Part shown: positions 1-64,000 of the stretch, piece after piece
How positions within the stretch are numbered: the stretch's first letter is position 1
Layout: each line of letters starts with the position of its first letter
The notes under the pieces: model-generated
What the model was told of the DNA's origin: nothing
The model's database searches: none
Seen by the model: the letters and a program-made list of their open reading frames with translations, nothing else
Program-made: the position numbers and the translations under genes
Origin: Bdellovibrionales bacterium
Lineage (GTDB): Bacteria; Bdellovibrionota; Bdellovibrionia; Bdellovibrionales; UBA1609
Direction of reading: 5' to 3'
Assembly (NCBI GenBank): GCA_965261545.1
Contig: CBDHDF010000011.1
Span: forward strand, 384,001-448,000
Length of the DNA: 64,000 nt

Positions 1-209
1 TAAAGATGGTTAAAAGTGCTTGGGTCTTTAAAAATCTTCTCAATTGGAGAGCCGGAATAGAGGCTGTTATTTCATTCCTTAAGAGATGTTTTGGTATGAG
101 AGTTGCTTACTGGAAAGGGCATGATGGTTTTAAGAGGTATGTAAAGAATGCCGTTTGTGCCTATAATTTTGTTGTCTTGGCAAGACATGAATTATCAACT
201 GTCACCTAA
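1..209 (+). CDS. C-terminal end of an IS5/IS1182-like DDE transposase (partial at window edge)
   Basis: WRAGIEAVISFLKRCFG...AYNF resembles the R-x3-E-x6-K C-terminal DDE signature; the element appears to end near 445 (tttctggacagaaactag), abutting IS4 transposase sequence. Confidence 0.7.
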   Translation, partial: KMVKSAWVFKNLLNWRAGIEAVISFLKRCFGMRVAYWKGHDGFKRYVKNAVCAYNFVVLARHELSTVT

Positions 210-582
210 ATTTATCCATTAGGAATAACAGCAATGGACCAGGTCGAAGGTGCTAAAATCTTCCAAAGGTAGGGGTGCGTCTTCAAATCGAAAAAACTAG
301 GGCGCAAGTCGCTTAAAGACCTTTTTCCCCTTAATCTGTAGAGTTTGTGTGGCAAATCTCCAACTCTCACTCCCCCATTGAGGCATTGGGAGGCTCAATG
401 GGGAGTGTCAGAGAACAAAAAATGGGCCTTTCTGGACAGAAACTAGGTAGTTTTGAGAGTAATCCCCGATGGGCGGATCAAAACCATCCATTTGTGGGCT
501 AACAAAACCATCCATTTAAAAACTTAATATCTGACAAGGCGTATTATAGAATACTTCCTAGAAAACAACCTGGGAGGGAAGG

Positions 583-2679
583 ATGAACGTCTTGAATAAA
601 CAAAAACAAGAAGAGATATTAACATTAATTATAGCAGGTCGCTCCTTTCGTGAAATAGCGAAAAGGCTACATGTCAGTCGATTTACAGTTTCAGAATATG
701 CTAAAGCCCATAGTGTCATTGCGAAAAAAGGGCGCACAGGAGGTGTGGAGCCAAAGTCTCTACCTTTTTCAGGTCCCCCTGAAGCAGAACCATCATCTTC
801 AGGGTCCCTTGAGGTTTGCTCTGTAGAGTCTTCAAGTGCTTCTGTAATCCAGATCCAAGAGCCCGATGAAGTTTCGGTTTCCTCTACAGAGGCCAATCAG
901 CGGACACTCCTTGGGGAATCAGGCCTAACACCAGTAGAATCTCATTCAGCACCCCCTGTGGAGCCATGCTCAACTTCTTTGGCCGTGTCTGATTTGGTTA
1001 GCATGGGCCCCAGTGTTTGCCAAAAGCCCCCATCTCCAACCACCACCATGGTGGAAACGAATTTAGCTGCTCCTACAGAAACTGGATCCACCGACTGTGT
1101 AGCTCATTTAATCGAACGAGACAAGCCAGTTCCACCCTCACCTATGGATACAAAGCAGGCTTTTGCCAATGAAAAGCCACCTACTCTTTCTTCTTCGGAA
1201 TTAGGTTTTGTTGTCCCCATGGAAGTAACAAAACCCTTTGAGACAGCACCACCTGAATTGAAAAAGTCTCTTACTGACCAGGCTTCCCCAAAGCACCCTC
1301 AACGATCTTCCTACCATCAGTCGGCTTGTGAGCCCCACAGGGCTTGGATTGAAAATCAGGCTTTGAACTTAGAGCGCAATCGAATGGCCATCTACCAAGA
1401 TTTAGTGGAGAAATTTGGTTTTTCTCACTCCTACGACAGCGTGAAAAAATTTGTAAGGAAGCTGAAGAAGAGTACTCCCAAACGCTATGATCGCTTGGAT
1501 TTTCCCCCCGGAGAGGAAGCCCAAGTGGATTATGGCCAAGGGGCTCTGACTGTTCACCCCCGGACAGGCAAATATAGGCGGCCTCGCCTTTTTGTGATGA
1601 CCCTCAAGTACTCTCGTGCCTCTTTTCGCAAGGTTGTTTGGAAGTCCAGCCAAGAGACGTGGAGCAGACTCCATGAGGAGGCTTTTCATTATTTTTTGGG
1701 CTGCCCTCAATATGTCGTCTTAGACAATCTCAAGGAAGGTGTTATTAAGCCAGATATCTATGAGCCAACGCTGAACGCCGTTTATGGCGCTGTACTGACT
1801 CACTACGGGGTCGTTGCTGACCCGGCAAGAGTTCGTGATCCTGATAGGAAAGGAACCGTTGAGCACGCCATTCACCACACCCAAGACACAGCACTGAAGG
1901 GTCGTTCATTTAAAACCATTGAGGAGCAAAATGAGTGGCTCATGCACTGGGAGCACACTTGGGCTCGCCCTCGGGTCCATGGTCGCACCAAGCGAGTCGT
2001 TTCTGAGATGTTTGAAGAAGAGAGCCCCTTTCTCAAAAAGCTCCCCCAAAAGAAATTTGATTTTTTTAAACAAGAGATACGAACAGTTGCAGACGATGGG
2101 CTCATTCAAGTGGGAAACAGTTACTATTGCGCCTACCCTTCTGATCTAAAGAGCCAAGTCATTGTGCGTATTTATGATAAAGACATAGAGATTATGGACC
2201 CTGCTACGATGAGTGTTATCCGCCGCCACCAAAAAGCCACTCTCCCGGGGAGTCTCTCTTTGCTAGACAAAGATCGTGTTTATAATCCATCTCGCCATGT
2301 AGAAAATATTTTAGCTGATGCGGGTCAGATTGGCCCTCAAACAAAAGCTTTTTGTCAGTCATTACTCAGGGTGGATGAGAGAGTTGGAAACAGGCAGATG
2401 CGTGGGGTGGTGTCCTTGGCTAAAAAATATCACTCTGATCTTATTGAAAAAGCAGCCATTCAGGCTGTGAGCAGAGGGGTCTTATCTCTTAGGGTCTTTA
2501 AAAGGCTTGTTGAGGAACTACAGCCCCCTGTGGATGAGAAAAAGATGGAATCCCACCTCACCCAAGACCACGACATCATTCGAGCACCATCCGAGTATGC
2601 CATCTACTGGGATTTACATGCCAACAACGAAATCTACCACTCACCCTTACACCCTCAGCCTAGCACCAACCTTACTTAA
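583..2679 (+). CDS. istA: IS21 transposase IstA with long S/P/T-rich linker
   Basis: N-terminal HTH; PGEEAQVDYG, VVLDNLK and KGTVE motifs of the IstA DDE core. Confidence 0.93.
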   Translation: MNVLNKQKQEEILTLIIAGRSFREIAKRLHVSRFTVSEYAKAHSVIAKKGRTGGVEPKSLPFSGPPEAEPSSSGSLEVCSVESSSASVIQIQEPDEVSVSSTEANQRTLLGESGLTPVESHSAPPVEPCSTSLAVSDLVSMGPSVCQKPPSPTTTMVETNLAAPTETGSTDCVAHLIERDKPVPPSPMDTKQAFANEKPPTLSSSELGFVVPMEVTKPFETAPPELKKSLTDQASPKHPQRSSYHQSACEPHRAWIENQALNLERNRMAIYQDLVEKFGFSHSYDSVKKFVRKLKKSTPKRYDRLDFPPGEEAQVDYGQGALTVHPRTGKYRRPRLFVMTLKYSRASFRKVVWKSSQETWSRLHEEAFHYFLGCPQYVVLDNLKEGVIKPDIYEPTLNAVYGAVLTHYGVVADPARVRDPDRKGTVEHAIHHTQDTALKGRSFKTIEEQNEWLMHWEHTWARPRVHGRTKRVVSEMFEEESPFLKKLPQKKFDFFKQEIRTVADDGLIQVGNSYYCAYPSDLKSQVIVRIYDKDIEIMDPATMSVIRRHQKATLPGSLSLLDKDRVYNPSRHVENILADAGQIGPQTKAFCQSLLRVDERVGNRQMRGVVSLAKKYHSDLIEKAAIQAVSRGVLSLRVFKRLVEELQPPVDEKKMESHLTQDHDIIRAPSEYAIYWDLHANNEIYHSPLHPQPSTNLT

Positions 2680-2722
2680 TCCACCCCCCCAACCCCTCTT
2701 CTAGAGGAAAGGAGCAATCACA

Positions 2723-3493
2723 ATGCCAATGTCACCTACAGAAATACAAGAGACTCTCAAAAGCCTTAAGCTTATAGGCATGTTTGAAACATTTGAGGCT
2801 CGAAGTTACCAACACACACAGAACCAACAAAACTTCCAAGAGACCTTCTCATTGCTCTTACAGGATGAAAAGGATTTCAAGAAAAGCAAAAAATGTGAGA
2901 GACTCCTCAAAGCATCCAAGCTCACGGAAAAGTCCACCCTCACCGGCTTTGATTGGAATTTTAACCCAAAAATACCCAAGCCAATGATCTTGGAATTAAT
3001 GAACTTGAAGTTCATCAAGCAGGGGGAGGGAGCCTTGCTTATTGGCTCCCCTGGAACTGGAAAAAGCCACATTGCAAAAGCTATAGCCACCAAGGTCTGT
3101 TCCATATCAAATTACAAGGTTTTGTATCAAGAAGCTCACAAGCTCTTTGAAAATCTCTTTGAGGCCAGGCAGCTGGGGCGCAGAAAGAGGTTCTACACCC
3201 AACTCATCCATGTGGACCTGTTGATCATTGATGATCTTTTTCTTAGAAAGCGCATTCCGCCAGAGGCTTGCGATGACTTCCAGGAAATCATTCTGGATCG
3301 ATACTCAGCGAGAAAAAGCACTCTTATTACCTCCAATCGCATTATTGAGGACTGGGGAAAGTGTTTGGGCGATAATACCGTGGCCTCTGCCATCCTGGAT
3401 CGCCTTCTCCACTGCAGCCAACTATTAAAATTTGAGGGAAAAAGCTACCGATTGAAGGAAGCTTCAAACCGACTTGTCAAGATAAAAAATTAA
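2723..3493 (+). CDS. istB: IS21 helper ATPase IstB
   Basis: Walker A GSPGTGKS, Walker B LLIIDD, ITSN, AILDRLLH, GKSYR. Confidence 0.95.
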   Translation: MPMSPTEIQETLKSLKLIGMFETFEARSYQHTQNQQNFQETFSLLLQDEKDFKKSKKCERLLKASKLTEKSTLTGFDWNFNPKIPKPMILELMNLKFIKQGEGALLIGSPGTGKSHIAKAIATKVCSISNYKVLYQEAHKLFENLFEARQLGRRKRFYTQLIHVDLLIIDDLFLRKRIPPEACDDFQEIILDRYSARKSTLITSNRIIEDWGKCLGDNTVASAILDRLLHCSQLLKFEGKSYRLKEASNRLVKIKN

Positions 3494-3580
3494 ATGTAGG
3501 GTGAGCCCATCTTGTCAGATCACCCTAAATGGATGGTTTTGTTAGCCCACAAATGGATGGTTTTGTCCGCCCCTCCGGGG

Positions 3581-4280
3581 TAATAGCATAACTCTCTACG
3601 ATAGGCTTTATTTATCTACAGAGATTATTAAGGCCCATGCTCAAGCCAGTAACTTCTTTATTGCGCGTTGTAAGCGAGGCTCTACTTTTATCCCCATTGT
3701 AAATTTATTTAATGGCCCAGGTTGGTATTCACGAATGGTTATTGAGGGGGTGGTCATTCATCTCTATAAGTATAAAAACCCAAAGACTGGGGAGTTCTCT
3801 GTTTTGGCCACTAATCTTCCGCATGGCTCCTTGGACAAGAAGGATATGGTTGCTCTTTACTCTCGTCGTTGGGAAATAGAAACGACATTTCGTGATTTTA
3901 CATCGACAATGAAAATGGAGCAGTGGCACTCAACAAGCCTTAATGGAATATTGCAAGAGCTGTATTCTTATTTTTGGCTCTTCAATTATACAAAGATTCA
4001 AATGAGCATAAATGAGGATGAAGACAGTGTGAATCAGTTGGTGAAAAATGACTACAAAAAACCTAACTTTAAACTGATTCTTGATTTCATAATGGATAGC
4101 ATCCCTCTTTTTGTTGCGGGGCTCTATCAGAAATTTAGGAAGCAGATAAAGTTGCTGATGAAGATTTCAATGGAGAAGAGGAGGCACTTCAAAAGAAGCT
4201 ATGAAAGGTCTATCAAAAGGGCTGGGAGTTCTTTTAAAAGAAATAGCTTAACGCAGAGGCAGAGGGGTGTGGTGGCTTAA
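3581..4280 (+). pseudogene. IS4-family transposase C-terminal fragment
   Basis: YSRRWEIETTFRDF (YREK-type motif); protein identical to the C-terminus of 9198-10031. Confidence 0.85.
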
Positions 4281-4293
4281 GGAAACGGCATTG

Positions 4294-4416
4294 ACCTAAA
4301 TACTGTTCATACGTCTTTTTTGTTTTTTCGGCAACTCTAGCCGTTGCAACATATTCATCCGCCATCGCTGGAAGTCGGAGTTTTTTAAGAGAACCTATAA
4401 GTTCTTCGTGATTCAT
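4294..4416 (-). pseudogene. istB: istB N-terminal fragment
   Basis: Identical to the first ~40 aa of 28293-29075. Confidence 0.85.
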
Positions 4417-5882
4417 TAAGAACCTCCTATGTTTGGAACAAGACTGTCATATTGAGACAATCTAGGTTGAAGTGGTTTTTGTTGGTCATTCAAATTAATT
4501 TTGGTGGGATTTCCTAAGAGCAAATCTTTTATGGATTTAAAGTCGAAAATCTCACGACTTTCTAATTGAAGCTCCATGGCTGTAGATAAGTCCTGCCAAC
4601 TCACATGCTGAATCAAGTTGATAACTCTTAAATATTCATGCTCGGCACGGCTTGAATCTTGTTGCTTGAGGTATTGATAAAAATTTTCAAACACATTTGT
4701 TGGAAAAAGAATGGATCGGTGAGCCCATCTTACCATGGCTTGCGGCTTACGAACTAAAGAGGGAAGGATATGTTCAAGAAGAAGACTATGCTCCCCATCA
4801 GGTTTTCTTTGATGGCGAGCGACAATTTCTTGCTTCCCTCCTGCACGATAGATCGTGACATGATAGGGACCCTGTACGGTTTTACAGGGAGATTGGATCA
4901 CCTCATCAGGTATGGAATATGTGGTTTTACCTATTCTCAAAGTCCCATAACCATTACTTTGACAAATATTCACCTTACAGAGAATATCTTCATCTCGTGG
5001 AGGCAAAGGCTTAAGAACTTTGGCCTCCTCCTCAAAGCGAGATTTGGTGGAGTCACTCTGATGCTGATCCATATAAGACTCTAAAAACTGATTCAAATGA
5101 TCCCAGTCTTTAAAAACAATTCCTTTGTTTCTAACAATATTTTTTATCCGAGAACTGAAGGTTCGAATATCACGCTCCACATCTCCCTTGTCAGAGCCCT
5201 TCCCTGCGCGGCAGGGAAGAACCTTAAATCCATAGTATTGGATGGCTCGATCAAAAGATTGGGTGTAAATTCGCTGATTTCCTTTAAGAACTTTCTTCAC
5301 ACAGGGAGATAAATTATCAATACGGATGTTCGCACTCATCCCACCTATCTTTTCAAAAAAAGCATGCACCCCATCGATGAAACACTCATAGACAAGAAAG
5401 GGGTAGGCACGAACCCAACAGGTGCCACTACAAGGCAATGTTCCAAAATGGAGATGAACGATCTGAACACCATCGGCAAATGGTAAAGCAACCTTCTCCT
5501 TAAAATCAAACTGAGCCTGTTCTCCAGGATCATATCTTTGGCTGAAAAAACGCTCCTTGGGGCGAGAACCAAGAATCTCACAAACTCTTCTCTGAACCGT
5601 TCTCTCACTCCCACGATAACCCTCCTCAACTAATAGCTCATATATTTCACGGGCGGTGTTACTTGGGTTCAACTTCAAAAAGTACTTCACCCGATCCATA
5701 TATCCATTAAGGGGATCTGGGCGAGTTCTTTTGGACCTCGCCTTGTACTTCGGTGGGGTGTTGGACTCACAGTACTTGCGCACCGTCTTACGATTGATCC
5801 CTAATTCACGAGATATTTCTGTCTTATTTTTACCACTGTGACTCAGGTCACGAATGCGGCCGAAAGTGTATTGACTAATCAT
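4416..5882 (-). CDS. istA: IS21 transposase IstA (element B, intact ORF)
   Basis: HTH (EISRELGINRKTVRKY), PGEQAQFDF, IRIDN, KGDVE; probable start MISQYTF after a GAGGAGG RBS. Confidence 0.92.
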   Translation of the reverse strand: MISQYTFGRIRDLSHSGKNKTEISRELGINRKTVRKYCESNTPPKYKARSKRTRPDPLNGYMDRVKYFLKLNPSNTAREIYELLVEEGYRGSERTVQRRVCEILGSRPKERFFSQRYDPGEQAQFDFKEKVALPFADGVQIVHLHFGTLPCSGTCWVRAYPFLVYECFIDGVHAFFEKIGGMSANIRIDNLSPCVKKVLKGNQRIYTQSFDRAIQYYGFKVLPCRAGKGSDKGDVERDIRTFSSRIKNIVRNKGIVFKDWDHLNQFLESYMDQHQSDSTKSRFEEEAKVLKPLPPRDEDILCKVNICQSNGYGTLRIGKTTYSIPDEVIQSPCKTVQGPYHVTIYRAGGKQEIVARHQRKPDGEHSLLLEHILPSLVRKPQAMVRWAHRSILFPTNVFENFYQYLKQQDSSRAEHEYLRVINLIQHVSWQDLSTAMELQLESREIFDFKSIKDLLLGNPTKINLNDQQKPLQPRLSQYDSLVPNIGGS

Positions 5883-6446
5883 AAGATCCTCCTCATTGCT
5901 AACCTTTTGAGTTGCAAGAGGGAGGGACTCTGTGAGCTTATCTATATCAGAAGAAGAGACTTCATTGTCTAGTATTTGAACACTCCCTGAAGATTGGTCA
6001 CTTTTCATTGGCGACAACCTCCATATTGAAAGTGGGACATTTTAATTGGCGACGGCTTTAAGGGAAGCCTGTCTTCAGAAAGAAATTCCATGAAAATTGA
6101 GGCAAATGTTGGAATCTTGTGGAATTTAAATACTTTAGAAAATGGGCACAGCCTAAACAGGCTTTTCTTGACTATATATTTAACCTCATTGAAATCCAGA
6201 AACAGTCTACAAATGACAAATATGGAACCTGAATAGGCTGTCATGGAAGGACTCTCCAACACGGAGCCCCTTTCCAGGTCGACAAGAACCCAAAAGGAGT
6301 TCTTATCAGCTCGGAGCCTTTTTATGAGTAATATCAATTGATTATATGCGTCTCGGTTGACAATGCCAAAAATCACCATAGGTCCTCCTCTGAAAAGTGG
6401 CCACTTTTCATTGGCGACGGTGGGGCATTTTAATTGTCAGCTAACA

Positions 6447-7230
6447 GGTCATTGGAGTCGATGAAATTTCTTATGCTAAGGGAAGGAAGTTTATTACCTT
6501 GATTTACGACATGAAGAAAGGCTGTGTCGTTTGGATTGGAAAAGGTAAGGGTAAGGAGACAATAGACTCCTTTTTTACAAAGGAACTCAGCCAATATCAG
6601 CGAGACAAAATTAGAGTGGCTTGTTGTGATATGGCTCAAGGCTACATCTCCTCTATCAAGGAGCATTGTAAGAATGCTACTCTCGTTTTGGACAAATTTC
6701 ACATTATTCAATCCCTCAACAGGGCTGTGGATGAGGTGAGAAAAGAAATTTGGAGAGATGCCTGCAAGAAGGACAGAAAGGCTATTAAGGGAACTCGCTG
6801 GTTGATAGCCTACAGTTCATCCTCTCGTAGTAAAGCCCAAACTCGTAAAATTAACCTCATGGAGAAATCTAACAATAAAATATTCAGAGCATGGCTGCTT
6901 AAAGATAATTTTGAGCATTTCTGGGATTATGTAAGTCCAGGTCATGCTGCGAATTTTCTGAATGCCTGGATCACTCGTGCCTTAAGATCACGCATTGATT
7001 CTATGAAAAAGTTTGCCTTGATGCTCAGGAAGCACCAAGAAAATATTCTTTCCTTCATTAAAGATCCTGTCACAAATGCCAAGGCTGAGGGAATCAATCG
7101 CCTTCTAAAGATCATAAAAAATCGGGCTTCAGGATTTAAGAACCTACAGGGTTTTGAGAATATGATTTACTTGTGTGCTGGGGATTTGGATATTGTTGGA
7201 AGTTTCCCCAAGCGTTTTTGTACATTATAG
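6447..7230 (+). pseudogene. ISL3 transposase C-terminal part
   Basis: CCDM, LDKFH and TNAKAEGINRLLK motifs; N-terminus removed at the IS21-B junction. Confidence 0.9.
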
Positions 7231-7531
7231 TTTTTATTGTCGATCAACATTTCTTTTTCCAATTCACCTCCCCATACTAACTCCGCCAAGATGAGTCAGT
7301 TATCCACAGACTCATCCATGGCGACGCTGCGGTATGGCCCTCGGGAGCCACAATAAAGCAGCGCTGCTGTGGGTGAGTATTGTGGATAACGGCGGCTCTC
7401 CACACAAGTGATTTGGTAGCCCTGTCCTCCGTGTTTTTATGTACAAATCTTAGGAATAACCTGTACATCCAGTTTTTAGCTATTTCCCTAGGGAATTTGG
7501 ACTTTAGGCTCCGAGAAACTCGGATATAGCC
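6447..7531 (+). mobile_element. ISL3-family element, 5'-truncated copy
   Basis: Near-identical to the reverse complement of 26301-27385; end gagaaactcggatatagcc at 7531. Confidence 0.9.
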
Positions 7532-7857
7532 ACTTTTGTTATGTTATTTTGACTCATTTGATCTCCTTTGTTTGTTAGTTTGAGAATTGTGTTTTCGCTT
7601 TTTTTCATATTTTTTTGTCACATCTTTTTTTTTTGGTTTTGTTACTTTTATTTTCTTTGTTTGTTGCTTATTTTTTTCTGTTTGAGTTAGTTGTATTTTT
7701 TAGTCATTTAGGGTCGTTTTTTTACATGCAAGTATGGTTTCAGATATCTGAACCCCAAAAAAGCTCCTGCGGAGCAGGGGGACTTGAGGTGGACCCCAAT
7801 GTCAGACTGAAAAACTTGATTTTTAAGCTACACCACAGCGCACAAAGAAGCCCCGTG

Positions 7858-8706
7858 TTAATGTGTTAAATCCACCTCTCCCATATGCACCTGATAAGGG
7901 GTGCAATCCTGAAGAGACTGGTGTGGCCTTTTATTATTATAAAAATTAAAATACGTTTTAAAACCTTTGTTGGCTTGAACCATTGATTTGTCTTGATAGC
8001 CTTTCAAGTAAACCTCTTCGTACTTAACAGACCGCCAAAGCCGCTCGATCATGATGTTGTCTAAACACCTGCCTTTGCCGTCCATACTGATCGAGATTCC
8101 ATGATTTTTCAATAATTTTGTGAAAACCTCAGAAGTGAATTGGCACCCTTGATCAGTATTGACGATATCAGGGCAACCAAATGTTTCTATGGCTTCCTCA
8201 AAGACTTCTAAACAAAAAGTTGTCTCAAGGCTATTAGAAAGTCTCCAAGACAGAACAAATCGGCTAAACCAATCTATCACAGCTACCAAGTAAGCAAAGC
8301 CACCAGACAACCTTATAAAAGTAATATCAGTAGCCCACACTTGGTTGGGGGAGCAGATATTAAGCCCCTTAAGTAGGTAGGGATAAACCTTATGCTGATG
8401 GTTTCGCTGACTGGTGTTTGGACCTGGGAAGATAGCGAAAAGACACATCTTTTCCATGAGCCGCTGAATCCTCTTGCGGTTGACCCCATGGCCATTAAGT
8501 CTTAAGTGAGCTGCCATTTTACGGCTCCCATAAAAAGGGGTCTCCAAGTACTGTTTGTCAATTAAACTCATCAGTTTTAAGTTGTAGGCACTCTCAGGTA
8601 TGGGCTTGTAGTACAAGGCTCCCTTAGAGAGTCCTAGCAACTCACATTGGCGAGTGACACAAATATTTGGATGTTTCCAATTGATAGCGGCTTTTTTCTC
8701 AGGCAT
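7858..8706 (-). CDS. IS3 transposase OrfB (integrase core)
   Basis: [35 protein letters not shown]. Confidence 0.95.
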
Positions 8707-8989
8707 TGAAGCTCTCAGATTTTTTTTTTAACCAATCATTTTCAACCTTTAACTGCCCTATTTGCCGATACAATTCATCAATGGTTTTTCTTTGTTCTTC
8801 TACCTCGTTGTTGTCCTTTTTTTTGCTCGCTAAGGCCTTAGGAATGGCTTCAATAGCTTGCTTCTTCCAATCTTGGATTTGGATGCGGTGAACTCCATGC
8901 TTGGAGGCCAACTCTGCCATTGTGTCAGTCTCACGAATGGCGTCAAGTGCGACTCTGGCCTTAAATTGTGCGCTGTGTTTCTTTCTCAT
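8699..8989 (-). CDS. IS3 OrfA (HTH); poly-A -1 frameshift site near 8720-8729
   Basis: [14 protein letters not shown]...[14 protein letters not shown]; long A run at the orfA 3' end on the minus strand. Confidence 0.92.
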
Positions 8990-9184
8990 TATCCCCTCCT
9001 ATGAGGGGCTTTTTACCCGCTGCGGTGTAACTTAGCAACCAGTCTGTTTTTGGGGTCCACTATAACTGCGCCCCTTTTTTGCTTGTTGAGGGCAAGCCCC
9101 CAAACCCCCTTGATGACTGCTTCGCAGTCCCAAGGTGCTCGCTTCGCTCGCCTTTTCCCGATGTATTTTCGTCCCTCTCTGGCT

Positions 9185-10601
9185 CAATGCCGTTTCCTTA
9201 AGCCACCACACCCCTCTGCCTCTGCGTTAAGCTATTTCTTTTAAAAGAACTCCCAGCCCTTTTGATAGACCTTTCATAGCTTCTTTTGAAGTGCCTCCTC
9301 TTCTCCATTGAAATCTTCATCAGCAACTTTATCTGCTTCCTAAATTTCTGATAGAGCCCCGCAACAAAAAGAGGGATGCTATCCATTATGAAATCAAGAA
9401 TCAGTTTAAAGTTAGGTTTTTTGTAGTCATTTTTTACCAACTGATTCACACTGTCTTCATCCTCATTTATGCTCATTTGAATCTTTGTATAATTGAAGAG
9501 CCAAAAATAAGAATACAGCTCTTGCAATATTCCATTAAGGCTTGTTGAGTGCCACTGCTCCATTTTCATTGTCGATGTAAAATCACGAAATGTCGTTTCT
9601 ATTTCCCAACGACGAGAGTAAAGAGCAACCATATCCTTCTTGTCCAAGGAGCCATGCGGAAGATTAGTGGCCAAAACAGAGAACTCCCCAGTCTTTGGGT
9701 TTTTATACTTATAGAGATGAATGACCACCCCCTCAATAACCATTCGTGAATACCAACCTGGGCCATTAAATAAATTTACAATGGGGATAAAAGTAGAGCC
9801 TCGCTTACAACGCGCAATAAAGAAGTTACTGGCTTGAGCATGGGCCTTAATAATCTCTGTAGATAAATAAAGCCTATCGTAGAGAGTTATGCTATTACTC
9901 TCAAAACTACCTATCATTTGAATAGCATTGGCGATTTCGTTGAGAGCGGGAGAAAAGCAAAGATTCTTTGTCACACCCGATAAAACGTCATAAGCATGAG
10001 ATAGATACATACGTAAGAAATGAGTTTCCATCTCATTTGGGCAAGGGTACCCACAATAACCCTCCTTTAAAAGATCTTTAGAGCGAGGAAGTGCTCATTG
10101 GTCGCCATCTATGGCATAGATATAAAAACCATGAAACGTTTTTCTCAATGGTTCGTAGTCTGTAATCAGAGATTCAAAGATATCTTTGAAAAATAGGTAA
10201 GAAATACTTTGACGTATCTTGCTGAGACTGCTTTTGACTGGCATGAGAAGCAGGTCACCAAAATGAGTCCATACTGTCTTAAGAGCGATTTAGTAGCCTT
10301 CGTAATTTGTTCCGGAAATAAGATAGATAATGGTAAAAAAGAAAATTTGAGGATTAAATTTTCGATTCCTTTTTTGTTTTTCTGGATCGACAAGGTGCTC
10401 TGGCTTGAAGGAAGAATCAAGTTTTGGTAGAATAAAATGGTCATCTGTGACGCGAACTCGTCATTTGGGGGCTTTCGAGATCAATATTGGATTGCATGTG
10501 ACTTACTCCTTGGTTGAGGGTTGGGTGTAAAATAAAACAAGTCTTATTCTTGTCGATTTATCTAATGATTTCAAGAGATTTTTCTTAAGGAAACGGCATT
10601 G
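9185..10601 (-). mobile_element. IS4-family element, both ends present, transposase disrupted
   Basis: Perfect IR caatgccgtttccttaag at both ends; no target duplication seen. Confidence 0.88.
9198..10497 (-). pseudogene. IS4-family transposase, frameshifted in its 5' third
   Basis: ATG at 10497 after GGAG; reading frame broken before 10031; TLYDRLY and YSRRWEIE motifs in the distal ORF. Confidence 0.8.
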
Positions 10602-10919
10602 ACCTGTGGGAGGATCTCCTGCTTTAAATGCTAGGAACTAGGCTTCCAAAAATAATCCATCAAATCAGATACAGCGAAATTATCCTCCCAAGAGAACTTG
10701 GAAATCTCAAGTACTCTTAATTTCTTGAGCCACCAGGCGGGAGAGCAAACCAAACAGAGAGAATCAGTCATCCTTTTTTCACTCACTTCACCTCGACACA
10801 CCTTGCTAATCAAAATATCACTCTCAACAACTTAAACTCAGTCAGGATAAAATCATAAAAATTGCTTCGAGGTCAAAGGAACCCATGAAAAGTCCGTCAA
10901 AATAAAGTATTGGATCACA
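10602..10919 (+). mobile_element. Terminal fragment of the DUF6431/DDE/ExeA transposon (second copy)
   Basis: Near-identical to the reverse complement of 19109-19426, ending in ...aataaagtattggatcaca. Confidence 0.88.
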
Positions 10920-10920
10920 A

Positions 10921-11083
10921 CATGACCGTTTACTACGGCCTTTTCCTTGCTCGCTCACTACAAGGGCCTTGCCTCCTCCCATGCAGCAGCAAGGTTGTTT
11001 GCACTCAAATCCTGAAATCCGAGTGCGGAGGACCTACCTCCATCTTCACATCAGCATGTCACCTCCGTGACTTCGTGGCACAC
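10921..11083 (-). ncRNA. Group II intron 5' fragment (domain I start, class D-like), truncated
   Basis: Minus strand begins GTGTGCCACG...CACGG...GCTGATGTGAAGATGGAGGTAGGTCCTCC...TTTCAGGA...CAAAC...GCTGCTGC...TAGTGAGCG, collinear with the RmInt1 5' end as I recall it; GUGYG boundary. Confidence 0.7.
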
Positions 11084-11482
11084 GAAATCAGGATATCCAA
11101 AGTGAGTCAGGTGGGTCTGTTAGAGCACTCACGAGATATCACCCGATGATGGGCTGAAAACTACCATCGGGGTATACTTTCTTAACTTATTTGTATTGCC
11201 CCGAGAAGGCCCAGTAACGGTAAAAATAAAGTGGCCCATTTATAACAAAATTTTTCAGCGTCGCCACAACAAACCAAAAAAATGGCCGCCGCCTAGAAAA
11301 ATCGCCTCGCATTTGCACAAGCACATTCCATTGTGCTAAATTAAATCTAGATCCATGGTTCCTCCTCATCCTTGTTTTTTTCAAAACAATTTTACACAAG
11401 GGGATGAGGAGTCTCTAGACTTCGTGCGTTATTCTCCGAGATAGGCCCGAGAACTGCGGACTCTCAAGAAGGGGTATTAAGA

Positions 11483-12352
11483 ATGTACAATTTATTAGTT
11501 ACTTCTGAACCAAATTATTGGTCCAAGTATGATCATTTTAAATTGGGCTATGACAGATTTTGTGAATATACAGAAGAAGGAATTAAATCACATTTTGAAG
11601 CCGATTTAAATAAATTAACGGAATTACCTTGTTTATTTGCTTATGAAGGACTTAATAACAATGGAAGCGTGGGACACATTCGTTCAATTGCTAAATATCA
11701 TAATAATTTAGAAATTGAATATTTTTTAGATCCAGAGCTACTAAAAATTCCAATGGATAGTGAAGAAAACCTTTCTCAACTTGGGTATGAATTGAATAGA
11801 AGCTACTTCAACGAAAACGAGAGAAGCCATTGGGCAATCAAAAATATTGATCTATTTAAAATTATTTCTAAGATTTTTTCTAGAATGTGTAAGCAAGAAT
11901 ATCTGATATTAAATGATAATGAAATGATGGATGTATGGGGGCAGTATTATAAGAGTAAAAATCTTGTTTTTTTAAGTCATAGAGCAACTTCTCAAAGAGA
12001 AGTTGCTTGGTTAGGAGATTGGTTAAATAAAAATAATATTGGAACTTTTATTGCCCACAGAGATATCCATCCTACTTCCGAGTGGAAGGATGAAATAATC
12101 AAAGCATTGAATACAATGACTTATTTTATTGGAATCGTGACCGATGATTTCCATAAAGGAAGTTGGACAGACCAAGAAATTGGATATGCTCTAAAAAGCA
12201 ATATACCTAGACTCTTTGTAAAGATAGGAAAATCAGATCCTCAAGGCTTTGTTAATTCAGAACAAGCGTTATCTACTACATGGAATGATGCGCCTCTTGA
12301 AATAATTAGCCATTTAGACAAGACGTGTAATCATTTAATGTATAGCTCATAA
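11483..12352 (+). CDS. TIR-domain protein (C-terminal TIR, uncharacterised N-terminal domain), putative defence effector
   Basis: VFLSHR..., FIAHRDI, EIIKAL, SWTDQEIGYA (catalytic Glu position present). Confidence 0.85.
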   Translation: MYNLLVTSEPNYWSKYDHFKLGYDRFCEYTEEGIKSHFEADLNKLTELPCLFAYEGLNNNGSVGHIRSIAKYHNNLEIEYFLDPELLKIPMDSEENLSQLGYELNRSYFNENERSHWAIKNIDLFKIISKIFSRMCKQEYLILNDNEMMDVWGQYYKSKNLVFLSHRATSQREVAWLGDWLNKNNIGTFIAHRDIHPTSEWKDEIIKALNTMTYFIGIVTDDFHKGSWTDQEIGYALKSNIPRLFVKIGKSDPQGFVNSEQALSTTWNDAPLEIISHLDKTCNHLMYSS

Positions 12353-12429
12353 TAAAAAAATAATGTAGGATAGCTGGATCCTTGCAGGTGGCCCCAACGA
12401 AAATAAAAACTAATGGAGTGTGTGCAGTA

Positions 12430-14190
12430 ATGGTGACTAAAAAAAAGACTAAGGCAAAAAGTCAGAAAGCAACGAACACTAAGAAAGTAAAAAAAACCAC
12501 ATCCCCAAAGGCTGAGAGAGGAACCCAGTCACTCAAAGAAATTGAGAAAAAACTTTGGAGTGCTGCAGACAAGTTGAGAAACAGCATGGATGCCGCCGAG
12601 TACAAGCATGTTGTTCTGGGTCTGATCTTTTTAAAATATGTTTCCGATAGTTTCGATGAGTTTAGAAAAAAATTAAGGTCTCAGTTTGTAGACCCCAAAC
12701 ATGACAACTACTTTGAAGGAGCCACAGAAAAAGAGGTTGAAAAAGAGCTAGAGGACAGAGACTACTACACCTCCAACAATATTTTCTGGGTACCCGTTAA
12801 GGCCCGTTGGCATGGAAATGGAGCCACTGAAACCCAAGGGATTCAAGACAGAGCCAAGCAATCAGACATTGGAAAAATCATTGATGATGCCATGGATGCT
12901 ATTGAGAAGAAAAATCCCAAACTCAAAAGAATTCTCCCCAAAGATTTTGCGAGAAGACAGCCCAATATTCGACTAAGTGAACTTGTGGACCTTATCTCCA
13001 CCATTGGCTTTAAGGACTCCGAACATCAATCCAAAGATATTTTAGGTCATGTGTATGAGTATTTTCTGGGCCAATTCGCCTCGGCAGAAGGAAAGAAGGG
13101 GGGTCAGTTCTACACGCCTAAGTCTGTTGTGAACCTCATTGTGGAATGTTTTGAGCCTTATGAGGGACGTGTTTATGATCCGGCCATGGGTTCTGGGGGA
13201 TTCTTTGTTTCCAGTGAAAAATTTATTGAGGCCCATTGTGATACAAAACATATCCATGAAGCCAAAAACAAAATTTCTCTTTATGGTCAAGAGTCCAACC
13301 CCACTACTTGGCGACTCTCGACTATGAATATGGCCATCCGTGGAATTGACTTTGACTTTGGGAAAGAACCTGCGGATACATTCAGTAAAAACCAACACCC
13401 CGACCTTAAAGCTGATTTTATTATGGCCAATCCTCCTTTTAATATTAGTGATTGGGGTGGGGCTCAACTCAAAGAAGATCGAAGGTGGAAATACGGCCTT
13501 CCCCCCGAAGGAAACGCCAACTTTGCCTGGGTTTCACACATGATCCATCACTTGTCCCCTAAAGGCTATGCAGGAATTGTTTTGGCTAATGGCTCCATGT
13601 CTTCCAATACAAATAACGAAGGTGAGATTAGAAAAAATATTCTGGAAGCCGACCTTGTGGACTGTATGATCGCCCTTCCAGGACAGTTATTTTTCAATAC
13701 TCAAATTCCAGCCTGTATCTGGATTTTGACTAAAAATAAATCGGGAAAAGGTGGAAAACGCAATCGAAAAGGGCAAACTCTTTTTCTGGATGCTCGAAAT
13801 AAAGGAGAGATGAGAAGCCGAGTGCAAAGAGCCTTCTCAGATGAGGACATCCAAAGTCTCGCTGACGTTTATCACTCTTGGAGAAATAAAGACGGAGAAC
13901 ACAAAGACATTGCAGGATTCTGCAAATCGTCCACCTTGGAAGAAATTAAATCCAATGATTATGTCCTTACCCCAGGAAGATATGTGGGGATGGCCGAAGT
14001 TGAAGGAGATGGGATTCCTTTCCATGAGAAAATGAGGACACTGACAGGCCAACTCAAAGAAGAGTTTGCTCAATCAGAAAAATTGGAAAAGGAAATTAGA
14101 AAAAACCTGTTGGGTATTGGGTTTGAAATATCGGGAATACAAGTAAAAGTCAGACGGGCTGATTTTAAAAAGGGAATAAATAATGATTGA
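12430..14190 (+). CDS. hsdM: Type I R-M methyltransferase subunit
   Basis: LWSAADKLR, GQFYTP, YDPAMGSGG, NPPF motif. Confidence 0.97.
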   Translation: MVTKKKTKAKSQKATNTKKVKKTTSPKAERGTQSLKEIEKKLWSAADKLRNSMDAAEYKHVVLGLIFLKYVSDSFDEFRKKLRSQFVDPKHDNYFEGATEKEVEKELEDRDYYTSNNIFWVPVKARWHGNGATETQGIQDRAKQSDIGKIIDDAMDAIEKKNPKLKRILPKDFARRQPNIRLSELVDLISTIGFKDSEHQSKDILGHVYEYFLGQFASAEGKKGGQFYTPKSVVNLIVECFEPYEGRVYDPAMGSGGFFVSSEKFIEAHCDTKHIHEAKNKISLYGQESNPTTWRLSTMNMAIRGIDFDFGKEPADTFSKNQHPDLKADFIMANPPFNISDWGGAQLKEDRRWKYGLPPEGNANFAWVSHMIHHLSPKGYAGIVLANGSMSSNTNNEGEIRKNILEADLVDCMIALPGQLFFNTQIPACIWILTKNKSGKGGKRNRKGQTLFLDARNKGEMRSRVQRAFSDEDIQSLADVYHSWRNKDGEHKDIAGFCKSSTLEEIKSNDYVLTPGRYVGMAEVEGDGIPFHEKMRTLTGQLKEEFAQSEKLEKEIRKNLLGIGFEISGIQVKVRRADFKKGINND

Positions 14191-14599
14191 TTACAACAAC
14201 TTTAGAAAATCTTTAAAGAACCTTGAAGTGCAAAACAAAAATTATAAAAGTATGGATTCATTATTTCCCCAATGGATTAAAGAGGGAGTTGTTGAATCCG
14301 TCATTCAACGATTTGAAGTTTGTTACGACTGTCTGTGGAAAATTCTCAAACACTATTTGGAAGAGGTCGAGGGTCGGGTGGATGTTCCCAACTCTCCCAA
14401 TGGAGTTTTTCGAGTCGCTGCTGAAGTTCAGGTTTTAGCTTCCTCTGTAGAGCAGTGGCAAAAATATAGAACAGCCCGAGTAGGAACCACACATGATTAT
14501 AGTGGGGACAAAGCTCAAAAGGCCATAGAGCTTATAGATGACTTTATAGACGATTCCATTGGACTTTATCAGACAATGACTGGAAAAGTATGGGAATAG
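14183..14599 (+). CDS. HEPN-domain protein (HI0074 / nucleotidyltransferase substrate-binding family)
   Basis: IQRFEVCY..WK; R-x4-H motif RVGTTHDY. Confidence 0.88.
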   Translation: MIDYNNFRKSLKNLEVQNKNYKSMDSLFPQWIKEGVVESVIQRFEVCYDCLWKILKHYLEEVEGRVDVPNSPNGVFRVAAEVQVLASSVEQWQKYRTARVGTTHDYSGDKAQKAIELIDDFIDDSIGLYQTMTGKVWE

Positions 14600-16347
14600 C
14601 AAAGAGTATTGACGTTTTTCCAGCACAGAGGAAAATCATATCTGATTTATTAAAAAGATATATTCCCAACACCGAGGTCTGGGCTTACGGTTCCAGAGCC
14701 AAGTGGACGGCAAAATCCTACTCTGACTTAGATATGGTGGCTTTTACCACAAAAGAGCAAGACATGGCCGTGTCTGATTTAAGGGAGGCTTTTGAGGAAA
14801 GTGACCTTCCTTTTCGAGTAGACTTCTTTGTTTGGAATGAAGTTCCTGAGAGATTTCATGAAAATATAAAGGGGGAGTACTTTGTGTTTCAGGAAAAAAA
14901 AGAATCCTCTTTTAATTATATAGAAATGCCCTTAAGTGAAGTTATCCATAAATTTATTGATTATAGGGGGAAGACTCCTCTCAAAAAAAAATTCGGTGTA
15001 CCCCTAATTACAGCAAAAATTATTAAAAATGGGCGTATCCAAAAGCCAAACGAATTTATTAGTAAAGGCTCATATGACAATTGGATGACGAGAGGGTTCC
15101 CTGAAATTGGAGATGTGGTATTAACAACAGAAGCTCCTTTAGGTGAGGTTGCTCAAATTCATGACAATTTAATGGCACTTGCTCAGAGAATAATAACTTT
15201 AAGAGGGAAAAAAGATAAATTAGACAATACTTATTTAAGATATGTTCTCCAGTCAAAAGGTGTGCAAAGTAACTTATACTCTAGAGCTACAGGAACAACA
15301 GTTTTAGGAATCAAAAGTTCACAACTTAAAAAGGTTGAAATTCCAATTCCTGAAGTTCATTTTCAAAAAAAGATTGGGTGGTTTCTGTCTGTGCTGGATA
15401 AGAAGATTGATGTGAACTTTCAAATAAGTCAGAACCTTGAGTCTTTAGCCCAAACCATCTTCAAATCATGGTTTGTTGACTTTGATCCTGTCCATGCCAA
15501 AAAGAAAGCCTTGGAAAAAGGTCTTTCCAAAGATCAAGCCGAGCGTGCGGCCATAGCCGTTGTCTCAGGAGTTTGTAGCCCCTCAGACTTTACTGAGAAC
15601 TTCAATGAAATGAACCAGCGTCTCACCCAAAAGCTCTCAAAGATGAGTAAAAAAGATCAAGAGGAAGTGGCTCACATAGCCTCCCTGTTTCCCAGTGAGT
15701 TTCAGGATAGTAAACTTGGAGAGATTCCGCGGGGGTGGTCTTACTCTCCTTTCTCAGCAATTTCAACCTTAAATACACAAAGTATTCAGCCATATAAAAT
15801 TCCACAAAATAAATTTTATCACTATAGTATACCTGCTTATGATACTGATTCTATGCCAAGTATAGAGTTTGGCAATGATATTAAAAGCAGCAAGTATTTG
15901 ATGCAGAAAGACTCTGTTCTTGTATCAAAACTGAATCCTAGAATAAAAAGAGTTTGGTATCATCAGTTATCAGAGGAGGGTTGTTCTATTTGTTCTACTG
16001 AGTTTATGCAATTTTCCCATCAAAACAAAAAAAATCGAGCATTCCTATGGGGAATTATCACAAGTAAATTTTTTCAAGAAAAAATTATGAAAACAGTTAC
16101 AGGAACAACCGGAAGCAGGCAAATGGCACAACCGAAGCAAGTCGCTGAGGCGAAGGTAATTTTACCTGTGTATGATTTACAAAAACAGTATTCAAAAATT
16201 TCTTCCTCTATGTTAGGAAAAATAAATACCAGTCTCTTAGAAAACCAAACACTATCGCAGTTAAGAGACACCCTCCTCCCAAAACTCCTTGCAGGCGAGA
16301 TAGATCTATCAAATATCAAACTCGATGAAGCGGTGAGGTCCTCATGA
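14590..16347 (+). CDS. hsdS: Minimal nucleotidyltransferase (MNT) fused to type I R-M specificity subunit
   Basis: N-terminal YGSRAKWTAKSYSDLD (GS-x10-DxD) and LPFRVD; then two TRDs, IFKSWFVDFDP, LGEIPRGW, LRDTLLPKLLAGEI. Confidence 0.92.
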   Translation: MGIAKSIDVFPAQRKIISDLLKRYIPNTEVWAYGSRAKWTAKSYSDLDMVAFTTKEQDMAVSDLREAFEESDLPFRVDFFVWNEVPERFHENIKGEYFVFQEKKESSFNYIEMPLSEVIHKFIDYRGKTPLKKKFGVPLITAKIIKNGRIQKPNEFISKGSYDNWMTRGFPEIGDVVLTTEAPLGEVAQIHDNLMALAQRIITLRGKKDKLDNTYLRYVLQSKGVQSNLYSRATGTTVLGIKSSQLKKVEIPIPEVHFQKKIGWFLSVLDKKIDVNFQISQNLESLAQTIFKSWFVDFDPVHAKKKALEKGLSKDQAERAAIAVVSGVCSPSDFTENFNEMNQRLTQKLSKMSKKDQEEVAHIASLFPSEFQDSKLGEIPRGWSYSPFSAISTLNTQSIQPYKIPQNKFYHYSIPAYDTDSMPSIEFGNDIKSSKYLMQKDSVLVSKLNPRIKRVWYHQLSEEGCSICSTEFMQFSHQNKKNRAFLWGIITSKFFQEKIMKTVTGTTGSRQMAQPKQVAEAKVILPVYDLQKQYSKISSSMLGKINTSLLENQTLSQLRDTLLPKLLAGEIDLSNIKLDEAVRSS

Positions 16348-17366
16348 CCAACGAGCAAAGCCTTACTACACAGAAAAATTTTCTCCTCTACACTGCCCCT
16401 GACGGAGAGGTACGCCTTGAGGTTTTTTTACAGGACGAAGACCTGTGGCTCACTCAGAAGATGATGGCAGAGCTTTTTGATGCAGAAGTGCAAACCATCA
16501 ATTATCACTTAAAAGAAATCTTTAAGTCATTGGAATTAAGGGAAAATTCAGTTATTCGAAAAATTCGAATAACTGCCAAGGATGGAAAAAAGTACCTAAC
16601 AAACTTTTACAACCTCGACACTATCATTGCGGTGGGCTATAGAGTTAACTCCAAGCGAGCCACACAGTTTCGCATATGGGCCACAAAGACCCTCCGAGAG
16701 TATATCATCAAGGGCTTTGTTGTGGATAACCAGCGACTCAAACAGGGCTCCGAAGTCTTTGGTAAAGACTATTTCCGTGAACTCCTCGAAACCGTCCGCT
16801 CTATTCGTGCCAGTGAGCGAAGAGTCTATTTGCAGATCACTGATATTTTTTCTGAATGTAGTATCGACTACAACCCTCAGTCGGAAACAACGAAGAATTT
16901 CTATGCTACAATACAGAACAAGTTCCACTTTGCTATTACGGGAAAAACAGCTGCTGAAATTATTCATGGTAAAGCAAATCGAAAAAAGCCTCACATGGGG
17001 CTATCCACGTGGAAAAATGCTTCTCAAGGAAGGATACTTTCCAGTGATGTAACTGTAGCTAAAAACTACCTGCAAGAAAAAGAAATCAAAAAGCTAGAGA
17101 GAACTGTATCTGGATTTTTTGACTATATTGAGAACCTCATAGAGAATCAACAATCTTTCACTATGAAAGAGTTTATCCAGAGCGTAAACGAGTTCTTAAA
17201 ATTTAACAAATATAAAATTTTAGATGGCAAAGGAAAAATTTCAAAACATAAGGCAGATGAAAAGGCCCTAGGTGAATACGAGGAGTTTAATAAAATCCAA
17301 AAAATTGATTCTGACTTTGAAAAAGAAATGAGAAAATCCTTAAAGGACAGAAACAACAATGACTGA
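16344..17366 (+). CDS. rhuM: RhuM-family protein
   Basis: WLTQKMMAELF, YNLDTIIAVGYRVNSKRATQFRIWAT, IRASER, QNKFHFAITGKTAAE. Confidence 0.93.
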   Translation: MTNEQSLTTQKNFLLYTAPDGEVRLEVFLQDEDLWLTQKMMAELFDAEVQTINYHLKEIFKSLELRENSVIRKIRITAKDGKKYLTNFYNLDTIIAVGYRVNSKRATQFRIWATKTLREYIIKGFVVDNQRLKQGSEVFGKDYFRELLETVRSIRASERRVYLQITDIFSECSIDYNPQSETTKNFYATIQNKFHFAITGKTAAEIIHGKANRKKPHMGLSTWKNASQGRILSSDVTVAKNYLQEKEIKKLERTVSGFFDYIENLIENQQSFTMKEFIQSVNEFLKFNKYKILDGKGKISKHKADEKALGEYEEFNKIQKIDSDFEKEMRKSLKDRNNND

Positions 17367-17763
17367 AGATGATCTGGAGCAAATAGGCATAGACTGGTTT
17401 AAGGAACTCGGTTGGGACTATGAGTGCGGTTATGATATTGCTCCTGACTCAGATAACCCCAAACGGACAAGTTATAAAGAGGTTCTCATTTTAGAAAAAC
17501 TTAAAGAGGCCCTCGAAAAAATCAACCCCCATATCCCCCAAAATAAGATTGATGAGTTTGTAACAAGGCTTTCTCGTCCGGAATCCCCTATTCTGGAAGT
17601 CAACAACCGACAGTTTCATAGGTTTATCAACGATGGAGTACCTGTGGATCTGAGGGTGGATGATCGCATCAAAGGAGATTTTGTTAAAATCATTGATTTT
17701 GAAAACATGAAAAACAACAACTTTCTTGTGGTTAACTTATTTCTTGCGCAAAAATTCATCTAA
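17359..17763 (+). pseudogene. hsdR: Type I R-M endonuclease HsdR, N-terminal fragment only
   Basis: MTEDDLEQ...LGWDY...IIDFEN..NNFLVVN matches the HsdR N-terminus; breaks off at ~17735 into unrelated sequence. Confidence 0.88.
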
Positions 17764-18031
17764 ATGCCACAGACTTACTTGTGGTAAGTTGTTATAAGGC
17801 TTAAATGACCTAGCGGACCTCAAAATACGGGACTGTAAAAATAATTGTGTAACTGCAATTTTTTTCTTAAATCTTAAAGCCACTTATGTGGCTCCACTCC
17901 TGGTAAAAAGCACAGCCCCATATTATTCGTCAATGTATAATTGCATTTTTTCCTTCAAGCGATTTTGTCAGTCACAATGCATTATAATTTAATGGGGAGA
18001 TGGAGCCGTAATGGGATCATATCAGAACTGG

Positions 18032-19108
18032 TGTTAGGCGCCAATTAAAATTGGCCATTTTTAGAAGCCGTCGCCAATGAAAAACGGCCAGTTGATAATG
18101 TACTGATTTAGTTATTCTTCGTTCAGAGTTTAGTCAAGTGTCTTTATTTTGCTCATCATTTAACTCGGACTATGCCACAAGATTCTGAGGAATGATTTTC
18201 TGCCCACCACTTTTGGCATGACCCCAAATGCATCCTTCAGCCCTATGGCAGAGGTAAATGGAGTATTTTTCAGGATTCCTTGGCGCAGCTAATGTCTAAA
18301 GCTCCGCGAGAGTGACGAGCAAATAGTACGGTAAAAGCCAGTTATCCATAAATTTATCCATGGCGACACTGCGGCTGTGACCCCGATGTCTAGCAACGCA
18401 GTGCTGCTGTGGATAAATTTTGTGGATAACTGGCGAGTTCCTTCCCCAAAAGTGGGGATCTCTAATGAACTTCTTTGGTTGAACTTTCCTCTTTGCTCTG
18501 TTTAGACTTGGCTTTTGCCGATTCGGTTCTCCAACTTTCTTTTCCTTCAATGTTGAGGGTTTCACAGTTGTGAATGATTCGATCAACAGCAGCAGCGGTG
18601 GTAATAGGGTTAAGAAACACCTTATCCCATTCAGAGTAAGTTAAGTTTGTAGTGATCATGAGACTTTTCCTTTCATATCGCTGAGATATGAATTGAAAGA
18701 AAAGATCTGCCCCCTCTGTGCAGGAAGCTGTATAGCCAAGTTCATCACAAGCAATAAGATCAAAACGGTCTAATTTCTTAAAAAGAGCATTCAATGAGAG
18801 TTCTTTCTTGCTTTCACGCATTGTTTCAATAAGTTCATGAGTGGTGACCCATAAACATCGATAGCCTTGTTCACAGAGTGAACGAACTAGGGACATGGCC
18901 AAATGACTTTTCCCCATTCCAAAGCTTCCGTAAAACACAACATTACAGGCTTTTCTGACCCACTCTCCCTCTGCCATCCAATTAATTTGCTGAGCTGTCA
19001 CTCCCGTTCTTTTCTGGAAGTTATAAGTTTGGAGTGATTTAAGTTGAGGAAGCTTGGCCCCCTTAAGCAATCTTTTCACTCTCTGGGAATGCTTGTCAGC
19101 AAGCTCAT
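18032..19108 (-). mobile_element. IS21-B right half (3' part of istB + right end)
   Basis: Reverse complement of ~28429-29505; terminal tgttaggcgccaattaaaa at 18032. Confidence 0.9.
18462..19108 (-). pseudogene. istB: istB lacking its N-terminus
   Basis: GSFGMGKS, LIACDELG; identical to the distal part of 28293-29075. Confidence 0.88.
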
Positions 19109-19633
19109 TGTGATCCAATACTTTATTTTGACGGACTTTTCATGGGTTCCTTTGACCTCGAAGCAATTTTTATGATTTTATCCTGACTGAGTTTAAGTTG
19201 TTGAGAGTGATATTTTGATTAGCAAGGTGTGTCGAGGTGAAGTGAGTGAGAAAAGGATGACTGATTCTCTCTGTTTGGTTTGCTCTCCCGCCTGGTGGTC
19301 AAGAAATTAAGAGCACTTGAGATTTCCAAGTTCTCTTGGGAGGATAATTTCGCTGTATCTGATTTGATGGATTATTTTTGGAAGCCTAGTTCCTGGCATT
19401 TAAAGCAGGAGATCCTCCCACAGGTGGTGGCTACTTGCTTGAATCGACGCAACATCCTGTTGCGGATCTTTCAGTCTCGGGCTCCTGCCCTCGCCCCTCA
19501 GCCCCAGGGGGCTTTCGGGTACGACTGAAAGATTCTTAGTCTCGATTCCACATTGAGAGGAGATTGAGAGGAGCGTCCTATCCAGTGGGACTTTATTTGG
19601 CCCCTCAGGGAGAATAACTACCGACCATGTAGT

Positions 19634-20437
19634 TTAAATAAGTTCTGTGGCGGCTTGGCGAACATGTTCTTCTGTAATTTGTTCTTCAGAAGCTTTCATA
19701 CATGCAATCAATGAACCTCTGGCAATCAAATTGGCTTTTCTTAGCAAGCCTCCAGAGCCCTGCCAAATGGCTGTGACAGCATTATCTGTCATGAGTTTAT
19801 TCTTGATTCCAGAGATTTTAAGGTGATGATCTAGATAATTTCTCATATTTTCTTCATTAAGAGCTGGTAGGTGAGCGTGGGTCATCACACGAGAAGCCAA
19901 GGGCAGAGAAGTTCTATACTTCAATTTATCAAGAAGGTTATTCTGTCCCACCAAAATAAGTGAGAATCTTTTTTCAGAATCAAAGTTGAATTGGTTAATC
20001 GTATGCAATTCAGCAAAGACATCGACTCTCAATAAGGATGCCTCATCAATGATAACCACAATTTTATTTCTTTGTTGTTCTAATATTTCTGAGATGGCTT
20101 CTTTGAATTCCTTAAGAAGGAAGGACCTATGGTTTCCTCTTAAATTTAAATTTATACTCCAACACAATTGTCTATATAGCTCACAGGTTGAGCCACTGTT
20201 CGCCGTCACATAACAGCTGTTAATTTCAGATTTGTGGAATTGATCTAAACTCCATCTCATGGCGGTGGATTTTCCGGTGCCAACATCGCCGGTGACGACC
20301 ATAATTCCACCAATGGAAAGAACATAATCCAATCTCTCTTTCACTGCCATTGTTCCAGGTAAAGACATAAGGTCTTTGGATTTAAGATTGTCATTAAAAG
20401 GAGAGAACTTCATTCCAAAATATTCAATGTATTTCAT
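19634..20437 (-). CDS. ExeA-family AAA ATPase (transposition helper)
   Basis: YFGMKFSPF, GDVGTGKS, IIDEA, LILVGQ. Confidence 0.9.
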   Translation of the reverse strand: MKYIEYFGMKFSPFNDNLKSKDLMSLPGTMAVKERLDYVLSIGGIMVVTGDVGTGKSTAMRWSLDQFHKSEINSCYVTANSGSTCELYRQLCWSINLNLRGNHRSFLLKEFKEAISEILEQQRNKIVVIIDEASLLRVDVFAELHTINQFNFDSEKRFSLILVGQNNLLDKLKYRTSLPLASRVMTHAHLPALNEENMRNYLDHHLKISGIKNKLMTDNAVTAIWQGSGGLLRKANLIARGSLIACMKASEEQITEEHVRQAATELI

Positions 20438-21732
20438 TTCTTACCTCCTGTTTTATCTCCTGAAAATAATTCTCCTGATTTTGGTTTTGTCTCTTTCGTG
20501 GCAGAAGTCACCTTTCCATTGCGACCCAAGTAAAAATTCACATGCCGATCCAATAAATTGGCCTGACCAAAGCTTCTTCCATCAAAGAAAATTTCAACAT
20601 CTTCGGGAGTCTCTCTGTGGAACTTGAGTTCCACTCTTCTATCGATCAGGTCTACGGGAGCTTCATATATGGTTCCATTCAAATGAAAAGTTCGATCCTT
20701 TTTAACTCGTCGAAATTGAATAAATCGAAAATAGTCCAATAGATTGGGGGGAGCGGGACGAACACACTTCATATTTTTACGGAATTTCGCCAATGGAGTT
20801 TCGCCAGTGGTTCCATGAACTTTGTGGTGATAACTCTCCACCCAGTCAGAAAATACCTCATTCAGTTCTTCAAGGCTCAAGGTTTTTTCATCGCAGCGAG
20901 GAAAGAAGTTTTCCCGTACATATCGAAACCAACGCTCCACTTTCCCCCGACCCTGAGGAGTATAAGGAGGAGTGTGAATAATCTGAATACCCAAGGAAGC
21001 TGTGACCTGTTCCAAGTTTATAGCCTTAAAACAAGCCCCATTATCGATATAAAGCTTTTGAGGAAGCCCCCTCTTCTCAACAGCTTTCTTAAGACAATCC
21101 TTCATATTCTCAAGCCTTTCGGACTCATAAAACTCCCCGTGGGGAATGATGCGAGAATTGTCATCCAATATGGCAATGAGGTAGGATTTTACTTTCTTTC
21201 TCTTTTTGCCAACCACAATGGGGCCATGAAGAACATCTGACTGCCACATTTCATTGGGAGACGAAGCTTCAAAGGACCTACGATCTGTGGACTCTTTTTG
21301 TTGCAATTTGTGATGCTTTAAAAATCTATAAAGCACACTCATATTGATCTCTTCATTGGTACCAATAGAGCCGCGCTGACGTAGAGCATTGACAAGGGCT
21401 ATGCCTGTAAAATGTCCCTTTGCCTTCATGATCTCTTTAATGACCACTTGGAGAGATTCATCAAGACTTCTAAATTGACCTTGATCCTTGCGATCCGATG
21501 GCATAAGCCCCTCTAATCTATTGCCCGATCCCTTGTAGTCTGCAATCCATTTTTTTATGGTGGAACGACTCACACGAGTCGATGATGAGTAGGGAACACG
21601 ATAGCTCTTGGAAGATTTTTCCGTAAGCAATCTCTCTTTTTCTCCATATTCAAGGCGCAACCCTGTAACAAATTCAGAAATCACTCCGAATCTAAAGGTG
21701 GCAACCTCCATTTTCTTGTCCTTATCAGCCAT
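20434..21732 (-). CDS. DDE integrase/transposase (rve core, Mu-transposase-like C-terminus)
   Basis: WQSDVLHG, LDDNSR, LYIDNG, PQGRGKVERWF, RRVKKDRTFHLNG. Confidence 0.92.
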   Translation of the reverse strand: MADKDKKMEVATFRFGVISEFVTGLRLEYGEKERLLTEKSSKSYRVPYSSSTRVSRSTIKKWIADYKGSGNRLEGLMPSDRKDQGQFRSLDESLQVVIKEIMKAKGHFTGIALVNALRQRGSIGTNEEINMSVLYRFLKHHKLQQKESTDRRSFEASSPNEMWQSDVLHGPIVVGKKRKKVKSYLIAILDDNSRIIPHGEFYESERLENMKDCLKKAVEKRGLPQKLYIDNGACFKAINLEQVTASLGIQIIHTPPYTPQGRGKVERWFRYVRENFFPRCDEKTLSLEELNEVFSDWVESYHHKVHGTTGETPLAKFRKNMKCVRPAPPNLLDYFRFIQFRRVKKDRTFHLNGTIYEAPVDLIDRRVELKFHRETPEDVEIFFDGRSFGQANLLDRHVNFYLGRNGKVTSATKETKPKSGELFSGDKTGGKK

Positions 21733-21867
21733 TTTGACCTCTCTTTCTTTGATTTAATTTCCGTTATTGGAAATCTTTCTTGAAATAAGAGATACACAAC
21801 TTCCTGACTCTTTGTTAATGACAAGAAACGGTAGGTTGAAAATAAATGGGAGCACTGGCAAACTTCG

Positions 21868-22317
21868 TTAACCAAAAATGTCCAGGTTTTTCTCTTGATA
21901 AAAGGCCACTGTGCTAAGTGGATCTTTTTCTTTCATCAGATTATAAGCCTTAGCGTGATTAAGAAGTTTTTTCAGCCAGTGCCCCGCTCTTTGCCTCGTT
22001 GTCCAAAGGGGCCATGCCTTGGGAATCTTGGGGTTCAGACGATGTCGTAATGCTTCGAAAATACGAGACTTTGTCTCTTGAAAACGACGCCAGAACGACT
22101 TGGGTCTTGTCGTTATAACACTGTGGCAGTGAGGACACCGCCAGCGCTTGAGGTAGACCGCTTCAGAGCATGCAAAAAAGTATCTCTTCACATAGCCATG
22201 GCCCCAGAGCTTCTCACTGTTACAGCCGGGATTTTGGCACTTACATGGCCTCTTCCAATTGTAATTCTTACCTTCTTTTACAAGGTCATCCGTTGATACA
22301 AAAGTAGCTAAAATCAT
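21868..22317 (-). CDS. DUF6431-like zinc-finger protein of the transposon
   Basis: Cys pairs, LWGHGYVKR, RWRCPHC. Confidence 0.7.
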   Translation of the reverse strand: MILATFVSTDDLVKEGKNYNWKRPCKCQNPGCNSEKLWGHGYVKRYFFACSEAVYLKRWRCPHCHSVITTRPKSFWRRFQETKSRIFEALRHRLNPKIPKAWPLWTTRQRAGHWLKKLLNHAKAYNLMKEKDPLSTVAFYQEKNLDIFG

Positions 22318-22523
22318 AACACCTCCTGATGCAGAGTATTAAACTCATGGGGAGGTTATGACAAGACTTAGTCAAGGGAATGTAATAATTCTCTAGGGAT
22401 GGTCAAAGAAAAATAAAAAATAAAGGCGAATTCTAGTCAGAATAAAGTATCGTATAACACTTACCCAATCCTGCGGCCTCTCTTAGTCGCTTCTTATCCT
22501 CCCTAGGCATATCCTTGGGGGCT

Positions 22524-24166
22524 CAGCAATTCCCGTCGAAAAATAGTTTAGGCCACAGTAGTGGCTTCCAAAAGATTCGCCTCAAAAAGAGTTCGTAGAC
22601 TTTTGCCTAAGTATCTGTTTGAATATTTGTTGTTGCACATCAGACCAAGGAGGGTTCGTCATGTCGCATCAACATTTTAGAAAAGGTCTATCCGCTTCAG
22701 GAATGTATTCCCTGTTACACAGTAAATCTCTTGCAGTTCCAGATATAAGATCGCAGCGTCCCCATAGGATTCCTCTGAGCGATGCCATTATGTCATCTGT
22801 GGCAATGTTTGCCTTGAAAGATCCATCCATGCTTCAGTTTTGTGATCGTGTCCATGACCCAGTGGCAAAAAACAACCTACACCATTTGTTTCAAATAGGC
22901 CAAATTCCTAGTGATACGGCTATGCGAGAGATTTTAGATCCTGTTCCAACCCGTGAGTTTCAAAATTTTTTTAAATCTTTGTTTACCGTAGCTCAAAGAG
23001 GGAAGGTTTTGGAGGGTTACCCATATTTGGGTGGAAAATATCTTCTCAGCATTGATGGAACAGGTGCCTTTAGCTCCTCGACTATTCATTGTGAGAATTG
23101 TTGTATAAAGAATCATCGTGATGAGACGAAGACCTACTATCATCAAATGTTAGCAGGAGTGATTGTTCACCCCGATAAGAAACAGGTTATACCTATTGCT
23201 CCAGAGTCCATTTCAAACACAGATGGATCGAGCAAAAATGATTGTGAGCGTAATGCAGCCAAACGACTCCTTGAAGATTTTCGCAGGGAACACCCTCACC
23301 TTCCAGTGATTGTTATTGAGGATGGATTGGCTTCCAATGCTCCTCACATCACTCTTCTTAACGAATTAAAATTAAGTTATATTTTAGGCTGTAAGATGGG
23401 GGACCACAAAGTTTTATTTGAGTTTGTAAATGGAGCAGATAGCTTAGGAACAGTTTCTCACTTCACCGTGGTAGAGAATGGAGTGACACATGAATTTCGA
23501 TTCATAAATGATGTTTCACTCAATGATTCAAATCCTGATTGTCGAGTGAATTTTATTGAATACAAAGAAACGAAAGCAAACGGTAAGGTTCAGCACTTTA
23601 GCTGGGTGACTGACATTGAGATCAACGAAGACAACATAATGCAAATAATGAGGGGGGGAAGAGCACGCTGGAAGATAGAAAATGAAACATTTAATACGTT
23701 AAAGAATTTGGGTTACAACTTTGAGCACAATTTTGGCCACGGCAAGCAAAATTTGTGTAACAATTTAGCCGTGATTATGATGCTGGTATTTTTAGTGGAC
23801 CAACTTCAACATTTGGCCTGTAAATTGTTTCAAAAGGCGGTAGAAAAAGAGAGGAGACTATCTTATCTATGGGATCATATGAGGGGGTATTTCCATACCC
23901 TATACTTTAAAAATTGGCAGGAACTCCTCGCCATAATGGCTTATGGGATTAAGCCTATTGCTGCCTCAGATGTTTTCGACACATCATGAGCAGCCATTTT
24001 TCTCAAAGTGCCCCAAAGAGTTTAACGTATTTGCCCTAAACTAAAGTCTGGACATTCGCCTCTAAATGGCGAAGACGGGGAGGTTTACCTTATTCGATGC
24101 AGTGCAATTCTCACACTGAGATTTGGAGGAATTTCAATGTTTTTTCAAGCTCGGCGGGAATTTCTG
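22524..24166 (+). mobile_element. ISNCY/IS4-like element
   Basis: IR cagcaattcccgtcg / cggcgggaatttctg flanking a single transposase. Confidence 0.8.
22661..23989 (+). CDS. ISNCY-like DDE transposase
   Basis: LSIDGTG, KNDCERNAAKRL, EDGL, GRARWKIENETFNTLKN.GY.FEHNFGHG. Confidence 0.9.
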   Translation: MSHQHFRKGLSASGMYSLLHSKSLAVPDIRSQRPHRIPLSDAIMSSVAMFALKDPSMLQFCDRVHDPVAKNNLHHLFQIGQIPSDTAMREILDPVPTREFQNFFKSLFTVAQRGKVLEGYPYLGGKYLLSIDGTGAFSSSTIHCENCCIKNHRDETKTYYHQMLAGVIVHPDKKQVIPIAPESISNTDGSSKNDCERNAAKRLLEDFRREHPHLPVIVIEDGLASNAPHITLLNELKLSYILGCKMGDHKVLFEFVNGADSLGTVSHFTVVENGVTHEFRFINDVSLNDSNPDCRVNFIEYKETKANGKVQHFSWVTDIEINEDNIMQIMRGGRARWKIENETFNTLKNLGYNFEHNFGHGKQNLCNNLAVIMMLVFLVDQLQHLACKLFQKAVEKERRLSYLWDHMRGYFHTLYFKNWQELLAIMAYGIKPIAASDVFDTS

Positions 24167-24393
24167 TCCTCATGGAGACTTTTGTCGACCTTACCAAATT
24201 TAATGCCACGAGCTATCGTGCTGCCAACTGGCTTTATTTGGGCAAAACAAATGGGAGTCGTGCCTACAAAAATGTAAAGGGAAAAACTCAAAAAGGTGTT
24301 TATGTTCAACCTCTGACAAAGAATTATCAGTCTATCTTATTGAATGGCCCCCTGTTAGGCGCCAAGGCCACTCCAAGTATTGTCTCGGCTTAG
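24167..24393 (+). pseudogene. DUF4338 (DruA-like) C-terminal fragment
   Basis: LMETFVD...SYRAANWLYLGKTNG...K.VYVQPL resembles the DUF4338 C-terminal signature; cut by the upstream IS. Confidence 0.7.
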
Positions 24394-26300
24394 AGGAAGC
24401 TGAAGTGACGGCGAAAAAATGAAAAATAGAGATTGAATCCTTGGAGCAAAAAACTGAAAAATCAGCCCTATTGCTGCGGAAGTTGGTGGGTAAAATCACA
24501 TTGACTTCAACCACCCCTGAGGTTGGCCGCTGTTAGCTGACAATTAAAATGCCCCACCGTCGCCAATGAAAAGTGGCCACTTTTCAGAGGAGGACCTATG
24601 GTGATTTTTGGCATTGTCAACCGAGACGCATATAATCAATTGATATTACTCATAAAAAGGCTCCGAGCTGATAAGAACTCCTTTTGGGTTCTTGTCGACC
24701 TGGAAAGGGGCTCCGTGTTGGAGAGTCCTTCCATGACAGCCTATTCAGGTTCCATATTTGTCATTTGTAGACTGTTTCTGGATTTCAATGAGGTTAAATA
24801 TATAGTCAAGAAAAGCCTGTTTAGGCTGTGCCCATTTTCTAAAGTATTTAAATTCCACAAGATTCCAACATTTGCCTCAATTTTCATGGAATTTCTTTCT
24901 GAAGACAGGCTTCCCTTAAAGCCGTCGCCAATTAAAATGTCCCACTTTCAATATGGAGGTTGTCGCCAATGAAAAGTGACCAATCTTCAGGGAGTGTTCA
25001 AATACTAGACAATGAAGTCTCTTCTTCTGATATAGATACTAAGCTCACAGAGTCCCTCCCTTTTGCAACTCAAAAGGTTAGCAATGAGGAGGATCTTATG
25101 ATTAGTCAATACACTTTCGGCCGCATTCGTGACCTGAGTCACAGTGGTAAAAATAAGACAGAAATATCTCGTGAATTAGGGATCAATCGTAAGACGGTGC
25201 GCAAGTACTGTGAGTCCAACACCCCACCGAAGTACAAGGCGAGGTCCAAAAGAACTCGCCCAGATCCCCTTAATGGATATATGGATCGGGTGAAGTACTT
25301 TTTGAAGTTGAACCCAAGTAACACCGCCCGTGAAATATATGAGCTATTAGTTGAGGAGGGTTATCGTGGGAGTGAGAGAACGGTTCAGAGAAGAGTTTGT
25401 GAGATTCTTGGTTCTCGCCCCAAGGAGCGTTTTTTCAGCCAAAGATATGATCCTGGAGAACAGGCTCAGTTTGATTTTAAGGAGAAGGTTGCTTTACCAT
25501 TTGCCGATGGTGTTCAGATCGTTCATCTCCATTTTGGAACATTGCCTTGTAGTGGCACCTGTTGGGTTCGTGCCTACCCCTTTCTTGTCTATGAGTGTTT
25601 CATCGATGGGGTGCATGCTTTTTTTGAAAAGATAGGTGGGATGAGTGCGAACATCCGTATTGATAATTTATCTCCCTGTGTGAAGAAAGTTCTTAAAGGA
25701 AATCAGCGAATTTACACCCAATCTTTTGATCGAGCCATCCAATACTATGGATTTAAGGTTCTTCCCTGCCGCGCAGGGAAGGGCTCTGACAAGGGAGATG
25801 TGGAGCGTGATATTCGAACCTTCAGTTCTCGGATAAAAAATATTGTTAGAAACAAAGGAATTGTTTTTAAAGACTGGGATCATTTGAATCAGTTTTTAGA
25901 GTCTTATATGGATCAGCATCAGAGTGACTCCACCAAATCTCGCTTTGAGGAGGAGGCCAAAGTTCTTAAGCCTTTGCCTCCACGAGATGAAGATATTCTC
26001 TGTAAGGTGAATATTTGTCAAAGTAATGGTTATGGGACTTTGAGAATAGGTAAAACCACATATTCCATACCTGATGAGGTGATCCAATCTCCCTGTAAAA
26101 CCGTACAGGGTCCCTATCATGTCACGATCTATCGTGCAGGAGGGAAGCAAGAAATTGTCGCTCGCCATCAAAGAAAACCTGATGGGGAGCATAGTCTTCT
26201 TCTTGAACATATCCTTCCCTCTTTAGTTCGTAAGCCGCAAGCCATGGTAAGATGGGCTCACCGATCCATTCTTTTTCCAACAAATGTGTTTGAAAATTTT

Positions 26301-28021
26301 GGCTATATCCGAGTTTCTCGGAGCCTAAAGTCCAAATTCCCTAGGGAAATAGCTAAAAACTGGATGTACAGGTTATTCCTAAGATTTGTACATAAAAACA
26401 CGGAGGACAGGGCTACCAAATCACTTGTGTGGAGAGCCGCCGTTATCCACAAGACTCACCCACAGCAGCGCTGCTTTATTGTGGCTCCGAGGGCCATAGC
26501 CGCAGCGTCGCCATGGATGAGTCTGTGGATAACTGACTCATCTTGGCGGAGTTAGTATGGGGAGGTGAATTGGAAAAAGAAATGTTGATCGACAATAAAA
26601 ACTATAATGTACAAAAACGCTTGGGGAAACTTCCAACAATATCCAAATCCCCAGCACACAAGTAAATCATATTCTCAAAACCCTGTAGGTTCTTAAATCC
26701 TGAAGCCCGATTTTTTATGATCTTTAGAAGGCGATTGATTCCCTCAGCCTTGGCATTTGTGACAGGATCTTTAATGAAGGAAAGAATATTTTCTTGGTGC
26801 TTCCTGAGCATCAAGGCAAACTTTTTCATAGAATCAATGCGTGATCTTAAGGCACGAGTGATCCAGGCATTCAGAAAATTCGCAGCATGACCTGGACTCA
26901 CATAATCCCAGAAATGCTCAAAATTATCTTTAAGCAGCCATGCTCTGAATATTTTATTGTTAGATTTCTCCATGAGGTTAATTTTACGAGTTTGGGCCTT
27001 ACTACGAGAGGATGAACTGTAGGCTATCAACCAGCGAGTTCCCTTAATAGCCTTTCTGTCCTTCTTGCAGGCATCTCTCCAAATTTCTTTTCTCACCTCA
27101 TCCACAGCCCTGTTGAGGGATTGAATAATGTGAAATTTGTCCAAAACGAGAGTAGCATTCTTACAATGCTCCTTGATAGAGGAGATGTAGCCTTGAGCCA
27201 TATCACAACAAGCCACTCTAATTTTGTCTCGCTGATATTGGCTGAGTTCCTTTGTAAAAAAGGAGTCTATTGTCTCCTTACCCTTACCTTTTCCAATCCA
27301 AACGACACAGCCTTTCTTCATGTCGTAAATCAAGGTAATAAACTTCCTTCCCTTAGCATAAGAAATTTCATCGACTCCAATGACCTCCAAACCACGAATT
27401 TTGTGACCATCTCGTTCCCTGTGGATGATTCGATGAATAAGATCAGATAAGGTGGATGTGGGTATCTTGACAAGCTCTGAAACGGCTTTTTGGGTCATCT
27501 GCTTGGTCAGGGTCAGAATTGTTAGTTCCAGACGATAGGTGACTCGACTGAAGTGGTCGGCCCAAGGAATTCTCTCCATAATACGACCATGAGTGGGACA
27601 CAGAACTTCCTTCGGAGAATAATGGAAATAAATGGGGGTACCGCACACGACGATATCTCGCCACACTCTTTCTTCTAAGCATCTAAGTATCTTACAGCGG
27701 CGTCCACAATGAGGACAGCGGCAGCCATTCTTATGGGGTTTAACCCCTAAGTGAAGTTCTTGATTTCGATTTTTAAATTTAACCCAAGTCACTTTTAAGA
27801 ATGATAATTTCAACATCTTTATAATAAACTTATTCAAGACCATGGCATCTCCTGTATTATTTTCCAATAAGTAAATTAAGAGATTAAACCATGGTTTTGT
27901 TATGGGTAAAGTAATGAGGGGGATAAATCATGGAAATTGAATTATTTTCTTGGTTTTTAATGCGGTAATTCTGCAACGTCGAAATTAGGCCCATTTTCTG
28001 TTGAGAAACTCGGATATACCC
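26301..28021 (-). mobile_element. ISL3-family element (complete)
   Basis: IR gg(c/g)tatatccgagtttctc; 8-bp AT-rich duplication AAAATTTT at 26293-26300 and 28022-28029. Confidence 0.93.
26602..27867 (-). CDS. ISL3 transposase
   Basis: CPHCG zinc finger, IGVDE, CCDM, DKFH, TNAKAEGIN. Confidence 0.95.
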   Translation of the reverse strand: MENNTGDAMVLNKFIIKMLKLSFLKVTWVKFKNRNQELHLGVKPHKNGCRCPHCGRRCKILRCLEERVWRDIVVCGTPIYFHYSPKEVLCPTHGRIMERIPWADHFSRVTYRLELTILTLTKQMTQKAVSELVKIPTSTLSDLIHRIIHRERDGHKIRGLEVIGVDEISYAKGRKFITLIYDMKKGCVVWIGKGKGKETIDSFFTKELSQYQRDKIRVACCDMAQGYISSIKEHCKNATLVLDKFHIIQSLNRAVDEVRKEIWRDACKKDRKAIKGTRWLIAYSSSSRSKAQTRKINLMEKSNNKIFRAWLLKDNFEHFWDYVSPGHAANFLNAWITRALRSRIDSMKKFALMLRKHQENILSFIKDPVTNAKAEGINRLLKIIKNRASGFKNLQGFENMIYLCAGDLDIVGSFPKRFCTL

Positions 28022-28292
28022 AAAATTTTTATCAATACCTCAAGCAACAAGATTCAAGCCGTGCCGAGCATGAATATTTAAGAGTTATCAACTTGATTCA
28101 GCATGTGAGTTGGCAGGACTTATCTACAGCCATGGAGCTTCAATTAGAAAGTCGTGAGATTTTCGACTTTAAATCCATAAAAGATTTGCTCTTAGGAAAT
28201 CCCACCAAAATTAATTTGAATGACCAACAAAAACCACTTCAACCTAGATTGTCTCAATATGACAGTCTTGTTCCAAACATAGGAGGTTCTTA

Positions 28293-29075
28293 ATGAATCA
28301 CGAAGAACTTATAGGTTCTCTTAAAAAACTCCGACTTCCAGCGATGGCGGATGAATATGTTGCAACGGCTAGAGTTGCCGAAAAAACAAAAAAGACGTAT
28401 GAACAGTATTTAGGTATACTCGTTCAAAATGAGCTTGCTGACAAGCATTCCCAGAGAGTGAAAAGATTGCTTAAGGGGGCCAAGCTTCCTCAACTTAAAT
28501 CACTCCAAACTTATAACTTCCAGAAAAGAACGGGAGTGACAGCTCAGCAAATTAATTGGATGGCAGAGGGAGAGTGGGTCAGAAAAGCCTGTAATGTTGT
28601 GTTTTACGGAAGCTTTGGAATGGGGAAAAGTCATTTGGCCATGTCCCTAGTTCGTTCACTCTGTGAACAAGGCTATCGATGTTTATGGGTCACCACTCAT
28701 GAACTTATTGAAACAATGCGTGAAAGCAAGAAAGAACTCTCATTGAATGCTCTTTTTAAGAAATTAGACCGTTTTGATCTTATTGCTTGTGATGAACTTG
28801 GCTATACAGCTTCCTGCACAGAGGGGGCAGATCTTTTCTTTCAATTCATATCTCAGCGATATGAAAGGAAAAGTCTCATGATCACTACAAACTTAACATA
28901 CTCTGAATGGGATAAGGTGTTTCTTAACCCTATTACCACCGCTGCTGCTGTTGATCGAATCATTCACAACTGTGAAACCCTCAACATTGAAGGAAAAGAA
29001 AGTTGGAGAACCGAATCGGCAAAAGCCAAGTCTAAACAGAGCAAAGAGGAAAGTTCAACCAAAGAAGTTCATTAG
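28293..29075 (+). CDS. istB: IS21 helper ATPase IstB
   Basis: GSFGMGKS, DELGY, ITTN, AAVDRIIH, ESWR. Confidence 0.95.
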   Translation: MNHEELIGSLKKLRLPAMADEYVATARVAEKTKKTYEQYLGILVQNELADKHSQRVKRLLKGAKLPQLKSLQTYNFQKRTGVTAQQINWMAEGEWVRKACNVVFYGSFGMGKSHLAMSLVRSLCEQGYRCLWVTTHELIETMRESKKELSLNALFKKLDRFDLIACDELGYTASCTEGADLFFQFISQRYERKSLMITTNLTYSEWDKVFLNPITTAAAVDRIIHNCETLNIEGKESWRTESAKAKSKQSKEESSTKEVH

Positions 29076-29102
29076 AGATCCCCACTTTTGGGGAAGGAAC
29101 TC

Positions 29103-29200
29103 GCCAGTTATCCACAAAATTTATCCACAGCAGCACTGCGTTGCTAGACATCGGGGTCACAGCCGCAGTGTCGCCATGGATAAATTTATGGATAACTGGC
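29103..29200. repeat. ~95-bp palindromic element with DnaA-box-like 9-mers; related copies at ~18337-18434, ~26442-26533 and ~7299-7390
   Basis: gccagttatccaca...tggataactggc; TTATCCACA at 29108 and 29121. Confidence 0.8.
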
Positions 29201-29829
29201 TTTTACCGTACTATTTGCTCGTCACTCTCGCGGAGCTTTAGACATTAGCTGCGCCAAGGAATCCTGAAAAATACTCCATTTACCTCTGCCATAGGGCTGA
29301 AGGATGCATTTGGGGTCATGCCAAAAGTGGTGGGCAGAAAATCATTCCTCAGAATCTTGTGGCATAGTCCGAGTTAAATGATGAGCAAAATAAAGACACT
29401 TGACTAAACTCTGAACGAAGAATAACTAAATCAGTACATCATCAACTGGCCGTTTTTCATTGGCGACGGCTTCTAAAAATGGCCAATTTTAATTGGCGCC
29501 TAACAGCCGCCCTTACTACCATGCCAGGTCTAAACTTAAGACATGGAACCTTTTAAATCATAGGGACAAGCCAAGTAACCAAAATCACAAAGGAAAATCC
29601 AACAAAACCGGCGACCTTATGACGCCGGTTCGATTAGATTTCAGTGGTGGAGCTAGGGGAGAGACTGGTTGGGCAAGACAAAGAGGTTAGATTAGAGAAA
29701 GAAGTCATGCAGGCCAGGCAATACAGAGAGCCTCACACAGGCAACGGCTCCGAGGGTGGCTCAAAAGAAAGCCGCCACATAACACCCCTCCGTCGGATGC
29801 GTCGTGAGCGCAGATGTGCCCGCATTATT

Positions 29830-30165
29830 ATGACCGATGAAGCTAGGTGCTTAAAATGCATCCGAGAAGAAAGGCAAGCCAAAAAGGGAGTTAAGAACTT
29901 CTCCATCCGGGCCGTCGCCAAAAAAATGAATCGCACCGATTCATGGCTGGCTCATATCGAAAACGGCCGTGCCGATATCCCACAAGATGAACGCTTGGAC
30001 GAACTTCTCAAAATCTATGGTCTTAAGAAAAGGAGCTTCTACGAGCGAGTCCGAATCTACAAACAGAAACGAACTCCACAAATAGAGATGCAAGAGCTTC
30101 TTCCTCGCCTTAACGAGGACACTTTGAGAGTGTTGCTGAAATTTACTTATACTTTGATTAATTAA
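29830..30165 (+). CDS. XRE-family HTH regulator (start uncertain)
   Basis: LKCIREE...SIRAVAKKMNRTDSWLAHIENGR. Confidence 0.8.
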   Translation: MTDEARCLKCIREERQAKKGVKNFSIRAVAKKMNRTDSWLAHIENGRADIPQDERLDELLKIYGLKKRSFYERVRIYKQKRTPQIEMQELLPRLNEDTLRVLLKFTYTLIN

Positions 30166-30731
30166 AACTGATAATTATGTACCTCAATGGTCAATGCCGT
30201 TTCCTCTATCTTGCGCGAAAATTCAGTTAAAATTCTTAAGATTGCTTCCTAGGGTTATTTTTGAAGATTGACGCCTTGGAGAGCCTGGAAACTAAGGAAA
30301 GTAGCACCCACCATAGGGTTCTATAATTGATTCTCATAGGTGATTTTAGAGAATGATTGTATTCTTTTTTCTAAAAATGAGCATTGCGTTAATTTATATC
30401 CTTTCATCTCATAAAAACACTTCCTAGAGCGCATTATGACGGGCTCATGATTGCAAATCCAGTATTTTGAGGTCCTCTAGGTCACTTAAGTTCAGTGGAT
30501 TCTTTATTCAGAGTTAGACCCTGTAGTCAAATATCTGTAAGTTCACAAAAATTAAAATCCAAAAAACCTTTATTATCAATAACTTCAGAGTTTTTCTTAA
30601 TTTCAGAGTGTCGAAGTTGAGGGAAACCTCGAATTAGCCATCAAGAATTACTTGAGTTTGACGATAAGTTACAAGTAGTAAAGTTTAACAAAATGAGTTG
30701 AACTCAGTCCCACTGGGAAGCAGAAAAATCT

Positions 30732-31460
30732 ATGATTAATGTAAAAAAAACTGTTACAAATTCCTCACTTACATTAATACATAAATATATATTCTTTTTC
30801 TTTATAAGCCTATCAGTTGTTAACTGTGCAACTATTGTGAAAGACAGTGAGCAATCTATTTCTGTGGATTCAGATCCTCGCAGTTCTCATTGTATAATTT
30901 CTCAAGGAAACAAAACTATTTTATCTAGAAAGACTCCATTTGTTATGCATGTTGATAGGAGCTCTAAAGACATTATATCAAGATGCGAAAAGGAAGGCTA
31001 TCATGATTCTACAGAAATAAACAAATCTAAATCCAACGGCTGGGCATGGGGAAATATAATATTTGGTGGTATTATCGGACTTTTGGTTGATATCGCTACA
31101 GGTAAGATGTGGGACTATCATTCAAGTATATTTGTTAATCTACAAAAAGAAGAGGTAAAGAATAGAGAATTACATCCTATTGACAATAATATCTCACAAT
31201 TAATTGAAATCGTTAAGATTAAAAAAAACAAAGCATTAGCTGTTTTTCCTAATTCTTTAAAATTTGATATAAATAAGGTATTTTTTATCAAAAAAGAAAC
31301 TTCATTAAACCCTAAAAGAATGCCGAGCAGTAAAAAAAGAATCTTTTTAATAAAAATAAAACGCATGAAGAAAAATAAAGCATTAGTTATTTTTAAACGA
31401 AATTTAGAAATTGAGATAGGAAAATATATTTTATGTTCTTCAAAGCATCAGTGCGATTGA
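30732..31460 (+). CDS. Hypothetical lipoprotein
   Basis: Hydrophobic signal then NCATIV; GWAWGNIIFGGIIGLLVDIATG glycine-rich segment. Confidence 0.7.
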   Translation: MINVKKTVTNSSLTLIHKYIFFFFISLSVVNCATIVKDSEQSISVDSDPRSSHCIISQGNKTILSRKTPFVMHVDRSSKDIISRCEKEGYHDSTEINKSKSNGWAWGNIIFGGIIGLLVDIATGKMWDYHSSIFVNLQKEEVKNRELHPIDNNISQLIEIVKIKKNKALAVFPNSLKFDINKVFFIKKETSLNPKRMPSSKKRIFLIKIKRMKKNKALVIFKRNLEIEIGKYILCSSKHQCD

Positions 31461-31478
31461 TAAGCATGGATTGTTAAA

Positions 31479-31585
31479 GAGGTGTGTCAAAATAAGTTGA
31501 ACGATTTAATCATTTTGTTTTAACCCGCCCATCGGGGCTTAATAATTAAATCACTAGAAATAATCAATTTATTTTGACACACCTC
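31479..31585. mobile_element. 107-bp MITE-like element
   Basis: 22-bp IR gaggtgtgtcaaaataa(g/a)ttga with one mismatch; no ORF. Confidence 0.7.
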
Positions 31586-31745
31586 CTAATACTTGAATCC
31601 GCCACGAATTTTACATTTAGTTAGATTTTGTTTTTTTCAATATCTCTTTCATCGTTTCGGTTTACTGGTGCGTTGCAAAATATCCGACACCGATAGCTGT
31701 TAGCGGTCAATGACAAATTGAGACGATTTTAGGACTCACCATCGT

Positions 31746-33056
31746 ATGGAAGATACCGTACTTGAAAATTCTCACCGGCCCCTTGCCGATCGAATCAGGC
31801 CAACCGCATTGCATGAAGTCGCAGGGCAAAAACATATTTTGACCGACGGGAAGCCGCTGTATGGTGCGATTGAACGCGGTCAGTTGCATTCCATGGTATT
31901 CTGGGGGCCTCCGGGCACGGGTAAAACGACCTTGGCCAAATTACTGGCGGCGCATTGCGATGCTGTCTTCGTCTCCTTGTCTGCGGTGCTGTCCGGGGTC
32001 AAAGATATCCGCAAAGAGGTGGAACAAGCAAAGCTTCGACAACAGATGAGCCAGGTTAAAACGGTCCTGTTTGTCGATGAAGTTCACCGTTTCAACAAAG
32101 CACAACAGGATGCCTTCCTTCCCCATATTGAAGACGGCACTATCATTTTTGTAGGCGCCACCACAGAGAACCCCTCATTTGAATTAAATAATGCATTGTT
32201 ATCCCGACTCCGGGTTTATGTGCTTAAATCGCTTTCGGCGGAAGAAATCGTGATTGTTATCGAACGGGCGCTGGCGGATGTTGAAAAAGGGCTGGGGTCA
32301 GCAAGACTGTCCATGGCTCGGAAAGATATTGAGCACTTGGCTCAAATGGCGGATGGCGATGCACGTCGGGCTTTGACTTGGCTCGAAATCTCAGCCGACC
32401 TTGCAGAAGATGGAAAAATCACCGGCGATCTTTTGTCCGAGGTTTTGGCAGGGGGCGCATTGCGCCGATTCGACAAAGGCGGAGACGCATTCTACGACCA
32501 AATATCAGCATTACACAAATCGGTGCGTGGCTCTAATCCGGATGCTGCGTTGTATTGGTTTTGCAGGATGATCGACGGAGGATGCGATCCTGCATACATT
32601 GCCCGACGGATAGTCCGCATGGCATCCGAAGACATTGGCAATGCGGATCCGAGAGCGCTCGAAATCGCATTGAATGCATGGTGTACCCAAGAACGGCTCG
32701 GAAGCCCTGAAGGAGAACTGACCTTGGCCCAGGCTATTATTTACCTGAGCGTTGCAGCAAAAAGCAACGCTGTTTACAAGGCTTACAATCAGGCCATGTC
32801 GGAAGCCCGGCAATCCGGGTCACTGGATGTGCCGCTGCACTTGAGAAACGCTCCGACCAGACTGATGAAAGAACTGGATTATGGAAAGGATTATCGATAT
32901 GTCCATGATGAACCTGATGGCTATGCGGCTGGAGAAAATTATTTCCCGGACGGGCTACCGCCGATCAATTTTTATCAACCGGTTGATCGGGGCCTGGAAA
33001 TCAGAATAAAACAGAAACTGGCTGAGCTTCGCAAACGGGACAACACGGCAGACTGA
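31746..33056 (+). CDS. rarA: Replication-associated recombination protein A (MgsA/RarA)
   Basis: RPLADRIRP, WGPPGTGKTT, FVDEVHRFNKAQQD, GATTENPSF, ISALHKSVRGS, ASEDIGNADP. Confidence 0.97.
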   Translation: MEDTVLENSHRPLADRIRPTALHEVAGQKHILTDGKPLYGAIERGQLHSMVFWGPPGTGKTTLAKLLAAHCDAVFVSLSAVLSGVKDIRKEVEQAKLRQQMSQVKTVLFVDEVHRFNKAQQDAFLPHIEDGTIIFVGATTENPSFELNNALLSRLRVYVLKSLSAEEIVIVIERALADVEKGLGSARLSMARKDIEHLAQMADGDARRALTWLEISADLAEDGKITGDLLSEVLAGGALRRFDKGGDAFYDQISALHKSVRGSNPDAALYWFCRMIDGGCDPAYIARRIVRMASEDIGNADPRALEIALNAWCTQERLGSPEGELTLAQAIIYLSVAAKSNAVYKAYNQAMSEARQSGSLDVPLHLRNAPTRLMKELDYGKDYRYVHDEPDGYAAGENYFPDGLPPINFYQPVDRGLEIRIKQKLAELRKRDNTAD

Positions 33057-33076
33057 CTCCTCCAGACGCCTTAGAT

Positions 33077-33658
33077 TCACCTTTTGACCGACATGAGCTT
33101 TACTGAATTTGAAATGTCACCTCTTTTGATTTCAGAGTGTTCTTCACAGTCCAAATATTTTGTTTCTACTGTAGCGAAAGGTCTTGTTACAGATGAGACT
33201 GAAATGCCCGCTTGAATTGCCTGCATAACACCAACGGCTTCAAGGTAATTTTTTGCTCTAAAAAACTTTCCTTTCTGCCATGGCAAAATTGAGAGATTGT
33301 TTTTCATAAGGTTAGCGTTTTCTTCAACTACAATGACAGGAATACCTTGTTCAAAAGCTGCTAAAGTAGGTAATCCTAAGCAACCATCAGGAATAACAAG
33401 GCAAGAAATATCTTTTGAGCTAAGCACATCGTTTGATTCGATACATGATCTTTCAATGAGTATCTTGGGGCTTCTATGAAGCCCTTTTAAAACACATTGA
33501 AAAAAGGATAAGGAAATTGCTTCAGCAGCCATTCGTGGATCAACTACACCTACATCCATATTTGCAATAGACTCAGATTCAAACATTGGTGAATGTACTG
33601 ATGGAACTCCATATTTTAATGAATAACAATGAAGTTCCATTGATAACTGATGAAGCAA
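33077..33658 (-). pseudogene. DUF3326-like C-terminal fragment
   Basis: HSP...VDPRMAAEAIS..F..CVLKGL..SP...NYLEAVG; shorter than the family and the N-terminus looks unrelated. Confidence 0.65.
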
Positions 33659-33806
33659 AGTTTTATATTAATCCGTGCTATCATAGTGCTATACAAGTAA
33701 AGTTTCACTCCCAAAGAGACACGACAATTTAATTTTATAAATTTCTAACCTGGTTTCGACGGAAGGATCAAAATCCGTCCGTGTTCAGCATAAAGATGGG
33801 ATGCTA

Positions 33807-35705
33807 CCTGAAATCCCTAAAAGTTGTAACTAGGTTTAATGTATTGCGTTAACTTTCCTCTCTTCCTATGGAATTGGCTGCTGTCAACGGTTTGAGAGGT
33901 TTAATAGTATTAATATATTTAATATGATTCATAAGAATTTGCTGCGAAAGGTCCTCTTCGTCTCCATTGGATAGATGAGGCATAGTGGTAGCCACAGCCA
34001 CCGTCACATTTGAAACAGATAAAAAACATCATTTTGTCTTGGGAAGCCCATCTATTTGGAAGGCTGAAAAAATATCCTTTTGTTTTTTAGACAGCTCTCC
34101 AAGCATCAGATCACCTGTAGCTAATTCATAAAATTTTAATCGGTCCATCATTTTGTAAATTTCTATTTTAGACATTTTTTTATATAACTTCTTATCTTTC
34201 ATAACAGTATCAATATGTGAAATTAAAATTAAAGAGAGAAAATTAATAAAGATGCTTCCCCTCATATTCATGAGAGAATGAACTCGACTTCTCCTTCCAT
34301 TAATATCATGCTTGAATGAGAAAAATACTTTCTCAATGATATCTTTGTTTCGATATAAACTCAATATATCTGTTTTCTTTAAATCATGACTATTTGTAAT
34401 TAATATCATAATACCCAGCGTAGAAGATTCTTCATTAATATTTTCTTCATTTAAAGAAATCTTAAATGGAGTGCAATCAGAGATATTGAGAAACCTTTTT
34501 TTATTTCCTAAAGTTTCTTTCATATAGGAACTAGCTTGTTCTTCTGATTTCAAATCTTTCTCAAGAAAGAGTTTCATAAAATCAAGCAACTCTTTCATTA
34601 ACACAGATTCCTCATAAACCCTTCTTTCTTTGTCTAAGAAAATATGAGCCGTACAATCAAATCCTCCGATTTTTATTGATTCTTTGCAATGCGAATAAAT
34701 TTCCTCATTAAAAGTAAAAGAGCATGATGGAGATTTTATTTTCTCATTTAAAGCCACAGAAAGCTCTCTTGAGAGTTTTGTTCTAAAACTCATGGGTATC
34801 AAATACTTCAATTCCTTACGATGCAGTCCCTTAATATTTTCTACACTAGAAAAACCCTTATCCATAACTAAACAATCTAAATCTAATTTATAACTTGTTA
34901 TGATCTCAATAATCTTCGATAAAGTTTTGACATCCGGTATACTTCCAGGATAGATTCTGTACGCTATAGGCGTATGAGTTTTATTGTCTTCAGATTTCCT
35001 ACTTATCAGACCTAAGTTTATCTGTTCGAGATTCTCTCCATCTCTGTTGTAACCTTTCTCTAAAAATTCATTATTCATAGAGTAGGAAGAAAAGGATGTG
35101 ATGTCAAACATTACCGTACCAGAACCCTTCACTTGACTTATCCATTCGCTAAAGAAAGATTCTATCTTTTTTTGATCTCTCCCAAGATCACATAAGAGAT
35201 TGCTTATTTTTTGTGACGACATAAAATTTTTCTTTGAAACATAAGCTTCTTGACACCACATATCGTAAAGATAAAAGGGCTCTCTTTTGATTATTTTAAA
35301 AAAAGCTAAATGCAAATAATGTTCGTAATTATCTGGATAAATTTTAGACAATGTTTTTAGAAGATTTAGTTGTTCGCATATTTTCTCTAAGAAAAATAAG
35401 GCTCCCACATTATAGGAGCCTATGGGAATCTTTTTTCTTTTGGTCTTAATTTGACCTGTAAACTCATCCTTTCTTCCAAGGTAGATGCGTTTTTGCCTGG
35501 CCTGCTTTTTTTCCTTGTCCCAAAAGCTTTCAACTTTATAGACATAGGTTTTTCCCTTATTTTTTTGCTCAAAAGTGTATGACATCGTTAATATTGTAAC
35601 TATGCTTTTGAAGAGATGACAATCTCTTAATCAAAGTGAAGGCCTTCTCAGACAATAATCAGGACTTAAGTCCTACACCTAGTTACAACTTTTAGGGATT
35701 TCAGG
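33807..35705 (-). mobile_element. IS1634-family element (complete)
   Basis: Perfect 29-bp IR cctgaaatccctaaaagttgtaactaggt; ATGCTA duplicated at 33801-33806 and 35706-35711. Confidence 0.93.
34029..35585 (-). CDS. IS1634-family transposase
   Basis: YVYKVESFWDKEKKQARQKRIYLG, FDITS, GYNRD, MDKGF, YRNKDIIEKVF. Confidence 0.92.
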   Translation of the reverse strand: MSYTFEQKNKGKTYVYKVESFWDKEKKQARQKRIYLGRKDEFTGQIKTKRKKIPIGSYNVGALFFLEKICEQLNLLKTLSKIYPDNYEHYLHLAFFKIIKREPFYLYDMWCQEAYVSKKNFMSSQKISNLLCDLGRDQKKIESFFSEWISQVKGSGTVMFDITSFSSYSMNNEFLEKGYNRDGENLEQINLGLISRKSEDNKTHTPIAYRIYPGSIPDVKTLSKIIEIITSYKLDLDCLVMDKGFSSVENIKGLHRKELKYLIPMSFRTKLSRELSVALNEKIKSPSCSFTFNEEIYSHCKESIKIGGFDCTAHIFLDKERRVYEESVLMKELLDFMKLFLEKDLKSEEQASSYMKETLGNKKRFLNISDCTPFKISLNEENINEESSTLGIMILITNSHDLKKTDILSLYRNKDIIEKVFFSFKHDINGRRSRVHSLMNMRGSIFINFLSLILISHIDTVMKDKKLYKKMSKIEIYKMMDRLKFYELATGDLMLGELSKKQKDIFSAFQIDGLPKTK

Positions 35706-35708
35706 ATG

Positions 35709-36719
35709 CTATTTCAATTGCTCTTCTGGAAACCCATGGAGTGAATGGCTGCATAAACTTGGCAAAGAGTTGAAGTTTTTTTTTGGTAAGAAATTGAAAG
35801 TCTTTTTCGTCTGAGGTCCTCGGACTTTTGGATAGGCAAGACTTTCTTTGTCTGGGTTTCTTTCTCTAAAGAGCCTTAGAAGGGCTTTTGTTTCTTTCTT
35901 GGTCTTTCCTAGAAGGTAGACGTATTTGTGTTTTCTGGGGATTCTACGGCGCAGACAGTAACCTTGTTGGCTTTTAGATGCTTCTTTTAACTGAATTACC
36001 ACATCCTTTGGAATCTGGTCCCAATAAATTGTAGTTCCGTCACTCCAGTGGCTTTTCCAAGAAATTCCCAATTCAAAGGCATATTTTTTATAGCTGCTGG
36101 TACTTCTAAATCTGCGGTCACTGAACCATCCCTTGTCTGGGTGATGGGGGTCATAATATTGAAAGCGAGCCCCTGAGTTTTGTCCAAGGTAGATAAAATT
36201 AGAAGCTTGGTAAATAGTGCCCAATTCTCTGGCTTCGGTGTCGGAGTAGGCTGAGAAATAACGATAGGAAGTATGTTTTACCATCCACCTAATGGAGAAC
36301 ATCACAAGAGAACTTGCTAGATTCTTGGGACTCCAAGAAATGCAAGCACCTCGACTTATGAGTTTCTCCTGGTCACGATAAGCCTTTCCTAAAAGGTGAG
36401 AAAAGGCATTAGGGGTACTCATGACAATGACGCCAGCAAGATGTCCCTTGTAGGTGGCAATAAATCGATGGGTCGGGCGATGGGGCATTTTTCCAAGCCA
36501 CTCGTGGCGAAGGATGAATTGTTTAATTTTTGCACATACCTCCTTATTATCTTTGGAGATGTAGGAAAACTTAAAGTGGGAAACTCGGAGATTAGACATT
36601 TCATCATAAGTCAGTTCGGCTACCTTTAGATCCTTGATGAAGTTCTTTTTTCTCACCTCATATTGCCAACAATGATTTTCATTGAAAGCATTCTTTCCTA
36701 ATATCCTGTCATTAAACAT
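35709..36719 (-). CDS. Mom-like (GNAT-fold) DNA adenine-modification protein
   Basis: FILRHEWLG, GVIVM, ISRGAC...KNLAS, AYSD....LGTIYQASNFIYLG, matching the Mom-family YSD/GTIYQA.NF.Y.G pattern. Confidence 0.72.
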   Translation of the reverse strand: MFNDRILGKNAFNENHCWQYEVRKKNFIKDLKVAELTYDEMSNLRVSHFKFSYISKDNKEVCAKIKQFILRHEWLGKMPHRPTHRFIATYKGHLAGVIVMSTPNAFSHLLGKAYRDQEKLISRGACISWSPKNLASSLVMFSIRWMVKHTSYRYFSAYSDTEARELGTIYQASNFIYLGQNSGARFQYYDPHHPDKGWFSDRRFRSTSSYKKYAFELGISWKSHWSDGTTIYWDQIPKDVVIQLKEASKSQQGYCLRRRIPRKHKYVYLLGKTKKETKALLRLFRERNPDKESLAYPKVRGPQTKKTFNFLPKKNFNSLPSLCSHSLHGFPEEQLK

Positions 36720-37013
36720 AAACCTCTCTCAAAAAAGATTTTGAAAAGGATATTGAATGAGCCATGAAATACCTCCTTATGGGGATGGGTTGGTTGAGCC
36801 GTAGGGCTCAGATTGGTTTTGGGTGGTTGGGGACGGTCTAAGTGAATACAAAGGGGGTCGTTCAATGATTGCCTTTTGTGCTTTTTGAGCAGTCACTACC
36901 CAGAGGGGCTAAGTGAGGGAGGAGGGGTTCTCAATTTTTGAGGATTTTTTGTTGACGACGGGCAACAAAGTGAAGTTTGGCCCTTTTCAAAAGGGCCAAA
37001 AAAGATGTAGGCC

Positions 37014-37298
37014 ATGGCCGTTAACAACAAAAAATCTAAGAAAAGGAGCTGCGAGATGGCAAAATTTAAACATTTAACAAAAAAGAAGCTTGAAGATGTT
37101 CGCAACCGTCTTTTTGAGGTTTCCAGTGGTCTTAATGGTTTAGGCTCTCTTTTTGAATCCCAATCGGGAGATTTTTGCCCTTCACCAGGCGAATTTTTTG
37201 GTATTGGGCAGTTAGTGAAGCAATATTCCCGTGAGATCGAAATTCAAGAGGATATTCTAAATTGTGGCTATAACAGCCAGGCGGTGAAAAAAGAGTGA
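37014..37298 (+). CDS. Hypothetical protein
   Basis: 94-aa ORF divergent from the Mom-like gene. Confidence 0.55.
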   Translation: MAVNNKKSKKRSCEMAKFKHLTKKKLEDVRNRLFEVSSGLNGLGSLFESQSGDFCPSPGEFFGIGQLVKQYSREIEIQEDILNCGYNSQAVKKE

Positions 37299-37545
37299 CG
37301 TGTTTAACATTTCACAAACTTACCTTGAAGAAGAGCCGTACAACCCACCTTGGCTCTTCCTCTATAAGAGAGGAGAGATAGAGTGCTCGATCTTTCTTAT
37401 GAGTCTAGGGAGCAGGGAAGTGAGAAGTGACAAAGAGTTCTGAAGAAGTTGGAAGAAGTCCAACCTTTCGGGAGCCTCAAATGAAGAATAAGAATAAAAA
37501 TAAAAAAATATATCAACCATAACTTTTTCATGAAAAGGAGCAACT

Positions 37546-37752
37546 ATGAAAGGTTTTATTCAAGCTATTATCACTATTATTTTTCTTCTTCTTGGATTTA
37601 ATTTTGGGCTAGAGTTCATCCATAAGGAAGTGAGAGAAGCCACCATTAAAAAGTTGAGTAAAGGTCTTATGCCCTTGAGTCCTGCGACTCAAAAAATGAC
37701 TGGCATGAGGTGGGCTCCTGTGGAACCCAAAAAGAAGACAGGCAATCAATAA
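37546..37752 (+). CDS. Small membrane protein
   Basis: AAGGAG RBS; N-terminal TM helix. Confidence 0.65.
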   Translation: MKGFIQAIITIIFLLLGFNFGLEFIHKEVREATIKKLSKGLMPLSPATQKMTGMRWAPVEPKKKTGNQ

Positions 37753-38071
37753 CTTTTTTCGTAACTGCTCACACTCCATTAGTTTCATAGGGGAGCGTGT
37801 GGATTCGCATGAGGTTCGCTGTAGGGAAATGGTAAAGCCAGGTCAATAAAAGGCAGTGGTTCAGGGGGCTCTCCCCGTAGTAAAAATTCACGGGGTGCCC
37901 ATAACTGAATTTTTGGAATCAAATAATTAGCCCCAATTGGAGCGAACCAGACACCGACAGATCCAAACAAACCGAAGTGGACCAAGGAGGAGGTGAACGA
38001 GAGAGTCAGGAGAACCAGAAGAGTCAACGCATGAAGAAATGAGTGAGTAAGAGCATACAAGAAGCAAGTTA

Positions 38072-38968
38072 TTATGGTGGAGCTTGGTTGCGGATGAGTT
38101 TCAGGTCCACTTGAAAGGATCTTATGACATTATTGGGGATTTCATGGGAGTCTGTGGCTTCCATGGCGTGAAAGTCCTTCTTGCCCCTGCCTTGGCAGGA
38201 GCCATATTCTAGAAACCCCGTTTTGATGTGTCCATTAAAAGTATGTATAGGTCTGATATACAGTTTATCGGTTTTTTCAACCATGCCCGCAGTGACTTTG
38301 AGGGATACGGTCACGGAGGAACCACCATGAAGCTTGATCTTATCAGAGCGGTAAGAACGACCTCCAAGGATGAAGTATAAGGGAATACTTTCTGGTTGCT
38401 CTTCAAACTCAATGGGTGACTCAACTTTTCCCGTATCATCCCGAAAGGAGGCTGTACACTCCCCACTCTGATAAACTTCAATGCAGTCTCGTATTTTGGA
38501 GTTCTTTCCTTCAAATGGGTGGGAGTTGTCGCATTCAAGCTCAGTCCATACGGAGGTCACATTTTTCTTATAAACCTCTGAAAATCTTCTTGTTATTTTG
38601 ACACCTTGAAGTCGAACAAGAATTTCATCTCCTGCCTTCACATGGCCCACAAAGACTTGTTTATCAACCATTTCCCCTTCAAAAATAATATAAGTTTCTG
38701 GCCCTTCTGAAAACTCGGCCCCCTTGTCATGGGAAGGGGGTTCTTGTGTGCCTTCACCTTCTCCAATTCCTTTGCCAGCCTCTTCTCCACCCCTTTTTCC
38801 GCTCTCTCCATTTGTTTCAGTTTCAACTTCAGAGTTTATATCTGGCTCTTCTGGAGAGGTTTCACTTATGGCCTTTGGTGGTGCCTTTGTTCTTTCAGGC
38901 TCCTCCCATTGACTACAGGAAAATAATATCATGGACATAAAAATAGTGGGTAAGATAAATGGATTCAT
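38072..38968 (-). CDS. Putative lipoprotein (paralog of 39100-40110)
   Basis: ILFSC lipobox; shares motif blocks with its neighbour. Confidence 0.75.
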   Translation of the reverse strand: MNPFILPTIFMSMILFSCSQWEEPERTKAPPKAISETSPEEPDINSEVETETNGESGKRGGEEAGKGIGEGEGTQEPPSHDKGAEFSEGPETYIIFEGEMVDKQVFVGHVKAGDEILVRLQGVKITRRFSEVYKKNVTSVWTELECDNSHPFEGKNSKIRDCIEVYQSGECTASFRDDTGKVESPIEFEEQPESIPLYFILGGRSYRSDKIKLHGGSSVTVSLKVTAGMVEKTDKLYIRPIHTFNGHIKTGFLEYGSCQGRGKKDFHAMEATDSHEIPNNVIRSFQVDLKLIRNQAPP

Positions 38969-39099
38969 ATTGAACTCCTTCTTTAAAATTTGAAATTATT
39001 TAGTTGTTAAGGTGACCAATGAGGCCAATCTGACTAAGAGGACCAGTGATTAAGGTTGAGCAATGCGACGAAGATGACTAAAAAAAGTGTCATAAAGCC

Positions 39100-40110
39100 T
39101 CACTCTGTCTCTTTCATAACTTCCTGACTAAGAATCTTTAGAGTCAACTCAAACTCTCTGGTTATTTTATGAGGTATGGTTGTTGATGAAGTGGTTTTCT
39201 CAAAACGAAAGTCTTTCGCATATTTGTTCGGACAATAAATGTAAGATTGAAAACCAACCTTAACTTCACCCTTGGATTCGTTGAGGGGCTTGAGGTATAG
39301 TTCGTTTATACCTCGAAGCATGTTTCTCGTTATTTTAAGGGAGGCAGAGAGATGTGAGTCATGATTAAGATCTACAAAATGCTGTATTTCCTCAAATTTA
39401 TAGTCCTGATCTCCAATTCTTAGAACTAAGTCGACACTATCTGTGTATTCATCCATATCAATAGATGTTTCACTTTCTCCAAGATAGTCTCGACGAGAGG
39501 TCATACACTGTTCCTCTTCATATATGTATCCACACCTTTCTGAACTGTTAAATTTTGAAGGTCCTTCACAGTAATAGTTTTTCTGGATTGTTTCTATGGC
39601 AACATCATAGAAATCTGAAAATTGAGTTTCTTTTTGGATGCCAGATATTATCTCTACCTTCACAAGGTCACCCTCTTTGACACGACCTACAAAGCGCTCT
39701 TGGTTGATCTTCTCATTTTGAAAGATGATATCAGAGGTCCTCTTAAAGCAAGGTGGAGGTGTCTCTTTCTCAGCTTCAAGAGATGAAGTTTGAGAAGGAT
39801 ATTGAGTGAATGTTTTGTCGGTGTTTTTCATAGAATCTTGGAAGAAATTTTCATCCTCTCGGCCTTCAATGTATTCTGCATTATATATACCTGGATCCTG
39901 GTCAAAGCCTTTCGTCCTTTCATTTTCTATTTCCATGGAAGGGTTGCAGGAGGTAGTTTCTAATTTTTTATTTGCCCCATTACATGCAAATAAAAACATT
40001 GGAAATATCATAGAAATTAAAAAGATTCTTGACCTTTCTGAACTGTTCTTAGAAATGATTAAATCATTATTTTTACACAAATATGGATATATATTTACGT
40101 TATTTATCAT
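39100..40110 (-). CDS. Putative lipoprotein (paralog of 38072-38968)
   Basis: LFAC lipobox; IIFQNEKINQERFVGRVKEGD vs IIFEGEMVDKQVFVGHVKAGD. Confidence 0.75.
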   Translation of the reverse strand: MINNVNIYPYLCKNNDLIISKNSSERSRIFLISMIFPMFLFACNGANKKLETTSCNPSMEIENERTKGFDQDPGIYNAEYIEGREDENFFQDSMKNTDKTFTQYPSQTSSLEAEKETPPPCFKRTSDIIFQNEKINQERFVGRVKEGDLVKVEIISGIQKETQFSDFYDVAIETIQKNYYCEGPSKFNSSERCGYIYEEEQCMTSRRDYLGESETSIDMDEYTDSVDLVLRIGDQDYKFEEIQHFVDLNHDSHLSASLKITRNMLRGINELYLKPLNESKGEVKVGFQSYIYCPNKYAKDFRFEKTTSSTTIPHKITREFELTLKILSQEVMKETE

Positions 40111-40454
40111 TTTAATTCTCCTAAAGGTTGTTCTCTTTAGCCCTTTAGGGTGTAAAGAGAGTGGACTCATAGGGCTCCCTATGAGATTACAAATTAATGG
40201 TGGCGTTATACCCCTTGGAAATGTGAAATAGTTAAGATATTAAATACTAAAATGATAGAAGTGATGAGGCAGTATCACCTCTTACCTTCGCTTTCTCCGC
40301 TCCATAAACGTCTCTTGCCTCTGTCTCTGGCCCTGTTTCTGATTTGCCCTACCTTCTGCTTATCTACTGTCTAAGCTTCAGCTTCATCTTCAGCCTCAAC
40401 CTCAGCTTCCTTATCGGCCTCTGTTCCTACCTTCACACCGGCCCCTGCTTCTAT

Positions 40455-41021
40455 CTACGTCTCAGTCTCCTTGCTTATGTCTACCTTTGTGTTTGTCTCC
40501 ACACTTTCATCTTCTATTTCTGTCTTTATTCCTATCTTTGTATCTTTCTTTGCTGTCTCTGTACCTCCCATTACTGTCTCTATGCCTAACTTTGTCTTTA
40601 TCTGTGGCCTCATTTGGACTCCTAAAATATCTGGAGTCTTTTCTGAAGCCTTCTTTTTGGGTTTTCGCCCTAGCTTCTTTTTGGAAATATTCACTTTGTC
40701 GAGATAAAGCTTGATGGACTCATCCATATTCTCATTGTTTGAGCTTTGAATGAGTTTTATCAGATAGGATTTCTTATCAAAAAATCCACGGGCGACATTT
40801 TCGTATTCTAAGGATTCATACTTCTGAAAAAATATCTTTAGAGAAGTATTGACGACTTTGGAGACACTCACCTTGCATGAATCTCTTTTCAGTTGAGTCA
40901 CCCATTCATTGACATATGACATAATCTCTTTGTCCAACAAGACTCTTTGAGATACATTTCTTTTCAATGAGTTCTTAGGTGGCAAATCTTTGTTTTTATT
41001 CTTGTGAACTAAGTTGTTCAT
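40455..41021 (-). CDS. Hypothetical protein of the conjugative operon
   Basis: Overlaps the upstream gene stop (ATGA); low-complexity tail. Confidence 0.65.
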   Translation of the reverse strand: MNNLVHKNKNKDLPPKNSLKRNVSQRVLLDKEIMSYVNEWVTQLKRDSCKVSVSKVVNTSLKIFFQKYESLEYENVARGFFDKKSYLIKLIQSSNNENMDESIKLYLDKVNISKKKLGRKPKKKASEKTPDILGVQMRPQIKTKLGIETVMGGTETAKKDTKIGIKTEIEDESVETNTKVDISKETET

Positions 41022-41683
41022 CGGCGATCTCCTTTCGATCTTTTGTTACGACTTCTTTGACGGGGTTTCTTCATTGACCCATGCGGTCCCTGTGGCCCCT
41101 GAAATGAACCTTCTGAAGGGGGAACCCAGGAGGAATCTCTGTCAATGATCCACACACAGTGCCCCTCGACGAGTTTCTTATTTCTGATCTCCCAGTCAAA
41201 ACATTCTTTGCTAATGCCAGGAGGAGCCACCAGGAAATCATGAACTCCATTCTCACTGGGTTCCTTTTCAGTGGAAAGTAAGGATGAAAATTTCTCTAAT
41301 TCAAAGAGAGTTTCTTTCCTCACTGCTTCATCTCTGCTCTTCAGCGAGTTGTGAATAATGTAAGAACTGGTGCCTCCAATTGTGGCTCCTATGAAAAGGC
41401 CATGCAGTATCCATTTTTTCCTATTCCTCTTCGTGGTGGCACCCACCATGGCTCCCGTCGCCGCTCCAAGACCTAATCCCATAAGAAGAGATGAGTTGGT
41501 GAGTTTGTTAGTGGAAGTTTCGGAATTTGTGGATGTGGAAGCGCAGCCTGAAATGAGCATTGTTCCAACAATCATTTTTATCAATATAATTCTTTTAATG
41601 GATTCCTCCTTGTTGTATTTGTTGTCAATTCTTCCAAATTTTTTCTCTTTTTTGTTCTTTTTGCTTCGTTTTTTTCTGTTCAT
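41018..41683 (-). CDS. Glycine-zipper lipoprotein
   Basis: LISGC lipobox; GLGLGAATGAMVG...GLFIGATIGG. Confidence 0.75.
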   Translation of the reverse strand: MNRKKRSKKNKKEKKFGRIDNKYNKEESIKRIILIKMIVGTMLISGCASTSTNSETSTNKLTNSSLLMGLGLGAATGAMVGATTKRNRKKWILHGLFIGATIGGTSSYIIHNSLKSRDEAVRKETLFELEKFSSLLSTEKEPSENGVHDFLVAPPGISKECFDWEIRNKKLVEGHCVWIIDRDSSWVPPSEGSFQGPQGPHGSMKKPRQRSRNKRSKGDRR

Positions 41684-42017
41684 TTATTATTATCTTCCTA
41701 TTATTTTCCTATTCTATTCTTATTTACTTCTTCCTACCTCTTCTACTCTCTTTCTTTTTCTTTTAACTCTTATTTTATTAATCTCCTCTATTGATTTCAT
41801 TTCTCACCAATGATTCGGTTTTTCTCTTGATTTCTGGCCCCCTCTCAGCCTTCAAAAAACACACTATTTTCCATTTTCATGAATCCCCCTTGACTAGATT
41901 TGAGGATTTTTTTGCAGTACCACATGATTTCAATAGGTTACAGATTTTTTCCCCTAGTTCGAAAAAGGGGCATACAAGGGGTCTATACAAAGGGTAGGCC
42001 CATTCAATATTTGGCTT

Positions 42018-42839
42018 TTACTTCAAGGCCCATCGGTTACTTTTGAAATCTGTAACCTCCACATGTTCAGGCGAGGAAAGGATATCATCAAATTGGCAGT
42101 AGAATACTCTGGAAACCTCACTGGTAAAAATTTCCTTTTCTATGCCTCGAATAGATTTTTCAATGGATTTATTCTTGCAAACATAAAGAATCGCTCGAAT
42201 GTCACTTAGTTGCAAATACTCAGATAATTTATCCCGAATCCTCCTTTTAGACTTCACGGTTGATTCATACTCCAGGGCTAATTTAAAGGTCTCATCTTTG
42301 ATCTTAACCTTAAAAGCACCATCAGAATGAATTTGGGTAAAAGACATATAGTCGCTAGAATTTGCCACTTCTTCACAGCATTGAAGAATATTTTCTTGTA
42401 TGAAATCTGTCACCAACTGTCTTCTACTTAGCCATTCCCCAACTTCTAAAAGTTCAATGTCGTGAATGGGATGGTTACTTTTCTTTTGCTTTTGGCATAA
42501 TGTATAGGGTAGCTCTTGTTTGACTTGATGGAGGGCCTTGTTTGTGATTGAGTAATAACAACGCCAATCATCATAATGGTCCATGAAGTATCTGAGTAAA
42601 TACTCTCCCCTGACCAGGCTGGATAAACGTAATCCACAGGCTTGGTAACTGGCACCTTGAAAGGGATATTTTGCCAGTTGCCTGAGGGTCCCCACCTTGT
42701 ATTTAAAGAGAAAGAGAAATAACTCTATATCTCTTTGGGTCAGTCTTATAGCACAGGGTTTTCTTTTTAAAGACCGACGAGTCTTGCTTGTTACTTCATT
42801 GACACCATCGCCATGACCACGATATGGTTTGCTGCTCAC
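42018..42839 (-). CDS. Replication-relaxation (MOBC-like) relaxase
   Basis: IRLTQRDIEL wHTH start, HD motif, SDG...ALEYES (D..ExE PD-(D/E)xK motif). Confidence 0.8.
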   Translation of the reverse strand: MSSKPYRGHGDGVNEVTSKTRRSLKRKPCAIRLTQRDIELFLFLFKYKVGTLRQLAKYPFQGASYQACGLRLSSLVRGEYLLRYFMDHYDDWRCYYSITNKALHQVKQELPYTLCQKQKKSNHPIHDIELLEVGEWLSRRQLVTDFIQENILQCCEEVANSSDYMSFTQIHSDGAFKVKIKDETFKLALEYESTVKSKRRIRDKLSEYLQLSDIRAILYVCKNKSIEKSIRGIEKEIFTSEVSRVFYCQFDDILSSPEHVEVTDFKSNRWALK

Positions 42840-44335
42840 AGAAGGCTCCCTTCTAAGGACTGCGAAAGGTTATCACTGACTTGATCTTTATCCTCATTCA
42901 CCTCCACCATGGGTTGAAAGTTAAGATTCTTTTGGCCCTCGTATTTTTCCTTAAGAAAAGATATTTTCTCTTTGAGGTCTTCATCGGAAATCAAAGGGGA
43001 CTGAATTTCTATAAATTGATTCCCCGTAGCCCAAATGCCACGGCCCTTAATATCAGGCAAACGAAAGGCCATGTTGTTGCCAATGGCACGCATGGAGTTT
43101 TCAAGGGTGTTGACACGAAAGCACAGACGTCCTCCGATGTTTTCTTGAACCTTGGGGTCCATGGTGTCTTTGTTGATTTTCTGGGTGGCAAAAATCAAAT
43201 GGATGCCAGCCGCACGGGCCAACTTGGCCAGTTCATCGGTCAATTCCCTGGCTTGAAGGATGAGGTCTTTCTTTGAGTTTTGGACAGAAACCTTGGTGTA
43301 AAGCTCACTGGCCTCATCAATACCTATAATAATCTTATCGAGTTTATCCCTTTGGGAGACAATGCTCTTATGCCCTTTCTCTTCTAAAATGGTAAAACGT
43401 CGTTTCATTTCATCCCTCACCTTTTTCAATATACTCACGGCTTCGGATTCACTTTTCACCACCCTGACATTAGGAAGGTCCCCAAACTCCTTCATTTCCA
43501 CCCCACCTTTGAGGTCTAAGAGGTACATTTGAATATAATCTGAGCTATGGAGAAGCCCCAAAAGGGCTTGTTTGAAAAAAACACTCTTCCCACCCCCCGT
43601 GGAACCTGCAATCAACATATGGGGCAAAGTGCTAATATCCACTGTGATAATGCCACCCAAAGATTCTCCAATGACAAGGGAGTAGGGCTTTTTTAAGTGT
43701 CCTATGAGGGGAGCCCACTCCACCTTTTGGGGAAGGATTTTTGTTGTCAGAAGTATTTCCACAAACTGGGGGGAACTTCCCAAGTGGATGGACTCAATGA
43801 TGGAGTTAAAGGATGAGGCAAGTTGATTTTGCTTCTGGGTGTATGTCTCAAGCCCCACTCCCTTGCTCAATAATGTAAGCTTTGTTTTGAAGTGATCCAA
43901 TCTTTCAATGGCTACCACCTTTGGGGCTGTACCATGACCTGATTTGATGTGGACTTCATCCAATTGTTTTTGGAGCTTCTTCTTTTGATAATAAGGACCT
44001 AGACCAAGAAGAATTAGAATAACAAAGCCTGAGAATATAGCCACCAGAACATAATGATGTAGCCAAGAAGGTGTTATCAAAAGAACACATAGTCCCTCAG
44101 TAAAGATATGGGGTGCTATTTTATGGGCCACAAAGATATAGTAGTGTTTGTAAGTAATACCAAAGACGAACCCCAAAAAGGAAGGGGCATAAACCTTAAA
44201 CTCAATGGATCTAAAGTCAATCCTTCTGACCCCATGGAAGGCAATATGGCACAATATCCATGACGCCTTTCCGAGTTCAATAATAACTCTCTCTATGCTC
44301 TCTGCTAATTTTTGATAATTATCGTTTTTACTCAT
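42836..44335 (-). CDS. FtsK/SpoIIIE-type ATPase (putative coupling protein)
   Basis: N-terminal TMs; PHMLIAGSTGGGKS, LLDLKGGVE, IDEASEL, LARAAGIHLIFATQ. Confidence 0.9.
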   Translation of the reverse strand: MSKNDNYQKLAESIERVIIELGKASWILCHIAFHGVRRIDFRSIEFKVYAPSFLGFVFGITYKHYYIFVAHKIAPHIFTEGLCVLLITPSWLHHYVLVAIFSGFVILILLGLGPYYQKKKLQKQLDEVHIKSGHGTAPKVVAIERLDHFKTKLTLLSKGVGLETYTQKQNQLASSFNSIIESIHLGSSPQFVEILLTTKILPQKVEWAPLIGHLKKPYSLVIGESLGGIITVDISTLPHMLIAGSTGGGKSVFFKQALLGLLHSSDYIQMYLLDLKGGVEMKEFGDLPNVRVVKSESEAVSILKKVRDEMKRRFTILEEKGHKSIVSQRDKLDKIIIGIDEASELYTKVSVQNSKKDLILQARELTDELAKLARAAGIHLIFATQKINKDTMDPKVQENIGGRLCFRVNTLENSMRAIGNNMAFRLPDIKGRGIWATGNQFIEIQSPLISDEDLKEKISFLKEKYEGQKNLNFQPMVEVNEDKDQVSDNLSQSLEGSLL

Positions 44336-45656
44336 GCAAAAAATCTCCTTTCATGGGAGCGGTAAGGCTCACCACAAGATTTGTTTCTATTGGAATAGTG
44401 ACATAAGGAACCAAGTGATTTAGTTCCGATGCCTGACGTTGAGACTCCATATCCGCCACCTTAGAGGCTCCGTGGTAAAAAGCATTTTTTAGGGTGGCTT
44501 TTGGAGTGATGGATACAGAACTAGGACTAGAGCCAGAACCAGAACCAAATTTAGATCTTCCAAGAGCCTCCTTTTGAGTCAAAGTTTCGGTCATGCCCGC
44601 AACCATGCTGAGTCCTAGAATGGAAGCCATTTTCCCACCTCGGCGACTGTGGTATTTTCCAGAAAGGCCCGGTCGATGACTCCTAGGAGCCAGTGCTTCG
44701 GCCTGCAAACCAAACTCATTTCCATTGGGAAGAACACCCTTTGAGAAATGAATAAAAACTTTTTTCCCTTTCCCTGGATAGCGAATGCTGCCTATAAGAA
44801 TCGTCTCTTTGGGAAGTTGCCCCCGATCTCGTTCCTTAAACCTTCCGCCCTTGGGAAGTCTCACCCTCACCCATGCACCCTCTTGTCGGGTATCAATGGC
44901 ACTGAGTAATTGGCCCTCAAAATAAGTGCCTGTGGGTAGTGCCAATGATTCGTGGTCTTCTTCCCGTACAATGACTTGTGGGGCTTTGTACTTAATGGGT
45001 GAAGCCTGGGAAAAAGCCACTCTCTGACTTCTTCCATTTCCTTGATTTTGGTCTCGTTGGTAACTTCGGCGTCTTTGGTTTCTATACCTTTGGTTTTGGT
45101 GTCTTTGACTGTCATGCCCCTCATGTTCTTCATGCCCTTTATATCTATATCTTTCATATTTTTGATTTTCATGACCTTGACTTTCATGCATTTTACCTCC
45201 ATGGTTCCCTTGGAACCCATGGCGTTTATGGGCTTCCTGGGTCTCATCGGAATGACTTGCACTTATGTCAGAAATTCCACCTAACAAAGGGGGCTGCTTT
45301 TTCCTTGTGTGGGAACCTGCTTGCCTTTCTTGGGATATCCCCCATGAGCCTTCGTGAGTTTCATCCCCTTGAGGGAGAAGCCCTAGGGATTGATTGTCTT
45401 GAAGTTGACTTCCTGGCAGTTGACTCCCTTGGAAAGGGCTTCCTCGGAGTTCTCTCCTAATAAAACTGCTGTCGTGAGAATCTAACATAGCTATAAAAAT
45501 AAGAACTATGGCGGATGAGGGAATTAAAACAAAAAAGAATCTATTGGACTTGATGACGTTCTTGCCAGCTTCCTTAATATAGAAAAAACCCATTGTTTTT
45601 CTTAAAAACTTCTTCAACTTCTTCAAATTTTTCAAAGAAAATGATTCATGACTCAT
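44328..45656 (-). CDS. VirB10/TrbI/TraM-like T4SS core protein
   Basis: TM anchor, disordered linker, LPTGTYFEGQLLSAID beta-domain; operon position. Confidence 0.72.
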   Translation of the reverse strand: MSHESFSLKNLKKLKKFLRKTMGFFYIKEAGKNVIKSNRFFFVLIPSSAIVLIFIAMLDSHDSSFIRRELRGSPFQGSQLPGSQLQDNQSLGLLPQGDETHEGSWGISQERQAGSHTRKKQPPLLGGISDISASHSDETQEAHKRHGFQGNHGGKMHESQGHENQKYERYRYKGHEEHEGHDSQRHQNQRYRNQRRRSYQRDQNQGNGRSQRVAFSQASPIKYKAPQVIVREEDHESLALPTGTYFEGQLLSAIDTRQEGAWVRVRLPKGGRFKERDRGQLPKETILIGSIRYPGKGKKVFIHFSKGVLPNGNEFGLQAEALAPRSHRPGLSGKYHSRRGGKMASILGLSMVAGMTETLTQKEALGRSKFGSGSGSSPSSVSITPKATLKNAFYHGASKVADMESQRQASELNHLVPYVTIPIETNLVVSLTAPMKGDFLHE

Positions 45657-46753
45657 AGGAACCTCTTTTTAATGATGATTCTTCTGGTTTCTTGCTGGTA
45701 TCCCAAGTGGAGGCTAAACCCTTTGTTCTCCATAATTTTAAATATAATGCGGCAGACTTGGGTTTGACCCACAGGAATTTCATGGTTTTCAAAAATGGAT
45801 TCAAATTGAGGTAAAGCCTTACCAGACCTTGTCATCCATAATCGAATGTCAGAGGTCTTAAGAGCCTTTTTTGATATATTCCAGAGTTCAATATCTATGA
45901 AATAAAGACCTTCATGGTTTAAGCTCTCAATATTGGAAATCATCCCAACTATCTTGCGCTTGATGCCTATTCTTAGCCCTCGGTCTGGAGTAGGGCGCTG
46001 GAGCAATGGAGCCGAACCATGGGAAGGAGGAATAGTCCGATGAGAATAGGAAGTAGGCTGATGGGCAGATGAAATAGATTGGCGAGGAGAGGAAATAGAT
46101 TGGTGAGAAGATGAACGCTTCTTTCTTTGATGGATTTTGTTGGTCTTGTTGGTGACTTTCCTCTGACCATTTTTTTGACTTCTTCGGCTCTTTCTATAAA
46201 CTGCATTGCTTCGGGAAGACCTCCATCGAACCTTTACTAAATCATCGTATTTACTCCCTGAGCTTAGCACCCTCAAGATAAACCCGTAGGTATGGTATTT
46301 GCCATAAACAAAGAGATTGGTGCTCATGGGTCCCTGGGGCTGTATCGTGACATCATTGCCAATAAATTCTATTTGAAAATAATTCTGATTCCCAATGACA
46401 ACTTTTTTGGGGCGTTCATGGAAGCGTAAAATCGTGGATTGCCCCATCTTCAAATAAATAGATTTCATTTTTTCATCATTCATCTCAAGAGTTCTGATAG
46501 AGCCAGCCCTTAGAGATGTTCCATAAAAGAGGATAGCAGCACACATTATGTTTATGCTAAAATTTATCACCCTTATTATTGTCCTAGCCGCTTTTACTGA
46601 TATCGTCATCCGTATCGCTCTTGTCATCCTTACTGCGTTTACCATTTCTGTCACTCTGGTCGCCCTAGTCGCCTTTATGGCCACCGCCGAGCTAGCCACC
46701 CTTGTCGCCTTTATCGCTTTTGCCGTTCTTACAACCAACAGTTTCTTGCTCAT
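45653..46753 (-). CDS. VirB9/TrbG-like T4SS secreted protein
   Basis: IYLKMGQSTILRF.E.P..VVIGN...TNLFVY pattern; operon position. Confidence 0.65.
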   Translation of the reverse strand: MSKKLLVVRTAKAIKATRVASSAVAIKATRATRVTEMVNAVRMTRAIRMTISVKAARTIIRVINFSINIMCAAILFYGTSLRAGSIRTLEMNDEKMKSIYLKMGQSTILRFHERPKKVVIGNQNYFQIEFIGNDVTIQPQGPMSTNLFVYGKYHTYGFILRVLSSGSKYDDLVKVRWRSSRSNAVYRKSRRSQKNGQRKVTNKTNKIHQRKKRSSSHQSISSPRQSISSAHQPTSYSHRTIPPSHGSAPLLQRPTPDRGLRIGIKRKIVGMISNIESLNHEGLYFIDIELWNISKKALKTSDIRLWMTRSGKALPQFESIFENHEIPVGQTQVCRIIFKIMENKGFSLHLGYQQETRRIIIKKRFL

Positions 46754-47376
46754 TTACTGACCTCATGGATAGTTTCATGAATGGTAATTCCGTCAACATA
46801 TAAGCCCATGGGATTCCACACTGTGGGGTTGTTCCGAATAATACGAAAAGACAAGCGGGTGGGGGCAATGAGGGGGATATTGTTCACTCTTACAATTCTG
46901 TCAAAAGAAGCTAAGGCTTGGCTTTGGGTCACAATGGGTTTTATATTAGCGACTGTTTGCTCAATTTTCTTGTTGAATTCTTTTTGGGTAAAGTCTTTTT
47001 TTATTTGGTGTCTCATCTTTTGAAGAAGCCCCTTTGTCGTGAGGGGAGAAATATTTTCAAGAGCTGAGATGGGGTTGGAATCACTCCATGTATAGCGAAG
47101 CCTGATATATTCTTCAAGGAAACGGGCAATGTCCTTTTCAGAAAGATGAATCTCTCTTTTCTCGGAGGAGTAAAACCTCTTCTCCTCTCCATTTTGAAGA
47201 ACCACCACCGGAGGGTTGGTGGACAAGTAGAATGAGAAAATTGTGAGTGAAAAACATAGGAGTCCCAATAAAACTCCCATGAGCTTGTAGAGGTAGAGCA
47301 CCTTGTTGAGGGCCACCCATTGGTTTGAGGGTTGAGTACGATTTTTTGTCACTGTTTTAATCATGGTCTTTGTCAT
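46750..47376 (-). CDS. VirB8/TraK-like protein
   Basis: Single TM, FLEEYIRLRYTW, C-terminal NPMGLYV motif. Confidence 0.7.
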   Translation of the reverse strand: MTKTMIKTVTKNRTQPSNQWVALNKVLYLYKLMGVLLGLLCFSLTIFSFYLSTNPPVVVLQNGEEKRFYSSEKREIHLSEKDIARFLEEYIRLRYTWSDSNPISALENISPLTTKGLLQKMRHQIKKDFTQKEFNKKIEQTVANIKPIVTQSQALASFDRIVRVNNIPLIAPTRLSFRIIRNNPTVWNPMGLYVDGITIHETIHEVSK

Positions 47377-48640
47377 GTTTTTCTCCTTCTTCCAAACTTG
47401 AATGGATATCCTTAGACGTTGATTTAAAATCTGATTTAGAATTTGACTCAGAGCTTGGCTTAGAGTCTGATCTAGAGTCTGGCTTAGGAGTTGATTTGGC
47501 AGTATTTTTAGGAGCCACTTTGGAAGTTTCCAGTGAAGTTTGATGCCTCCATATATTTCTTATGGGCGATAGCCATCGACTTTCTCCAAACTTGGCTGGT
47601 TTCCATGGTGAACCCGTGGACAATTCTTCGGATAACTCTTTGGTTGGCCTCAATGAGTCTTTGGAATCTCTTAATTCTGCGCCGATGCCCATATGTGAGC
47701 CGCCGAAACCTGTGACTGCGGTGAAAGTTCTAGCTGCTTTGGTCGATCGAATCGCCCTTGTCGGTCTAGTCAGTTGCCCCATTGAGCCCATGAGTGAGGA
47801 GGAGCCAGCAGGTGGTGGTGTCTCTGTGTTCGTAGATGATCCACCTAGAGTTCTTGCAAGAGCCCCTCGACCTTTTCGACTTAAGATTCCTTTCAGAGTT
47901 CCACTTAAAGCAATGGCTGGAGCCAGTGCTAAGGCGGATGCTGTTTTGGAGAGTCCGTCATTGATAAGAGACCTTGTGGTCAGAGGAGTAAACAACATGG
48001 ACAAACCAATGCAAAGGTTCATCATAATGGTGTATAAGAAGTTTTCCATATCTACCACTTGGGGATTAGTGGCTATTTTTAGAAGTATCACACCGAGGAT
48101 GGACCACATGATTTTCCATAAAACCACATTGATGAGCCCCTTGTAGAGATTCATTGCTATAAATGCAGTGTTTGCTGAAACATACATGAGTATCATTAAG
48201 GGAGAGCAGACATAAAGAACATGCCAAACAAATTGAACAAGGATATTGGCAATAAAAATACCTGCGTAAGCCACAACATAGGAGATCACACACAGGATGA
48301 ATACAATGCTTTCTCGTAGCTTGAGCCAACTCACTTCCATTTTCTGATAATTGGTTTCTAGGTGAACCAATAGATCCTTTAATTGGCCCATGGCATGTAT
48401 TTTCTGAGCAATTCCATCACCCAAGAAAGCAATTGTATTGAGACATTCTTCAAATGAAATAAGCATAATTATGGAGATCACAACCCTTTTTAGAATTTCA
48501 TGGACATTGGGGTTTTGTGATGGAATTTTAAAGAATTCTAAAATAATGGCTAAGAGGGTAAATGGAACCAAGAGAAGCCAGTAAAGCTCTCTTATATTCC
48601 CATGGATTTCTTGGCACACCTCGGATAAACCTTCAAACAC
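47357..48640 (-). CDS. VirB6/TrbL-like polytopic membrane protein
   Basis: Multiple TM helices, SPLMI motif, long low-complexity tail; operon position. Confidence 0.7.
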   Translation of the reverse strand: MFEGLSEVCQEIHGNIRELYWLLLVPFTLLAIILEFFKIPSQNPNVHEILKRVVISIIMLISFEECLNTIAFLGDGIAQKIHAMGQLKDLLVHLETNYQKMEVSWLKLRESIVFILCVISYVVAYAGIFIANILVQFVWHVLYVCSPLMILMYVSANTAFIAMNLYKGLINVVLWKIMWSILGVILLKIATNPQVVDMENFLYTIMMNLCIGLSMLFTPLTTRSLINDGLSKTASALALAPAIALSGTLKGILSRKGRGALARTLGGSSTNTETPPPAGSSSLMGSMGQLTRPTRAIRSTKAARTFTAVTGFGGSHMGIGAELRDSKDSLRPTKELSEELSTGSPWKPAKFGESRWLSPIRNIWRHQTSLETSKVAPKNTAKSTPKPDSRSDSKPSSESNSKSDFKSTSKDIHSSLEEGEKHDKDHD

Positions 48641-49368
48641 TATTTAAACCTCCGTAGTGAGAAATCAGGTTTGAGAGACTTCAAACCATTTTTCATATCT
48701 TTGTTAAATCTATTGAAAGCAACAACGCTATCTTTTCCGTACTTATTCGTCATGGCGAGATATTCACCTTGGAGTTTGAGTATCTGATTAAGAGTGTGTA
48801 AAATCTTGGCATTGCTTTCGGCCGTCATGCGCATGGCCCCCTTGGGTGAGGCCCCTCGGCTTTGCATGGAAATAATTTTTGAATTTTCCTCTTGCCTTTG
48901 GGCGTATGGCCCAATAAGCCCCACCATTTTAATGCTTTCGGCGACACTTTGGTCATGGAGCATCTGCATGGTGGATTCCATGCTGCGTGGAACTTCACCA
49001 TAGACCTTTACAATGGACTTATAGGCTCTATTAAAATCTTTCAGTCCACTTAAGATTTTGGCATCTTTGATGGGGAGTGAATGAAGCAGACCCACGGAAT
49101 TCTCTAGCCCCTCATTGATCAGTCTTAAATAGTTGTCCTTATTTTTCTCAGTTTCGAGAATCACTCTTAGTTGCTCATATCTTTTCATATTTTCTGAAAG
49201 AATGTTCGCCAAGTAGGGAACCTGTGCCCATCCAGCACCTGCATCGCCTAAGAAAGCATGGGAGCATGGAACTGCAAAGAGATGAATCCCTATGGAAAGA
49301 AGAATGGCTTTTCGGATAAAGTCTCTTGTTTGTCGGATAAAATGTCTTATTCTATTGAGTGGTTCTAT
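48640..49368 (-). pseudogene. VirB5/TrbJ-like secreted protein with a damaged 5' end (ORF-called part 48640-49212)
   Basis: An in-frame signal-peptide-like stretch (IRKAILLSIGIHLFAVPCSHA) lies upstream of 49212 with no in-frame ATG; the RBS is followed by an out-of-frame ATA. Confidence 0.55.
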
Positions 49369-52100
49369 GGGGCCTCCTTTTTGCCTTCAAAGGCAATTTT
49401 TTTAAGAATTTCTAACTTTGGTAGTTTTGGATATTTTCTTGCCATGGCTTCAATGGCAGCCTTATCAAAACCATCTGTGGTGCATATCCAGTAGCTCAAA
49501 GGGTCTGGGGTGAGCCGAATGACAGCCTTATTTTCATCTTGCATAAAAAAGAACTCACTGAAACTCCCCTTTTCAAGGGAAAGGCTTTTGATGACTTCCA
49601 CTTCGTCGTTGTTAAAGTCCATGACCTCTTGGAAATCCTTCCAGTCTATTTTCTTTTGGCGGAGAATAAAGACACTTGCTGTATTGGGAAAAATGGCATT
49701 TTTGATTTCTTGGCTAGAGAGAAAATCCTTGTAGTTTTGGCTAATACACCAAATGCCTCCATTGAACTTCCTAAAGGTGCGGTAGGCTTCCATGGCAAAG
49801 CTGAGGCCACTGGGTGTTTCAAAGAGTTTCCATGCCTCGTCGATAATGAGAAGGTAGGGAGTGGAGAGGTCACGGGCAGCTTCACTCTTTATAAAATCTG
49901 TAAAGAGGAGCAAGAAAACGTTTTGTAAATCGGGGTAGGCGTCAAGCCCCTTCGTCTCAATAGTGATAAGGTCTTTAGTGAGCTTCACATTGCTGGGACC
50001 ATCCAGCATTTGACCGTAGGCGGTGTTTCCCGTCCAAGAGTAAAGAGTTTGAGCAAAGTTTCTCATCTCTAAGACTTCATGTTCAGAGAGGACTTTTCTC
50101 AAATCTGATAAAATGGGCATTCGACCCTTGGTTTGTTCATTGTTGGCTTGCTTATGGATTTGCTCACTGGCCTGCCCATGATTTTCTTGTTCATTGTTGG
50201 TTCGCTTATTGGTTTGCTCATTGACCTGCTCACTGTTTGCTTGCTCATAGGTTTTAAAGATAGCCTCTTCGAGAAGGGCTTTTTCTCTCTTGGGAAGCCC
50301 TCTTTTTTCCTCATCCTTCAGGATGGACTCCAGCACAGCCAAGATCAGCTTCACCTTTGATGTTGTGGGCGTGGTTTGAGTCGTAGGGGTGGTCTGGTCT
50401 TCTGACGAAAGATCAAACATATTGAGCCTTATCTTTGAGTCTATGTTGAGGTTGATAAACTCACCCCCGTGGACTTCAAGCAGCCTTTGGGAAGAAGCCC
50501 CGTTGTCCACCCAAATGATTTTGGGTCTTGGAGTTTGGGTGCAAAATTGCAACATCATTTGAGAAATAGTAAAGCTCTTGCCCACGCCAGAGCCGCCAAA
50601 GATGAGGGCGTTCCAGTTGGTAAGCTCTTTGGCAAAGGGGTCCATGGAAAACAAAACTCCATATCTATTTGGAAACAAGCACACGGGTTTGCTGTGCCCC
50701 CTCCAATAGGAATAAAGGGGCATCAAGTGGGCGACATTGGAGCTTTTCATTTTTTTGGGTCTGAGCCCATGAGTGCTTCCGGGAAAAGTCATGGAAAAAG
50801 CTTCAAAACCTGGCAAGGTCTCCACCACCCCCTCAGATTGATTCATTCGCTTAAAGGCACTCAGTACCTCATCTGCTTTTTCTGTTAGCTCCTCTCTTCC
50901 CTTGCCCCAAATAATCACATTGAGATCTGTGGAGACGAGTTTTTCTGAACCCTCAAGCAGCTCTCTCATTAAATCCTCAATCTGATAGAGCTTGGACTCA
51001 GATTCTAGGTCACTGATATTTTGCGGACTTGAGGTCATGGAGTGGGCAAGCCTTCTTTGCACTTTTAACTTCTCAACCTCTGACTTTTGCCTGTGAATCT
51101 GGATATTTTGCAAAAGCCAAAAGTGGAAGGGTAGGCTTGTGAGATGATGGATCATGGCCGCATGGGTTTCTTCTTCGGGAAGGGTCTTCATTGTGATAAC
51201 TTGAAAGAAGTAGTTCCCACACTTTATACAATCCTCATAGATGCCTATATCCGTAAAGAGGATTTGGTGGGCAAGGCTTGGGGCAAAAAGGTCGTAAAAC
51301 TCTGACAAAGGCTCATGGAGGCCAAATTTTGACGAAGGGGGCTCAAGTTCCCCAAGTTCTAGTGAAGGCTCAAATTCCCCAATCCCTGACGAAGGCTCAA
51401 AGTCTTCAAGTTCCTCAATATCTGCTGGGGACTCAGTATCACCAAGATCAGAGAGACCAGAAAAGTCACCAAGGTCAGCAAGTCCGCCATGCTCCTTCCA
51501 ATGGGGAGGGCCAACCTTCTCACTGCGAGAGAGATTGAAGTATTCAAACAACAGGCCGGCCCACTGTGAACTCTCAAGTTCTACAGGGGCAAGTCCTCCA
51601 TCCTTGAGTAAAAAGAAAAGTTGCCTGCGGTTTCTTTCAAAGGTTTTCTTGTGTTCATCGTACTCTTGCTTGGAAGACTGCTGAAATTTCTCTTGAGATT
51701 TCCAAAATCCTTGGCGTTTATACTTAAGGGGCTCTCCCCGAAGAAACAAGTAAGTTTCTGGCAAGAAATACTCGCCTTGGTGCTTGTTCAAGAAATCAAT
51801 TCTTGCCTGCACTATCTCTTGTTGTGCTTTATTTGAGGTCACCGAGATTTTTTCATGCTCTTTGATGGTTTCAGAGACATGGGGAGTTAACCTGTAAAAG
51901 ACCTGGAGAGATAGACCTTCAGGAATGGAAGTCAGAAGGCTCCCCATCCTTCTATTAAAGTTGTTGACGCTCTCGGTGGAAGTGCAACTTATATCCATGC
52001 CATTGAGTTTAAATCCTGCCCCTAGGGAGCCATCGGAAAAAACCATGAGATTTTCATCAAAGTGCCAAATGGGTAGTTTATCTGCGAGAGCGTGAGTCAT
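49365..52100 (-). CDS. virB4: VirB4/TraC-family conjugative ATPase
   Basis: NALIFGGSGVGKSF, VDNGAS, LIIDEAW, RTFRKFNG...ISQ. Confidence 0.92.
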   Translation of the reverse strand: MTHALADKLPIWHFDENLMVFSDGSLGAGFKLNGMDISCTSTESVNNFNRRMGSLLTSIPEGLSLQVFYRLTPHVSETIKEHEKISVTSNKAQQEIVQARIDFLNKHQGEYFLPETYLFLRGEPLKYKRQGFWKSQEKFQQSSKQEYDEHKKTFERNRRQLFFLLKDGGLAPVELESSQWAGLLFEYFNLSRSEKVGPPHWKEHGGLADLGDFSGLSDLGDTESPADIEELEDFEPSSGIGEFEPSLELGELEPPSSKFGLHEPLSEFYDLFAPSLAHQILFTDIGIYEDCIKCGNYFFQVITMKTLPEEETHAAMIHHLTSLPFHFWLLQNIQIHRQKSEVEKLKVQRRLAHSMTSSPQNISDLESESKLYQIEDLMRELLEGSEKLVSTDLNVIIWGKGREELTEKADEVLSAFKRMNQSEGVVETLPGFEAFSMTFPGSTHGLRPKKMKSSNVAHLMPLYSYWRGHSKPVCLFPNRYGVLFSMDPFAKELTNWNALIFGGSGVGKSFTISQMMLQFCTQTPRPKIIWVDNGASSQRLLEVHGGEFINLNIDSKIRLNMFDLSSEDQTTPTTQTTPTTSKVKLILAVLESILKDEEKRGLPKREKALLEEAIFKTYEQANSEQVNEQTNKRTNNEQENHGQASEQIHKQANNEQTKGRMPILSDLRKVLSEHEVLEMRNFAQTLYSWTGNTAYGQMLDGPSNVKLTKDLITIETKGLDAYPDLQNVFLLLFTDFIKSEAARDLSTPYLLIIDEAWKLFETPSGLSFAMEAYRTFRKFNGGIWCISQNYKDFLSSQEIKNAIFPNTASVFILRQKKIDWKDFQEVMDFNNDEVEVIKSLSLEKGSFSEFFFMQDENKAVIRLTPDPLSYWICTTDGFDKAAIEAMARKYPKLPKLEILKKIAFEGKKEAP

Positions 52101-52408
52101 AGAATCCTCTTTTGTCTTTTGGGTTCAAATTTTCCTACATTGCCAGCACTATAAACCCCTGGAGTCATCTTGTAGGTTAGGAGGTGAAGGAAGTAGTTCT
52201 CAGGCTTATTTCTTTTGACGAAATACAAGACCACAGCCATCATCACGGGTAAAATGAAAACAAGGTAGGTGGCCAAGAAGGTGGAGCCAAAAAATAGATT
52301 CATGGTGGCTGCAAATAGGAGAATAAAAAGAAGATCGTGAGCCTCCATGCCCACAATCTTAAGTTTGGCATCTAGTCTTCGATGAATTCTTGAAGTCTCC
52401 AAAGCCAT
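52097..52408 (-). CDS. VirB3-like membrane protein
   Basis: Two TMs, KIVGME, immediately upstream of virB4. Confidence 0.65.
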   Translation of the reverse strand: MALETSRIHRRLDAKLKIVGMEAHDLLFILLFAATMNLFFGSTFLATYLVFILPVMMAVVLYFVKRNKPENYFLHLLTYKMTPGVYSAGNVGKFEPKRQKRIL

Positions 52409-52867
52409 TTAGTACCCCACCGCAGCTTGGAACCAGCTAATAATATGGGGAGCAAGAAAGCCCACAATACTGCATACAATCACCATGATGATTCTGCCCT
52501 TGGCGGCACCATCTCCTGTAAGGGCGAGAATCACCGCATACACAAGGCCCAAAACACTTATAAGGGGAAGTATCACGGTCATAAGCTGATTTGTGAGCCC
52601 CTTCATGCGGCTTTCAAAGCCACTTCCAAGAAGCTGAGACCACGCTGTTTCTGAGTAGTAAAGGGCCAACATCACCAAGAAAAAAATGGCGACCCACTTC
52701 AAAGAAGCCCTTAAGGTTGTGAATTGATTCATTTTGTCCACTTCGTTCGCCACGTTTGCCTTGTTCGTCTCGTTCACCTTGCTTACTTCGTTCGCCTCGT
52801 TTACTTTGCTCATCTCGCCCGCTTTGTTCATATTGCTCATCTCGTTTACCTTACTCATCTTGCTCAC
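52409..52867 (-). CDS. TrbC/VirB2-like pilin
   Basis: Signal-like segment plus two hydrophobic helices; upstream of virB3/virB4; repetitive N-terminus. Confidence 0.7.
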   Translation of the reverse strand: MSKMSKVNEMSNMNKAGEMSKVNEANEVSKVNETNKANVANEVDKMNQFTTLRASLKWVAIFFLVMLALYYSETAWSQLLGSGFESRMKGLTNQLMTVILPLISVLGLVYAVILALTGDGAAKGRIIMVIVCSIVGFLAPHIISWFQAAVGY

Positions 52868-53264
52868 CTTCTGGGCTTCCCATAATAAGAGACCTACTAT
52901 AAGGACCGATATTCATAATCACATCCCCCTGGGTAAGAGCATTTGAGTGGCCTTCACCCACTGACTTGCGTGTCTTAAATTTTCCATTCTTTTTGATGAC
53001 CACCTCCACTCGATAGCGAGTTCGATCTCCCGTGGATAAAATGGGCTTGAGGTAGTATTGATTCTCTGGGTGTATATCAATTTTCAGTCGATATTCCCCA
53101 AAGTTATGCTCATGAAAAGCAACTCCTGCTGGGAAATGACGCTTTTCTTCTTTATCAAACCACCACAATTGAAATACTTTGGATTTCTTATCTCCTTGAT
53201 ATTCTTTAATTTTCTTATTTTTTTGATCTTCATGAGATGATTGAAAGTTCTTTGTTTTTTTCAT
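52851..53264 (-). CDS. Hypothetical protein (leading gene of the transfer operon)
   Basis: GGAGG RBS; small beta-rich basic protein. Confidence 0.65.
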   Translation of the reverse strand: MKKTKNFQSSHEDQKNKKIKEYQGDKKSKVFQLWWFDKEEKRHFPAGVAFHEHNFGEYRLKIDIHPENQYYLKPILSTGDRTRYRVEVVIKKNGKFKTRKSVGEGHSNALTQGDVIMNIGPYSRSLIMGSPEGEQDE

Positions 53265-53366
53265 GATTTATCCTCCAGAATTTGTTTTCAGAATCATCGA
53301 TTCTGATTCGGGTTCTTAGTTCTTATAAATCGTTGATATTTTTCCCATTCAACATAAATACATTCC

Positions 53367-53642
53367 CTAATTGTTCAGTTCATCCAGCATAGATTCCTTC
53401 ATTAGCTCTAAAGACTCATTAATAAGGTGATCTGTTTGAGACCAATCCAGATGAAGCACCATAGATATTTCTAAAATAGAAAAGTGATACCAAAATCGAA
53501 GTATAATAGAAATTTTATGTTTCTCTGGTAACCTTGCCACATGTTTCCTTACCCACTTTCTTCCATATTCAATAAGTTTCTTTTCATAAATGAATTGCTT
53601 CAAAAATAAATCCTCGCTTTTATAGGTTTGTAAGTCTTCCAT
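53367..53642 (-). CDS. Sigma-70 region 4-like HTH protein
   Basis: VARLPEKHKISIILRFW..FSILEISMVL. Confidence 0.65.
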   Translation of the reverse strand: MEDLQTYKSEDLFLKQFIYEKKLIEYGRKWVRKHVARLPEKHKISIILRFWYHFSILEISMVLHLDWSQTDHLINESLELMKESMLDELNN

Positions 53643-53645
53643 CCA

Positions 53646-54056
53646 CTAAGAAATGCGACGTAAATCTCCTTTCACGGGGTGTTGATGTTCATAACCACGA
53701 CCACCGCCATCACTATGACTATAGACATGCTGTTTATCCTCATGAATTTGGAGTTTTTGAGCCATATTAGCCTCTTTAGTCTTCTGAGCCTTCTTAAGTC
53801 CTTGAGACTGAGATTTGAGATGCTGACTTTTTGGAGGCTGAGACTTCGCATTCTCGTCATTGAGTACATCGTCAACTTCCTTGAGCATTTTTTCTAAATC
53901 AGCACACATGGGGTAGTAGTAGGATTGGCTTCTCAAAGCTTCCTCCTGGCTATCCCTAGGCTGCCAATTGCATGAATAGCAAATCGTGTAGGATTCTCTT
54001 TCTTCCAAACCTAAGCATTTGCACCTGGGGCATTGATTCAACGTATTCGTCTTCAT
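53646..54056 (-). CDS. Zinc-ribbon hypothetical protein
   Basis: CPRC...CYSC. Confidence 0.6.
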   Translation of the reverse strand: MKTNTLNQCPRCKCLGLEERESYTICYSCNWQPRDSQEEALRSQSYYYPMCADLEKMLKEVDDVLNDENAKSQPPKSQHLKSQSQGLKKAQKTKEANMAQKLQIHEDKQHVYSHSDGGGRGYEHQHPVKGDLRRIS

Positions 54057-54366
54057 ATTCGTATCCTTTCTTGATATTGATCTTGTAAATGCTCATATCC
54101 AGAGGATCGGAGCATACGTTTTGTTTATTGTCCTTAATCATTTCTGTTATGTAGTTTCTGACTCACCATCCTCTATCAGTTCAAAGGAAATCACAAAATG
54201 GCCAAATTTATACTTTCCCGTTCCTAAAGAGACAAAAATTGTCAGTCGTTACATTTAATTATTTTCTTTAATTTAAATTCTTTTCTTCAATTTCTTGGGT
54301 CGATAGAAATCAAATTCCAAACCTCCAAAATAATTAATTTAAAATTTCACCCCTCACGTTTATAGT

Positions 54367-54382
54367 TGCGAAATCTATGCCA
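54367..54382 (-). promoter_or_regulatory. sigma54 -24/-12 promoter facing the conjugative operon
   Basis: Minus strand TGGCATAGATTTCGCA: exact GG-N10-GC spacing, close to consensus TGGCAC-N5-TTGCW. Confidence 0.75.
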
Positions 54383-54399
54383 ACTTTATTTGTGAGATA

Positions 54400-54412
54400 T
54401 TTCAATGACTTA
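54400..54412 (+). promoter_or_regulatory. Putative IHF site upstream of the sigma54 promoter
   Basis: TTTCAATGACTTA vs consensus WATCAANNNNTTR (one mismatch), in the typical position. Confidence 0.45.
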
Positions 54413-54664
54413 GAGAGAAATAGAGTCGAATGACGAAAAGGAAAAAACTTTTTTAAGTACGAAATAAAGTACATAAAAAAAGAATTTATATTTATTTAAT
54501 ATCTTATAAATATATAGTAATGATTGATCAGATTATTTTTTAAGAAATTTATCTTGAAATAAATCATCTTTTATTGTATAATAATTTGTACATCATTTGA
54601 AAAATACTCCACAAAGAATTGAGATCAAGTTACGAAAGACATGAAAGAATAACTGGAGAGACAA

Positions 54665-56038
54665 TTGAGTGAAATATTGAAAGATCCATTAAAAAGCAAA
54701 GTCGTCAGTGTGCATGTTATAGAGGACAGCAAATTAGACTCTGAACTCATTCAAGATCTCATCAAAGTAGAACTAAGAAAGTGTGGATTGACCCCCAAGG
54801 TTTCAGCCACATTCAAAGAAAAAAGCTCTTATAGTGCTTTAAATCAAAATAACTATGATATTGTGGTTTTTGATATTGATCTAGATCGAAGAATGGCAGG
54901 GATTGACCTTCTTGGTATGTTTACTAAAAAGGTACAGTTTCCGATCATCTCCTCTTGCCGTGAGTCAGATGATATCGTAAAAAAAGCTTACAGTCTAGGT
55001 TGTGAGCACTTTTTAAACAAGCCTATCAAGCAGTCAAAGATTGCCCATCTGGTCGATCAATATACAAAGCAAATAAACTCCAAGAGCATCTTGCGAGTTA
55101 TAAAATCAAGATACATGACCCAAGATGAAGAGACCCTCAGTGAGCTTAATAAAGTCACTTCATCGAAAAATGCTCATTTATTTGGACCCACAGGGGTAGG
55201 CAAACAAATCGTCGCTGAACTTATTCATCATATACATTATGGCAACTCAAACCCCTTTGTTGAAAAGAACTGTTCATCTATCACAGAGTCTCTTGCGGAG
55301 TCCTTCCTTTTCGGCCATGAAAAGGGAGCCTTCACAGGTGCCAACAACCAAAGAAAGGGTATCTTTGAGCTTGCCAAGGGAGGCACCGTCTTCTTAGATG
55401 AAATCGATAAGACATCAAAGTCTTTTCAAGCCAAGTTATTAAAAGTTATAGAGAAAAAGGAAATTCAAAGGGTTGGATCTGAAAAATCAACACCTGTTGA
55501 CTTCTCGCTGGTCACAGCAAGTAGTACAGACCTTAATTTCCTTGTGGAAAACGATAAATTCTTACCTGATCTTTGGGAAAGGCTTCAGGTGGAGGTCATT
55601 CACTTGAAACCTCTGAAAGAACGTCCCTTGGATATAGAGCTACAAATGCAGAATTTCATTAGGCTTCATGAGTCAGGAAGACTGTTTGTCATCTCTGAAG
55701 AAGCCCATAAGTTTTTGATGAGTTACCACTGGCCAGGAAATACAAGGGAATTAAAAAACGTTGTGGACAGCTTACAAAGGAAGAATATCAAGATTCTTGA
55801 ACTCAAAGACCTTAAATTCTTACAAAAAAAATCCATCAGACAGCAATATGGCCTCGTCAATCAACAAATACTTCAGGCCATGGAACAAAATGGACTCAAA
55901 AATGTCGTCAATCAAATATGCCGGGAAGCAGTTCATCATTTTTTCACTCAAAATGATGGGAAAAGAAGAATCACAATGAGGCAGCTTGAAATTAGCTCAG
56001 ATACTTTATACAGACACTTAAAAGAAAATATGGGGTAA
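54665..56038 (+). CDS. sigma54-dependent response regulator (REC-AAA+-HTH, NtrC family)
   Basis: IED, VVFDIDL phospho-Asp, LNKP; GPTGVGK, FGHEKGAFTGA, FLDEID, WPGNTREL; C-terminal HTH. Confidence 0.95.
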   Translation: MSEILKDPLKSKVVSVHVIEDSKLDSELIQDLIKVELRKCGLTPKVSATFKEKSSYSALNQNNYDIVVFDIDLDRRMAGIDLLGMFTKKVQFPIISSCRESDDIVKKAYSLGCEHFLNKPIKQSKIAHLVDQYTKQINSKSILRVIKSRYMTQDEETLSELNKVTSSKNAHLFGPTGVGKQIVAELIHHIHYGNSNPFVEKNCSSITESLAESFLFGHEKGAFTGANNQRKGIFELAKGGTVFLDEIDKTSKSFQAKLLKVIEKKEIQRVGSEKSTPVDFSLVTASSTDLNFLVENDKFLPDLWERLQVEVIHLKPLKERPLDIELQMQNFIRLHESGRLFVISEEAHKFLMSYHWPGNTRELKNVVDSLQRKNIKILELKDLKFLQKKSIRQQYGLVNQQILQAMEQNGLKNVVNQICREAVHHFFTQNDGKRRITMRQLEISSDTLYRHLKENMG

Positions 56039-56041
56039 AAA

Positions 56042-56260
56042 ATGAATTTAACAAAAGAAGAAATAAAGCACGATTTGAAAAGAAATATAAGTTCTATTTT
56101 ATCTGGAACAACAATGATAATGAATAAGATTCCTAAGATAGATATTTATATTCGAGAAACAATAGAAGAAATAGAAAAGCAATGTGAACAAACATTTAAA
56201 CTGTTAGACATTTTCACGGAAAGTAAAGATGAAAATAAGAAAAAGCCAAAGGAGGTATAA
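56042..56260 (+). CDS. Small stand-alone HisKA/DHp-like protein
   Basis: IKHDLKRNISSILS resembles an H-box followed by a second amphipathic helix. Confidence 0.55.
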   Translation: MNLTKEEIKHDLKRNISSILSGTTMIMNKIPKIDIYIRETIEEIEKQCEQTFKLLDIFTESKDENKKKPKEV

Positions 56261-56261
56261 A

Positions 56262-56582
56262 ATGAGAAAAATATGGACCATACTTGTTGCTATGCTCGGA
56301 ATGTCGAGTAATGCATCTTCCGCATACTCTGGTTGCTATGATGAAGCCATGGAAGTTTCAACAGAAAGCAACCTTGAAGTGAGTCTAGAACAAAGTGCAG
56401 AAGAAGATTTTGATGAACTTGATAGAATCATGGATTTATACCCACATGCTAGTATTGATGAAAAAGTTGGAATGAGCTTTAAAGCACATAGAATAGCGGA
56501 TCGTCTTGAGCGTCAAGGTTTTGATGTTGCTGATTCTATGTCTCAATCATCAAGAACATGTGACTATTGTGTGAAACCATAA
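56262..56582 (+). CDS. Secreted peptide, candidate RiPP/pheromone precursor
   Basis: GGAGG RBS; signal-peptide-like N-terminus (MRKIWTILVAMLGMSSNASSA), acidic middle, C-terminal SMSQSSRTCDYCVKP. Confidence 0.65.
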   Translation: MRKIWTILVAMLGMSSNASSAYSGCYDEAMEVSTESNLEVSLEQSAEEDFDELDRIMDLYPHASIDEKVGMSFKAHRIADRLERQGFDVADSMSQSSRTCDYCVKP

Positions 56583-56627
56583 CATTCAATCATTATTGAT
56601 GGCATAAGAAAGGATATAAATTCAAGA

Positions 56628-58184
56628 ATGAAAAATAAATTTATTTATATTATTTTATTTATATTCATTATTGTTATAACTTATAGTTTCATTCGTGAGC
56701 AAAGGAATAAGTCAATGTTGATTCAGACAAATTTAATAAGTTTTGAACCAGAAGACACAATGGACCCCACAAGACTCAGGTTTGTCCAAGAATATTTTGT
56801 GCTTGATAACGTCACGGCAAAGCTCACTCAAGTGGGAGACGATGGTGAATATAAAAATGATCTTGCTGAGCATATTAGTTTCTCTGATGATAAACTCACC
56901 ATAGATGTTCAATTAAAGAATGATGCTAGATTTAGTGATGGAAGCCCTATTTTAGCTCAAGATGTGGCTCAATCATTCAAAAGATCCATATTATGGGGAG
57001 TGCCCCATATTGATCTAAAAAATCTTTGGATAGGAGCCGATCAGCTTAAATCTATAAATGAAGATATACCAGGCATTGAGGTTTTATCCAACAAAGAGTT
57101 GCGACTCAAGCTTATCAAACCCACTAAAGAAGTTCTTTTTTTTCTCACAATAACCGACCTTGCCATACTCCATAAGAGTCAATATACAAAGACTCATTTA
57201 AAAGTTTCTGACTGGGAAAGAGTAACTTCTGGTGCTTATAGAATAGGCTACACCAATGAAGGTAGAGTCATGCTCATTTCTAATAAGAGTTCTCATAATT
57301 TTAAAGAGGCCATGCCTCAGAAAGTCGTTTTCAATGGGTATAAGAACGCCAATGTGATTCGACAAATTGAAGAAAAGAGCTTGGACTTTGGAATGTTGAC
57401 TCTCAGTGAATATTTTCCTAATGTAGAAAAAATTGAATCCTCCAAGGATTTTGATATTGTGAGCAATAAGACAGATGGTGTCGTTCATATTGTTCTCAAT
57501 GCCGCATCAGGGCCATTTGAAAATATTGAGAATCGTCAATGGATCCAGAAAAAAATGATGGAAACCTACAAAATTGATGAAAAAGACTCTTCTGTTTTAA
57601 CCAAAGCTCTTCAGTTTTTTCTCCCAAACTCCAAGGGTCATAAAGATGGTGCTGACGTTCTAAGCATTCTCAAAGACATTAATACTTCAAATATTCCTGA
57701 AGAATTAAAAAAAGGAATCACCATAAAAACTCTAGAAGGAATGAAGTATTTTTTACCGGATAATATGGAAATAAAATTATCTCAAACCTTAGGCATTCCA
57801 GTAAATTTGGAAATCAATATTCCAAAAAAAGAGTATTTTCAATCCATTGACAAAGAAAGAACTTTTGATGCCACTATTATGGCTATCTCCATGGACTATA
57901 AAGTTCTCAATGAGGCTCTCAATCTTCAATATTTATCTGAAAATAGTCCCCTTATCGATCCCACAGGGAAAATAAAAGAACTTCTTAAGTCCTATCAAGG
58001 TGAAGATGATCTTGAGAAAGAAAGTGAAATCATTAATAAGATATTGAATCAAATGATTTACGATTCAGAATCAATTCCCATTTTTTATTTTGCATCCCCA
58101 TTTCTTATAAAAAAAGATACCATTCAAAGCTCAAGTGTGAATTTTCATGAACCCATTAAATTTCACAAAATGGTGATGAAATGA
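56628..58184 (+). CDS. Family-5 (OppA/DppA-like) extracellular solute-binding protein, orphan
   Basis: N-terminal TM; MDP, DLAEHISFSDDKLT...LKNDARFSDGSPILAQDVAQSF, TSGAYRI. Confidence 0.88.
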   Translation: MKNKFIYIILFIFIIVITYSFIREQRNKSMLIQTNLISFEPEDTMDPTRLRFVQEYFVLDNVTAKLTQVGDDGEYKNDLAEHISFSDDKLTIDVQLKNDARFSDGSPILAQDVAQSFKRSILWGVPHIDLKNLWIGADQLKSINEDIPGIEVLSNKELRLKLIKPTKEVLFFLTITDLAILHKSQYTKTHLKVSDWERVTSGAYRIGYTNEGRVMLISNKSSHNFKEAMPQKVVFNGYKNANVIRQIEEKSLDFGMLTLSEYFPNVEKIESSKDFDIVSNKTDGVVHIVLNAASGPFENIENRQWIQKKMMETYKIDEKDSSVLTKALQFFLPNSKGHKDGADVLSILKDINTSNIPEELKKGITIKTLEGMKYFLPDNMEIKLSQTLGIPVNLEINIPKKEYFQSIDKERTFDATIMAISMDYKVLNEALNLQYLSENSPLIDPTGKIKELLKSYQGEDDLEKESEIINKILNQMIYDSESIPIFYFASPFLIKKDTIQSSSVNFHEPIKFHKMVMK

Positions 58185-59191
58185 AGCACGCTCAATCCTT
58201 AAATATTTTAAAGAATGTAATAAATTATTTTCAATCACTACCAGATCATCAATTAAAAGTGAAGGATATTAGTTCCGAGCATTTTACTCTTCCTTGCATG
58301 TTCTCTGTATCTGTTAACCACCGAGGAAATCAAATGCAAGGGTTCGGTCAATCTGAATCTAAAGATAAGGCTATTTTTATTGCTTTTATGGAAATTATTG
58401 AAAGAATCCTAATACCAAAGCCTAAAGACTTGACCTACTCACAGAAATATCTTTTTTTCTCTATCAGAAAAAATTATGAGGATCTTTTAAAGTCATTTCC
58501 TAGATCGAGAAATTGGGTTGAAGGCTCTTCCAATGGTTTTGCCATTCATTCGAGTAGAAAAATGGCTCAAAAATCAGCTCTTGACGAACTTATTGAGCGG
58601 CATGTTGTACTTAAAGCTCTTGTTTCTCAGTTTTCTCCGGCCAAGGTGTTAGCACCTAAAATACTTACCCATGGGAGCTATGTGATTCCCTCCGAGATGA
58701 CCTATGAGTTTTATGCTTGGTTAGGACCTTTGGGCAGACATGTGGTTCTTTTTAAATGCCAGATGAATTCAAAGGTGATCTATGGGTTTGGATGTGAGAA
58801 GAGTCTAGAAAGAGCCAAGGAGAAGGCTTTTTTTGAAGCTAGCTCTAGGATTATCGCACTCCACCGATCTCAGAATCCTTCCTTTGTAGTTCTCAATACG
58901 AGTAAAAATTTCCTTTATCATTGGTATGAGGAGACTGCCTGGACAGGAGGGTTTCTTAAAAAAGCCTCCCATGACATGCCCTCTATAGATCACCACCTTT
59001 CATACAGTGATTTTTGGTTTGGTGAACCTCCAAAAAATGAATTTCTCCACCAACTGGGCCTCCATGTGGTCAAGGCTGTTTCCCCAAAGATTCAGCCTCT
59101 CTTTGCAGGACACTGGAAGGCCAAATATATGAACCCCGAAGCTCTAGGGAATGACTACAGCTTTCCAGAAGACATGCATATGATTGGGTAA
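58181..59191 (+). CDS. YcaO-family protein
   Basis: GFG.....AIFIAFMEIIER; SSNGFAIHS....AQKSALDELIERH; GFGC....ERAKEKAFFE; GLHVVKAVSPKIQPL, the ordered YcaO motifs. Confidence 0.82.
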   Translation: MKHAQSLNILKNVINYFQSLPDHQLKVKDISSEHFTLPCMFSVSVNHRGNQMQGFGQSESKDKAIFIAFMEIIERILIPKPKDLTYSQKYLFFSIRKNYEDLLKSFPRSRNWVEGSSNGFAIHSSRKMAQKSALDELIERHVVLKALVSQFSPAKVLAPKILTHGSYVIPSEMTYEFYAWLGPLGRHVVLFKCQMNSKVIYGFGCEKSLERAKEKAFFEASSRIIALHRSQNPSFVVLNTSKNFLYHWYEETAWTGGFLKKASHDMPSIDHHLSYSDFWFGEPPKNEFLHQLGLHVVKAVSPKIQPLFAGHWKAKYMNPEALGNDYSFPEDMHMIG

Positions 59192-59197
59192 ATTGAT

Positions 59198-60946
59198 ATG
59201 AAAAATCGATCCATACGAATCTCTATTTTATTGGCAGCCACCATGAGTCTTTTGGCTCTTGCCACTGTGATGCTGATATTCTTATCAAAGCACGAGGTGG
59301 AAAGAATTCAAGCCAATACTCAATCCCTGGTGCGTGAGCAAATAGAACTCACAGTTAAGAAATTAGATATCTATAGAGTGGTCAATCAAATATCATATAT
59401 TCTCAATATCACTTTCAATCTGGATCGTGTGAATGGAGTCAATATCTTTGATTCCAAATGCAACTTAGTGGATAAGCAACCTGTTAATTTTAAAATCCCA
59501 TGGGACTGTAAGAGCCCTCACCCTGATTCTATGGTTCTTTATAAATCTCAAACCTCGATTTCTGACTCTTCAGGAGCCCCCAAATATATATTGGCTCGCC
59601 TCAAAGATGAGCCCCATATTCTCTTGAATCACCATAGCTTGAAGGTTCTCGTCATATCATTAGTTTTGATTCTTATCACTTTACTTTGCTTGAACTTTTT
59701 AATGAAAAAACATATTCTAAGGCCCATTGACGATTTGGTAAGAATCATTAGAAAACCTGGCGCCCTTGAGAGGAATAGTCAGAAACAAAAAAAGCTCCCC
59801 TTGGAACTAAGAGAAATTTATAATGATGTTTTGTCTCGTGACGAAATCATCCAGCAGAATAAAATTGAACTACTCAAAAGAAATGAAATGGAAACACGAA
59901 GCCATTTAAGTGAGCAAGTCGCCCATGATATCAGGTCACCCATTATGATTCTTAGAGACTACCACTTAAATCACTTAAATTTACATAGAAACGAGGATAC
60001 AAAAGAAAGCGTATACCTCAATGCCATTAACGATCTGGACCTCCTCACCAAGCAATTGATTGAAGACTCTAGTGAGTATGCAAAAAATGTCAATCTCGTG
60101 GGCTTAATGGATGCCCTCGTCGACATGAAAGAAGTTGAATTTCAACAAGGGCCTAAATCTAAGATATTGTTGAATCCTCAGTCTAAGAATTTGAAGATTA
60201 AAACCAATCCCACAAAATTAAAATTTGTTCTTTCCAATATTATCAACAATGCAAGGGAGGCTTCTAAGCATGATGATCCTTGTGAGATTCAAATCAAGTT
60301 GACAAGAGGGGGGCCAGACGCCTTCATTGAAATTGAAGATAACGGGAAAGGTATCAAAAAATCAGACCTCAAGAGAGTTTTTTCCCGAGGGGTGAGCATA
60401 GACAAGCCTGGAGGCAACGGCTGGGGACTTAGTGATGCTAAAAAATTTATTGAAAGCCAAGATGGGACCATCGAGATAGATTCAGAACTCGACAAGGGAA
60501 CCACTGTTAGAATAAAGCTCCCCATATTTCTCTCAAATTTTCAATCTCGTGGGCAGGCTCCCTTTGACCATGTTTTGGTGGAAGACTACAAGCTCAGCCA
60601 ACTTCTATGGCTTGGAAAGGCCGATAGCAAGAAGCTCAACTTTGCAGCCTTCTCCTCACCCTCAGAATTTTTAGAGAATATGGAACTGGTGAGTCCCAAT
60701 GCCACCTTGTATATCGACTCTCACTTTCCCGATTTTCCCATGCGTGGCGAAGAATGGGCCAAGGAGCTTTACAATAAGCACGGATTCAAAGAAATATATA
60801 TGTGCTCTACATCCTCCATCGACATCACCGACATGCCATGGGTCAGAGGGTGCGTTGCCAAGCATAAGCCTTTTGAGATTGTCACTACAACCTCTGTTTC
60901 TTTAACATCTCATGTAAAGAAAACGTTCCCGTGGAGTACCCTATGA
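59198..60946 (+). CDS. Membrane sensor histidine kinase with degenerate C-terminal receiver-like domain
   Basis: Two TMs around a periplasmic domain; VAHDIRSP, NIINNAREA, DNGKGI, GNGWGLS. Confidence 0.93.
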   Translation: MKNRSIRISILLAATMSLLALATVMLIFLSKHEVERIQANTQSLVREQIELTVKKLDIYRVVNQISYILNITFNLDRVNGVNIFDSKCNLVDKQPVNFKIPWDCKSPHPDSMVLYKSQTSISDSSGAPKYILARLKDEPHILLNHHSLKVLVISLVLILITLLCLNFLMKKHILRPIDDLVRIIRKPGALERNSQKQKKLPLELREIYNDVLSRDEIIQQNKIELLKRNEMETRSHLSEQVAHDIRSPIMILRDYHLNHLNLHRNEDTKESVYLNAINDLDLLTKQLIEDSSEYAKNVNLVGLMDALVDMKEVEFQQGPKSKILLNPQSKNLKIKTNPTKLKFVLSNIINNAREASKHDDPCEIQIKLTRGGPDAFIEIEDNGKGIKKSDLKRVFSRGVSIDKPGGNGWGLSDAKKFIESQDGTIEIDSELDKGTTVRIKLPIFLSNFQSRGQAPFDHVLVEDYKLSQLLWLGKADSKKLNFAAFSSPSEFLENMELVSPNATLYIDSHFPDFPMRGEEWAKELYNKHGFKEIYMCSTSSIDITDMPWVRGCVAKHKPFEIVTTTSVSLTSHVKKTFPWSTL

Positions 60947-62466
60947 AAAAAGTAGGTGCATGTTTATTAATTTTACTTGGAATTGTATCTTTTATCTCTT
61001 TAATTTTACTCATTGCCATATCTTTTGATACATCTTTTGTAAAAAGAATATGGTCAGTTCTTCTATTTGATGAAAGCGCCATGAGTGCTCTAATTTCATG
61101 GTTAATTCTCATATTTTTTATGCATGCTCTTTTTAGTATTCGCTATGGAGAATCTCGAATTAGAAAGGCATTAGATTTTACAAACCATGAATTAAAAAAA
61201 ATTGGAACATCTAGAAATTGGGCACAAACTGAAGAAAATTATCAAAAATTGTGTAATATATTTTATCTTCCTCGTTGCGAAATACTCTTGCATTACTGGG
61301 AAGAATTTTCTGAATCTGTAGTATATGATGCCATAGAGTCAGAAAACAGTGAATACTCCTCTGAGTATGTAAACACCGAGCCTGCATCTAACTTTTTCAA
61401 CGCCCAATCCATTATCGTGGAGTACGACGATTGGGCACTAAACAAAACTGGTTATTTTGAAGGAATACCAACCATATTAACCGGACTAGGAATCCTTGGC
61501 ACATTTATTGGAATCATTCAGGGGTTACCCGAATCATTAAATTTAGAAAAAGATCTTCCAGCATTCTTAATTGGAATGAAAGGTGCTTTTACTACATCGA
61601 TACTTGGACTCTTTACTGCAATTACATTTACACTTATCGAAAGAATGTTATTCAGTCGTTTAGAACAAAAAGTAACAGAACTATCATCTTGCCTTGACTC
61701 TGCACTTCGTCGAAAGACTCAACAGGATTTTTTGGGGCGTATTGAAGAATATTCACGCAAGCAATACAGTGCTACACGTGAGCTCGCAATGGAGATTGGT
61801 CAAGAAGTTGTTAAAGGCATTACTGGTGGTGGAATAAGCACTGTTGAGATCTCTGACTCGGTTAAACAAGGGGTGACTGATGGGTTTGAAAGACTGTCAA
61901 AAATTCTGCAGAATCTAAGTTCTGCTCACGAGGATTTTGTCAAATCTGCAAATGACCTGAATGAGAAATATCGATCGATTGGACTCAGCGTGTCTAACCT
62001 TAATTCTGCATCCACAATCTGCACTAATACATTTGAAGTGAGCGCAAGGGAATTCTCATCGACAGCATCAAGTATTAGTGAGGCAAACAAGAGTTTGATA
62101 AGTACCACACTCGAAACTACCAAAAATATTTCAGAACAAAAATCAGTAGTTGAGTCTCTTGCAGCAGCATCAGTTTCTACAACAGAGAGTCTAAGTCAGC
62201 TTGCCACCACCAGTACACGAGTGGTCCAAGAGTATCAAGTTTTGTATAATGATTTTTCCCAAAAGGTAAACGCATTCAATTCTGAGAACAATAAGTCCCT
62301 TGAAGCTAACTTGAAGCTATTCGACCAAGAACTTGCAGGTGGAATGAATAAATGGAGAGATAACATAAACGCATTAAAGTTCATGCTTGAAGACTTGCAG
62401 CCTACGGTGGAAGAGTTAAATCAAAGCCTAACACAATTCAATAAAAGTCAGCGAGAATCTCAATAA
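60943..62466 (+). CDS. zorA: Zorya ZorA (MotA-like channel with long helical tail)
   Basis: WEEFSES, IPTILTGLGILGTFIGI, GMKGAFTTSILGL, coiled-coil tail. Confidence 0.87.
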   Translation: MKKVGACLLILLGIVSFISLILLIAISFDTSFVKRIWSVLLFDESAMSALISWLILIFFMHALFSIRYGESRIRKALDFTNHELKKIGTSRNWAQTEENYQKLCNIFYLPRCEILLHYWEEFSESVVYDAIESENSEYSSEYVNTEPASNFFNAQSIIVEYDDWALNKTGYFEGIPTILTGLGILGTFIGIIQGLPESLNLEKDLPAFLIGMKGAFTTSILGLFTAITFTLIERMLFSRLEQKVTELSSCLDSALRRKTQQDFLGRIEEYSRKQYSATRELAMEIGQEVVKGITGGGISTVEISDSVKQGVTDGFERLSKILQNLSSAHEDFVKSANDLNEKYRSIGLSVSNLNSASTICTNTFEVSAREFSSTASSISEANKSLISTTLETTKNISEQKSVVESLAAASVSTTESLSQLATTSTRVVQEYQVLYNDFSQKVNAFNSENNKSLEANLKLFDQELAGGMNKWRDNINALKFMLEDLQPTVEELNQSLTQFNKSQRESQ

Positions 62467-63291
62467 ATGAGTAAATATAAAGCATCTTACACAAAGAAGG
62501 GCCAGAGCGACAGATTTGTCTGGGTTGCTTATTCCGACCTTAGTACAGTCTTGATGCTCTGCTTTATTCTCATATTTATAGTTTTGGCCGTTATCAATCA
62601 TCGTAAAACAGAAGAATCTCGTAAATTAAAAGACTTTGTAGATTCGACTACATTTGAACGTGAAAAAATATTAGATAAACTTGAAAATGTCATTAAGGAA
62701 GTTAGAAAAAGCCCTCAGTGTGAAAACACATTATGGAATGTTAACAGAGGACAAAACTCGATTCAAGTCTATTTTAAAAAGAAAGGTGCCAAGAAACTCG
62801 AATGGTTCAAAATGGGTGAAGAGCACTTAACTATTGATGGAAAACGATGCATAATTTTATTCGCAAAGCGGTGGTTATCAACTATTTATCTAGATCCACT
62901 GCGAGAAAAAATTTCACAACTTATTGTTGAAGGACACACAGATAGCAGTCGGTTATACGGATGTGTGGATATGAGGTATCCGGATAGAAGTAACTTTCTT
63001 TGTAATTTAGAATTGAGTCAAAAACGATCTCTCAATGCTGTAAAGGTTATCTTTGCCAATGTAACCAAAGGCAAGTTTATTGGTAATCCTATTGAATATA
63101 ATTGGAACCAATTTGTAAAGTGGCGCAAGGAGCGATTAACTGCTACAGGTAGGAGCTATGCTCTCCCTATATTTACGACACTCCCCGATGGACGGGTGCA
63201 GGAAGATAAAGATCGAAGTCGAAGAGTGGAATTTCGATTTACAATGAAAAGTCTTCTGGACAGGAGGACGACTTCACGTGGCTTTAATTAA
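62467..63291 (+). CDS. zorB: Zorya ZorB (MotB/OmpA-like)
   Basis: WVAYSDLSTVLM TM with conserved Asp; IVEGHTDS, NLELSQKRS, SRRVEF. Confidence 0.88.
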   Translation: MSKYKASYTKKGQSDRFVWVAYSDLSTVLMLCFILIFIVLAVINHRKTEESRKLKDFVDSTTFEREKILDKLENVIKEVRKSPQCENTLWNVNRGQNSIQVYFKKKGAKKLEWFKMGEEHLTIDGKRCIILFAKRWLSTIYLDPLREKISQLIVEGHTDSSRLYGCVDMRYPDRSNFLCNLELSQKRSLNAVKVIFANVTKGKFIGNPIEYNWNQFVKWRKERLTATGRSYALPIFTTLPDGRVQEDKDRSRRVEFRFTMKSLLDRRTTSRGFN

Positions 63292-64000
63292 TTTTAAAAT
63301 ATTCAATTTGATACAACCATTGGAGATTCGAAGGGAAACTCGTTCAATACCAGTTTTTTTGGAGCAGAGTCTTCATGTAATCAATCCTTTAAAGTGGAGT
63401 AAAATACTTATAAAATTGAAAAAACAAGAGCGATTAACACAAGCTGAGCTATCAATTTGCTTGTTCAATCTCGATAAAATTAACTTGCCTATCTTCTCTT
63501 CGTTTGAGAATCAATTTCAAGAAAGAATGGGCATCAGTACGATTTCAAATTCATGCCGTCGTCTTTCAGAAACTCTTTCGCCAATAGACACGATAAGATT
63601 TATTTTGTCTAAAGAAGATCCACATTGGAGACTTGAAGAATTGTTGCCAGAAGGATTGTTAAAGTATAGAAATGAGCTTGCTACTGGTGATATTGAATCG
63701 CTAGTATCACTGACATTAACTAATGGGTCAGGTATCCGTGAGTTAGTTGAAAGCTTATCTCCGGCAGCTTCCCCTAAATCACTTTCGACCGGTCAGCAAA
63801 CTATTGTGAGGCTTGCATGTCAGTCTCCATATAACTTTGTCATGATCGATCGAGACCAATCTGAGTTGGTCGAATTAGTAGAAGATCTGAGTGACTCAGA
63901 TGTGGAAAAGATCGGATTGATCGACAATTGTGTACAGAAATACATAGAAAAGCACGAGAACTGGCGAACCAAGTTATTAAAGGTCAATAGCCCCTTAGTA
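63278..64000 (+). CDS. Partial ORF running off the window, probably ZorC by position
   Basis: GTG after AGGAGG overlapping the zorB end; frame open to 64000 (read manually; absent from the ORF track). Confidence 0.6.
   Translation, partial: MALINFKIFNLIQPLEIRRETRSIPVFLEQSLHVINPLKWSKILIKLKKQERLTQAELSICLFNLDKINLPIFSSFENQFQERMGISTISNSCRRLSETLSPIDTIRFILSKEDPHWRLEELLPEGLLKYRNELATGDIESLVSLTLTNGSGIRELVESLSPAASPKSLSTGQQTIVRLACQSPYNFVMIDRDQSELVELVEDLSDSDVEKIGLIDNCVQKYIEKHENWRTKLLKVNSPLV

Follow-up and report, generated by a model that had tools for sequence, protein, structure and literature searches.

The window analysed here is a 64,000-nucleotide stretch from a Bdellovibrionales bacterium, and positions 42018-52867 of it are filled exactly by ten ORFs that abut or overlap one another (ORF listing of the window). 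These, like all features given below, are on the minus strand. In the direction of reading the series runs virB2-3-4-5-6-8-9-10, followed by the gene of an FtsK-branch ATPase and then that of a Replic_Relax (MOBC-like) nuclease.

The series opens with a VirB2-like pilin (52409..52867), which has hydrophobic segments, an N-terminal repeat extension in the window copy and a match to TrbC/VirB2 (PF04956, E 1e-4); its family profile matches R751 TrbC at 92%. Two TM segments, weak TIGR03750 and TraL matches and gene position point to a VirB3-like protein (52097..52408). The VirB4 ATPase (49365..52100) is recognized by PF19044 (Pfam, E 1e-30) and by TIGR02746 (262 bits, below cut-off). The VirB6-like polytopic membrane protein (47357..48640) has five hydrophobic segments, and TrbL/VirB6 is matched by 13 of 34 relatives. 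For the VirB8-like protein (46750..47376) the window copy has no Pfam match; among 36 relatives, four match VirB8 and two match TraE, and the predicted structure (pLDDT 90) matches VirB8 folds (TraH of pIP501, CagV and TraE). The VirB9-like protein (45653..46753) matches CagX (E 3e-5) and TIGR02781 (E 8e-7), both below cut-offs, and VirB10 (44328..45656), the outer-membrane core subunit, carries a TrbI domain that scores over the cut-off (PF03743, E 1e-10). When B5, B6, B8, B9 and B10 are compared with the R388 and R751 proteins as single-sequence profiles, the results are mostly insignificant.

The weakest of the subunit assignments is VirB5 (48640..49368), a VirB5-like secreted protein. Its position, a signal peptide and an Atlas feature match to a TrbJ cluster (0.90) suggest it; no relevant Pfam match occurs among 34 relatives, and its profile matches neither TrwJ nor partial TrbJ. 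The listed ORF starts at 49212. Upstream of that the frame stays open as far as an ATA codon that overlaps the virB4 stop, behind AAGGAGG, and a start at this codon would add the signal peptide to the product. With this one soft spot, profiles, relatives and folds bear out the virB2/3/4/5/6/8/9/10-like series of the initial annotation, as well as its diderm-type core genes: a VirB9/VirB10 core, a VirB6/VirB8 inner platform and a VirB4 ATPase are all present. The annotation had also seen no VirB11 or VirB1, and no VirB11- or transglycosylase-like ORF lies in C11:384-483 kb (the contig of the window); each is found in 0/59 of the related loci with conserved gene order. VirB11 absence is ordinary outside MPF_T (PMC4027160).

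Directly after virB10 comes the ATPase gene (42836..44335), whose product has an N-terminal membrane anchor (TM segment 95-113) and matches PF01580 (E 4e-23). Its best PDB match is pCW3 TcpA (6O1Z, E 1e-31, compared with E 3e-16 for FtsK). Against the family profile, TcpA-like proteins are the top scorers among outside families (161-201 bits), whereas VirD4 references reach at most 13 bits. In the tree, which has an unresolved backbone, the protein falls in the FtsK branch but not within the TcpA clade, and Tn916 Orf21 stands far away. The earlier comparison with TcpA and Orf21 holds for the FtsK branch and for closeness in score to pCW3 TcpA. That an FtsK/SpoIIIE ATPase stands in place of VirD4 is well founded: neither PF02534 nor PF10412 is matched in the module, no VirD4-like ORF occurs in C11:384-483 kb, and PF02534 has no match anywhere in the genome. 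Among the conserved-order loci, VirD4-like matches appear in 2/59, both in a neighbouring second module and none inside the module itself. Hence no canonical VirD4 was found elsewhere on the element, either in C11:384-483 kb or in the family loci.

The last gene of the series (42018..42839) encodes the protein initially annotated as a PD-(D/E)xK, MOBC-like relaxase, and its relatives and predicted model support that reading. The window protein itself has no Replic_Relax Pfam match; PF13814 is matched by 29/47 relatives. The motif is D173-E190-x-E192-x3-K196, plus Y208, with D173 and E190 invariant. The predicted model combines a winged helix with a PD-(D/E)xK fold, for which matches to restriction-endonuclease folds are weak (best E 0.004). 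A sequence search of the profile against the PDB gave winged-helix regulators only, and the list from a wide fold search with the model was likewise filled by winged helix. By domain, predicted fold and D-E-E motif, the nuclease fits MOBC relaxases, and DNA cleavage is its predicted activity.

Directly 3' of the relaxase gene lies a candidate oriT (41925..42000), a function suggested by its repeats and a TAAnnnnTTGAAAT box. Short direct and inverted repeats, CCCTTTGTAT and CCCCTTGTAT, are followed by the TAACCTATTGAAAT box at 41940-41927. A repeat site beside the relaxase gene is conserved in the family: a direct plus inverted 6-mer occurs in 19/85 regions 3' of the gene, compared with 0.24 in shuffles and 0/56 control regions, but the repeats in the window do not pass the strict triple test. 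The window copy and its sibling on C2 have different repeat units, and their relaxases differ too (83.5% identity).

Further genes frame the series. A Gly-zipper lipoprotein (41018..41683), kept in 55/59 loci, has a weakly TraV-like C-terminus, with TraV matches in only 2/20 relatives scanned (E 0.003 and 0.023); it is a candidate VirB7, a weak assignment, or exclusion lipoprotein. The conserved small protein encoded 3' of it (40455..41021; 51/59 loci) lacks a family match and is possibly a relaxosome or regulatory DNA-binding protein. The gene immediately 5' of virB2 (52851..53264; aligned with its relatives, 35/59 loci) encodes a conserved unknown protein, and the one at the operon head a sigma-70 region-4-like protein (53367..53642; weak ECF sigma matches, 29/59 loci), which is likely a regulator.

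Six copies of the module exist in this genome, and the FtsK profile matches 82/301 genomes of the phylum, with relatives named Bdellovibrionota. A named isolate, Halobacteriovorax sp. HLS, also carries the FtsK gene. The relatives came from a scan with a multi-sequence alignment; a single-sequence locus scan gave none. The order B4-B5-B6-B8-B9-B10-FtsK-relaxase is kept in 59/112 loci, and the FtsK gene is directly followed by the relaxase gene in 97/102, the other five stopping at a contig edge. Across many genomes the gene order persists at about 30-50% identity, so the locus is not a product of chance. The module genes are under purifying selection (dN/dS 0.08-0.29 for the eight compared). 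A single match in Nomurabacteria was set aside as a stray contig; no other of the 101 genomes from this phylum has one, their matches being chromosomal FtsK. Nor are the MAGs labelled Polynucleobacter and Deltaproteobacteria a sign of spread to Pseudomonadota, since they belong to a single GTDB phylum sample.

Evidence for integration comes from the family and from the C2 sibling. A recombinase is present in 54/59 conserved-order loci, and a tRNA or tmRNA in 26/53 loci scanned. Of eight elements tested, two lie between duplicated tRNA 3' ends (21 bp and 17 bp; elements of 44.7 and 43.0 kb), and inside both there is no VirD4, VirB11 or SLT match; the other six gave no convincing duplication within the range searched. 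In sibling elements a Mom-family gene precedes the integrase. In the window this gene (35709..36719, PF25680) is followed by an IS, at the position where the sibling carries its tyrosine integrase, and the ends of the window copy were not found. Two tRNA-Leu cores 70.7 kb apart on C2 were rejected as a clean attL/attR pair, given a duplicated integrase end of 2.6-3.5 kb; we read this duplication as a tandem junction. The module appears to be the DNA-transfer part of a family of integrating elements that is common among Bdellovibrio-type bacteria and apparently undescribed.

What kind of system this is depends largely on VirB4. In the best trees the VirB4 family of the window is a separate clade that groups with Thermus plasmid VirB4 (96/98) and lies in neither MPF_T nor the F (TraC) clade. 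The sampling had neither MPF_C (cyanobacterial) nor R64 TraU, and MPF_I was represented by only two plasmid ATPases, one of them typed MPF_I by MOB-suite. No Pfam match to the MPF_F genes TraU/W/N/F/H/TrbC occurs in the window. MPF_FA does not fit: VirB4 is outside the TcpF/Orf16 clade, the architecture is not monoderm and the relaxase is neither MOBT nor MOBM. The poorly described MPF type suggested in the initial annotation is therefore likely, judged from sequence, insofar as VirB4 is outside all classes sampled; its separation from MPF_T is less firm, since an AU test holding the window family with MPF_T did not reject the grouping (p-AU 0.104). This result, the VirB-type gene order shared with R388 and the TrbC-matching pilin would all suit a divergent MPF_T member that lost VirB1 and VirB11 and had its coupling module swapped, with no separate class. 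We give this reading perhaps one chance in four: besides the best trees, the best NCBIfam model of VirB4 is F-type TraC (all scores below cut-off), and true MPF_T-like VirB4 proteins are present separately in a related phylum sample.

Whatever the class, we consider conjugative transfer quite probable, with the FtsK-branch ATPase as coupling protein, the Replic_Relax protein as cutter and a minimal diderm T4SS as conduit. The element's recombinase would first excise it. The winged helix of the Replic_Relax protein might then bind the element-specific repeats, and its PD-(D/E)xK site would cut nearby. A membrane-anchored FtsK-type hexamer, substituting for VirD4, would pump DNA into a VirB6/B8/B10/B9 channel, assembled by VirB4 with VirB2/B3/B5 and operating with neither VirB11 nor a transglycosylase of its own. 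The analogy of TcpA/MOBT and MOBC/VirD4 systems somewhat favours a single strand, rather than both, as the travelling form. For MOBC proteins a covalent DNA adduct has not been detected (PMC12857230, PMC6736028), so piloting of the substrate lacks an explanation. A bolder version, which we regard as improbable, is a new MPF class whose restriction-enzyme-like cutter lacks a covalent pilot and whose FtsK-type motor pumps dsDNA through the minimal T4SS, possibly from predator to prey or from one predator to another within the same prey cell.

The coupling role of the ATPase is supported by a swap within one VirB4 clade (100/100) of a sister, F-like system, where VirD4-like proteins with an HUH relaxase (PF03432; L013/L180) alternate with FtsK plus Replic_Relax and no VirD4 (L039, L062/L177, L076/L178). 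An apparent VirD4 upstream of the F-like FtsK loci was rejected, the matches being the TraU-like tail of the fused L013 protein. The swap speaks against a replication or segregation cassette of the excised circle, in which the T4SS would take its coupling protein in trans or carry no DNA substrate. Such a cassette would explain why T4SS-less Bacillus prophages carry the same gene pair, and why seven Bdellovibrionota loci have it without T4SS genes in the flank examined; a supply in trans is conceivable, as weak PF10412 matches mark VirD4-like genes in three other T4SS loci, of different type, elsewhere in the genome. Yet the FtsK gene overlaps virB10 in one operon, and the relaxase profile recognizes the homologous Replic_Relax that a related minimal module pairs with a VirD4-like protein (98.9%; L164/L179), but not the Bacillus one (E 0.48). 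We therefore hold the cassette reading to be unlikely. Bdellovibrio-type hosts are largely predators and FtsK-type motors can move dsDNA, but a T4SS co-opted for protein delivery to prey or for prey DNA uptake with an FtsK importer is very unlikely. The patchy presence of the module, its several divergent copies within a genome, its links to recombinases and tRNAs, the repeat site in cis and the nuclease together point to a mobile element.

According to a 2025 review, VirD4-family coupling proteins serve all Gram-negative T4SSs, and members of the TcpA family occur only in some MPF_FA systems (PMC12857230; also PMC3548315, PMC4027160); pumps of the FtsK type are thus listed in current reviews for Gram-positive bacteria alone. 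If conjugative transfer is correct, the VirD4-only rule would fail in roughly one of every four genomes sampled in a diderm phylum. The system would also unite the two components whose mode of action is most debated: a pump of FtsK type, which may translocate dsDNA, and a cutter of MOBC type, for which no covalent adduct has been detected. Both belong to a set of ten genes for which a candidate oriT is mapped, so the choice between single- and double-strand transfer becomes open to experiment. Moreover, predatory bacteria would have a native transfer route, perhaps missed by standard tra/mob screens.

Among known systems, the Bacillus prophage pairs share both Pfam families, the same order and overlapping genes; unlike the window, they have no T4SS, their ATPases form a separate long-branch clade and their relaxases are not alignable by profile. 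They have been read as plasmid-replication helpers (PMC9658697). Thermus plasmid T4SSs (e.g. T. aquaticus p61) provide the nearest VirB4 among 72,556 plasmids, but have a VirD4-type coupling gene, a transglycosylase and different downstream genes. MPF_T/VirB systems (R388, R751) share the order B2-B3-B4-B5-B6-B8-B9-B10, whereas the window is without VirB1, VirB11, VirD4 and an in-operon VirB7. The Tcp system of pCW3 (Clostridium perfringens, MPF_FA) likewise has an FtsK-branch ATPase with an N-terminal membrane anchor adjoining the relaxase, and TcpA is also the best plasmid match of the window ATPase; it differs in that the window has a diderm host, a VirB9/VirB10 core, a VirB4 far from TcpF/Orf16 and Replic_Relax instead of the MOBM TcpM. 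TcpA and MOBC never occurred together in streptococcal IMEs (PMC5357655). MOBC systems (TraX of pAD1, MobC of CloDF13), likened here by domain and motif, share the winged helix plus restriction-endonuclease domain, the D-E-E motif and repeats at the candidate oriT; those systems are reported with VirD4-type coupling proteins, while the window pairs its MOBC-like nuclease with an FtsK-branch ATPase.

Ten open reading frames, all on the minus strand, fill positions 42018-52867 of the window. The initial annotation described them as a minimal T4SS (virB2-3-4-5-6-8-9-10) joined to an FtsK-type ATPase and a MOBC-like nuclease, and this description is borne out. Family searches of the window proteins recognised VirB4, VirB10, VirB9, VirB2 and the FtsK/SpoIIIE ATPase directly. 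Other assignments drew on relatives: TrbL matches for VirB6 (13 of 34), Replic_Relax matches for the nuclease (29 of 47) and, for VirB8, Pfam VirB8-type matches (4 of 36) plus a confident model resembling VirB8 structures. The VirB5-like assignment is based on gene position, a signal peptide and an Atlas match at 0.90; family searches of relatives and profile comparison gave it no support. The virB5 reading frame stays open up to an ATA (49368-49366) overlapping the virB4 stop (TAG), which is the apparent start and is preceded by a strong Shine-Dalgarno sequence in both this element and its near-identical copy on contig C2 (the C2 sibling). The T4SS genes (44328-52867) also hold in-frame low-complexity or tandem-repeat inserts with lengths unlike those of the sibling (e.g. 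50133-50248, period 54; 52743-52870; 46067-46115; 47420-47495). Family median lengths are shorter than the window copy, at 103, 806, 241 and 311 aa for B2, B4, B9 and B10.

The module is widespread in the phylum. At E at most 1e-40 the FtsK profile has hits in 82 of 301 genomes, covering 68 of 170 genera (kin are not independent). The relatives that carry names belong to Halobacteriovoraceae, Bacteriovoracaceae, Bdellovibrionales and Oligoflexales, which makes Bdellovibrionota the most likely phylum of the host. We collected 112 loci: 79 main-scan, 16 weaker, four extensions, the window and 12 regions of its own genome. Some are short or near-duplicates, and the flanks reach only about 10 kb. 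The order B4-B5-B6-B8-B9-B10-FtsK-relaxase occurs in 59 of the 112, with B2 and B3 additionally seen in 51 of the 59. Within these flanks no full-order locus has VirB11 or a transglycosylase, and a VirD4-like gene appears in two, both times as part of a neighbouring module. Reference queries for VirD4 (six), VirB11 (three) and transglycosylase (four) likewise found none in C11:384-483 kb of the window's contig, upholding the reported absence of VirB11 and revealing no canonical VirD4 elsewhere on the element in that range. A recombinase accompanies 54 of the 59 full-order loci, and a tRNA or tmRNA 26 of the 53 loci scanned. When eight elements were followed further, exact tRNA 3'-end duplications bounded two (44.7 and 43.0 kb) and none lay in the range fetched for four; short off-end matches in the other two were counted as chance. 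In one subgroup (L161-L176) VirB9 is only about 125-150 aa and lacks the C-terminal domain.

The nuclease model (pLDDT 92) combines a winged helix (residues about 30-111) with an alpha/beta domain weakly matching FokI and BspD6I. Invariant residues include H126, E149, D173 and E190, with K196 and Y208 nearly invariant. Judged from sequence and model, these features fit MOBC, for which the available text of PMC12857230 and PMC6736028 gives a D-E-E motif and an N-terminal winged helix. Directly after the relaxase gene lies a candidate oriT (41925-42000). De-duplication of 99 regions left 85, in which the 75 bases that follow the relaxase stop codon were examined. A direct-plus-inverted 6-mer occurs in 19 of the 85 (shuffles 0.24, maximum 2; control 0/56). 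Inverted repeats of 7 bases are seen in 36 (3.7 in shuffles; 7/56 in controls) and direct repeats of 7 bases in 26 (4.1 in shuffles; 2/56 in controls). The repeat sequence varies between elements. Behind it comes a common TAAnnnnTTGAAAT box that in most cases lies 55-78 bases past the stop and shows a modest excess of information (9.2 bits vs 6.3-6.6 shuffled and 7.6 control). On the opposite strand this box resembles the IHF site. The window repeats are CCCTTTGTAT/CCCCTTGTAT and those of the C2 sibling CCCCTTAC; the two relaxases have diverged and the repeats differ, and the box is identical. The window set fails the strict repeat test. An inverted repeat behind a stop codon could be a terminator, but the direct repeats and the box at the candidate oriT speak for more than that.

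The best PDB match of the ATPase is pCW3 TcpA (E 1e-31; FtsK 3e-16); among plasmids the closest proteins are C. perfringens TcpA (about 30% identity). TcpA-like proteins reach 161-201 bits against the family profile, compared with 146-167 for Bacillus prophage FtsK, 111-151 for chromosomal FtsK and at most 13 for VirD4 references. In a motor-domain tree the Bdellovibrionota ATPases form two clades (SH-aLRT 98, 92), both outside the TcpA (100) and chromosomal FtsK (97) clades on an unresolved backbone. The suggested likeness to TcpA and Orf21 holds in that TcpA scores highest, but the placement lies outside the TcpA clade and Orf21 reaches only 61 bits. By architecture and context the ATPase works like TcpA; we make no claim to TcpA-family membership.

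We assign it a probable coupling role because the relaxase gene directly follows FtsK in 97 of 102 cases (the others being contig ends) and because DNA modules are swapped in a second, F-like T4SS of the phylum (TraE, TraK, TraV, TraH, TraU and a PilB-type ATPase). There, one VirB4 clade (100/100) carries either VirD4-like protein plus HUH relaxase, as in an element on C10 of this genome, or FtsK plus Replic_Relax with no VirD4 (two loci with upstream DNA checked). That the latter pair serves something other than coupling to a T4SS is improbable: Bacillus prophages do carry such a pair with no T4SS, but within that single VirB4 clade it stands in for VirD4-like protein and HUH relaxase. Seven loci encode FtsK and relaxase but show no T4SS genes within the flank; in most of them mom and integrases are present, and these loci look like mobilisable elements. 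In a third, small module a homologous Replic_Relax is paired with a VirD4-like protein; one example (L179:13411-19001: B2, short B4, B5, B6, short B9, B10, lipoprotein, Replic_Relax, VirD4-like) adjoins a standard module copy. In the C10 locus (L013:11461-14703) the VirD4-like protein has a TraU-like domain fused to its C-terminus and accompanies an F-like T4SS with PilB-type ATPase; the genome has three loci of this kind.

The initial annotation also raised a poorly described MPF type. No NCBIfam VirB4 model reaches its cut-off, the top scorer being F-type TraC, and the nearest plasmid VirB4 is from Thermus. Two trees were built, one of 37 rows with a quick mixture model, the other of 30 rows under LG+G4 after seven close relatives had been dropped. 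In both, the family VirB4 (support 100) is sister to Thermus (96; 96/98) and separate from the references for classes T, F, G, B, FA and FATA, with MPF_C and R64 TraU missing, thin sampling (1-5 per class) and long branches. By VirB4 sequence the module is possibly a new MPF clade; it falls outside the sampled classes, but a tree constrained to place it with MPF_T is 24 log units worse and is not rejected (p-AU 0.104).

The source genome (4.3 Mb, 96.8% complete, IS-rich) holds six module copies, four on C11 and one each on C2 and C10. The C2 copy is near-identical over window 35815-60876, with dN/dS of 0.08-0.29 in the eight genes compared; the copies at C11:254-264 kb and C10:116-126 kb form a second near-identical pair, with virB4 split in both. 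The C2 sibling has a tyrosine integrase next to a tRNA-Leu core, in an apparently tandem arrangement. Both elements share a 636-aa serine recombinase, which on C11 lies 7 kb past the right edge of the window. Within the window an IS directly follows mom (35709-36719), the ends of the element were not found, and this copy may no longer be able to excise. Cargo common to the sibling (54665-60946) comprises a sigma-54 response regulator, a solute-binding protein, a YcaO-domain protein and a histidine kinase, and cassettes of similar look lie upstream of two other module copies. Beyond it (60931-64000 and C11:447278-452313), a MotA/MotB-like pair and, after it, two larger ORFs resemble a Zorya-type defence system; the sibling has a different gene set here. 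The window also has, at 38072-40170, two related lipoprotein-like genes without a known family, which follow the module in some relatives. Window 1-35700 is a dense IS pile-up (IS21, ISL3, IS3, IS4-like), several with dozens of near-identical genomic copies; it includes TIR-domain, type I restriction-modification and RhuM genes, a truncated HsdR and a nucleotidyltransferase fused to HsdS (11483-17763), and a multi-copy 456-aa ORF with no Pfam match (22619-23989).

Altogether, this is a real, widespread conjugation module, and the mechanism that we infer for it is quite probably right. It is apparently undescribed: no description was found in a literature that largely excluded subscription journals, and CONJscan supplementary tables could hold these loci. 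ICEs with a T4SS are known; the combination of parts is new. The available text of PMC3548315 and PMC4027160, and in 2025 that of PMC12857230, places TcpA only in Firmicutes MPF_FA. The Thermus plasmid T4SS has a VirD4-type gene in its locus, whereas the module has an FtsK-type ATPase. Streptococcal IMEs pair MOBC with VirD4 and, in the portion of PMC5357655 available, never with TcpA, whereas here a MOBC-like nuclease is paired with an FtsK-type ATPase.

Follow-up and report, generated by a model that had tools for sequence, protein, structure and literature searches.

Plasmids and integrative elements are known to place their transfer genes under repressors, LuxR or RRNPP quorum-sensing regulators, or stress sigma factors. 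The locus described here, within a 64,000-nucleotide stretch (64 kb) of the genome of a Bdellovibrionales bacterium (the window), raises the question of whether a type IV secretion system (T4SS) can be placed under sigma-54 and an activator (bEBP) encoded by the same element. A full-text literature search found no published T4SS or conjugation operon under this combination. In the window, the genes for a response-regulator bEBP and a signalling cassette are separated from a divergent run of T4SS genes by a 608-bp spacer with a GC content of 26%. The evidence presented below makes it fairly probable that a site on the minus strand of this spacer is a functional sigma-54 promoter, switched by the divergent bEBP through an upstream GTAC-N8-GTAC repeat (Table 1).

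Table 1. Genes and candidate regulatory sites at the T4SS locus (window coordinates).
Feature	Coordinates	Strand	Remarks
T4SS run: 137-aa protein, VirB2-like pilin, VirB3-like, VirB4/TraC-like ATPase, VirB9-like, VirB10/TrbI-like, FtsK/TraB-like ATPase, others unnamed	38072..53264	-	
Second leader gene, 91-aa, sigma-70 region 4-like	53367..53642	-	NCBIfam SigW-/SigV-type region 4, far below cut-offs
First leader gene, 136-aa, CxxC...CxxC zinc-ribbon-like motif	53646..54056	-	
Predicted transcription start	54356	-	~12 nt downstream of -12 C; usual sigma-54 geometry
Candidate sigma-54-type -24/-12 promoter TGGCATAGATTTCGCA	54367..54382	-	Canonical GG-N10-GC
IHF-like or other bending-site candidate TTCAATGACTTA	54401..54412	.	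One mismatch to IHF consensus
Candidate proximal enhancer (UAS) GTAC-N8-GTAC	54457..54472	.	Centre 84 bp upstream of GG midpoint
Sigma-70-like promoter TTGAAA-17-TATAAT, activator gene	54554..54582	+	11/12 consensus; regional match number equals chance
Degenerate second site GTATAATAATTTGTAC	54576..54591	.	7/8 GTAC letters; overlaps -10 box of activator gene's promoter
Response-regulator bEBP: REC, AAA+ with GAFTGA, C-terminal HTH-like tail	54665..56038	+	Pfam domains
72-aa protein, histidine-kinase H-box-like motif	56042..56260	+	42% identical homolog in L045
117-aa protein, N-terminal hydrophobic leader and Cys-containing C-terminal tail; candidate signal precursor	56229..56582	+	
SBP_bac_5 (OppA-like) binding protein, N-terminal membrane anchor or signal	56628..58184	+	
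YcaO-family enzyme	58181..59191	+	
Sensor histidine kinase, two TM segments, ~115-aa periplasmic loop	59198..60946	+	

The original prediction placed a sigma-54-like GG-N10-GC motif on the minus strand at 54367-54382, pointing into the T4SS genes, and the motif is present there with exact spacing: GG occupies 54381-54380 and GC 54369-54368, with 10 nt between them (plus strand, TGCGAAATCTATGCCA), and the site is oriented toward the minus-strand genes beginning at 54056. It matches 9 of the 11 fixed letters of the enteric consensus TGGCAC-N5-TTGCW, and the genome carries a complete rpoN, encoding a 507-aa RpoN with AID, CBD, and DBD domains. Bare GG-N10-GC is common, with 267 occurrences in the window, whereas the stricter TGGCAY-N5-TYGCW occurs twice in the 64 kb versus 0.22 expected, a count reached in 2 of 100 shuffles. 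With a crude score of 13, the candidate is the top site among the 16 scoring at least 12 between 36 and 64 kb of the window. Genome-wide, 57 of 398 matches at a crude score of 13 are intergenic, which is not above the genome's 17% intergenic share. A scan of the genome with a position weight matrix returned 64 matches, 30 of them intergenic, versus 5 to 22 and 1 to 5, respectively, in three shuffles, a result that is partly circular because 22 of the intergenic matches had trained the matrix. Trained on 22 strong intergenic matches in the genome, the matrix gave paralog sites of the form TGGCAA...ATGCA less than 11 bits and was set aside as overfitted. The other strong candidate sites of the genome carry GC at -12, and a relaxed -12 element (TGGCAY-N6-YG without the C) showed no intergenic enrichment in the same genome (27/624 intergenic versus 412/3936 coding). 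The element is present in two copies whose spacers differ at nine positions, none within the motifs; about 0.7 differences would be expected there, so their absence is uninformative. A search of 52500-56500 against Rfam, with E values up to 1, gave zero matches. On motif score alone the candidate promoter is borderline, and its support is comparative.

Such a score does not by itself discriminate against a chance match, in which case sigma-70-type promoters would read the T4SS genes and control by the bEBP would be confined to the cassette it belongs to or to a target far away. An alternative promoter candidate exists in the form of a minus-strand sigma-70-like match (9/12) at 54601-54573, and in four surveyed loci (L029, L032, L076, and L067), as well as three times elsewhere in this genome, good GG-N10-GC sites are aimed at the bEBP cassette instead. 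The long leader, 300 nt before the first well-supported start codon, also counts against the promoter reading. Upstream of the cassette in the window, however, no plus-strand sigma-54-like site scoring at least 12 was found; the nearest plus-strand match lies at 61572, and the best match overall is TGGCATAGATTTCGCA itself. Together with the recurrence of the enhancer arrangement in an ortholog and the strand bias across leader spacers, both described below, this makes a chance match improbable.

The gene divergent from the T4SS run had been predicted to encode a GAFTGA-containing activator, and REC and AAA+ domains and the GAFTGA motif were all found in its product. Pfam recognised Response_reg (E = 1.1e-10), Sigma54_activat, and AAA_lid_14, and the AAA+ sigma-54 interaction domain (PF00158) scored 167 bits against a cut-off of 20.2. 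Residues D21, D70, and K119 are invariant among nine aligned bEBPs. Pfam gave no HTH_8 match in the window bEBP; the L027 bEBP, whose tail can be aligned with the tail of the window protein, does match HTH_8. The direct repeat proposed near 54455-54475 as an upstream activating sequence is likewise present, as AAGTACG at 54455-54461 and AAGTACA at 54467-54473, which together read as GTAC-N8-GTAC. The window contains this motif once versus 0.12 times expected, and at least one copy turned up in 12 of 100 shuffles. Of its 13 occurrences across the 4.3-Mb genome, two belong to the duplicated divergent spacer, one in each copy.

Only one ortholog of the bEBP was found among 384 genomes of the order, at 54% identity, in locus L045 of genome G264. 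The divergent spacer of L045 contains three GTAC-N8-GTAC sites, one of which is centred 84.0 bp from the GG of a TTGGCAC element, matching the distance in the window. The motifs shared by the two spacers do not fall in register in a MAFFT alignment, so the spacers have otherwise diverged. In their HTH tails the two bEBPs are almost the same, and the remaining bEBPs differ there. This recurrence of both motif and distance argues against a chance match and leaves the original enhancer proposal standing. The L045 -12 element reads TTGAG, with GA instead of GC. The degenerate second site of the window lies 119 bp from the proximal enhancer, and in L045 the far site is separated from the proximal ones by 115 to 127 bp. 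GTATAATAATTTGTAC is a possible autoregulatory operator. An activator-based scan of genome contigs returned one unrelated receiver-domain match at 27% identity, and the same scan of metagenome contigs returned none. The comparison supports a single predicted sigma-54 enhancer-promoter unit made up of the -24/-12 site, the repeat upstream of it, and the divergently encoded activator.

Between the candidate enhancer and promoter, an IHF-like site had been proposed at 54400-54412. The sequence there, TTTCAATGACTTA, differs from the IHF consensus WATCAANNNNTTR at one position, and the proposal holds as far as the presence of the sequence is concerned; as a match it does not exceed chance, with 126 occurrences of the consensus with one mismatch in the window versus 125.8 expected. 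A related 12-mer does recur: TTCAAT[AG]ACTTA has seven matches in the genome, four of which sit 15 to 20 nt upstream of the -24 elements of T4SS leaders. Among the sister loci, the IHF consensus is matched perfectly in L026, and L046 carries a related site. The genome has four genes assignable to the HU/IHF family as a whole.

The comparison was extended to further T4SS elements of this genome and its relatives, which carry distinct bEBPs and distinct dyads, with GG-N10-GC directed toward the T4SS leader. Two elements of the same genome (L036 and L037) have two AATTCT-N6-AGAATT dyads, TTCAATAACTTA, and TGGCAA-N5-ATGCA; L028 and L075 have three CTACAA-N4-TTGTAG dyads and TGGCC-type GG-N10-GC sites; L070 has CTCCACTT-N8-AAGTGGAG and TGGCAC-N5-TTGCG; and L026 has TGGCAC-N5-TCGCA. 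A -12 G without the C also occurs in L046, L023, L029, and L027. A bEBP gene lies near T4SS genes of this lineage in 32 of 44 loci (within the stretch retrieved around each, 9/13 loci and 23/31 further loci). In blind counts over 15 leader spacers, from loci that are mutually related and in which several sites had been chosen by eye beforehand, TGGY-N7-NYGC was present on the T4SS-directed strand in eight spacers and on the opposite strand in none (shuffle mean, 0.42; maximum, 3), and TTGGCA was present in 11 spacers versus 3 (shuffle mean, 0.96; maximum, 5). This directed-strand excess is a further point against a chance match. In a wider survey, canonical sites occurred on the directed strand in 13/43 loci versus 6/43 on the opposite strand, and in the 30 new loci alone the counts were 5 versus 6. 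For conservation of the motif in homologous elements, named in the original prediction as a check, the picture is mixed: T4SS-directed sites appear in 8/15 leader spacers, but in just 13/43 loci of the wider survey, and the -12 element of L045 departs from the canonical form.

The wider survey also bears on whether sigma-54 is the factor that reads the conserved element. TTGGCA could be recognised by another factor, for example as a -35-like hexamer by the element's own sigma-70-region-4 proteins, with its likeness to a sigma-54 -24 element being incidental. TGGCA[CTA] occurs on the directed strand in 35/43 loci (61 matches) versus 20 loci (26 matches) on the opposite strand, and YGC follows TGGCA at many spacings: GG-N9-GC in 9 loci versus 2, N19 in 12 versus 2, N20 in 9 versus 1, and N10 in 7 versus 6. 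The enriched GG-to-GC spacings were 9, 19 to 20, and 24, whereas sigma-54 requires a fixed spacing of its elements. Against this, the window has no -10-like hexamer 16 to 18 nt past TTGGCA, its GG-N10-GC is exact, and of the 11 loci whose bEBP gene is divergent, six have exact GG-N10-GC sites facing the T4SS genes, each with upstream dyads of its own. No route is known by which a bEBP acts other than through sigma-54. Recognition by another factor is accordingly considered very unlikely.

The predicted target of the promoter had been described as a ~16-kb transfer operon. A minus-strand run with T4SS genes does extend from 54056 down to ~38072 (~16 kb), as proposed. P-loop_TraG, TraC_F_IV, and TrbI (VirB10-type) passed their Pfam cut-offs, and the run includes a VirB4-family ATPase together with mating-pair-formation proteins; the pilin and CagX matches were below the Pfam cut-offs, and the NCBIfam TraC and VirB9 matches were far below theirs. 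Among the best 5000 plasmid matches, 4306 were to predicted-conjugative plasmids, with identities no higher than 28%. Pfam and NCBIfam recognised neither a relaxase nor a VirD4-type coupling protein between 34 and 54 kb, where several ORFs have no family match, so that conjugation is a function that we infer; the single candidate translocase is the FtsK/TraB-like ATPase at 42836-44335. The original proposal of sigma-54-gated conjugation is thus backed by comparison in its enhancer-promoter unit and lacks, in its transfer part, a recognised relaxase or coupling protein.

The candidate promoter may serve the two small leader genes alone and not the full 16 kb. The homolog of the first leader gene in L046 is likewise divergent from a bEBP gene. 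A 61-aa ORF at 53956-54141 that overlaps the 136-aa ORF is not counted as a gene, its identity to the C2 copy being 91.8% versus 99.3% for the 136-aa ORF. The second leader protein has counterparts in most sister loci: homologs with Pfam Sigma70_r4 lead the T4SS genes in L023, L026-L029, L036-L038, and L045. These small proteins suggest a possible, though doubtful, variant of the best explanation that shares its first step, in which a real sigma-54 promoter yields a short transcript covering the two leader genes, whose products then activate internal promoters, leaving the T4SS only indirectly dependent on sigma-54. In favor of this variant, the run contains gaps of 103 (53265-53366), 153, 285, and 335 bp, and in many sister loci the TGGCA element stands in a sigma-70-like -35/-10 geometry (TTGGCA-N16/17-TGCAAT) that an element-encoded factor might read. 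Much of the run, on the other hand, consists of overlapping or abutting genes; the interval from 54400 to 53600 yielded no terminator-like site, and terminator-like matches along the operon are at chance level (21 versus 18.2 expected). Sigma-70 promoter matches along the operon also occur in a chance number.

The genes downstream of the activator suggest what the switch might respond to. The 72-aa protein has no Pfam match, and the L046 gene in the corresponding position matches Pfam HisKA. Proteins of the 117-aa type are encoded upstream of the binding-protein gene in L036, L037, L029, L026, and L045. The YcaO enzyme is not a constant feature: L031 and L032 carry a radical SAM enzyme in its place, and L027 and L046 carry hydrolases. 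No permease or ATPase partner for the OppA-like protein was found among the adjoining ORFs scanned. Gene content of this kind points to a possible peptide signal.

In the preferred reading, sigma-54 RNA polymerase would be parked on 54367-54382 as a closed complex, which the bEBP, bound at GTAC-N8-GTAC 84 bp upstream of the -24 GG, would open, probably assisted by DNA bending at TTCAATGACTTA by IHF or another bender. Activation of the bEBP presumably occurs when the membrane histidine kinase of the cassette phosphorylates Asp70, and this kinase would sense a secreted signal via the OppA-like binding protein. This signal is probably a YcaO-modified peptide derived from the small Cys-tailed precursor. 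The transcript would encode the zinc-ribbon and sigma-70-region-4-like proteins and either read on into the T4SS genes or leave their activation to these two proteins. The machinery would thus probably stay off until the cassette detects its signal. We infer the start site, rpoN dependence, phosphorelay, nature of the signal, transcript length, and DNA transfer by the T4SS.

The predicted circuit has relatives among known systems. At glnAp2 of enteric bacteria, the kinase NtrB phosphorylates NtrC, a REC-AAA+-HTH activator that binds dyads ~100 bp upstream of GG-N10-GC and opens the closed sigma-54 complex. As in that system, the activator in the window may also occupy its own sigma-70 promoter, and the core promoter is near the enteric consensus. 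Unlike NtrB/NtrC, the predicted output is a T4SS leader rather than nitrogen assimilation, and the input would pass through a periplasmic binding protein and a membrane kinase; the window also shows only one full and one degenerate enhancer site. In the LuxO/sigma-54 quorum-sensing pathway of Vibrio, membrane kinases, one branch of which operates via a periplasmic binding protein, similarly feed a REC-AAA+ bEBP that acts on sigma-54 promoters. LuxO, in contrast, drives small RNAs, is active at low density, and answers to nonpeptide signals. The window bEBP was rejected as a LuxO ortholog (NCBIfam NF041946, 185.7 bits versus a cut-off of 800).

Control of conjugation by peptide pheromones is established in Gram-positive bacteria, in pCF10 and pAD1 of Enterococcus and in ICEBs1 and pLS20 of Bacillus. 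The window resembles these in an element-borne secreted-peptide system that would involve an OppA-like protein and time the expression of transfer genes. The Gram-positive systems use imported peptides, cytoplasmic regulators, and sigma-A promoters, whereas the parts found here, in a Gram-negative lineage, suggest sensing from outside, with a two-component system, a bEBP, sigma-54, and a YcaO enzyme in the cassette. A secretion-machine cluster that encodes its own sigma-54 activator has a precedent in VasH, reported as a bEBP encoded within the Vibrio cholerae T6SS cluster (PMC3439928). Unlike the activator in the window, VasH belongs to a T6SS and not a T4SS. No receiver domain or comparable signalling cassette is known to be involved in that system.

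Sigma-54 promoters are silent without an activator, so the proposed circuit would provide an unusually tight off state together with a signal-dependent on switch. The window supplies parts that can be tested, namely a promoter and an enhancer of 16 nt each, set at a fixed distance, along with a candidate bending site and a complete sensor cassette. The co-resident sister elements use different enhancer "words," which makes insulation between elements directly testable. Even if it proves ordinary, the locus would be a clean new case of enhancer-dependent transcription beyond model organisms. As a tentative generalization, this Bdellovibrio-related order may harbor mobile T4SS elements equipped with plug-in quorum-sensing modules. 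In each, a YcaO enzyme, radical SAM enzyme, or hydrolase would modify a secreted signal, an OppA-like co-receptor and a membrane kinase would perceive it, and a private bEBP would act from an enhancer sequence specific to it. Such modules would license transfer via the host's sigma-54, with each element addressing its own kind before moving. If true, the pheromone-controlled conjugation of Gram-positive bacteria would have a Gram-negative counterpart based on sigma-54, and a single genome would hold several non-cross-reacting "dialects."

The 608-bp spacer between the minus-strand ORF at 53646–54056 and the divergent plus-strand ORF at 54665–56038 has a GC content of 26%, compared with 40% for the whole window, and carries, as originally predicted, a minus-strand GG-N10-GC motif aimed at the T4SS genes. 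Of the 11 fixed letters in TGGCAC-N5-TTGCW, the site has 9. GG-N10-GC by itself is frequent (267 occurrences in the window), and TGGCAY-N5-TYGCW was observed twice versus 0.22 expected; the second match (2713–2728, minus strand), between two genes of an IS21-type element, is probably due to chance. Using a crude weighted consensus, the spacer site scored 13 of 15.5, the highest among 16 candidates at 36 to 64 kb of the window, where no plus-strand candidate was found upstream of the signaling cassette. At a score of 13, 57 of 398 genome matches were intergenic, which is not above the 17% intergenic share of the genome, and intergenic enrichment began only at scores of at least 14. A matrix built from the genome's 22 best intergenic sites gave the site 15.6 bits; at this value the genome contained 64 matches, 30 of them intergenic, whereas three shuffles gave 5 to 22 matches, 1 to 5 of them intergenic. 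This test is partly circular because 22 of the 30 intergenic matches are the training set. On score alone, the motif is borderline with respect to chance.

The original prediction also described a direct repeat, an IHF-like site, and a GAFTGA-containing activator. The repeat is real: re-read as GTAC-N8-GTAC, it occurs once in the window (0.12 expected) and at 13 places in the 4.3-Mb genome, this one included. The IHF-like 13-mer is present, but one-mismatch matches of its type are no commoner than chance (126 in the window versus 125.8 expected) and it is therefore uninformative on its own; IHF may nevertheless bend the promoter DNA. A degenerate GTAC site nearer the activator gene hints at possible autoregulation. 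The activator was recovered as the ORF at 54665–56038, which contains Response_reg, Sigma54_activat, and AAA_lid_14 domains and a GAFTGA loop. The genome encodes a complete RpoN (AID, CBD, and DBD domains) and has four HU/IHF-family genes, and the sigma-54 activator domain is matched 22 times.

Downstream of the activator (bEBP) gene, the cassette encodes a 72-aa H-box-like protein, a 117-aa protein that starts with a hydrophobic leader and ends in a Cys-containing tail, and, further on, an N-terminally anchored SBP_bac_5 (OppA-like) protein, a YcaO enzyme, and a two-TM histidine kinase. None of the scanned neighboring ORFs matched a permease or ATPase family, a result that fits sensing better than uptake. 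A small protein consisting of little beyond a histidine-kinase H-box/dimerization motif always trails the activator gene, and that of the related locus L046 matches Pfam HisKA. Each SBP gene is preceded by a gene for a protein of 90 to 117 aa that begins like a signal peptide, ends in a short C-terminal tail containing Cys, and resembles a precursor for the neighboring YcaO enzyme. In other elements the cassette enzyme is a radical SAM protein (L031 and L032) or a hydrolase (L027 and L046), which suggests interchangeable signal chemistry; the signal itself may be a peptide.

Within the order, 384 genomes yielded a single activator ortholog (54% identity; locus L045 of genome G264), along with a 37%-identical relative (locus L046 of genome G027). 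The L045 cassette matches that of the window (YcaO, SBP, Cys-tailed 99-aa protein, 71-aa H-box protein, and bEBP) and is transcribed divergently from a T4SS belonging to another subtype, whose VirB4 is 30% identical. Its spacer contains TTGGCAC-N5-TTGAG and three GTAC-N8-GTAC repeats, the only three in 14 kb, one of which is centered 84.0 bp from the GG midpoint, the same distance as in the window. The two spacers are otherwise diverged, since MAFFT placed their common motifs out of register. The two activators share an almost identical C-terminal HTH-like tail, which differs from those of seven other bEBPs. The pattern fits a predicted activator-specific enhancer held at a conserved distance. 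Counter to this reading, the −12 element of L045 has A in place of the expected C. In L046, a homolog of the zinc-ribbon gene that opens the window's T4SS run is divergent from the bEBP gene, with a TrwB-type coupling protein and a VirB11-like ATPase farther out; the spacer contains TGGCAA-N5-TTGAA, again without the −12 C, and TTTCAATGCGTTA, located 11 nt farther from the −24 element than its counterpart in the window.

The genome carries the element a second time in nearly identical form (window 35815–60876 versus G000:C2:11010–35593; 96 to 98% identity). The stretch at 45.1–47.8 kb, with the VirB9-like gene and its neighbors, is only 85 to 91% identical, suggesting either recombination or more rapid divergence of exposed parts. 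ZorA/ZorB-like genes of the Zorya anti-phage system (60931–63291) lie outside the duplicated element, directly after the kinase gene; window positions 1–34000 carry dense insertion sequences (IS21, ISL3, IS3, IS4-type, and others), several of them multicopy, together with a TIR-domain gene and a type I restriction-modification locus that looks broken. In two diverged paralogs in this genome (L036 and L037; VirB4 identity, 41 to 47%), a bEBP-SBP-YcaO-kinase cassette is likewise encoded divergently, and the spacers contain two AATTCT-N6-AGAATT-type dyads, TTCAATAACTTA, and TGGCAA-N5-ATGCA pointing to the T4SS leader. Four of the seven genome matches to TTCAAT[AG]ACTTA sit 15 to 20 nt upstream of T4SS-leader −24 elements. 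Among relatives, L028 and L075 have three CTACAA-N4-TTGTAG dyads with GG-N10-GC sites, L070 has CTCCACTT-N8-AAGTGGAG with TGGCAC-N5-TTGCG, and in L026 a sequence matching the IHF consensus perfectly precedes TGGCAC-N5-TCGCA by 15 nt. Thus, one layout is common to several activator/enhancer pairs of differing sequence. Roughly 100 to 200 nt past the L036 and L037 promoters, before the first gene, G/C runs surround repeated CATTTGTAAAC-like words, a possible oriT or other regulatory site.

Feature coordinates (window positions unless a locus is named; L0xx, T4SS/bEBP loci of this genome or relatives; G000, this genome; C2, C10, and C11, its contigs)
Feature	Location	Strand	Remarks
Sigma-54-type site	54367–54382	minus	TGGCATAGATTTCGCA (plus strand TGCGAAATCTATGCCA); GG-N10-GC
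IHF-like 13-mer	54400–54412		one mismatch to WATCAANNNNTTR
GTAC-N8-GTAC repeat	54457–54472		
Degenerate GTAC site	54576–54591		overlaps −10 box of the activator gene's sigma-70-like promoter
H-box proteins	56042–56260; L045:2405–2620; L046:10127–10408		
Cys-tailed proteins	56229–56582; L036:12221–12535; L037:6844–7131; L029:3119–3409; L026:3630–3902; L045:2109–2408		
GG-N10-GC toward bEBP genes/cassettes	G000:C2:538215–538230; C10:140167–140182; C11:301244–301259; L029:4904–4919; L032:1444–1459; L076 spacer 4921–5670		
GG-to-GC spacing 19–20 nt	L050–L054, L057, L062, L068		
GG-to-GC spacing 9 nt	L052, L063, L067, L080, L084		
GG-to-GC spacing 8 nt	L024, L025		

In 15 leader spacers (5,910 bp), a set that includes the alignable pairs L036/L037, L031/L032, and L024/L025 as well as L045 and L046, found via the activator, TGGY-N7-NYGC was present on the strand directed toward the T4SS in eight spacers and on the opposite strand in none (shuffle mean, 0.42; maximum, 3 in 500). 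TTGGCA was present in 11 versus 3 spacers (shuffle mean, 0.96; maximum, 5). A wider survey added 40 loci, nine of which were too short and were excluded from the count. A bEBP gene was present in the fetched stretch of 23/31 surveyed loci of at least 9 kb and 9/13 earlier loci, and none was found in three distant T4SS loci (VirB4 ∼31% identical). Within noncoding DNA up to 3.5 kb upstream of the T4SS, canonical sites were found on the directed strand in 13/43 loci versus 6/43 on the opposite strand, and in the 30 new loci alone the counts were 5 versus 6.

TGGCA[CTA] was clearly commoner on the directed strand, with 61 matches in 35 loci, than on the opposite strand, with 26 matches in 20 loci. 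Among distances from TGGCA to the next YGC, the GG-N9-GC, N19–20, and N24 classes were enriched and N10 was not; the N19–20 class corresponds to a sigma-70-like TTGGCA-N16/17-TGCAAT geometry. In sister leaders, TGGCAY precedes a TTGCA-like element at spacings other than 10 nt, each class being kept across genera. Given these several spacing classes, leader promoters appear to vary within this T4SS lineage. Where the bEBP gene is divergent (11 loci), 6 have an exact GG-N10-GC toward the T4SS, 3 have TGGCA followed at the same distance by G(A/T), 1 has a site on the other strand, and 1 has no site that could be seen. Some opposite-strand GG-N10-GC sites are aimed at bEBP cassettes (L076, L067, and L051, similarly L029 and L032). 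Good sites directed at bEBP genes or cassettes, three of them elsewhere in this genome and others in L029, L032, and L076, suggest positive feedback in some elements.

The minus-strand run opens with a zinc-ribbon-like 136-aa protein and a 91-aa sigma-70-region-4-like protein, followed by a 137-aa protein, a VirB2-like pilin, a VirB3-like protein, a VirB4/TraC-like ATPase, VirB9- and VirB10-like proteins, and an FtsK/TraB-like ATPase. No plasmid protein in PLSDB exceeds 28% identity to this VirB4, and 4306 of the best 5000 matching plasmid records are predicted conjugative. This T4SS may transfer DNA. The proposal of sigma-54-dependent, peptide-gated conjugation stands in part: the promoter/enhancer/activator layout recurs, but neither a relaxase nor a VirD4-type coupling protein was recognized among the minus-strand T4SS genes. 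Full-text literature searches found no paper on conjugation or T4SS operons that depend on sigma-54 or a bEBP; in the available text of an ICE review (PMC5812530), the lone mention of rpoN is in a reference title, and RpoS is the only sigma factor discussed for ICEclc.

The best reading of the 54367–54382 site, and one that we consider likely from the sequence, is a functional activator-dependent sigma-54 promoter, with a promoter, enhancer, and activator layout of the classical NtrC/glnAp2 type. The kinase, aided by the binding protein, would sense a secreted cassette product, probably a YcaO-modified peptide made from the Cys-tailed precursor, and the kinase would phosphorylate Asp70 of the activator, a signal-to-bEBP logic similar to that of LuxO. 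Assembled on GTAC-N8-GTAC, the activator would open the sigma-54 closed complex with the aid of bending at the TTCAATGACTTA element. Transcription would start near 54356 and proceed through an ∼300-nt leader into the zinc-ribbon and region-4-like genes. The transcript would then run on into the T4SS genes, in which case sigma-54 may directly control all 16 kb, or the zinc-ribbon and region-4-like proteins would form a second tier. Such element-borne peptide control of transfer would resemble that of Gram-positive pheromone plasmids.

Follow-up and report, generated by a model that had tools for sequence, protein, structure and literature searches.

Six open reading frames follow one another on the plus strand from 54665 to 60946 of the window (the whole 64,000-nucleotide stretch of DNA that was analyzed), at the positions assigned to them in a first-pass annotation. 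Their spacing is operon-like, the genes for the binding protein and the YcaO overlapping by 4 nt and those for the YcaO and the kinase lying 6 nt apart, and the six-gene operon proposed in that annotation stands as described; nor is the arrangement a matter of chance; it recurs in other genomes. The host is a Bacteriovoracaceae-like bacterium. The genes of this cassette and the features around it are as follows.

54665..56038, plus strand: NtrC-type response regulator (receiver, sigma-54 AAA+ domain with GAFTGA, C-terminal HTH region)
56042..56260, plus strand: HisKA-like mini protein of 72 aa, candidate phosphotransfer protein, motif KHDLKRNISSIL
56262..56582, plus strand: precursor candidate of 106 aa (Sec-type signal, acidic pro-region, motif DRLERQGF, tail SMSQSSRTCDYCVKP)
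56628..58184, plus strand: orphan family-5 solute-binding protein (SBP_bac_5; N-terminal membrane anchor or signal)
58181..59191, plus strand: short stand-alone YcaO of 336 aa (PF02624; without signal peptide)
59198..60946, plus strand: hybrid membrane histidine kinase (HATPase_c and C-terminal receiver-like domain)
42836..54056, minus strand: type IV secretion gene set, divergent from and upstream of the cassette (Pfam, NCBIfam)
35815..60876: one of two genomic copies of a mobile element (second copy G000:C2:11010-35593)
54367..54382, minus strand: sigma-54-type -24/-12 element TGGCATAGATTTCGCA, oriented toward the secretion operon
54554..54582, plus strand: sigma-70-type promoter TTGAAA-17-TATAAT (11/12; consensus match only), before the regulator gene

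The protein encoded at 58181, which had been taken for a YcaO, does pass the profile (PF02624, 46.6 bits, Pfam cut-off 25.7) and has the YcaO fold: its AlphaFold model (pLDDT 88, pTM 0.89) matches LynD, MJ1094, McbD and E. coli YcaO at a Foldseek probability of 1.0 (structures 4v1v, 6pe3, 6gri, 6ci7 and 4q86; TMq 0.5-0.6). Residues E71, E74, E136, E139, R140 and E219 are invariant in an alignment of cassette YcaOs (30/30), and these Glu and Arg residues line up with ExxER in E. coli YcaO and in MJ1094, the motifs mE..ER and ELIERHV falling on ALGEYFER and SEVFERYV of the E. coli protein; the Glu motifs presumably bind ATP and Mg, a role that we take over from work on E. coli YcaO. Only four YcaO-domain genes exist in this genome, all of them cassette copies. 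Among the cassette-type homologues scanned with Pfam, 22 of 26 pass the PF02624 cut-off, and L021, L034 and L036 gave no match to this family. L032 and L038 are classical YcaOs.

This cassette shares with azoline-forming YcaO systems (microcin B17 McbBCD, cyanobactin LynD/TruD and the stand-alone bottromycin YcaOs) the fold, the ATP/Mg motifs and a Cys or Ser in a C-terminal core that follows a conserved recognition motif. It differs from them in that the enzyme is only 336 aa long, carries no extra domain, is joined by no E1-like or RRE partner, either here or in homologous cassettes, and scores 36.6 bits with the TOMM cyclodehydratase model of SagD type (TIGR03604), below the NCBIfam cut-off of 219.25; it differs also in the Sec signal on the precursor and in the context of signaling genes. 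Within the genome, which is 96.8% complete, there was no match to the FMN dehydrogenase of SagB type (TIGR03605) or to the TfuA partner (PF07812) of thioamide-forming YcaOs, and Pfam recognized no protease or exporter in the cassette. TOMM cyclodehydratases have a proline-rich extreme C-terminus, PxPxP; the window protein ends in DMHMIG, and many of its relatives in PHP(I/V/L)G or VHPVA.

The 106-aa protein matched no Pfam or NCBIfam family, and its longest ORF, starting at 56229, would give 117 aa. Small proteins of this kind have the layout of a RiPP precursor, with a conserved recognition region, then a variable core with modifiable residues, and a gene near that of the enzyme. A signal-like hydrophobic N-terminus is present in 27 of the 28, and 23 carry a Cys within the last 15 residues (absent there in 5/28), Cys making up 30/420 residues of the tails versus 26/1674 elsewhere. 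The tail Cys stands behind a conserved motif, L..(R/K).G.(I/V/F), at +13 or +14 from it in the window, L022-L026, L034 and L049; its column is kept in 16 of the 17 sequences of alignment A4, the exception having Ser. Ser takes the place of the tail Cys in two cases, the paralogue p2 and L053, and the L053 Ser is as far from the motif Gly as the Cys is elsewhere. Compared with the window protein, the close variant P0162 is identical at 10/19 positions in the tail and at 54/62 in the pro-region, with both Cys kept; on its contig the identities are 80% for the binding protein, 78% for the YcaO and 79% for the peptide, so that the binding protein is no more diverged. The small proteins do not fit the Phr N-terminal model (best E 0.047, on one relative). 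Co-folding of YcaO and peptide scored 0.00, 0.65 and 0.60 in its runs (median 0.60; best control 0.01), with a partner pLDDT of 54-64 and an agreement between runs of at least 0% of contacts. In the calibration the mark was reached by 116/157 solved complexes and 2/215 mismatches, and 18 of the 157 complexes, together with both passing mismatches, lie at 0.60 or below; the co-fold lends weak support to a predicted YcaO-peptide pairing.

The binding protein matches SBP_bac_5 at 83 bits (Pfam cut-off 32), and its homologues carry lipoboxes. It had been called an orphan, rightly so, since Pfam reveals no ABC permease or ATPase gene in the window. Among proteins of solved structure it comes closest to AapF, OppA and YejA, which bind peptides. 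A parallel is MbnE, the family-5 protein for uptake of the RiPP methanobactin, where an OppA-family periplasmic protein recognizes a ribosomal peptide bearing heterocycles; MbnE, however, serves the uptake of a copper chelator, whereas in this cassette the partner of the binding protein is a kinase, and a transporter is missing.

In the kinase (HATPase_c, 71 bits in Pfam; H-box AHDIRSP) two transmembrane helices flank a periplasmic part of about 118 aa. Its C-terminal domain, for which Pfam makes no receiver call, aligns as a family (alignment A2, with D13 and D57 invariant) to the regulator receivers (alignment A3, with invariant receiver Asp residues) at an hhalign probability of 95% and E 3.8e-8. 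The regulator has Response_reg, Sigma54_activat (167 bits) and AAA lid domains in Pfam, NtrC and LuxO NCBIfam alignments reach its residue 454, and rpoN is present in the genome. In the earlier proposal the kinase phosphorylates a sigma-54 activator; because the receiver at its C-terminus makes this a hybrid kinase, a phosphorelay is likelier than direct transfer. The 72-aa protein belongs to no Pfam family and does not resemble the kinase of its cassette in BLAST; the nearest language-model atlas clusters are stand-alone HisKA proteins of 66-75 aa (score 0.97), and its His aligns with that of a 71-aa counterpart in L007 (E 9e-4). It occurs only in window-type and L007 cassettes, hybrid kinases being found in other cassettes as well.

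These signaling genes recall LuxP/LuxQ-LuxU-LuxO of Vibrio, in which a periplasmic binding protein is likewise combined with a hybrid kinase, with phosphotransfer and with an NtrC-type sigma-54 activator. LuxO and LuxQ models match partially, far below their equivalog cut-offs (185.7 versus 800 and 48 versus 1200, respectively). Unlike the Vibrio system, this cassette has a family-5 binding protein and a candidate phosphotransfer protein that is HisKA-like, not Hpt, and its presumed ligand is a peptide that it makes itself.

In a blastn comparison of the window with the genome it comes from, the element that carries the cassette shows up in two copies, with 85-98% identity from block to block. 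Their homology stops within the kinase gene, right after the receiver's KHKPF. The element's secretion set comprises an FtsK/TraB-like ATPase, TrbI/VirB10, CagX/VirB9, VirB4/TraC, a TraL/VirB3-like protein, a TrbC/VirB2 pilin and small head genes, one of which encodes a 91-aa protein resembling sigma-70 region 4; the same head genes adjoin the cassette at other loci. No relaxase or integrase was recognized by Pfam or NCBIfam, and no terminal repeats of the element were found. The element is likely conjugative, as had been claimed: the secretion genes, the ATPase and the two genome copies speak for it, and the failure to recognize a relaxase or integrase against it.

The site at 54367..54382 has counterparts in the two diverged paralogue cassettes of this genome, p1 and p2, where TGGCAAGAAACATGCA and TGGCAAGAAGTATGCA occur at the same place and in the same direction. 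Sigma-54-like sites precede the secretion head operon in the window, p1, p2, L025 and L021, and the cassette itself in L022-L025 and L033; 9/23 of such sites are intergenic, versus 8.7% of bases. L007, the closest full homologue, has no such site at 9/11 or better. The predicted sigma-54-type promoters stand where a signaling model needs them.

The cassette is a family spread over the phylum and is not peculiar to this element. Its core (small secreted protein, binding protein, short YcaO and kinase) was found at about 29 loci, 57 of 301 genomes having matched, and three distinct cassette types, p1 and p2 included, coexist in this genome. Genes for the small protein, SBP_bac_5, short YcaO and HATPase_c kinase are adjacent in L003, L005, L007, L008 and L022-L031, and also in L033-L035, L037, L040, L047-L051 and L053, as they are in p1 and p2. 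Homologous cassettes keep the peptide gene: it adjoins the binding-protein gene in 28 of the 29 loci with the region in view, no small ORF being seen at L051. With this result and those for the YcaO profile and fold, the tail Cys and the sigma-54-type promoters, the tests by which the first-pass annotation could be refuted in silico all turned out in its favor. In the synteny search that it had suggested the cassette recurs, with type IV secretion genes in view at just 13/29 loci. Between p1 and p2, identity is 54% for the peptide, 64% for the binding protein, 74% for the YcaO, 80% for the kinase and 86% for the regulator, the first two having diverged more than the other three.

We propose, at a probability of roughly 0.45, that the cassette is a self-contained peptide signaling module carried by a type IV secretion element. 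The 106-aa protein would be synthesized with its Sec signal, and the stand-alone YcaO, an ATP-dependent cytoplasmic enzyme, would recognize the L..(R/K).G.(I/V/F) motif before export and cyclodehydrate the Cys (Ser in some relatives) some 13-14 residues downstream to a thiazoline or oxazoline; as there is no dehydrogenase, the ring would remain an azoline. Sec export and then protease trimming would release a C-terminal peptide, to be bound by the membrane-anchored family-5 protein, which would modulate the periplasmic sensor of the hybrid kinase. Phosphate would pass from the kinase His to the Asp of its receiver and on to the NtrC-type regulator, possibly via the 72-aa HisKA-like protein. 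The regulator would act at sigma-54 promoters before the secretion operon, turning the transfer genes on, and in some relatives before the cassette itself, which would amount to autoinduction. The sequences themselves show the gene content, the folds, the conservation of catalytic motifs, synteny and tail residue, and the promoter-like sites; substrate, chemistry, ligand, direction of regulation and the role of the signal in counting carriers are what we infer here, and the peptide may be modified, bound by the binding protein and used as a pheromone.

Parts of such a module are familiar. ComQXPA of Bacillus subtilis and AgrBDCA of Staphylococcus make peptide pheromones modified by a dedicated enzyme and, like this cassette, join precursor, modifying enzyme, membrane histidine kinase and response regulator in one operon, the variable part of the precursor setting specificity. 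The enzyme there is a prenyltransferase or a thiolactone-forming protease, whereas here it is a YcaO, with a Sec-signal precursor, an interposed periplasmic binding protein, a sigma-54 activator as output, and a diderm host of the Bacteriovoracaceae phylum. Transfer of Enterococcus plasmids (PrgZ/TraC) and of ICEBs1 (PhrI-RapI) is under peptide control; as here, a secreted peptide is encoded or sensed by a mobile element and an OppA-family binding protein takes part, and Phr precursors also bear a Sec signal, the signaling peptide coming from their C-terminus. Those peptides, however, are unmodified, imported via Opp permeases and read by cytoplasmic receptors, whereas this cassette has no permease and a kinase read-out.

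Several observations count against the proposed module. RiPP substrates of cytoplasmic ATP-dependent enzymes do not usually carry a Sec signal, and the exit of the peptide from a diderm cell is not accounted for; to these are added the absence of RRE or E1-like partner, protease and exporter from the cassette, the low TIGR03604 score, the weak co-fold with its one run at 0.00, the five small proteins without tail Cys, L051 without a small ORF, L007 without a sigma-54-like site, secretion genes in view at fewer than half of the loci, the binding protein of the P0162 contig, and the narrow distribution of the 72-aa protein.

In an alternative reading the binding protein and kinase sense a peptide from outside, such as a prey-derived or cell-wall peptide, with the YcaO acting on something other than the small protein, itself an unrelated periplasmic accessory. 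Many different peptides are ligands of family-5 proteins, and the closest relatives with solved structures are general peptide binders; YcaOs of the E. coli type have a non-RiPP role, and the missing leader-binding partner and the co-fold result also fit. This explanation is nonetheless unlikely, given that the small gene adjoins the binding-protein gene almost throughout, that its product has the conserved motif and the Cys or Ser tail residue, that YcaO occurs nowhere else in this genome, and that the P0162 tail diverges faster than its pro-region.

Most characterized azoline RiPPs are toxins or antibiotics, and the product could be mainly a bacteriocin-like antimicrobial azoline peptide, the sensing genes serving autoinduction or self-protection as in lantibiotic clusters and the closeness of secretion genes reflecting carriage on a mobile element only. 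Sigma-54-like sites before the cassette itself, and secretion genes out of view at 16/29 loci, would agree with this. We consider it quite improbable, however: the cassette has no immunity or export genes, just one or two modifiable residues are conserved, and sites in the window, p1, p2, L025 and L021 face the secretion operon. Very unlikely is a whole-protein role, in which the small protein of about 80 aa is itself ligand or periplasmic co-sensor, its Cys serving a disulfide or metal binding and the YcaO acting as a regulatory ATPase, for although the mature part, at about 60-150 aa, is long and in part conserved and several members have further Cys, a single Cys in L023, L031 and L005 makes an internal disulfide impossible there, Ser for Cys in p2 and L053 fits a heterocyclization nucleophile and not a disulfide or thiolate ligand, and the partner pLDDT in the co-fold was low.

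We found no printed description of this architecture, and a modified secreted peptide that a binding protein and a kinase sense together would add a new type to bacterial cell-to-cell signals. The signaling module may extend to something broader, which we put forward as a tentative and rather doubtful possibility: private azoline-peptide pheromones across the phylum, each secretion element having its own precursor, stand-alone YcaO, receptor and kinase with which to count cells bearing the same element and to set its transfer genes via sigma-54. If this is true, YcaO chemistry would for the first time have a part in signaling, a RiPP would for the first time be seen to leave by Sec once modified in the cytoplasm, and these diderm bacteria would have their first peptide quorum signal, with three separate channels in this genome alone.

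Our main finding is a six-gene cassette that we read, with a probability of roughly 0.45, as a peptide signalling system in which a modified peptide would act on a binding protein and a kinase, with output through sigma-54. The observations cover the genes and their synteny, the folds and motifs, the conserved tail and the promoter-like sites. ORF listing, translation and searches with Pfam and NCBIfam bear out the set of six co-directional genes at 54665-60946 proposed in the first-pass annotation; they are listed here in order, together with a promoter-like element.

First gene, plus strand: NtrC-type response regulator (Pfam Response_reg, Sigma54_activat at 167 bits, and AAA lid; GAFTGA is seen in the sequence)
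Second gene, plus strand: 72-aa protein following the regulator gene, with no Pfam or NCBIfam family
Third gene, plus strand, start at 56262 (second Met): small protein of 106 aa, with no Pfam or NCBIfam family
Fourth gene, plus strand: binding protein (Pfam SBP_bac_5, 83 bits for a cut-off of 32)
Fifth gene, plus strand: the 58181 protein, a YcaO (Pfam, 46.6 bits for a cut-off of 25.7, so that it passes the profile proposed for it)
Sixth and last gene, plus strand: histidine kinase (Pfam HATPase_c)
54382..54367, minus strand: sigma-54-type element TGGCATAGATTTCGCA, facing the secretion operon

The cassette belongs to a conserved family. A word-indexed protein search returned 18 relatives of the window YcaO, and a profile built from 17 of them reached 2245 cluster representatives at E <= 0.001, of which 444 remain at <= 1e-10 and 68 at <= 1e-30; most have 310-340 aa. 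Six contigs from the profile search, three of them labelled as Bacteriovoracaceae MAGs, have a family-5 binding-protein gene directly 5' of the YcaO gene in every case, that of locus L004 being known by its last 43 residues only (contig end). A kinase gene lies 3' of the YcaO gene in L005, L006/L007, L008 and L004, and upstream on the opposite strand in L003; the whole window layout, divergent secretion genes included, is repeated in L006/L007. When 76 neighbour proteins were scanned with Pfam, binding protein, YcaO and kinase were confirmed together in L003, L005, L007, L008, L022-L031, L033 and L035. Pfam gave no match for the binding protein of L029 and L037 or for the YcaO-like protein of L034, and the kinase of L040 is cut off by the contig end. 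We left out L032 and L038, which have classical YcaOs of 431-441 aa (in L038 with a nitroreductase), and L052 and L054, which have no binding protein; of the doubtful L036 and L039, the latter was not counted as family and the former stays among the counted loci. L047 and L048 each have a tandem pair of binding-protein genes (504 and 488 aa; 503 and 483 aa) separating the small-protein gene from the YcaO gene. Upstream of the L037 cassette, positions 2393-6095 hold a long run of evenly spaced repeats, visible as identical short peptide strings across several frames, that looks like a CRISPR array.

The genome of the window, G000, has two further, strongly diverged cassettes (p1 and p2), each comprising regulator, small secreted protein, binding protein, YcaO and kinase and each adjoining secretion-head genes. 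A YcaO match was found in 19 genomes among 61 relatives, and at E <= 1e-5 in 57 of 301 genomes sampled across the phylum. The best matches outside G000 come from another family of the phylum (E 2.6e-76 in genome G282 and 6.3e-67 in G302), the best one within the same family reaching 2.2e-15; this is a sign of horizontal spread. Database names ('ABC transporter substrate-binding protein' for the binding proteins, 'hypothetical protein' for the YcaO) ignore the cassette context, which amounts to a curation gap.

The sensing parts are a binding protein and a kinase. The window binding protein has a hydrophobic anchor and its relatives have lipoboxes; among solved proteins its sequence comes nearest to AapF, OppA and YejA, all of them peptide binders, and a Pfam scan found no ABC permease or ATPase gene within the window. 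In the kinase, two membrane helices flank a periplasmic stretch of about 118 aa, and the last 130 residues form a receiver-like domain that Pfam does not name. Asp is invariant at both acidic positions of this domain in an alignment of ten kinase homologues, which matches the regulator receivers with a profile-profile probability of 95% (E 3.8e-8). The domain is missing from kinases of the p1/p2, L026-L031 and L035 types; those of the two paralogue cassettes (L041 and L042, at G000:C11:472001-486000 and 222001-236000) have, besides lacking it, a long His-rich insert (for example HDHSDHTNHHSHHKGH) in the ATPase domain. The 72-aa protein contains an H-box-like KHDLKRNISSIL; the language-model clusters closest to it consist of stand-alone HisKA proteins (66-75 aa), and it aligns His to His with its L007 counterpart (E 9e-4); BLAST detected no likeness to the cassette's own kinase. 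Only cassettes of the window type and L007 have it, and a phosphotransfer step for it is therefore a guess. The binding-protein and YcaO genes overlap by 4 nt, and the kinase gene follows the YcaO gene after 6 nt. It is unlikely that these parts sense an outside ligand and that the YcaO acts elsewhere: the four YcaO-domain genes of G000 are all in cassette copies.

Under the peptide signalling reading, the YcaO would be the modifying enzyme. The AlphaFold model of the window protein (pLDDT 88, pTM 0.89) matches, with probability 1.0, the folds of LynD, MJ1094, McbD and the YcaO proteins of M. kandleri and E. coli, and the mE..ER and ELIERHV motifs of the family, which are the ATP/Mg ligands, align with their equivalents in E. 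coli YcaO and MJ1094. Residues E71, E74, G119, E136, E139, R140 and E219 are kept in all 30 cassette YcaOs, and R75 in 29 of the 30. ATP-dependent enzymes of this kind are necessarily cytoplasmic, and the window YcaO has no signal peptide. Pfam recognised no E1-like or RRE partner in any cassette, in the window or at the homologous loci, G000 contains no match to TfuA or to a SagB-type dehydrogenase, and the TIGR03604 score is far under its cut-off; on these sequence criteria, the protein is therefore a member of the YcaO superfamily but of none of its described functional subfamilies. From model and motifs, the predicted enzyme looks active and looks able to work alone.

The small protein is the candidate substrate. 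Read from the second Met (56262), its 106 aa end in SMSQSSRTCDYCVKP, as the first-pass annotation had it, and the peptide gene on whose presence in homologous cassettes that annotation had staked its proposal is kept: a small ORF lies directly 5' of the binding-protein gene at 28 of the 29 loci with that region in view (23 loci plus five of six further ones; none was seen in L051). A simple hydrophobic-run test found a signal-like N-terminus in all of these small proteins except that of L028 (27/28), and in Pfam and NCBIfam scans neither the 23 small proteins examined nor the mini proteins exceeded any cut-off. Cys occurs among the last 15 residues in 23 of the 28 and among the last 12 in 22, with a frequency of 30/420 tail residues versus 26/1674 elsewhere; in L023, L031 and L005 the single Cys of the protein is the tail Cys. 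In an alignment of 17 small proteins, the signal is followed by an acidic middle that varies, by the motif L..(R/K/E).G.(I/V/F) and by a column occupied by Cys in 16 of the 17; only p2 departs from this, with Ser at the position of the Cys in its sister p1. Thirteen residues past the motif Gly there is Ser in L053 and Cys in L022, L023, L025, L026, L034 and L049; Cys is at 14 in L024 and, as the first Cys, in the window protein. Since Cys is replaceable by Ser, a nucleophile for cyclodehydration fits, and a disulfide or metal ligand does not. Three less fitting tails have Ser or Thr and no Cys: L028 and L030 end in WTEL(E/D)GDV.KK, and L033 in APSSIGMSAGK.

Close variants illustrate how the tail changes. 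In the protein database, P0161 has a tail identical to that of the window protein, and P0162 keeps 54/62 positions of the pro-region versus 10/19 of the tail, with both Cys retained. Genome G026 has two cassettes with the unlike tails ..TTMGGSICW and ..VMGDRTICL, and G000 has three tail types. Between p1 and p2, the peptide (54% identity) and the binding protein (64%) are the most diverged, followed by YcaO (74%), kinase (80%) and regulator (86%). Co-divergence was rejected for the P0162 contig, where the binding protein is 80% identical and has diverged no further than the YcaO. That the product is bacteriocin-like, with autoinduction, appears more doubtful than an outside ligand. Co-folding of the YcaO with peptide residues 24-106 gave 0.00, 0.65 and 0.60 in three runs (median 0.60; best control 0.01), with a partner pLDDT of at least 54 and run agreement of at least 0% of contacts. 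Calibration had 116 of 157 solved complexes and 2 of 215 mismatches reaching the mark, just 18 of the 157 and both passing mismatches doing so at 0.60 or under; the models give weak support to a YcaO-peptide complex. By its sequence features, the small protein thus behaves like a candidate RiPP precursor. That the entire protein is a periplasmic ligand is the least probable alternative.

The cassette is associated with secretion genes and with a mobile unit. Upstream, on the opposite strand, Pfam and NCBIfam identify a type IV secretion set of VirB4/TraC, TraL/VirB3-like, TrbC-type pilin, TrbI, CagX/VirB9 and an FtsK/TraB-like ATPase, and type IV secretion genes are in view at 13 of 29 mapped loci. 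Among the head genes of the operon, positions 53367-53642 encode a 91-aa protein like ECF sigma factor region 4, with counterparts at the paralogue cassettes. A second copy of window 35815-60876 lies at G000:C2:11010-35593 (85-98% identity); homology ends within the kinase gene, directly past the last conserved motif, and the cassette is thus the terminal module of a mobile unit. No relaxase or integrase was recognised in the window with Pfam and NCBIfam, and no terminal or direct repeats were found at the element ends. Pherotype divergence between the two copies was rejected, as their peptides differ by one residue (E35D) and their binding proteins are identical.

The remainder of the window consists mostly of insertion sequences, each many-copy in the genome. 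Their load is extreme in window 1-35700 and genome-wide; a 714-nt unit (3580-4293) and a 2.15-kb unit (4294-6446) have dozens of copies each, on most of the 11 contigs, at >99% identity. The duplicated element has a Mom-family protein (PF25680, 45 bits; 35709-36719) at its left edge. Just beyond the element, 60931-63291 holds genes like ZorA (MotA_ExbB; NF033915, 73 bits for a cut-off of 100) and ZorB/MotB, then an ORF of 241+ aa without a family, and may be a Zorya-type defence locus. At 11483-17763, a TIR-domain protein precedes a type I restriction-modification set of HsdM, a nucleotidyltransferase substrate-binding protein, an HsdS-nucleotidyltransferase fusion, RhuM and the N-terminal piece only of HsdR.

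Promoter-like sites are found ahead of secretion operons and of cassettes. G000 has rpoN, and p1 and p2 have elements similar to the sigma-54-type element of the window in the same place and direction. Over 14 loci, sigma-54-like elements at 9/11 or better precede the secretion head genes in the window, p1, p2, L025 and L021, and the first cassette gene in L022, L023, L024, L025 and L033; L007 has none at this threshold. Nine of 23 elements are intergenic versus 8.7% of bases (binomial p about 8e-5, which is overstated as the loci are kin). Upstream of the regulator gene there is a TTGAAA-17-TATAAT match, and a 12-nt palindrome at 54449-54480, the best among many weak repeats of the AT-rich intergenic region, is a weak candidate for an activator site.

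The chemistry and physiology that we infer for peptide signalling would be as follows. After translation of the precursor, the YcaO would recognise the conserved motif and cyclodehydrate the downstream Cys ahead of Sec export; signal peptidase and proteases would free a C-terminal azoline peptide, which the anchored binding protein would bind, modulating the hybrid kinase. Phosphate would pass, perhaps via the mini HisKA protein, to the NtrC-type regulator, which would act at the secretion operon's sigma-54 promoters and, in certain relatives, at those of the cassette as well. ComQXPA and Agr have a like logic of enzyme, precursor, kinase and regulator, but the cassette differs in enzyme class; LuxPQ-LuxU-LuxO likewise combines binding protein, hybrid kinase, phosphotransfer and sigma-54 activator, but the cassette proteins score far under the cut-offs of the LuxO and LuxQ models. 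Enterococcus plasmids resemble it in peptide control of transfer and an OppA-family protein, the cassette being without a permease, and ICEBs1 in peptide control of transfer, a Sec-exported precursor and a C-terminal signal. The cassette is a member of none of these systems. Full-text literature, subscription journals excepted, searched for YcaO beside a kinase or binding protein, quorum sensing, pheromone, type IV secretion and Bdellovibrio, yielded no description of the architecture; passages of one paper place signalling genes near some Bacteroidales RiPP precursors (PMC10352776).

The cassette would be a further form of a known kind, the peptide pheromone systems, and a bolder reading would make it a new class. 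If the reading is true, YcaO enzymes would gain a signalling role, and a minimal YcaO of 320-340 aa without an E1-like partner would be defined. Peptide quorum sensing has so far been largely a Gram-positive trait; it would extend to a diderm phylum that includes predatory bacteria, where a mobile element would govern its own transfer machinery by a self-made modified peptide. The family, with 444 clusters at E <= 1e-10 and highly variable tails, would then offer a clean test system for the co-divergence of signal and receptor.
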